Source: Welwitschia mirabilis
Taxonomy: Eukaryota
DNA: 33,128 nucleotides
NCBI GenBank assembly: GCA_051453625.1
Contig: JBOZIK010000001.1
Span: forward strand, 30,572,154 to 30,605,281
Direction: 5' to 3'
Made by a program: the position numbers and the translations under genes. The notes below the pieces were generated by a model. It was given only the letters and a program-made list of their open reading frames with translations. It was not told the DNA's origin and ran no database searches. This document shows positions 1 through 33,128 of this stretch, one piece after another (position 1 is the first letter of the stretch; each line of letters begins with the position of its first letter).

Positions 1-1
1 A

Positions 2-1280
2 GAGATACTTGAGATTATTCATATTTGTTATGATGGTATTTGTGGAGGACATTTTAGTGGACATAAAACTACCATGAAAATCCTCTATTCTAGTTTTTAT
101 TAGCCTTCTCTTTTTCATGACTCATTTGATTTTATTAAAAGATGTGATTCTTGTTAGTGTTTTGGTAGCCTTGTTCGTTAATAGGAAATGCCCCTTAGAC
201 TTATTCTTGAGTGTGAGCCTTTTGATTATTGGGGTATTGATTTTATAGGGCCTATTCCCTTACCTTATTTTAATAAAAAATACATTTTAGTAGCTATTAN
301 NNNNNNNNNNNNNNNNNNNNNNNNNNNNNNNNNNNNNNNNNNNNNNNNNNNNNNNNNNNNNNNNNNNNNNNNNNNNNNNNNNNNNNNNNNNNNNNNNNNT
401 TCCTTAGATCTATTCTTGAGTGTGTGCCTTTTGATTATTGAAGTATTAATTTCATAGGCCCTATTCATTCAACTTATTTTAATAAAAATTACATTTTAGT
501 GGCTATTGATTACATGACTAAATGGGTTAAAACCATATCTATTTCTTTGAATGATACTCAAACTATCTATCATGTTCTTAGAATTTATATTTTTCAAATA
601 TTTGGTTTTCCTAGAGTCATAATTAGTGATAAGATTACTCATTTCATTAATGCTCTTTTTAAGAAACTTCTTATGTTCATTGGTATAGAACATAGAGTAG
701 CTTGTGCTTATCATCCTCAGAATAATGGATAGGCTGAAAATGTCAATAGAGAAATAAAAGAAATTCTTCAAAAACTTATCTCTGTTAGTAAAAAGTCTTA
801 TGCTTTTAAGCTTAATGATGTACTTTAGGCTTACCGTACTACTTGGCGTACTTCTTCTAGTTTTTAATCTTACAGACTTATTTATGATAAAGTTTGTATT
901 TTACTGGTTAATGTATGTTACAATTCTTATCATGCATCTCAGCAGCTTTATCTTGTGAATTTTAATGAAAATATTAAGTACAAATTAGCCCAATTAGATC
1001 ATCTTGATGAGAAAAGAACTAGTACCATATATTGTCAATTAATTCATAAAGCCCCAACAAAGTTCAAACATGATAAAATAATTTTTCATAAAAAGTTTCA
1101 ACCTGGTCAACTTGTCTTATTATATAATTCTAGAGTTCACCTTTTGAATAACAAGTTGACCTCTAAATGATTAGGTTCTTATCTTGTAAAGAAAGTGCAT
1201 TTTAAGGCTTAGTTGAAATTTTAGATTTGGAAACTAAAGAGATTTAGAAGATTAATGGGTAATGGTTGAAATTATATGAG
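2..1280 (+). pseudogene. Gypsy (Athila-like) integrase pseudogene: HHCC zinc finger, DDE core, GPY/F region
   Basis: Frame 2 reads HICYDGICGGHFSGHKT...FY*PSLF...CDSC*...[21 protein letters not shown]; then AIDYMTKWV, FGFPRVIISD, HRVACAYHPQNNG*AE, FQPGQLVLLYNSR..KLTSK*LGSY, ING*WLKLY. Many stops at Trp/Gln codons. Confidence 0.93.
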
Positions 1281-1750
1281 GCATCTTTAGATGCAGCCAT
1301 GAACATGATAGAAGCACTTGTTTTGGAGGTTGCCCTCAGTGAGGAGAACTTCCTTCCTTCATTGTCTAAGTTATTTCTTAGTCTACTCATTTAGTTAAAT
1401 ATTATGATATTACCTGATCATATTTTAAACTTAACTTGTGTATTACTTTGTGAAGTATTATGATTAGTTTTATACTTGGGCATTCACAGGTGGTAACATT
1501 AGATTCATCTAATCTTAATACATTTCCATGTCTATGGAATTTATTTAAAGTAAGATGCCTTACTTTCTTGTGTTTTTTCAATGGTGTTTAAATATTAGGT
1601 TGCTTGTGAGTATTCTTTTCTGTCTTTTATCTCACTTATTTACCTTTGTATTTCTTGAGTATATAATCATATGAGAATTTTGTATATAAATAAAGTATGA
1701 AATAAAGGCCATGATGTTTTCTATCTTTGCTATCTCAAAAACATGGTCAC

Positions 1751-1971
1751 CATGATGTCCTACCGTAAGTATACTAGGGCAAATGTTTTCGAGAGGAGCC
1801 TTTGATAGTGTAATATGATAGCTATAGGAACTCCACTGGGAAGTTAGTTAGCCATGCTTCATAGGTTCTTACTCCTCTAACAGTGGTTGCACTTCTCTCA
1901 TTATGATAAAAGAAATAAAAAATTTGAGGTTAGGGATCAGTGATATTCCTGGTGTTACCAGAGGCATTACT
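1751..1971 (+). ncRNA. Conserved, putatively structured RNA module downstream of pol (copy 1)
   Basis: 1751-1856 aligns without gaps to revcomp 22032-22137; 1861-1905 aligns to revcomp 21939-21983 (39/45 identical); hairpin 1939-1971 corresponds to 21868-21902. Flanking sequences do not align. Structure is inferred. Confidence 0.55.
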
Positions 1972-3852
1972 TATTTCCTATACTCTTAGTATTTTCACTT
2001 AATCATTTCACTNNNNNNNNNNNNNNNNNNNNNNNNNNNNNNNNNNNNNNNNNNNNNNNNNNNNNNNNNNNNNNNNNNNNNNNNNNNNNNNNNNNNNNNN
2101 NNNNNNNNNNNNNNNNNNNNNNNNNNNNNNNNNNNNNNNNNNNNNNNNNNNNNNNNNNNNNNNNNNNNNNNNNNNNNNNNNNNNNNNNNNNNNNNNNNNN
2201 NNNNNNNNNNNNNNNNNNNNNNNNNNNNNNNNNNNNNNNNNNNNNNNNNNNNNNNNNNNNNNNNNNNNNNNNNNNNNNNNNNNNNNNNNNNNNNNNNNNN
2301 NNNNNNNNNNNNNNNNNNNNNNNNNNNNNNNNNNNNNNNNNNNNNNNNNNNNNNNNNNNNNNNNNNNNNNNNNNNNNNNNNNNNNNNNNNNNNNNNNNNN
2401 NNNNNNNNNNNNNNNNNNNNNNNNNNNNNNNNNNNNNNNNNNNNNNNNNNNNNNNNNNNNNNNNNNNNNNNNNNNNNNNNNNNNNNNNNNNNNNNNNNNN
2501 NNNNNNNNNNNNCTTGGGAGTTTGCTAGGTTAGTACTTAGGATAGGTAAAAAATCTTTTCCTTATTCTTTGTGTCCATTTTCACTCTGGTTGTTTTGGGT
2601 TTTGAATTCTACTTTTCAAAGGCATTTTCACATTTTCTTATTTCTTGTCAAGACCTTAATCATTTAGTAGTTTTCTTACTATTCAATCGTGATAAAACGT
2701 TTTTCTCAACATGAATTTTCCAAAAAAAAAAAACAACCATTATTTAAAAAGAACATCTTTTCCACAATCTTCATGATTTCCCCTATAGCTTATTGAGTTC
2801 TAAGTCTATCATGCTTTCATTTTTTTATTCAGGCACATTCATTTAGTATTTATTGTAGTTTTTTAACCTAGATAGTCTATTTTCTTTAGCCATAGTTTTT
2901 TTTCTTTTGTATGTTTCTATCCCTTTTACTCAGATTTTTTTTGCTTTTCTCATTTTTTCTTTATGNNNNNNNNNNNNNNNNNNNNNNNNNNNNNNNNNNN
3001 NNNNNNNNNNNNNNNNNNNNNNNNNNNNNNNNNNNNNNNNNNNNNNNNNNNNNNNNNNNNNNNNNNNNNNNNNNNNNNNNNNNNNNNNNNNNNNNNNNNN
3101 NNNNNNNNNNNNNNNNNNNNNNNNNNNNNNNNNNNNNNNNNNNNNNNNNNNNNNNNNNNNNNNNNNNNNNNNNNNNNNNNNNNNNNNNNNNNNNNNNNNN
3201 NNNNNNNNNNNNNNNNNNNCATTCTTTTGAGAGACAATGACCCCTCTGGCTAGTATCAACATTTTAGAACTTGTCCTGCCTAATTTCGTTGCCAGATTCA
3301 CAAGATTTCTTCAAATTTGTAAAAATAAGATATGTTTCTCTCTCCTCCTAATTTTTCATTTTTTCTCATATTTTTAGCCTTTCGGCATGTAGTTTTAATG
3401 TATATCGATCAGTTTATCTTCTTCTTCATTTTGGAACTTACAGATCTGAATTTCACTATATATTTTTTGAGTTATAATTACTTTTATGTATTATGAGGTA
3501 TTTTTAGGGTTTTACTTTTCACACTTATTTTCTTGCAAATCACAAGTAAAATCATAGTGGTCCTTTAGGTAAAACTGATTAGGGTGATGTGCTCTACAAC
3601 TTTACTGAATTAAATTTTTCATTTGAGTACTTTAATTTTTTACTTCTTATGGGGCCCACTACATACATAGTGTTCAGAATTTTTTGCATTTTTCTCCATT
3701 TCTTTTCTCATGATTAGGCAATTTAGGATGTATTGCATTTTTGTTTTTAGGGAAGTAGGATATATTTTTAGTATTTTTAAAATTTTAATCAATTTTAGGG
3801 GTCATTATTGCGCATCCATGTGACATTTTTGACTTGCTTGTCTATTTTCACA

Positions 3853-5147
3853 TGATGAGTTTAGTATTTGTAGTTGAGTAGGCCACGTACGCATAGAGCT
3901 AGCTAGGTAGAGGCTTTAGTTGAGTCTGTAGGATAGGTGGTAGGCCCTTTGGTTGAGCTCAAGATATATCATGTGGAGCCTACACACCCACCATCTTTGA
4001 GCATACAGACAATTAACATTCATGTCAAAAGACATTTTGGTGATTTCATGAGCTACATAGAGCCAAAGGTTGATCAAAGATTAACAGAGTTACAGCTTAG
4101 ATGGATTATAGATGTACATGGTGCATATTATGTTTTGAGATAAGAGAGTTCTATGACAACATGCATATAGAGAGGCGACCAGACACATATGGTCAGCTAC
4201 AGGACATGAGTGTTGCATACATTCAAGACCATGAGATTTCTATCTTTTTATCTCACATTGCAATCATCATAGATCTCAGAGGTCTTGGAAGATTACCTAT
4301 TCATTTAGCTAGTGGGATAAAGAAGCATCAAGCTTATGGTGCCATTTTAGATGTTTCAGCTGATATGATCACTGATCGATGAGGGGTAAATGTTACCTAG
4401 CTAACCCCCGCATACAGAGTTTTGCACAGAGGACTGATTCATAACATCAGTCCATCATACCATAACAGTTATACTATGGTCATGCATTTATAGATTCTAA
4501 CAACCTTTTATCAGGGGAAGTAGATGAATTTATTAACCTTTATATGGAAGAGACTTAGGTCTATAATTGAGATATGATATTTATAGATACTTAATTATTC
4601 ATGCCTCTTCTCAATCTTGTTTAAACAATTTGGGATACCAAAGCCCATAGGATAGTGACATATCTCACACATTTAGAGTTCTACTCACTATTTATAGGAT
4701 ATGGGTATACAAATACTAGGAGAAGCAAAGAGATCTCAAGTACAGAGACTTGCATTTGGAGCTTTATTAGAGCAAATCCAGGCCCCTTTGGCTGAGACTA
4801 CCAAGACCCTCAGAGGATTTGTTGATTAGAGGTTGAAGACGTTCAAGTAGGGAGTTGAGTAGTAGATCCTATCCTTTGAGTAGAGAGTTGAGCAGCAGAT
4901 CCTATCTATTGAGAGGAGAGTATAACACACAGAGGATCAGATGGTGGACATGCACCAGCACATTGTCTCCATTCAACAGAGTATAACTATAGATATTCCA
5001 GAGTCAGTACATGTCCAGGGTAATGAGAAAGTCAGGTCTATTATAGCATCTCTTAATGACTATCTCCCCACAGATCCTGATCATCCTCCTTCTTCTCCCC
5101 CTGCTCTTGAGCCAGTTACTAAACCAGGGTTTATCATGCATAGATAA
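3853..5147 (+). pseudogene. Env-like / extra ORF of Athila element (resembles the 'putative plant transposon protein' Transposase_32-type family), degenerate
   Basis: Pieced translation: YYVL/EIREFYDNM...VAYIQDHEISI...LTPAYRVLHRGLIHNISP...GK*MNLLTFIWKRL, followed by a repetitive coiled-coil-like stretch and a Pro-rich tail (PDHPPSSPP). Lies between integrase and 3' LTR. Start is approximate. Confidence 0.65.
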
Positions 5148-5659
5148 TAGGAATGATTTTACATTATATTTTGTATCTCCCCTTCTACACTTCTTGTACT
5201 AAAAACTCTTATTATTATATAGACATATCATTTCATTTTAGCATGATGTACTATTTCTATCTCATTTTTTACATTGATTATCTATTGATTTTTATGATGA
5301 GAATTGCATTTTGAGGGCAAATATTTATAATTAACTATTTATCATAGTGGAGGGTTGTTTATTATGATTAATTAATTAACTAATAAAATCAATTTCTATC
5401 ACAAGTTCTAGTTTTGAAAACCCTTTACAGAGTTGTCATCCTCTATATCATCCAGACAACTAGCCAGACAATCAAACTCTAATGCTTCATAGGTGTTTTG
5501 TTTAGTGTTCTTAATTTTTCAAAAATTTAGGTTATCTCTAAAATATTCTTCAAATCATTTTGAGAGAATTTGTTCAAGTATTCTACTTATTTTCATCATC
5601 TAATAAGTTGGCTCGCAAATGAGGTTTATTGCATGGTTTTATTAGGGACTAACAAGGCT

Positions 5660-5670
5660 AAGTGGGGGAC
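5660..5670 (+). promoter_or_regulatory. Polypurine tract (PPT) of gypsy element 1
   Basis: 'aagtgggggac' lies 2 nt before 'tgttatgccaccaac', where homology with the other LTR copies begins. Confidence 0.75.
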
Positions 5671-5672
5671 TA

Positions 5673-6109
5673 TGTTATGCCACCAACTTACATATATTTG
5701 ATAGGATATTCTGAGTTATTTTATAGGTAATTGTAGATAAATGCTTGTATTTCATGATAATGGAGAAGCAAGATGAAAAGGATGGAAATATACAATTTCC
5801 TAGATAAATTATAAGCGTTCTGAGAAAATACAAATAATTGGTATTTTTTATGATAATTTTCTGTAAACAACAATGCTAAAGCATTGATGGAAGATTCATT
5901 GAAAGGCCATCATCCATGTCATCATCTAAATAACAGGATAGATGACAATGCCATTACATGATGATAGGTCTAATGGACAGTCAGACTAGTAGCAGATGAG
6001 GATTTAACTATGAGTTGGTATCGTCTCTTGCATCATCTGGATGACTAGCTAGATGACACTGATTGTAACGCTTGCACTGAATATTCACCTATACTTTCAC
6101 TACCTATTC
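5673..6109 (+). repeat. LTR A: 5' part of the 3' LTR of gypsy element 1, truncated
   Basis: Starts with TG after the PPT; near-colinear inverted copy at ~6722-7161; homologous to 7560-7998 (-) and 27346-27730 (+). Confidence 0.85.
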
Positions 6110-7161
6110 TGATTAAAATCCTATTAACTACAAATAATATGTACAAACACAACACATTAATATAGATGGGAGTGATTCGAATGTCGTAATTTGTTAAAGG
6201 CGAAAGTATGAAAATAAGAGAATTGCTTTCAAGATGAAAAATACAGTAACCCTAGCCTACAAAAATAACTTGCAATGCATGAAAAGAAAATAAAACACAC
6301 TTATTCAAAGCTAATCTAGGACAAGAAATAATAATTCATCTAAACTAACCAAGTACAACCTTGACAAAGGTTACCCTCATAATCTATATCACAAGAGAAG
6401 ATGTCACTAAATCTCAAGCAACATAAACTATGAAGGAGAAGATCTTTATACAAAAAGAAATGTTTATATTAAAATTTAAACCACATCTGTATTACAAAAT
6501 AGCCGCACCTCAATAGAGGAAATTCCGCCCAACACCAAGAAAACATCTCTCTGAAATTACAAGATGGTTCTTTAGTCCCTTGATCTCCTGTCACAAGTAA
6601 GTTGGGTGTAATTAAAGATGATTAGGAGTCGAGGGGAGACCTCTATTTATTAATCTAAAACATGAAATGAAATTAATAGAAAGGCATAGGAAAAACCCTA
6701 ATCACCTTATAGAGAGAAATTAGAATAGGTGGTGAAATTTTAGTTGAATATTCAGTGCAGGCATTACAATCAGTGTCGTCCAGCTGGTTGTCCTGATGAT
6801 GTAAGAGACGATGCTAACTCATTGTTAAATCCTTATCTATTGCTAGTCTAACTATCCATTAGACCTATTATCATGCAATGTCATTATCATCCATCCTGTC
6901 ATCTGGAGGGTGACATGGACAATGACCTTTCAATGGATCTTCCATCAATGCTTGAGCCTTGTTGTTTGCAGAAAATTATCATAAAAAGTATCGATTATTT
7001 GTATTTACTCAAAATGCTTGTAATTTATCTATGGAAATTACATATTTCCATCCTTTTCATCTCGCTTCTTCATTATCATGAAATCCAAGCATTTATCTAC
7101 TAATTACCTATAAAACAAATCAGAATATCCTACCAAATATATGTAAGTTGATGGTGTAATA
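6110..7161 (-). repeat. LTR C: full-length (~1050 bp) solo LTR of the same family, reverse orientation, no TSD
   Basis: Minus strand begins 'tattacaccatcaacttacatatatttg' (cf. LTR A 'tgttatgccaccaacttacatatatttg'), contains 'taataaatagagg' TATA-like box, ends '...ggattttaatCA' at 6110. Length matches the 27346-28408 LTR. Flanks tattc/caacc differ. Confidence 0.8.
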
Positions 7162-7998
7162 CAACCCAAGAAAAGAAAATAACAATGCACCTATCCTAAA
7201 CTAACCAAGCATAACTTTGACAAAGGCTATCTGCATAACTTATATCACTAAGGAAACTATCACCAAATTAGTAGCAACATAAGCTATGAGAGTGAGAAAT
7301 AATCATACATTGAAATGAAAAAAATAAGTATTTTGTATTAAGTTTTGAACCACATCCATATTACAAAGTAACTATACCTCAATGGAGGAAATGTCATCCA
7401 ATTCCAAGGAGAACATCTCTCTACAATTACAAGGATGGATCTTCAACCCTTTAATCTCTTATCATAAGAATTATAGGTGCAAATGAAGATAAGTAGGAGT
7501 CAAGGATGAGATCACTATTTATTGACATAGTAAAATCATAATAGCCACTCTAAGAAAAACTAACATACATGTGGAAAATATTAAGTAATTGTTTAGGGTA
7601 TACATTACAACAGTGTTGTCTAGTTGATCGTCTAGATGATATAGGAGATGATGCCATTTTATAAAAGATCCAAATCAGCCATCAGAAAGATTATAGTTAA
7701 CATTTCATTTGCATGAACTACTTGGTTATCCATCTAGGTTGTCTAAACAATAAGATGAATGATGGCCTTTTACAAATATTTAATCAGTGCATTAGCCTTA
7801 ATGTTTTGTAGGAATTATCTCAAAAATGTAAAGTATTTAGAGTTGCTCAAAATATTATAAATCATCATGGGGATTTCATGTTTTCATTCTTTTCATCTCA
7901 TCTCTTCATTATCATAGAAATCAAGCATTTTCCTATCTATTTACTTGTAAAACCACTCAAAATACCCTATTAAATATGCATAAGTTTGCCACAAAACA
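7162..7998 (-). repeat. LTR B: more diverged, 3'-truncated LTR of the same family, reverse orientation
   Basis: Minus strand starts 'TGttttgtggcaaacttatgcatatttaatagg'; 7165-7990 is a direct repeat of ~6285-7160 (e.g. 'taaactaaccaag...ttgacaaagg', 'gcaacataa.ctatga', 'aacatctctct..aattacaag'). Confidence 0.8.
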
Positions 7999-10880
7999 AG
8001 TTGTAAATGAATTTCATCCTATAATCCAAAATATTTATCTAGTTAATAGGTTTCTTAGCAATGCAAAGATATGGGATAAAGGCGACACTATTTCCTTCAC
8101 TAAAGATAAATGCATTATAAGAACCTCAACAATCAACAACATAGTTTTGATTAGTGGTAGATTAAAATGCATGTATGTCATTGGATGTGAAGATAAGTCA
8201 AGGGAAGAATACTACATTATTCATATTGATGAAATAAACCTTTAGCATAGAAGAATAGTACATATGAACTTAAAGGATCTTAGCGACATCTCTACAAAAA
8301 AAAAAAAAAAAAATGATAGACATGCCTAAACTAAACATGATTGAAGTTAAAGTCTGTGATTCCTATATAAAAGAAAAATTCATTTGCACAAGTTTCAAGA
8401 GTAATAAAGATATTAATTCAACAAAACCCTTAGACCTTATTCATATGGACTTTATAGGTCCAATCCATACTCGAAGCATAGGAGGAAAAAGGTATTTCTT
8501 AGTTGTGGTTAATGATTTTTGAAGATTTACTTGGGTAGCTTTTCTAACTAGAAAGGATGAAACTTATGACATGTTTTTAAAAAGAGTCAAAAAAGTTTAA
8601 AATAAAAAGAAGTATAATATTAATTCTATACAATTTAATATAGGAGGATAATTTAACAATTAGAAGCTTGGGAATTCTTGTGACTTCCATGGAAAGATCA
8701 TTAATTCTCAGCTACTAGAACTCCTTAATAAAATGGAGTTGCTGAATATAAAAATCATGTTTTAATTGAAATGGCTAGGACTATGTTAAATGAACAATCA
8801 TTACCTACAATTAATATTGCTTGCTAGATATACAATAGAGTTTTTCTAGGACCTAGTACTAAAGAATCACTTATGAGCTCTGGAAAAGCAAGAAACGTAT
8901 AGTGAATTAATTTAAAGTATTTGGAAGTAAGTGTTTTATTCTCAAAGATAAATATCGCAGAAGAAAGTTTAATTTCAAGATAGATGAAGGAATTTTTCTA
9001 GGATACTCTTCAACTAGTAAAACATACAAAGGTTTTAACAAAACCTCTAATAGAGTAGAAGAATCAGTCCATGTTAAAGTTAAATAGAATGCTCAAGAAA
9101 CTTTTAAACAACATAAAAGAGATGATGAAGAAGAAGTTGTCATAAAAATCACTGAAGAAGAAGCTACATTAGATAACTAACTATTCTCTTCCAGTAGTGA
9201 AGAGAAACTTACAAATAGATATTTATCTCTTCCTCTTATAATAAGAAGAGATTATCCAAAAAATAATGTTTTTAGTAATTCAATTCAAGGTACAACCACA
9301 AGAAGTGAAAAGCACATCAATCATGATTTTCTATGTTTTGTTTCTAAGTTAAAACTCAAGACCTTTCAAGAGGGAAAACATAATAAGGCCTGAATGATGG
9401 ACATACAAAAAGAATTAGATTAATTTGAAAGGAATAAACTTTAGGACCTAGTTTTAACCCCATTAAACAAAAATGTTATTAGAATAAAATTGATTTTCAA
9501 AAATAAAAGAAATGAACATCACCAAATAGAGTAAAACAAAGCTAGATCAGTAGCCCAATGATCTTACTAATAGGAAGTAATTAATTATGATGAAACATTT
9601 TCTCTTGTTGCAAGAATCAAAGCAATCCAGATGTTACTAGCCTTTGCTTCTTTTCCTAAGATTAAGTTATATCAAATGGATGTTAAGAGTGCCTTCTTGA
9701 ATGGATGTATTAATGAATAAGTCTTTGTTGCTTAACCTCCCAGTTTTATAGATCCAAAACTTCCAAATAGTGTATACAAATTAAATAAGGCTCTCTATGG
9801 ATTCAAACAAGTTCTAAGAGCATCGTTCAATAGATTAAATCTATTTCTTATGTCAAAATAATTTTCTAAAGGAATGCAAAGCTAACTCTTTTGATTAAAT
9901 GAGATAAGAATGATATTTTAATAGTACAAATTTATGTGTATGATATTGTCTACAATTGCAATAAAATTACTTCTAGTTGACAAGTTCTTTAAAATGATGT
10001 AATAAGGAATTTGAAATAAGTCTAGTGGGATAACTAAACTTCTTTTTGTATTTATAAATTAAACAAATAGATCTAGCATATTTATAAGACAGTTCAAGTA
10101 TGCTACAGATATGTTAAAAAAATATGATATGATGGATTCTAAAGACATTAAAACTCTCTCTTCCACAAACTTAAAATTATTAAAAGATGATGGATGAAAA
10201 AGAGTGGATCAAAACCTGTATAGAGGTGTGATTGAAATTTCTTTATACATGACAATAAGTAGGCCTAATATAGCTCATAGTGTAGGAGTTTGTGCTAGAT
10301 ATGAATCAGACCCCAAAGAATCCCATTTGATGCATGTTAAAATAATCCTTTGATATATCAAATACACACAAAATCATGGGTTATTTTATCCTTACAATTC
10401 CTCTTTTGATTTATTAAGATACTATGATGCAGATTAGGCTGGGTGTTTAGATAATAGAGAAAGTACCAGTGAAGCATGTTTCTATCTGGGAAATTGCCTA
10501 GTATCTTGGCTAAGTAAGAAATAAAATACAACCTTCCTATTAACCACTGAAGCTGAGTATATTACAGCAGATCATGTTTTACATAATTACTTTGGATGAA
10601 AAAAATGTTAATAGATTTTGGAGTTAAATGTGAAACTATGGAATGTTTTATAATAATACAAGTACCATTAGCATAAGAAAAAATCCAATTTAACCCTCTT
10701 GTATCAAACACATAGATATAAGACATCACTTCATATGAGATTAGGTTCAAAATAATATTGTTAATATTCATTATATATTCACAAATAATCATATTGTAGA
10801 TATTATAATGAAGGCTCTAGATGAACAATGATTCAAGGACTTGAGACAAAATTTAGGAATTAGAATAAATCCTTATGAGG
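7999..10880 (+). pseudogene. Ty1/copia pol pseudogene (protease C-terminus, GAG-pre-integrase, integrase, RT, RNase H)
   Basis: L*HRRIVHMN (~8240); KPLDLIHMDFIGP..SIGGKRYFLVVVNDF*RFTWV; RTP**NGVAE; QMDVKSAFLNG (~9673); LNKALYGFKQ; VQIYVYDIV (YVDD); DAD*AGCLDNRESTS..LVSWLSKK*..LTTEAEY; ends DIIMKALDEQ*FKDLRQNLGI. Confidence 0.95.
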
Positions 10881-11401
10881 TATGACTTTAAGATTTTTGA
10901 TCATTTTTGTATCATATGTAGATAGTGTAAATTTTAGTAGTTTGTAAAAGTTTAATTTTCTATAGTAAAGCTTCTATTTCTACTAAAATAATTTTTTTTA
11001 ATGAGTTAACACTTAAACATCCTGTATTTATTCCTTGGATATTTAAGTTTTTCAATCTTTAATTTTTTCAAGTTCTTACTCAAGTGTTCCACTTTATTTC
11101 TTAAACATTCAACTTTGTTAGCGTATAATTTTCTTGAGTTCCTTCTCAGATGTCCTAATTTTATTCCTTGATATTCAAATGTATAGTTAATGATTGGATG
11201 TTCAACTTTTAATCCTTTACATCTAGATCTTAAGGCAATGCGGAATGGCCATGCTTGTCTACCTTATTTTTAAAGGGTTTAACTCCTTGTTTTCACTTAT
11301 TTTTAAAATTTCTCTTACCTCCCTTTTTCCTTCTCCTCAACACTCCATCTCTATTATCATTTTTCTCTCTTTCTCTCATAAATCTAAGCCTTTCATTGAT
11401 A

Positions 11402-12430
11402 ATGGGAATAACCAAGTTGGCTACTCAAAGAAAACAAAAATACCAGTAGGCTCCTCTTTCGAAAATTGATTCCTTAGTGAAGAGTAAAAAACATTCTAGC
11501 TTACCTACTTCCCAAGGGCCCCTTACTCTATAGATGAGAATTGATTTTGAATACTTTATGTATGAAATCTAGATCTTTCATAGATTCTAGGCTATATAAT
11601 GATAATATGCTTTGGATCCTGATACTAGAGCTTTAGTAAGAATGGTATGACTCTTTTATCACATCGGTATAATGATAAAATCACTTTTAGAATTTATGGG
11701 AAAATTATAAAAATAACTTTAGATATGATTTTTGAGGTTACTAGTTTTTCAAATGCTAGTATTTTTCATAATATAACCTCAATCCAATCTCTAGAAAAAG
11801 TCATTTCCAAAGATAGCCTAACTCATGAATTATGTGGAAAACATGTGAAATGGAAAATTAATATTTCTACTATCTAGCTCCAACCATTTTATATAGTAAT
11901 TTTTAAGATCTGTACACATAATATACTTTCCAAACTTGGTCACAAAGATGAGGTCTCTCCTTCTTGTGCTTATACTATGTATTATATCAGATAAGACATA
12001 ATATTTAATTTGTGAAAATTTATTACAATCTACATGAGCTAGTTCTTCATTTCTACATCTTATAGTATACCATTTAGAGGATTATTCATGGCTCTTCTGA
12101 TGAATTTGAAGTTCTCTATTGACAAATATGAATAGCTTGTAAATGTACCAAAACCGATTTATGCATATTCATTAAAAAATATGAATATGTTCTCAGAAAT
12201 AATTGGTTTAGTCCCTCAGTCTCATCCTCTAGAAAGGAAAAAGGTTAGTGAGATCTTCATAGCATTAGAAGTATCTAATAAAGTACTTCTTAAGAATGTG
12301 TAGAAATTTGATTGGATAGAATTATCTTTAGACTATCATCTTATAGTTTTGATATTTCTCTTGGATCAGATAAAGAGGAAGAGCAGGCAGCACCAATACT
12401 AGCAGAGGGTTCCTCTCATGTATAATCTTT
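11402..12430 (+). pseudogene. Env-like / extra ORF of the SIRE element (Transposase_32-type family resemblance), degenerate
   Basis: ..RALVR/EWYDSF..KITFRIYGKIIKITLDMIFEV..*LQPFYIVIFKICTHNILSKLGHKDEVS..IIFNL*KFITIYM..SIPFRGLFMALL. Same motif order as the ORF at 3853-5147. Ends are approximate. Confidence 0.7.
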
Positions 12431-12880
12431 TAATTAATTTCCTATCATCTTCTTGTATCTTTTTCTATTTTTTTACACTCTGTTATTCCTACTCTTATTT
12501 CTTCTCAATGATGACAAAGGAGAAGAAGTTCTTAATCTATACTTGTACACTTTTTTTCCTTCCTCAATTTATTTATAATAAATTATTATCCTAATAAAAA
12601 GAAAATTCCTATCTTAAACATGTCGAAAATTTTGTGCAAATAAATGTCTATTTGAATATGATTATCATTAGTTTTTTCCTTATGATATTATCTATCTATG
12701 ATCTAATAACTTCAAGTGTAGATATATTTGTGCCTTAGGCTGACTGTGATGCTTGCAAGTCTTTGAAATCAATAGTTATTTAAATGAATATAAAATTTAT
12801 GAAAAGCATAACAAAATTGCTATCAACATCCTATTTAAAATATTTTTATTTGATATAATATTAGCATGTTATCATTATTG

Positions 12881-12893
12881 AAAAGGGGAAGAT
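12881..12893 (+). promoter_or_regulatory. Terminal PPT of SIRE element (an upstream PPT-like copy lies at 12516-12528)
   Basis: 'aaaaggggaagat' directly before the LTR matches the Sirevirus AAAGGGGGAGAT signature; upstream 'atgatgacaaaggagaagaag' matches the decayed multiple-PPT motif. Confidence 0.8.
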
Positions 12894-13905
12894 TATTGCA
12901 AAGATATTAGAAGTAAATGAGTTTCAATGGTGAACACTAAAAAGTTATCAAATTAGATGAAATAATATGATGGGCATAAAATGCTAAGTTTGAGAACCAA
13001 TGCATGTTGGACATCTAACTATTTCCACTGAGATGTCTGGTACTATTCATGGATATAAATAGAATAGCTTTCAAAGTGGGAAATCTGATAGATTAGTTCG
13101 GCACATCCAGTGAAGAAACTTGGTATCTTTTATAAAGTCAAAAATGGGAAATTTGGGTTTTTGTCTAGGACATTTGAGTAATTCTCATGTCAACATATTG
13201 GGATGTTTGGCCTTTAGCTTGGGACATCCAAGTAATTTCTATGTTAAAAAATGTACGATGTCCAACCTAATATAGGACTTCTGACCAAAGGAGCATCATG
13301 ACAAAATTTTAGATTCATTTGGCCATCCAACATATTTTTTTAATACAAAAAATGGATCATTATTGGTTTGAAACCTATTTTCAATGCATTACTTCTTTTA
13401 AGATAGACTACAATAGCTATTTTGCAGAAAAAATTTAAATAGAATGTGCTTGATCAGATCTTGTACAACTATACTTACATTGTATCATCTTAAAGAGAAC
13501 TACTCTAAGCTAAGTTGGCTAGCATGTTCTTGTATATTTCATACTACTCATGTATTATGCATTGTAAAGGTACCTCATCATTAGATCTTATCTTTCTTAA
13601 ATACTTCTAATCTGATAGCTTACTCAATTGAGCTTTTGTGTTATCCTACCTTTTTCTGGATGTCAAGAGAAAAAAGGAGGAGATTATGTAGATCTATTAA
13701 GTTAATAGAACCAGGAGGTTGATAGCAATTGCTACCCCTTGAAAGTGGAGTAGGCTAATTGTTGAACACTATAAATTATAATGTCTTCATCTTTACCATT
13801 TTATTTTACTAAAGTTTTAGTTTTTTAAATGATCTTAAGGCTAGCTATAACTAATTTTTAAATACTCTATTCACAACCCCTTTAAAGCATATTTTCATAC
13901 TAACA
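12894..13905 (+). repeat. 3' LTR of SIRE element (~1010 bp)
   Basis: Starts 'tattg' (decayed TGTTG) after the PPT; contains GGACGTCC-derived repeats (13009-13285), 'gtggagtaggc..gaacactataaa' (~13745) and C-rich 'ctattcacaacccc'; ends 'ctaaCA' where Pif1 coding sequence resumes. Confidence 0.8.
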
Positions 13906-14371
13906 CATATGATATAATGTTAGATTAGTAAATGGATTTATGAATGTTGTTAAATTAATAGTTTATTAGCTAAGAAAGAATTCACTTAATCTTCCAACCT
14001 ATGTCATGGTTAACTTTGATACCTACACTAGAGTTACTGTTGAGGACTCAAGTCAAGAAATAGTTTCCCTCATCTCATTCTCTAGAGATCAAGCAAAACA
14101 ACTATTTTTCAAACTTTCATGGGCATTAACAATTCATAAATCTCAAGGAATTACACTTATTAAAGCATGTATAAAAATTAGTTCCAAGGCAATATCAGGA
14201 TTGGCTTTTGTGACTTTTTCTCGAGTGAAGTTCCTAGAATCATTAAAGATATTACACCCATTCTCTAAACAAAGATGCAAAAAATTATCTAAGAGTTATA
14301 ACTTAGAAAGGAGGATTAAGAGAGAGAAACATTTACCAATCCTAGAAGTCTATAATATGTTATCTTTGTAA
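13906..14371 (+). pseudogene. Pif1-family SF1B helicase C-terminal fragment (probably transposon-borne, Helitron-group)
   Basis: RLVNG..VVKLIVY..LPTYVMVNFDTY..QLFFKLSWALTIHKSQGITL..SGLAFVTFSRVKFLESL: Pif1 motifs V and VI. Uninterrupted by introns. The 5' part is cut off by the SIRE LTR. Confidence 0.85.
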
Positions 14372-14861
14372 TAATTTGTCAATTCATGTGTAGTATACAT
14401 TTGTGTAAAGTGATAAAAAATGAATTATTATTTATTTCTAGTAGTTAAATATTACTAATTTATCTATGCTCCATGTCTATATTATTATCGATTACCTTCA
14501 TTGTAATACTTAAATACGTATCTTATTATTAATAAGCTTAGTTATAATAAAGTAATATTTAATCTCTATATGAAATTTATGAGTAGTTACTTTTCTACAT
14601 TAATATCTTTTTCTTGTTTATGCATTTTACATTTTAATATTAAAAAAAGATATCATTACATACTTAAATCATTATCAATTATTTTCTACATTAAGATTAT
14701 ATTTTTAAATAGCATGTTCAATAAAAAGAACTATAAATAATGATTAAGGCATTTCCATAAGGGCCATACTAATTAAGNNNNNNNNNNNNNNNNNNNNNNN
14801 NNNNNNNNNNNNNNNNNNNNNNNNNNNNNNNNNNNNNNNNNNNNNNNNNNNNNNNNNNNNN

Positions 14862-14921
<60 letters not shown>

Positions 14922-15369
14922 TTATAATTTGGCTGAGATATATTAATCTCTACCACATTTTAGAGAATGGTAAAAGAATTAACCTAAATATGTTTTACCT
15001 CAACATTGGTGTTGACTATTATCACAATTAAAGTTGATTTTTTCTAAAGTTAATGTTGACTTTTATCATTTGAGCAATGCTGATCATTTACCAAAATTCA
15101 TTGTCTCATTCTCGACCAAATATTTCCTATTATTAACCAAAAATTCCTTAAACATTTTTGATTAAGAATAAGGTATTGACTTTTAATAAATGGTTAACAT
15201 TAATCAAATGGCAAAAGTTAATGTTGACTTTAGGGAATTTTAACTTTGATTATGGTTATAGTCAACACCAATGTCTAAGTAAAATGTGTTTAGGTTAATG
15301 CTTGTACCCTCATCCAAAAGGCAGTAGAGATTGATATATCTTAGCCAAATTATAGATGTATATAAAATA
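14862..15369. mobile_element. Foldback / long-TIR MITE-like element (near-complete palindrome, arms ~210 bp, spacer ~30 bp)
   Basis: 'tacatttataatttggctgagatatattaatctctac...acattggtgttgactat' (14917-15020) is mirrored by 'atagtcaacaccaatgt...gtagagattgatatatcttagccaaattatagatgta' (15258-15360); symmetry continues inward to ~15125/15155. The left boundary is hidden by an N gap. Confidence 0.8.
14867..14918. repeat. (TA)26 microsatellite inside the left arm of the foldback element
   Basis: Directly visible. The corresponding right arm has only 'tatata'. Confidence 0.95.
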
Positions 15370-15569
15370 TATATCTAAGATAGTTTTGAATAAGATGTAA
15401 TATATTTACTTTCATTAATCATAGAATTTTTAAGGCCTAAAATAACTTTTTCTTTCAAAACCTAGAATACCCGCTCATCCTCATTTGTGTAAATAACAAG
15501 TTGAAGAATTCCTAAAATGTGGAATAAAGAAATAAATACTAGGTATGTTTTTCTATAAAATAATGTTAT

Positions 15570-18500
15570 TTTATTATGGGAGATGACATTCATTATGAAG
15601 GTTGCATACTTATGTGACATTTATTATTAATTTAAAGTTATGATAATTGATAGTTATAAGTCTTTTAAAATTTTTTTAATCATAATGTGATGTATTTTCT
15701 TGAATTTTATAAGTGTCAAATGTTGAATGGCCATAAGTGGATACATGGAGATTTTATAGAAGGACATAATGTAGAAAGAAATATGCAACTTTTACAACAT
15801 TTGACATGTTTACTAACCAATTTTTTACCATAAAAATCAAAAATGCACTTTTCTATACACTCATAGAAACCATGCAAAATTTTAATCTGATTTGAACATC
15901 ATTTTTTGCCAACTTACTCTCTTTTAGTATGCATAAAATTGCCACAAGATGTGAGTACGCATTGTAAAAAAATGTTAAGTAACATGTTACTCTTTAATTA
16001 ATCTATGTTTTGAGTTACTTGATGTCTTATTATTATGTCTTTATAAGGTTAAAATTATACTATTATTTAAGGGTTTGAACCTATATATATTTGAAATTTC
16101 ACCATAAGTTTATGCCCATTATTAACCTTTATGCTTGCTTCATGAAAATGAGCTCTTATATGGCATAGAGAGCATGTTTGATAAAGTTGATAATATCATT
16201 TTATATTAGGTGATGCTAATGTAAAGTATCTACTTACGATAATGATTTTTCATTTATGCTACTATTAAGTTATGTGCTTGCATCGATGAGGACGGACTTG
16301 CACATAGCACATAAAGCATGACTAGTGAACATGATGATACCAACTGATATTTTTATTATGAAGGTTTATGATGTTAATTATTATTTTAATTCAATGAAAT
16401 TCTCTCTCTTATGCATCATTTCTATAGCTCCAAGATGGATATGTTGAGATGTATATTTTATATATGTTTAATCCCATAATTATGCTTATTTTATCATTTT
16501 ATTATTATTATTTATAACATTTTTAAATGTGATCTTATTATGGTCTGAATTTTAAAATATAATTTTATGATATTTTACAGAACAATTTCAATATATTAAA
16601 ATCTACCAAAGCAAAATCTATAGAGTCTAGTTTGGATTGTACCATAAAGCTTTATGATCATTGTAGTTTTTCTTTTATGCTATTTTATAATGATAAAATA
16701 TTATCATATACCTTAAAGAAAAAGCTATGGAATCCGTCTAGAATTAGATCATAAATATTTGTAATATAACTTATATTGAAGCTAAAACTAAAATTTTATT
16801 ACATCTAGGTATATCTTGTAAGTCTATTAGACCAGTTAAGTAATAGAAAGTACATTATATCAATATTTATAGACTACATTAAACATACCCAATTCTCATG
16901 AAGCCTAAAGAAATCCTTAAAATAATGTCCTACTACTTCTAATGCTAACATAAATAACTCATATATATTTGTTCTTATGATATACCATTTGCATCTAAAA
17001 AATTCAGTGCCATAACACTCTAACAAAATATGATGGTCATCCTCTTTTACTTATAATAGGCAAACTTCACATGCTTAATCCTTTGTTTGAACATCATCCC
17101 ATATTCCAATTTCAAATTTAAAATGATGAGATCTCATCCTTACTTTGCTAATCAGATTTATGATTCATAATGATATTGATGTAAATAGATTACTCCACTT
17201 TCTTCTCAAGTTTACTTCCTCAAATAGTTTTACCATAGAACTGAAGTTCCTTTTTATTTTTGTCTATCTTCCACCATCACTTAAGAACTTCTATTTTCAT
17301 CATCTTGCAAATTGTTTTAGGCTTTATAGTTATATTGTGATCCTAAATGTCCCATTCCTATAGCCACAACTTTCCTTTAGCATACCATTCCTTTTCTTGA
17401 GTGGTTTCTAATACCTCATTTAAAAACTTAGTTTTGTTCTCAACTCTAACCTTCTAGTAAAATATTAGAAATTAGCATATTTCCTTGGCTTAAAAAGGTA
17501 ACATATTAACCTTTAGTAATAACATTCATATGATACTTAAGCCTTAACCTTAAGTTCATCTACCAAAAATTGTTTCTAAAATTCTTCTATTTTCTTTCAC
17601 AAATCTTTGGCAATACTTAGACTCCATACCATGCATTTATATAAAATAACTAATTGCATAATCACATGAAATGATTGATTTTGTACTTTCCATGATGAAA
17701 TATTTTACTTCTTATATTTCCTATTTATAGCATAAAGAGGCTTCCACCCATAGGCAACTCATTGTGACACATATTGATTTTATTTATAATTTTAAAAATA
17801 TTTCAATCCTAGGTATTTGTATGAATCAACAATTTTAAGTCATTTATTTTATCCAAAAACTATAGTTTCTTTTATTTATTCCACAAATAAGCTTGTAATT
17901 TATAGGAATTATATGAATCATAATCTTAGGAATAAATTTCTTAAGATCTTTATATGATCTTAAAATATTGAAGGTATGGAAGTATCAATTATAACCTCCT
18001 TTATTTCCTCTAGATTATTAAATAAGTTTACTGATGGATGCTTATATAGTGAAATAATTGTAGAAAATGTCATAAAATAATATAAAATAGTATTGAAAAA
18101 TGCAGAAACTATGCCACTGTTAACTTAAAATAAGCTTACATCATTAAATAAAAATAATCAAAGGCTTACTAAATAACTAATTGAGATTCAACCATTTAGT
18201 TCAAAATGAATCACCATGATATGCTCATGATGAAGTTACTTGAACTAGTTAGGTTGGTTTATTACTACTAAGTTACTATAAACATATGTTATAATATGGG
18301 AAAATTAAGAAAATAGTAAAACATGATAGAAATTAGATGAGATGCTAGACAATACTTATTTTTAAGTAGTGTTAATTATTCTATTTATGTGCAGCTGCAA
18401 AAATAGGAGCAAGTAGAAATAATGTTACTTTTTCAAGTAATAGAACATGCAAAAATGATACTCAAAATATGATTTCTAGCTTTATATTGAAATACCAATT

Positions 18501-18620
18501 GTTATATAAATATGCACTAAGGATTATATTTTTATTTGTAGGTAATAAGAGTATGGGAAATGTTCCTATCCTTTGCAAGATAGTTGAAGCTCCCTTTCTT
18601 GATCTTCTTGCTTAGTCTAT
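15570..18620 (+). pseudogene. Possible decayed multi-exon gene (unidentified product)
   Basis: Repeated T-rich tract + AG acceptors followed by less T-rich blocks ending in GT (e.g. ttttag|15929..|gtgagt; ttttacag|16581; tttatag|17731..|gtattt; tttatag|17907..gaag|gtatgg; ctctag|18013..ag|gttggt; gtgcag|18395; ttgtag|18542). No family recognised. Confidence 0.3.
16782..17633 (-). mobile_element. 5'-truncated non-LTR retrotransposon (LINE ORF2 3' end, RTEX-like)
   Basis: Minus-strand translation WYGV*V..KIEEF*KQFLVDELKVKA*VSYE/MLLLKVNMLP..EWYAKGKLWL*EW..LISKVRMRSHHFKFEIGIWDD..ACEVCLL*VKEDDHHILLEC (CCHC knuckle at ~17007-17074), then AATAAA (16795-16800) and a (TTTTAG)2 tail. Confidence 0.75.
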
Positions 18621-19699
18621 ACTTAGAACTTCTTGACAAAAAGATCTTCACCTTTGATGGTGATCTCTCTCTTACACCCCTATCTATTTTTTTTTATTTC
18701 CTTTCTTTGATCCTTAGGAATTAGTTTATGGTTGAGGTTGTTACTACCTTTTTTCCACCTTAGCCTTCTCTTATCTTTATGCTAAATTATATTTTATATT
18801 TATAATTCAATAATAAATATATATATATACTAACCTATTAACATAATTACTAATTAATCCATTAATTAGTAAGTACATTTATAAAGAAAAACATCTATTG
18901 TTATCTAAAATGCATAATTATAAAAACAAAAACATTCCATTAATAAGTAAGATTTACATTAAATTTATCATCATCAGTTCCCTCAAGCTCAATGTTTTAT
19001 TATTCCCTTAACAAATGAATATATACAAAAGATCTTGAATATAAAATATCACTCAAGCATGATAAAATAAAATTTAGGAGTGAAAGTAAAATTTACTAAT
19101 CCATTTCCTACTTAAAATAAGCAAAAACTAGTACTTATATTGAATTCAATTCGCATGTATGAGGAGTCAATGAGAAATTTTTACTAAAAATAAAATAGAT
19201 GGAACTAAAGTTATTTCATACTCTGTTAATGCTAGAAAATAAAATGACTTGTTGGTAAGGTAAAAAGTAGAAAAATTTGCTGACTTAAAACTAATGTTGT
19301 AGATGCTAATATGGTTGAGATAACGTGGAACTAATATTGCAATGTGGATCATTAAGAATGAGGAGGAGTTATTGAAAATGAGTTTAAGTGAAATGATAGA
19401 GGCATAGAAAGTTATATTTAAGTGGTGGTTAATCTATTCTATATCAAGTTTGATGAGGGTTATTGATAACTCTCGAGTTCTTGATAAGAGCCATCAAATC
19501 CTTTGTGGAGTTGGTAAAAAGAGTTTGAAGGTAATCTTTAAAAACTTTTGAGTTCTCAATGGGTTCCTTCAAATTCTAACCATTATTATTATGAAAGTAA
19601 GGAATAATGAAAAAGTGAAGTTGTGTGACAGAGTTGTAGCAGAAAGTTAAGGGGGTCATCACCAAGAAGACCTTCCCTTTTAGAAGCATGTTTAAGAAG

Positions 19700-20210
19700 G
19701 AAAAGTTGACTTAAAATCTGGTTTAAAGATTTGGCTTTGGACTTGTATTAATTAATTTTTTAAACTTATATGTCAATGGTTTAGCATAAAATCCAACTCA
19801 AAGTTTTGACTTCAAGTTAGTGTCAGTCAACCAAATGATCTTTCTTTTTGCATATAAGATGAAGAAGTAACTGGTTAACTCAAAATCCAACTCGTATTTT
19901 TGACTTCAAGCTAGCATGTTTTAATTATATGATATTACTTCATTATAGGTTTTTAAAGTACAAGAAGATAAATGAGTTAGCATGAGATCTAACTCAAAGT
20001 TTCAACTTCGAGTTGGTGTTAACCAAAAAATTTGAAATTCTTATCACAGTGGTTTGATTTGAAATCTGACTCAAAGTTTTAGCTTTAGATTGGTATTGAT
20101 TAACCAAGTGATTTTTATTTTCATGTAGGTCTAGTTTGGATGTTTATCAAGTTAGCTCAAAATTTGACTTAAAGTTTCAACTTTGAGTCAGTGTTGGTTA
20201 ACTAGATGAA
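19700..20210. repeat. Array of six ~55-bp palindrome-containing units with irregular spacing, arranged as a duplicated 3-mer
   Basis: Core 'aaatc(c/t)(a/g)actcaaagttt(t/c)(g/a)actt(c/t)(a/g)agt' at ~19714, 19789, 19883, 19985, 20062, 20160; spacings 75, 94, 102, 77, 98. Confidence 0.85.
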
Positions 20211-20353
20211 CTTGATTTCAAGGCCTTTTTATGCTAATATTTTATTAGAGGGAAAACATCAGTAACTTTTATTTCGTATCCTCCCTTAAAATAAAATAAA
20301 TAAAAAGAAAATTCTTTTCTATGCTATCAAACATAGTCTAAAAAGTCTTCTTT

Positions 20354-21043
20354 TGATCAAAAGTATTTGCAGGGTTTCTAGTAATTACTTAGCAATACAA
20401 TTTATGATGACAAAGTCTAATGGGTTCTTAAAATGGCATGTAGCTTAAGAAAAATTAAAATCATCATAATTCAATATGAAATTCTAACTTTAGATTAAAC
20501 CTTGATTAGCTTGAAATTCCTTAGTTCCTATCTTACTCTAACATTAATGCTAACACTTGGAATACTTTAGCTATTAGCAAAATAGATATGCATCTTTTAC
20601 ACAATCCTTTACTTTAATATTGAACATGTGTGCACTAGGTAACTTAACATGAATTACACTTGTCCAACATGATAGTAAGACCTATTCTATAAATCTTATT
20701 CTTTTCATGCTAATCATCCATCATTCTTGACCTGAGCTTTATAATTTCTTTACTTAATCATCTTCCAATCCTTCTCATCTTTTCTTAGTTAATCCTTATG
20801 ATTGGCACTTCCCTTACTCTCCCATTACTACCTCTATTTTAAAAAGGTAAAATGTTGCCTATTCAATTTAGGTTCCACATAGATAAACATGTGCATTAAT
20901 AGTGTAAAATCCTTGTCACATCAAATCTTTATCAGGTTATAAAAATGGTACAACAATTCTTATACTATTAATTACTGAGGTCTTAAATACCTTAGATTCC
21001 TTCATAACTGAGGCTATAAAGGATAGTTTTGAAATTAGTATCA
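20354..21043 (-). repeat. 3' LTR of element 2 (~690 bp)
   Basis: Minus strand starts TGATAC directly after the PPT (21044-21057), has 'ttttaaaatagagg' TATA-like box, and ends '...tacttttgatCA' at 20354. There is no second copy in the window to confirm the distal end. Confidence 0.6.
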
Positions 21044-21057
21044 TTCCCCCAAGTTTT
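21044..21057 (-). promoter_or_regulatory. PPT of gypsy element 2
   Basis: Minus strand 'aaaacttgggggaa|tgat', the Athila-type AAGCTTGGGGGA motif. Confidence 0.75.
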
Positions 21058-21867
21058 GGCCCTATGATCCATCACCTAGTGGGTGAGTATCTAAGGGTGA
21101 GAACTAAAGAACTTCATTAGTAATTCAATCATGGAAACTTGACTTACAATGTTTATTTGGGTAAATTATCTTGGTAAGTGCAAGTGCTAAAGAAAAGGAT
21201 TGATTAACTTCAAGGAATAAACCCTGTCTTTAGTCCTATTGCATTGAGTTTTGATAAGAAGAATATAGATAAGACAATATGGGATGCTAAGCCTTATTAA
21301 AACTTTTGAAAAACCCACCCAAAAGAGATTAATATGCTATTTAAATCTCTAGGTGAGATGCATCTACTACCCTTGGGTGAGAATTTTGTAAGATTGTCTT
21401 ATAAGACTAGGTGTTCTCACAGAAAGAACAAGTTTTTTGGTTTTTTTAAAAATTGATTTACTTTAGTTGATTGATTTATTTGCTTAGTAACTTAAGAAAT
21501 GATTTTATTGTTATTTCTATAACTAGATGTAATAAACTAGTTGGCTTAATAAAGTTTTTATTTTTATTTTAAATAAATTTTTTTAATAACTATTCTTATT
21601 TTATTATGGGTATATGAATTTCATTAAAGGGAATTCAAACTAAGAAATTTATTAAATTGTTAAGATAATGTGAAATAATTTTAAAACTTTGAATCTTTTG
21701 CATAGATCAAATAGAATTTAATGGTTGTACATGCTATTTAGTTTGAAAATCTTTAGATACACATTCCAGCATAGACTAGAATATTTTTCTTTTGGATTTT
21801 TTTTTTTTCTATTGATCTATCTTTCTTTATTTTTTATAAGTTGTGATAGATTTATAGTTTTAGCAAC

Positions 21868-22137
21868 TAGTTATATCTCAGATGATTCTTAGGGCATAAC
21901 TATTCCTCAACCTTTTATTTTTTACAAATTAATTTAACCATAATGAGAAGAGTGCAACCACTATTAAAGGTGTAAGAACCCATAAGATATAAAATTTTCT
22001 TTTTTTATTTTTAAATTTAAATTATCTAGATTGTGGCTAACTAACCCCTTAGTTAAGTTCTCACAACTAACATATTACATTGCCAAAGGCCCCTCTTGGG
22101 AATATTTTCCTTAGTGCACTTGTGGTAGAACATTGTG
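21868..22137 (-). ncRNA. Conserved, putatively structured RNA module downstream of pol (copy 2)
   Basis: Homologue of 1751-1971, in the same sense orientation and position relative to its own element; carries a 48-nt AT-rich segment (21984-22031) where copy 1 has 4 nt. Confidence 0.55.
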
Positions 22138-22499
22138 ATGTTCTNNNNNNNNNNNNNNNNNNNNNNNNNNNNNNNNNNNNNNNNNNNNNNNNNNNNNNNN
22201 NNNNNNNNNNNNNNNNNNNNNNNNNNNNNNNNNNNNNNNNNNNNNNNTATATATATATATATATATAAGGTATTCTATCCTGTGATGAAATGTGTTTCCT
22301 TAATATTCTTAATAACGATAATGGACACTCCCCTATTAAAGACTTACCAAGTCAGCTCCTTACCTTATAATCATTACACTTACCTTAAACAATCTAGTAA
22401 ATTGGTAGTCTGAATAAACTTTAAATAAATGACACATTCTTTATTATCTAATCTTAAAATTTATTTTATAGGTAGAGTGAAAGTATTCTTTCCACACTA

Positions 22500-25400
22500 T
22501 CAGGTATCCTAAATAAGTATAGCACTAATTTATGATCATAGTACATTCTTATTCTTTGCTTGTTAACTTGATAGATTACATTTTTATTAGGATCATATAT
22601 TTTTATGGCTCCATTTTCTAGAATTTTTATTATGGCATAGGATCCCAGTCAATTTTATTCATATGTTTATTTTGAATGGATTTTCTTAAGGTCATAGATT
22701 AATACAGAATATCCTATATTAAAATCTGTTTTTCCTAATTCTATTATCATGATATATTTTAGTTTTTTGTTATATAATTATTTTTATGTAAAAGATCTTT
22801 TTTTCTATTTTCATCTAAAATATTCATGTTTTCTATTCATTCTTTCTAAGCTATATCTAAGTTACTTTTTAATTCTTTAGCCAATTTAAATATTTTTATC
22901 CTAAATTCAATTGAACAAATAGCCCTTTTTCCATAGACTAAATCATATGGAGTGAATCTTGTGGTATATTTCTAAGTTATTTTATAAGCCCATAGATCTT
23001 CATTTAACTTATCATTCTAATCTATTTTTTTGTTTTACTATCTATGACATTGATTAATATTCTATTTAATACTCTATCAGTTAATTTAGCTTGGCTATTA
23101 GATAAGGGATGATAGGTAGTAGAAAGTATATCGTGGATTTTGAATTTAATTAAAAGTTTCTTAAGGAATTCACTAGTGAAATGAGTTTCTTTATCGAATA
23201 TGAGACTTCAAGGGGCTCTAAACTAATAGATAATATTTTTAAGGAAAAAGATAACTACACTTGGGGAAGAATAATCGTACACTACCTCAACCTCAGCCCA
23301 TTTAGTGAAGTAATCAACATAGACCAAAGTATATCATTTTTTAAAATACGAGGGATTGATAAGTCTAATAAAATCTATTCCCAAAAAATAAAAATATTCA
23401 ATTATCTAATTTCATTATTTTGGAATTTCTAATCTTTGGCTAAATGAACTTTCTTTTTTATGTTTATCACAACCTTGAATACAAGTATTTTAATCTTTCA
23501 ATATGATGAACTAGTAGTATCCCATATGAAGAATTTCATTCCTATTCTCACTGCATCATAATTGCCTTTTCTTTGTCCTTTATGAGCTTCCTTTAAGATC
23601 TTATCTTATAGGTTTTCCTCTATACATATTCTAATAACATAATCTTTGCATTTTCTAAATAACATCTTATCATGCCAAATATAATCTCTAGATTCTCTTC
23701 TAATCTTTTTCCTTCATAATAACTTATAAAAGATGGTAATATTTTTCTCACAAAAAAGTTGGCTATATTAGCATACCATGGATTTATTTTTACCTAGAAA
23801 AGATGTTCATCTAAAAACTCATTCCTTATGTTTATTTGTTCTTCATCTAAAAATTATAACCTTGAGAGGTAATTGACTATTTTATTTTTGTTCCTTTCTT
23901 ATTAATAATTTTTAAGTCAAACTCCTACATTAATAGTATCCATCTCATAATTCTCGAGTTTATTTCTTTCTTATTTATTAAAAATCTAATAGCACTATAA
24001 TCAGTATAAACTTCCACTTCATAAACTAAAAAATAATTCATGAATTTTTCTAATATCATTACCATTTCTAACAACTCTTTCTTTATTATTATGTAGTTTT
24101 GTTGAGCTAGTTTGAAGTTCGTACTAATCTAGGCAATGGCATAAGGTTTGTTGTCTTCAACTTCTTCCTTCCCCCCCCACCCCAAAATAGCTCCCATAGA
24201 ATGACTAAATATGTTGGTCATAATGTGAAATGATTTTTCTCAATTTGGTCTTTACAAAATAGGTGCTGATAAATGCTTATTCTTAAAGTTTGATAAGCAT
24301 TATAACATTTATTTGTCTAGCCATATTTCACATCCTTTTGTAAAAGGTTACTTAAACATTTTAGCAATTCTACTAAAGTTGGATATATATCTTTTATAAT
24401 ATCCAACATGTCCTAGAAAAGATCTTAATTCTTTTATTTTGGTTGGGGTGAAATACCTTTTATTAAATTTAATTTTTTATTCATTAGTTTTGATCCCTTT
24501 TTGAGATATATTATGTCCTAGCACTATGTCTTCTACAATCATAAGAAAAGTTTTTGACCAGTTAAGTCTAAGGAAGTTTTCTTCACATCTCTCTAAGATG
24601 TTTTCTAGTATATCAAGTGACTCCTCAAAATCATTTTCAAAAGTTAGAAAATCATCCATAAATACTTCAACCGATCTTCCTATCATATCTTAAAAAATGC
24701 TATTTACTAACCTTTGAAAAGTAGTAGGATAATTACATAGTCCAAAGATTAATAACTTATAGTTGTAAATACCCTAATGACAAGTGAAATTTATTTTGTA
24801 ATTTGTTATAACCACTATATCCATCTAGAAAATTTCAGTAATGATGTCTAGATACTCTTTCTAAAACTTGATCTATAAATAGAAGGGAAAAATAATCCTT
24901 GTAAGTTGTAGTATTTAACATTTGAAAGTCTATACATACTCTTCATTTATTTGCTTTCTTTAGCACAACTGTAATAGAACTAATCCATTTTGAATCCATA
25001 GAATAAATTAATCCCACATCTACAAGTTTGAAAATTTATTACTTAATTATTTCTTGCATGTGTGGGTTACATCTTCTTTCTAGTTGTCTACTTAATTTGA
25101 TAAGGTATCTAAATAAATTATACATTCATATATTTTTAGATATATTCTTTTAATATCTGTATGATCTTAAAAAAGGCTTTCTTCCTTTTAATCAACATCC
25201 TTTTAAGTCTTCTTTTCTGAGAATAAGTTAAATAACTGTTTATGATCAGAGATCTATTAGAAGCTACTTTAATATACTCTAGTGCTTTCTTAAGCAGAGG
25301 ATTTTCTATCTCTTGAGCTATCAAATCTTTCTCCTTCTATTTTTTCTCATGTTTTTTAATTTAATATTAGATTAACTTCCTATGTTATAATTACATTGGT

Positions 25401-25850
25401 TCTAGCTTCTGTGTTTTGTACCATTTATTTAACAACCACTGCATCAAAAAGTTTGATCTCTTTTTTAGGATCTTCTAAACTAATGTTTATTATCCCTCTC
25501 TAAGAATAAATAGTAGCATTTTTAGTATCAATCTAAGGTCTTTTTAAAATTACTACATGGATATATCCTTGAGTTTTTATCACTAATGAATCTATCAAGT
25601 AGATAAAACCTTAGAGTTTGATGGGTATATCTTTTGGAACTCCTTCCAGTGTTACTGTTAAGCTATCTGCTAAGTACTCTTTTTCTTTGATAAGGCATTA
25701 ATTTTGGCTTTTCCAATTCTTCATAAGTTTCAAAGGTCATAAAATTGATACTCACTCCAAGAACCATAAGCACTTCTACTTTGAGTTTTTCATCAATTTT
25801 TCTATCACTCATAGGTTTTCTAGGGTCACTATACTTTTCATGTTGTTTAT
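22500..25850 (-). pseudogene. Gypsy pol pseudogene (protease, RT, RNase H, integrase)
   Basis: VLMVLGVSIN (protease, ~25760); WISSITVVLK; FGLCNYPTTFQR; VEVFMDDF..LERCEENFLRLNWSKT..VLGHNISQKGI (RT); RSFLGHVGYYKRYI; EVYTDYSAIRFL (RNase H); PWYANIANF; STTYHPLSNSQA (integrase); LGSYAI..ENGAI..VNKQRIRMY. Confidence 0.92.
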
Positions 25851-25899
25851 TTTAAAGAAATTGCATGAAATCCCAAGAAACTTAATCCTTCCTTACCAT

Positions 25900-27345
25900 T
25901 TCAATTTGTCTTTTCTTCTTTATTTTCTTTTTACTCTTCTACTTTGAATACATGCTCTTCATTTGATTTTAGTATATAGGTACATCTTTAAATAACTTTA
26001 AAAGAGGTAATGATATTTTCATGTCTTTTAAAACTTTTATTAAATATTCTATATCTGTTTCAATTTTTGAAAGTTCTATTTGTTTACTTCTCATTGAAAA
26101 AGGTAAAGGAACCATTAAGACATCATCTACTATTTTTCTTTAAGTATATTCCTCTTCATTCTTTAGAGGGTTTCTTGAATTGGTGTTCTTTTTTTGTGAT
26201 TCATATGTCACCTTATATTTTCCAAATCTAGTAGTTACTACCTTACTTATTACTTCTATAGGGTTTGATTAAGGTTAATTAGGAATTTTTCCTTCTTTTT
26301 TTCTCTATTTTCAATTTTACTCTTATGTTCTTTAAGTTTCTATTTTTTTAAATTTCTATAATAATCATATTATTCTTGCTTTTTTAAAATTTATATACCT
26401 TTGTAAATTCCTTTTTATTTTACCTTTTCATTTTCTACTTTAGTAAGGATATGTTTTCTTTCTGGTTTGAGGTTGCTTTTCTAAATTTAAATTTAATCTA
26501 TTAGTATCTAGCCATTGAACAAATTATTACATCTAAAAACATTCTGTTCTATCATGTTTATATTCTTCATAATGTTTACATGTAGGTTCTTCTTCCTCCT
26601 TAAAGTATTGTATAACTAACTGATCAAATATTTTTACATGCCATTAGTAACTTTTTAAGCTACTTCTTCCATAATACTAATATGTTTTGAGCTATACACA
26701 CTATCATTTACTTCTAGGATACATACTTCATTTACCTTCTTCTTCTTTTTATTTTCCTATCCTCATCCTTAACTCATGTTAAAAAACTAAGTAATGACTT
26801 CTCCCACTTTTTAAACATTCTTTGTTATAATGCTTCTTCTACATAACAAGTCTAGTTTTTTTTAAATTTTGACTCTCTAGTTCTTTAAGTAAAGCTTTCA
26901 CTTATTCCCTAGAGGTGATTCCATGGTTAGGACATTTAGCTAACAATACGTTATACTTGTTTATTAATTCATCCAATCTTTCATTACCTTTTTATTTAAT
27001 ATTTAAGATTTATTTCCTTAAATCTTCAGCCCTCCTCATGGATTGAAATTTGCTAGGAAAGCATTTTTAAGAGTTTCCCATAAACTAATGGCATTATCAC
27101 AGTTAGTATAAAACCATAGTTGAGCATCTCCTTTTAGGAAAAAAGGAAAATATCTTAGAAAGTCAGGCTCTAAGTCAAGATAATTACCTTTACAAAAGAC
27201 ATTAAACAAGCTTAGATGTCATAGGGGTTCTTCTAATTTCTTATCCTCAAAAGTGGGAATTGATGTAATATTTATGTTTCTTAATTTCTATGGTTGTTGC
27301 AAAGCTATAGGATTAATAGGACTAAAATCTTCTATCAAATGGTAT
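25900..27345 (-). pseudogene. Athila-type gag pseudogene (Retrotrans_gag domain ~26900-27270)
   Basis: IPTFEDKKLEEPL*HL..FLRYFPFFLKGDAQLWF..ISLWETLKNAF..AEDLRK*ILNIK*KGNERL..YNVLLAKCPNHGI. Confidence 0.8.
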
Positions 27346-28408
27346 TGTTGCACCACTAATTTTTAATTATTTAATGGTATTTTATGAGCTATTTTGCAAA
27401 ACATTTATATAACTTTAGGTGCAATTCTAAGGATTTTGGAGAACTAAAATAAGATCTTAGAAATATGTCATTATTACCCATATTTGATGCATTTAAGGCA
27501 AATTCTAATACACAGAATCTTGGAAGAAGAATATTAACAAAAAGACTAGTTTCTTGTTTACAAAATAATCAGAGAGGATTGTCATCCTCTTAGACATCCC
27601 CATGATAGGTAGGATGATAACACTATTAGTTGCTGAAATGGATGGCTGAATAACTACCGAGTCATCATTTTGAGTCATCTTTTATATGAGCTATCATCCC
27701 ACCATCCAAATGACACTGATATGTAACCAACTCTGATAGCTAACCCTTGGTCATTTCATTCATTTATTATTTATAAAAGAGCATATTTTTGAAGTGCATT
27801 ATTTTGTCATTTTCTGTTGTGTCTTGTTATAAATAAGTTCCCCTTCAACTCTCCTTCTCATCTTCATTGCATTAGAAATTCTTGTAATAAGAGATCAAAG
27901 GGTGAGAGATCCATCTTGAGTGTTGTAAAAAGAAACTCCTTTGGTGGAGGGTTGTGCATCCTTCATTGAAGCTTGGCTATTTTTTAATCCAGATGTTATT
28001 ACTTTTTTAATATAAAACTCTATTTTTCTTTTATGCATATTAGTTTCTCATATGATCCTTATGGTTTATGTTGCCTTTGATTTGGTAACAATTTATTGGG
28101 TGATATAGATCATGAAGTGCAGCCTTTATTAAGGCTAAAAGGAAGTAGTCTAGGATTATTTGCATTTGCATTTAGATTAAAGTAAATTTTCATTTACATT
28201 GCATATTTATTTTTCTGCATTGTTTCCAGTTCCCATTTTCTTTGCAAAAAGCAATCCAAGCCTCATCGCATAGTCTTCAATGAGAATACAATATTCAAGT
28301 TAACTCCCACTCATACTAGTGTATTGTATTATGTGAGAAATCTATCTTATTTTATGAATGATAGAATCCCTTTGCATATAAACACTTATACAAATACACA
28401 TCACAATA
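27346..28408 (+). repeat. 5' LTR of element 3 (~1060 bp)
   Basis: TGTTG start, 'cacaata' (decayed CAACA) end before the PBS; shares 'atgacactgat..gtaac', 'tataaata', 'gtttatgttgc', 'gtgatatagat.atga', 'actccca' blocks with LTR C. Confidence 0.85.
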
Positions 28409-28411
28409 AAT

Positions 28412-28429
28412 TGGTGCTATTGCTGGGGA
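28412..28429 (+). promoter_or_regulatory. Primer-binding site complementary to tRNA-Asp 3' end
   Basis: 'tggtgctattgctgggga' vs canonical Athila PBS TGGCGCCGTTGCCGGGGA; all 4 differences are transitions at CpG positions. Confidence 0.9.
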
Positions 28430-28899
28430 AGGCTATTAAGGAGTATAAGGATTGTCATTCTTTGGATGAGTATATCAAATTTTCATTCAGTTATTTACCT
28501 TTAGTGATGTTGTATTTTTATTAGAAATCTTAGCTTTTATTTGCATTTTTTTTAGTCTTGATTTTCATTTTTATAAAGTAGTGCCTGTCATCTTCTTCAT
28601 CATCTAGATGATTGGGAGGATGACAACTCTCTTTTTTCTAGTTTTAGATTTTTATTTTGGTTTCTTTTCTTCTTTCATTTTCTATTTTCTGTGTGTTGTC
28701 CCTTGTGTTATCTCCATGATAGTTAATATGACAGTGTCATTTTTTATCTTTTTCCTATTGTTTTTGTTTGTAAGATTCTTTACTATAGTTAATCTTGAGA
28801 AGTGATATCAGAGAGAAAGGTTATTGATAGAGAATAACATAAAAGAAGGACTGGTAGAAAACAAAAATAAATTAGAAAAACACTCTCTAGATGAATAAA

Positions 28900-30593
28900 A
28901 TCCTTCTTCTAAATTTATTTTTTCTGAATCATATTTTCATAACAAAAATCCTATAGAAAGATAGAACTAGTTTACAATGTTAAGCATTGTCCATAAGAAA
29001 AAATAAGTTATAGGATATTCTACCCCTAATGCAAACTTTACCCTTAAGAGAATTGTTAACCAATAAGAAAAGAGAGATTCAAACACCTATTGATCTACTC
29101 CTAGGAGATAATATTAAACTTAAGAATTTAAATTCCTCAACTTTTAGTGAAGAAAATCATGAGGATCTTCTTCAACACATTATAGACATTGAATAACTAA
29201 TCTTTACATCAAGGAATGGGAAGAAAAAAAATCAGTGATAGAATATATATGGTAATAGTTCCTATGACATTAAGAGGTAGAGCAAAACTTTGACTAAAAA
29301 ATAGCCCCACAAAAGCCTACAAACTTTGAATTAAGTCTAAAAAATCTTTTCAAATATATTCTAAGTGAAGAAACTACAAGAAAAAGGAAAAAGGAGGTAA
29401 TAAGCTTTCAACAAAAAAAAAAAAAAGGTTTTGCCTTCACATATGAGCATTTACTTTATAGCATATTACTCTAATCTAGTAGATGCTTTTTCACAAATAA
29501 AACTAGTAGACTAATTTTATAGTGGGATAATACTACACACAAAACAACTGCTAAATTTCTCTTGTGGTAAAAATTTCATGAATCTGACATTAGGAGATGC
29601 CTAGACAAAATTAGAAGAACTCGTGAAAGTTGGTTAAACTTGATCAACGCCTAAAGAAAATTAAACTATAGGCCAACTCATCAAAGATTTAAAAGAAGCT
29701 AAGTAACAAAAAGAGGTAGAATTCAAACCTATAAATGTCATAATATACTTTACAATAACATTGGAGAACTATGTTGAAATAATCTTAGATACCAAATCCA
29801 CAACTAAAAGAAATGATGTGTCAACTTGTGATTATGTAAGGATAATTATCACATCATTAAAAACTATCCTCTTTTACTAACATATAAAGAAAGAATACAT
29901 GAAGAAGTTTTGATTTTAATCAAACATCTCAAAACTTTAGAAATCAAAATTAGACACAACCTAGGTTAAACACTCATTTTAAAAATAGCTCTTAACCTTT
30001 AAAAATTGATTTAAAAATTCTAACTCTCAACTAGAACCATCAAAATTTTAACATCTAAATGATCAACTCATAAACCTTATAGATGAAATTAGAAAATCAA
30101 ATGTCAACATAGAAAACTTAGTGAACATCCTTCAACAAATAATGTTAACAAATAAAAAACCTCAAGGAACATTAGCTACACAACCTCTACCAAATCCTAA
30201 TAAGATGAGAAAAGATTGTAAGGTTTTGATAAGAAGTGGATAAGGAACAAACCTTTCTCTATGTGAACCTTCCACCTCCAAAAATAATTTTAGAAATGAT
30301 ATAGAAAAAGAGGAAGAGGACATTAAAATATTAGAATATTATAACTTCTCCTCTCTTGGTAAAAGAAAAAGAAAAATCCTTCTCAACAAGCCACTCCTTG
30401 GCTTGATAGACTTAATAACAATTCAACTTTTAATGAATATCTTAAAGCCTTGATGAAAAATGTGAGCATCACTTTTACAACAAAATCCAGAGTATTTAAA
30501 ATTATGGAAAGACTTAATAAGATGAAAACAAAAATAAGTCATTCCTAGCAAGTTCTTTCTAGCCCAATCCCTCATGAATTTAATGTTACAAAA
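28900..30593 (+). pseudogene. gag relic, copy 1
   Basis: PQLL/ENHEDLLQHI..VPMTLRGRAKL*LKN..KKEVISFQQ..LV.*FYSGIILHTKQLLNFSCGKNFM; ends at a 100-N gap. Start is approximate. Confidence 0.75.
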
Positions 30594-30693
30594 NNNNNNN
30601 NNNNNNNNNNNNNNNNNNNNNNNNNNNNNNNNNNNNNNNNNNNNNNNNNNNNNNNNNNNNNNNNNNNNNNNNNNNNNNNNNNNNNNNNNNNNN

Positions 30694-32560
30694 TCACCTC
30701 AGGAAATGGGAAGAAAAAAATAATAGACCGAATGTACATGTGAATCTTTCCCATGACTTTAAAAGGTAGGGCAAAACTTTGGATAAAAACTTTACCCAAT
30801 AAAAGCCTAAAAACATGGGGATCAAGTCCAAGAAATATTTATAAAAAGATTCATGAGCAAAGAAATTGTAAGAAAAAGAAAAAGGGAGGTAACAAACTTT
30901 CAACAAAAATCAAATGAAGACTATGCTGCCACATATGAGTTTTTTTTAATAATAGTCCACTCTAATCTAGTAGATGCCTTTTCAAGTATGAAAAAACTAA
31001 ACTACTTTTATAATGAGCTAACTCCACATACAAGACAAGTTGTAAATTTTTTTTGTAGAGGAAACCTCATGAAACTTACTTTAGATTATGGATGAACAAA
31101 ATTAGAAGAACTTGTGGAGGTTAGTAGAACTTGATTAACATTTAAAGAAAATCAAACAATAGGCCAACTCATTAAGGACTTAAAATAGGTGAAGCAATAA
31201 AAGGAGGTAAAAGAAAACCTTATAATTCCTATTAGGGAATTTACAACAACCTTTTAGAAGTATTAAAAAATGATTTTAGCTGCTAAAAATGCAATAGAAA
31301 GAAATGTTATGCAAACATGTGATTTATGTGAGGACAACTATTATGTTACTAAAAGTTATCCTTTTTTACCAACTTACAAAGAGAGGATTTGAGAGGAAGT
31401 TTGTGCTTTTAATCAACCATCTCAAAACTTCCAAAATCAAAATCAGGTACAATCTAAATTAAACACATATTTTCAAAACAATCCTCAACCGTTTAGAAAC
31501 TGATTTAAAAATGCAAACTATCCACCAAGTTTATCAAACTTTTAATATCTAAATGAAAAACTCATAAACCTTACAGATGACCTTAGAAAAATAAATATCG
31601 ACATAGAAAACATGGCAAACATCTTTCAACAAACAATCTTAGCAAACCAAAGACCTTAGGGAGATTTACCTATACAATCTTTACCTAATCCAAATGAACT
31701 AAGAAGAGATTTCAAGGTTGTGACAACAAGTAAACAAGAAATAAACCCTCCTCCATGTGAACCTTCCACCTTCCAAAACAATGAAGAAGAAGAGGAAGAG
31801 GAAATTGAGATTTTAGATGATTACAAATTCCCTTCTCTTGGCAAAAAGAAAAATAAAAATTTTTCTACCCCTTAGCTTGATAAGCTTAACAACAATTCAA
31901 CTTTTAATGATCATTTAAAAGCCTTGATGAAAAATGTAAGCATAAACTTACCATTTAAAAAACTTTTATGAGAAAATCCAGGGTACTCAAAACTATGTAA
32001 AGATTTAATTAGAAGAAAACAAAAAAGAGTTATTTCTAGTAAGGTCTTTCTTGCCCAATCCCTCATGAATTTAATGTTACAAAAATCACCAAAATTTAAA
32101 GATCTAGGAGTAGCTATGGTGAATGTTGCTTTAGAGGGGGAAAAATATTAAAAAAGTTCTAACTGACATTGGAGTGAGTGTTAACATTATTTCACTTCAC
32201 ATTTATAAGAGACTTGATTTAGAGAATAGAATAGAGCCTACTTTGATTGTCTTAGAATTAGTAGATACTTCAGTTAAGAAATTATTAGGCATTATTAAAG
32301 ATTTGAAAATACAAATTGAAAAGGCTTGCTACCTAATAGATGTTATTATCATAGACGTTAAGAATAACGGAGGATACCATTTACTTATAGGATAAGCCTT
32401 TTATGCAACAGCCCATTGCATCATTAATACAAGAGCAAAAATAATGAAATGTCACCTTGAAAATAGAACATTTACAATTAGATTCATTAATGTAGCTGAA
32501 AAAGATTTAGGTGATGACGAAATGAACTTAGAAGATAACATTAAACCAACTTTATTCCTG
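30694..32560 (+). pseudogene. gag relic copy 2 plus aspartic protease
   Basis: IFPMTLKGRAKLWIKTLP..KREVTNFQQKSNEDY..FYNELTPHTRQVVNFFCRGNLM; PKFKDLG..VLTDIGVSVNIISLHIYKRL..LELVDTSVKKLLGIIKDL..LLIG*AFYATAHCII (Athila DLGASVN-type protease). Confidence 0.85.
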
Positions 32561-33128
32561 TAACATCACCACCTTAATAAAGAGAGATGAAATCACATGA
32601 GCCAATGCTTTATGATGATCAACTTGAGATTAAGAATTCAAAATCTAATAATAAATCCAACTTTGAGAATGAAAAAGAACCTTTAGTGTGTAAGGAAGTC
32701 TAACTTTTAGATTCACACCTTGAGAGAGATTGTCCATTACATGAATCAATTAAAATAATAATTTAAATTCAAATCTTAAAAACCTTTCTAATGGGCTTGA
32801 ATATAATGTTCTTTATGATTATCAAAATAAAATGCTTGCAATAAATGAAAATCCTTTACTAGAGTTACCATTAATCTCCTCTTTAACTTCCAAAATATGT
32901 GCTTTAATGTGGTCACATAGAGTATTATCCATTACCCCTCTCTTCATCTAATTAATTTTACTTGGAAATAATTGTACACCTTTTATATTTTATTAATTAG
33001 TAAACTTCTAGTTTGGACCTTATTTCTTTGCACACATTAAGACCACCTAAATAGATCCTTTCTCTTTTCTTTTCTTTTCAATAAAAGTGTTTAGTAGATT
33101 TTTAGGATTTAAGTTTGTTGTTTTTAAT

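Follow-up and report, generated by a model that had tools for sequence, protein, structure and literature searches.

Modules of the RTE/MTE/CTE type are roughly 150–230 nt in length. Two reports describe the RTE of mouse IAP, the MTE of MusD, and the CTE of simian type D retroviruses as cis-acting, non-coding modules that lie in the sense orientation downstream of the coding region and are present in many genomic copies (PMC12786077, PMC1363727), and they attribute to MTE the use of pseudoknot and kissing-loop contacts (PMC12786077, PMC1363727). The block of Welwitschia mirabilis DNA that we describe here resembles these modules as a non-coding, sense-oriented unit that follows a coding region, occurs in many genomic copies, and may act in cis. 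It differs from them in that no sequence or Rfam relation to any of them was found, in that its host is a plant, and in that it lies just after pol within the window rather than beside a 3' LTR, where the window is the whole stretch of DNA that was analyzed, at a length of 33,128 nucleotides.

In plant LTR retrotransposons, conserved non-coding motifs are known from LTR junctions and from Sireviruses, as two sources report (PMC2829016, 10.64898/2026.03.20.713144). The Sirevirus motifs resemble the block in that non-coding nucleotides are conserved across families of one lineage (PMC2829016), and the LTR-internal junction seeds of ATHILA likewise show lineage-wide non-coding conservation (10.64898/2026.03.20.713144). 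However, those motifs lie at or near LTR junctions, on the PBS and PPT sides, or within LTRs, whereas the block is internal, approximately 0.45 kb after pol, about 150 nt in length, and bipartite. The block also differs from the ORFs and domains found after pol in OTA elements (ATHILA ORF-1 PF03078, Transposase_28 PF04195, and env-like), because it has no Pfam match, contains stops in all frames, and has nucleotides that are far better kept than those of the integrase. The original prediction, made from the letters of this locus, drew an analogy to the self-cleaving ribozymes of retroelements (hammerhead, HDV-like, and twister), which are likewise short conserved RNAs within a transcript, but the block has neither an Rfam match nor a fold signal. 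In the papers and literature searches that we consulted, a conserved block at the post-pol position is not described, and an earlier description is possible. Non-coding features after pol in Athila and Calypso may be treated in Wright and Voytas (2002).

According to PMC12786077, direct studies of RNA export are lacking for plant LTR retrotransposons, receptor and pathway included, and the same review treats export, packaging choice, and protection from premature processing of these RNAs as essentially unstudied. A cis-acting module, if true, would provide a concrete handle on RNA fate, with uses in reporters, as bait for proteins, and as a lineage marker for annotation.

Results

Host elements in the window

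The window is AT-rich, with a GC content of 0.13–0.38 per kb, and it contains six N runs and is filled with decayed remains of mobile elements; zero N-free ORFs of at least 150 aa are present. Host element 1 enters at the left edge of the window on the + strand, and its decayed integrase (185..1200, +), which was located by tblastn with 150 integrase relatives and by ORF pieces at 185–1170, is the only part visible because the window edge truncates the element. Host element 2 contributes a pol region with RT, RNase H, and integrase (22538..25000, −; Pfam and tblastn). Its RT, RNase H, and integrase core occupy a single frame that is interrupted by stop codons only, and the C-terminal part of its integrase lies in a different frame. 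When stops were read as X, Pfam returned RVT_1 (7.5e-11), RT_RNaseH (2.3e-17), and rve (3.1e-6) for element 2, and the resulting domain order of RT, RNase H, and integrase is that of Ty3/gypsy elements. The relatives used for alignment come from 12,090 integrase relatives found by HMMER (E up to 0.001), of which 150 were aligned to the window by tblastn; the C-terminal motifs of the integrases agree with relatives that are plant gypsy polyproteins. A word-indexed protein search with the integrase ORF gave zero matches. By tblastn, homology to pol extends to 1200 in element 1, where a GPF-type motif lies, and in element 2 to 22538, where the last HSP carries a motif of the FKVNG..K.YY type.

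The OTA, Athila, and Tat clades are defined in PMC6317226, which gives an extra RNase H as the mark of Tat. By its sequence features, element 2 appears to fit the OTA superclade of Ty3/gypsy and is compatible with assignment to the Athila clade. In element 2, the X-read frames gave no hit to a chromodomain or to an additional RNase H, and decay could mask either. The ATHILA ORF-1 domain PF03078 was absent from the ORFs and X-read frames tested, which is not decisive because this domain occurs in a minority of Athila elements, given as 16% to approximately one quarter in two sources (PMC6317226; 10.64898/2026.03.20.713144). Neither LTR pairs nor LTR junctions were found within the window for either element, Pfam gave zero matches to the ORFs that follow the block, and no env-like ORF was found in the window. 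The sequence downstream of copy 1 of the block is masked by an N run (2013..2512), before which copy 1 ends by 107 nt. A second N run lies directly 5' of copy 2 (22145..22247), where a scaffold join connects the pol region of element 2 to the block; the 5' flank of copy 2 is unreadable in this run.

A conserved block after pol

Copy 1 of the block consists of two conserved parts on the + strand. Part A, which is the core of the island (1751..1856, +), matches the reverse complement of 22032–22137 at 76 of 106 positions, with 27 transitions and 3 transversions among the differences, and part B (1861..1905, +) matches the reverse complement of 21939–21983 at 39 of 45 positions; our recount returned the figures given originally for both parts. 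By the same alignments, copy 2 comprises part A at 22032..22137 and part B at 21939..21983, both on the − strand, with part A adjoining the N run at 22145–22247. The spacer between the parts is 4 nt in copy 1 (1857..1860, +), where the alignments open a gap of 44 columns, versus about 44–48 nt of A/T-rich sequence in copy 2. Part B of copy 1 is followed by an A-rich, weakly conserved spacer that was identified by direct reading, has low depth, and contains AATAAA at 1914–1919 (1906..1938, +). Beyond it lies a small 3' hairpin that the original prediction had included (1939..1971, +), the counterpart of which in copy 2 lies at 21869..21901 on the − strand (within a folded stretch of 21865–21905, −).

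Parts A and B are the sole matches that link the two elements when the window is compared with itself by blastn (E of 4.5e-11 and 1.9e-9, respectively), and a two-copy nhmmer profile matched these two places only within the window. A purine/pyrimidine scan of 1–6000 versus 17001–24000 yielded the same result, with only the pair 1741–1919 and 22147–21925 passing a threshold of 44/50. In both elements, the block is in the sense orientation and approximately 0.4–0.55 kb downstream of the end of pol, as had been proposed. Copy 1 and its pol lie on unbroken sequence (400–2012), and the attachment of copy 2 to the pol region of element 2 is by scaffold only because copy 2 adjoins the N run at 22145–22247.

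We also compared how strongly the block and its surroundings are kept. Over the 151 bases of the block, the two copies show 76% identity, with 32 transitions and 4 transversions (4/156 by block columns), versus 54% identity, 82 transitions, and 120 transversions over 438 aligned bases of the integrase core. Transversions therefore amount to 2.6% in the block versus 27% in the integrase core, such that the block is kept approximately tenfold better. The ratio of 32:4 in the block versus 82:120 in the integrase suggests that most differences within the block arose by C>T/G>A decay after insertion. The integrases of the two elements align as protein only, at 30–47% identity (as observed after decay) in three collinear tblastx segments, and the scarcity of transversions in the block suggests that active parents with integrases of such low identity were nearly identical within the block. 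As the original prediction had described, the surrounding sequence is not conserved in this way: the 3' flank at 1907–1980 contains 14 transversions in 74 aligned sites versus 4 in 156 for the block, and the edge of similarity at 1906 is sharp and lies within contiguous sequence in both copies.

Additional copies in DNA and RNA reads

A search of public runs for this sequence listed 13 DNA runs that carry it, from four studies and two organisms, and zero RNA runs. We compared positions 400–2012 at a likeness of at least 80% with two DNA contig sets, X1 and X5, and with two RNA read sets, X15 and X18. About 49,700 and 48,200 contigs of the two DNA sets were placed on this region, which indicates that the family is very abundant. 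Over the bins 1750–1803, 1804–1857, and 1858–1911, depth reached 78k, 200k, and 128k in X1 (ranks 7, 1, and 2 of 30) and 110k, 128k, and 156k in X5 (ranks 3, 2, and 1 of 30). The bins upstream at 1534–1695 showed 6k, 37k, and 6k in X1, and the bin 1912–1965 dropped to 18k in X1 and 7k in X5. Other patches of high depth are present at 1048–1209 (94–128k, X1) and at 1426–1479 (89k, X1 and X5), and depth within the family is therefore not unique to the block when taken alone.

Approximately 90–110 contigs per run diverge before 1731, in A/T-rich sequence, and behind 1905, in A-rich sequence; the loose ends behind 1905 number 107 and 113 and are A-rich. These points of divergence indicate that the unit across copies is approximately 175 nt. 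In X1, the loose ends that leave copy 1 behind 1837 have a consensus that resembles copy 2 from there on. At sites of the block where the majority of copies differ from copy 1, they mostly have G/C in place of its A/T (1772, 1826, and 1896), which fits decay of copy 1. Exact and degenerate patterns of the block were found at 0 loci in contigs of viral, metagenome, and prokaryote genomes. Taken together, two divergent elements and very large numbers of copies from two organisms retain a sharply bounded island that is not recognizably coding.

The RNA sets placed 95 reads (X15) and 24 reads (X18) on 400–2012. RNA depth peaks on the block, with about 14+15 and 10+15 reads per bin in X15, and both directions are equal. 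Specific over-expression of the block was rejected because the ratio of RNA to DNA depth is similar for the block and the integrase C-terminus. No RNA starts, ends, end clusters, or joints were listed at the block among these 95 + 24 reads.

A candidate cis-acting module in the transcript

The block probably serves the element as a control signal. As our tentative reading, which we regard as quite possible while stopping short of calling it probable, the block at 1751–1905 would be a cis-acting, non-coding module that operates within the full-length transcript of Athila/Tat-type (OTA) Ty3/gypsy elements. Pointing to such a module are the shared orientation of the two copies, the similar spacing from the end of pol, the bipartite arrangement with a variable spacer, the sharp edges, the scarcity of transversions between copies whose integrases are so different, the top depth in two organisms, and the lack of a coding signal. 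The module would be located in the untranslated stretch approximately 0.45 kb after pol, would act in cis on the full-length sense transcript, and would be recognized by a protein, of host or element origin, that decides the fate of the RNA, which is how the RTE, MTE, and CTE work in animals. We infer that the constraint reflects selection on a cis function and that the block would act at the RNA level, where the step controlled may be nuclear export or stability of unspliced RNA or, alternatively, selection for packaging. The block would be read mainly through its sequence or local motifs and not through one stable autonomous fold. Because the two decayed copies give neither a thermodynamic nor a covariation signal for a fold, the RNA-level role is suggested by position and orientation only. 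Counted against a cis-acting module are that exchange between families could homogenize a patch without selection, that the link of copy 2 to element 2 is by scaffold only, and that the 95 + 24 RNA reads give no specific sign of expression or processing. A more ambitious version, by analogy with the animal modules, is that the block would be the first RNA module acting in cis to be found behind pol in Athila/Tat-type elements of plants, a plant counterpart of the RTE/MTE/CTE modules for export and packaging that possibly uses the pairings drawn between parts A and B in the original prediction, is almost unaltered between families with integrases of 30–47% protein identity, and is shared by dependent derivatives that lack pol; we consider this version distinctly unlikely.

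Processing signals and recombination

The block could instead govern how the RNA is processed, by governing the splicing of a subgenomic RNA for an ORF further downstream or by suppressing or permitting premature polyadenylation in the A/T-rich spacer after pol, which we consider somewhat unlikely. Subgenomic RNAs arise by splicing in plant elements of the envelope class, and AATAAA and UGUA resemble plant poly(A) signals. In a paper on Diaspora, work is cited under a title that describes such elements as 'transcribed and spliced' (PMC1142308). The block contains GGTTAGT (GTTAGT at 1843–1848), which resembles a 5' splice site for U1 and is present in both copies and in the X1 consensus behind 1837, and part A contains UGUA. 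In addition, AATAAA occurs 10–15 nt past part B in copies 1 and 2 and in two of three consensus strings of the loose ends behind 1905/1909. However, the 5' edge lacks a conserved AG acceptor and reads CATGG in copy 1, and the TAG|G of copy 1 ahead of part B has TGG as its counterpart in copy 2. RNA joints and end clusters were listed zero times, a count with nil power at 95 + 24 reads. Furthermore, short signals of this kind leave approximately 150 nt of near-identity unexplained. A mini-intron between parts A and B was also considered and was rejected because it has no common AG acceptor.

The conserved patch could also have arisen without any function if co-expressed families recently exchanged a short tract by template switching or gene conversion, and we judge this origin to be unlikely. 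Exchange of pol and env parts among distant Athila families is documented in PMC2410132, and the block lies at the border of pol and the post-pol region, where such swaps occur. Recent shared ancestry would account for the low count of transversions as well as selection would. If exchange is true, the block would mark a recombination joint at the pol/post-pol border, which would bear on how families are reshuffled. Such an origin nevertheless requires two crossovers approximately 170 nt apart, and the similarity stops sharply at 1906 within contiguous sequence in both copies. Moreover, many contigs from two organisms break at 1731/1905, which argues for a recurrent bounded unit and not a one-off tract.

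Repeat and coding readings

Another source of the similarity would be an independent short repeat of high copy number and approximately 175 nt, similar to a SINE or MITE, that lies near both pol remnants by chance, or else an assembly artifact in which scaffolding joined it to element 2; we find either improbable. Edges that are A-rich in many copies and poly(A) before 1751 in 6 RNA reads are consistent with a repeat, as are the top depth and the location of both copies near N runs, where assemblies break on high-copy repeats. Against a repeat, copy 1 and its pol lie together on the uninterrupted 400–2012, orientation and pol spacing are alike in both elements, and a target-site duplication is not evident by eye. 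There is also no tRNA or known small-RNA relation. ARAGORN found 0 tRNA genes in the window, and by eye the GGTTC and CAGTGG of part B stand in the wrong order for the consensus of tRNA A and B boxes. Rfam 15, whose families include hammerhead, twister, HDV-like, tRNA, snRNA, snoRNA, and known viral cis elements, gave 0 matches at gathering score over the whole window, which agrees with the original failure to match the locus to a known RNA. At E up to 10, both copies returned sub-threshold noise only, with bits versus gathering of 19.7/40 for snoZ112, 18.4/43 for drum, 16.5/72 for SSRC8_2, and 12.1/70 for RUF1.

Two further identities for the block, as parts of the retrotransposon ends, were considered and rejected. 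Against an LTR start or polypurine tract, the block is not repeated at any 5' end within the window, and a purine tract followed by TG is absent at the edge. A second primer-binding site at TGGTTGCACT would imply a tRNA with U as its first base and is not backed by any tRNA match; the argument from the tRNA start follows general rules for tRNAs.

A small ORF or coding relic, which would be a uORF, the opening exon of a post-pol ORF, or the coding sequence of a small basic peptide, is likewise improbable to us. In the sense direction, an ATG at 1755 aligns with an ATG of copy 2 and is followed by about 30 codons to a TAG at 1845–1847 in both copies; the ATG has A at −3, copy 2 is open for 27 codons, and the two extra stops of copy 1, TGA TAG, are TGG CAA in copy 2, which fits decay. 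However, the differences in part A are distributed as 9/11/10 over the positions modulo 3, such that the periodicity check that had been suggested revealed no coding pattern, and the X1 read consensus also has the in-frame TAG at the 1845–1847 site. None of the six frames is free of stops in both copies, and in five of them the copies have a stop in common. Zero Pfam families were found in the six X-read frames of 1300–2012, and the 835 HSPs of tblastn with 150 integrase relatives included 0 in the bins 1300–4499 or 19000–22499. An antisense ORF of 71 aa has no Pfam match and no homologue candidate. Furthermore, part B and identity at the nucleotide level extend past the stop. From these sequence patterns, a coding relic appears unlikely as a reading of the block.

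Folding of the block

We consider it very improbable that the block is an autonomous, pseudoknot-rich RNA, whether a self-cleaving ribozyme, an IRES, or a fold for dimerization or packaging, as the original prediction had offered. That prediction assumed a sequence in which decay is reverted, and we encoded its model with 39 pairs, which form 7 helices and include two crossing sets. In this model, 71 of 78 cells are paired and 3 double changes are present, and 43 of 500 shuffles are as good. The advantage of the model over slid partners is expected, since the model was drawn from the same two sequences. The drawn pairings stand insofar as the three complementarities between parts A and B are present, which favors a structured RNA, but fold support for them is absent given the shuffles that equal the model. 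By our own estimate, complementary 6–8-mers between stretches of 106 nt and 45 nt are expected by chance. The variable spacer between the conserved halves resembles a variable loop, which also favors structure.

Folding energies argue against such an RNA in both copies and on both strands. For the whole region, comparison with dinucleotide shuffles gave z of −0.36 for copy 1 and +0.60 for copy 2, and for part A the values were −0.37 and +0.51 in the sense direction and +0.22 and −0.68 in antisense. RNAalifold returned a different fold that is incompatible with the model and has 8 double changes, more than the model. Over the block columns, the consensus energy of −24.1 is no better than that of 300 column shuffles (mean −22.0, sd 3.6, z −0.59), and the 4 double changes are similar to the shuffled mean of 3.6. 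Apparent compensation from G-C to A-U is cheap because 32 of 36 differences are transitions, which decay on either side could produce. Zero Rfam ribozymes were found at E up to 10. The 'CCC-GAGA-GGG' hairpin with a GNRA loop that had been proposed is a chimera of the two copies and is absent from each of them: the site is TTC-GAGA-GGA in copy 1, and the loop is AAGA in copy 2 as well as in the read consensus. With z-scores near 0 and a consensus no better than column shuffles, the proposed pseudoknot, ribozyme, or IRES fold gained no support, and because these fold tests draw on two decayed copies only, a pseudoknotted fold of the block would be best termed unproven rather than refuted. A separate comparison of copy 2 with the 5' part of element 2 yielded low-complexity 9–13-mers only, and pairing over this long range was rejected.

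The small 3' hairpin fared better, and it is a point in favor of structured RNA. In copy 1, the hairpin spans approximately 33 nt and folds with z −1.36 (22 of 200 shuffles as good), and at the homologous place in copy 2 it folds with z −2.09 (6 of 200). The compensatory change that had been proposed for it stands as one double change, G-U to U-A, in the outer stem, but the register of the inner stem is shifted between the copies, which show approximately 52% sequence identity there. The hairpin sits outside the conserved island and is the only element that folds in both copies.

Element 1 and its downstream flank

Element 1, the decayed gypsy-type retrotransposon on the plus strand at the left edge of the window, carries within its post-pol spacer a second patch of high depth (1426-1479), which reached 89k in both DNA runs. 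No counterpart of this patch was found in element 2, the decayed gypsy-type retrotransposon on the minus strand, which indicates that its conservation is confined to the family. The integrase region of element 1 contains a direct duplicate of 106 nt (193-298 and 402-507, 87% identical), and a 100-N run (300-399) sits between the two copies. The duplicate appears to reflect two similar copies brought together by the assembly, and not a biological duplication.

Downstream of element 1, a 437-nt inverted repeat (5680-6114 versus 7154-6718, 87%) occurs together with a direct repeat of approximately 0.8 kb (6340-7149 versus 7196-7986, 67%), and a short relative was observed at 27959-28134. A 33-nt unit is also repeated in tandem downstream of element 1 (4846-4921, 2.3 copies), and the interval that holds it, 4001-5000, is locally GC-richer (GC 0.375).

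Other mobile-element-like sequences

At the right end of the window, two 1.39-kb units that are 74% identical lie in tandem (29206-30593 and 30696-32084), with a 100-N run between them. Within the second unit are gag-like ORFs (30811-31095), and beyond it lies a protease-like ORF (32135-32395). Taken together, these features indicate at least one further gypsy-type element on the plus strand, cut off at the window end. An ORF at 8274-8522 (+) resembles, when judged by eye, the start of a copia-type integrase, which suggests that another class of LTR element is nested in the window. The 133-aa ORF at 13970-14371 (+) includes a helicase-like stretch, for which Pfam returned only a weak match to UvrD_C_2 (E 0.18); its motif resembles those of PIF1/Helitron helicases. 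Finally, a long stretch that is palindromic or self-complementary (14863-15377; 487 nt, 74%) adjoins both a (TA)n tract and a run of 84 Ns.
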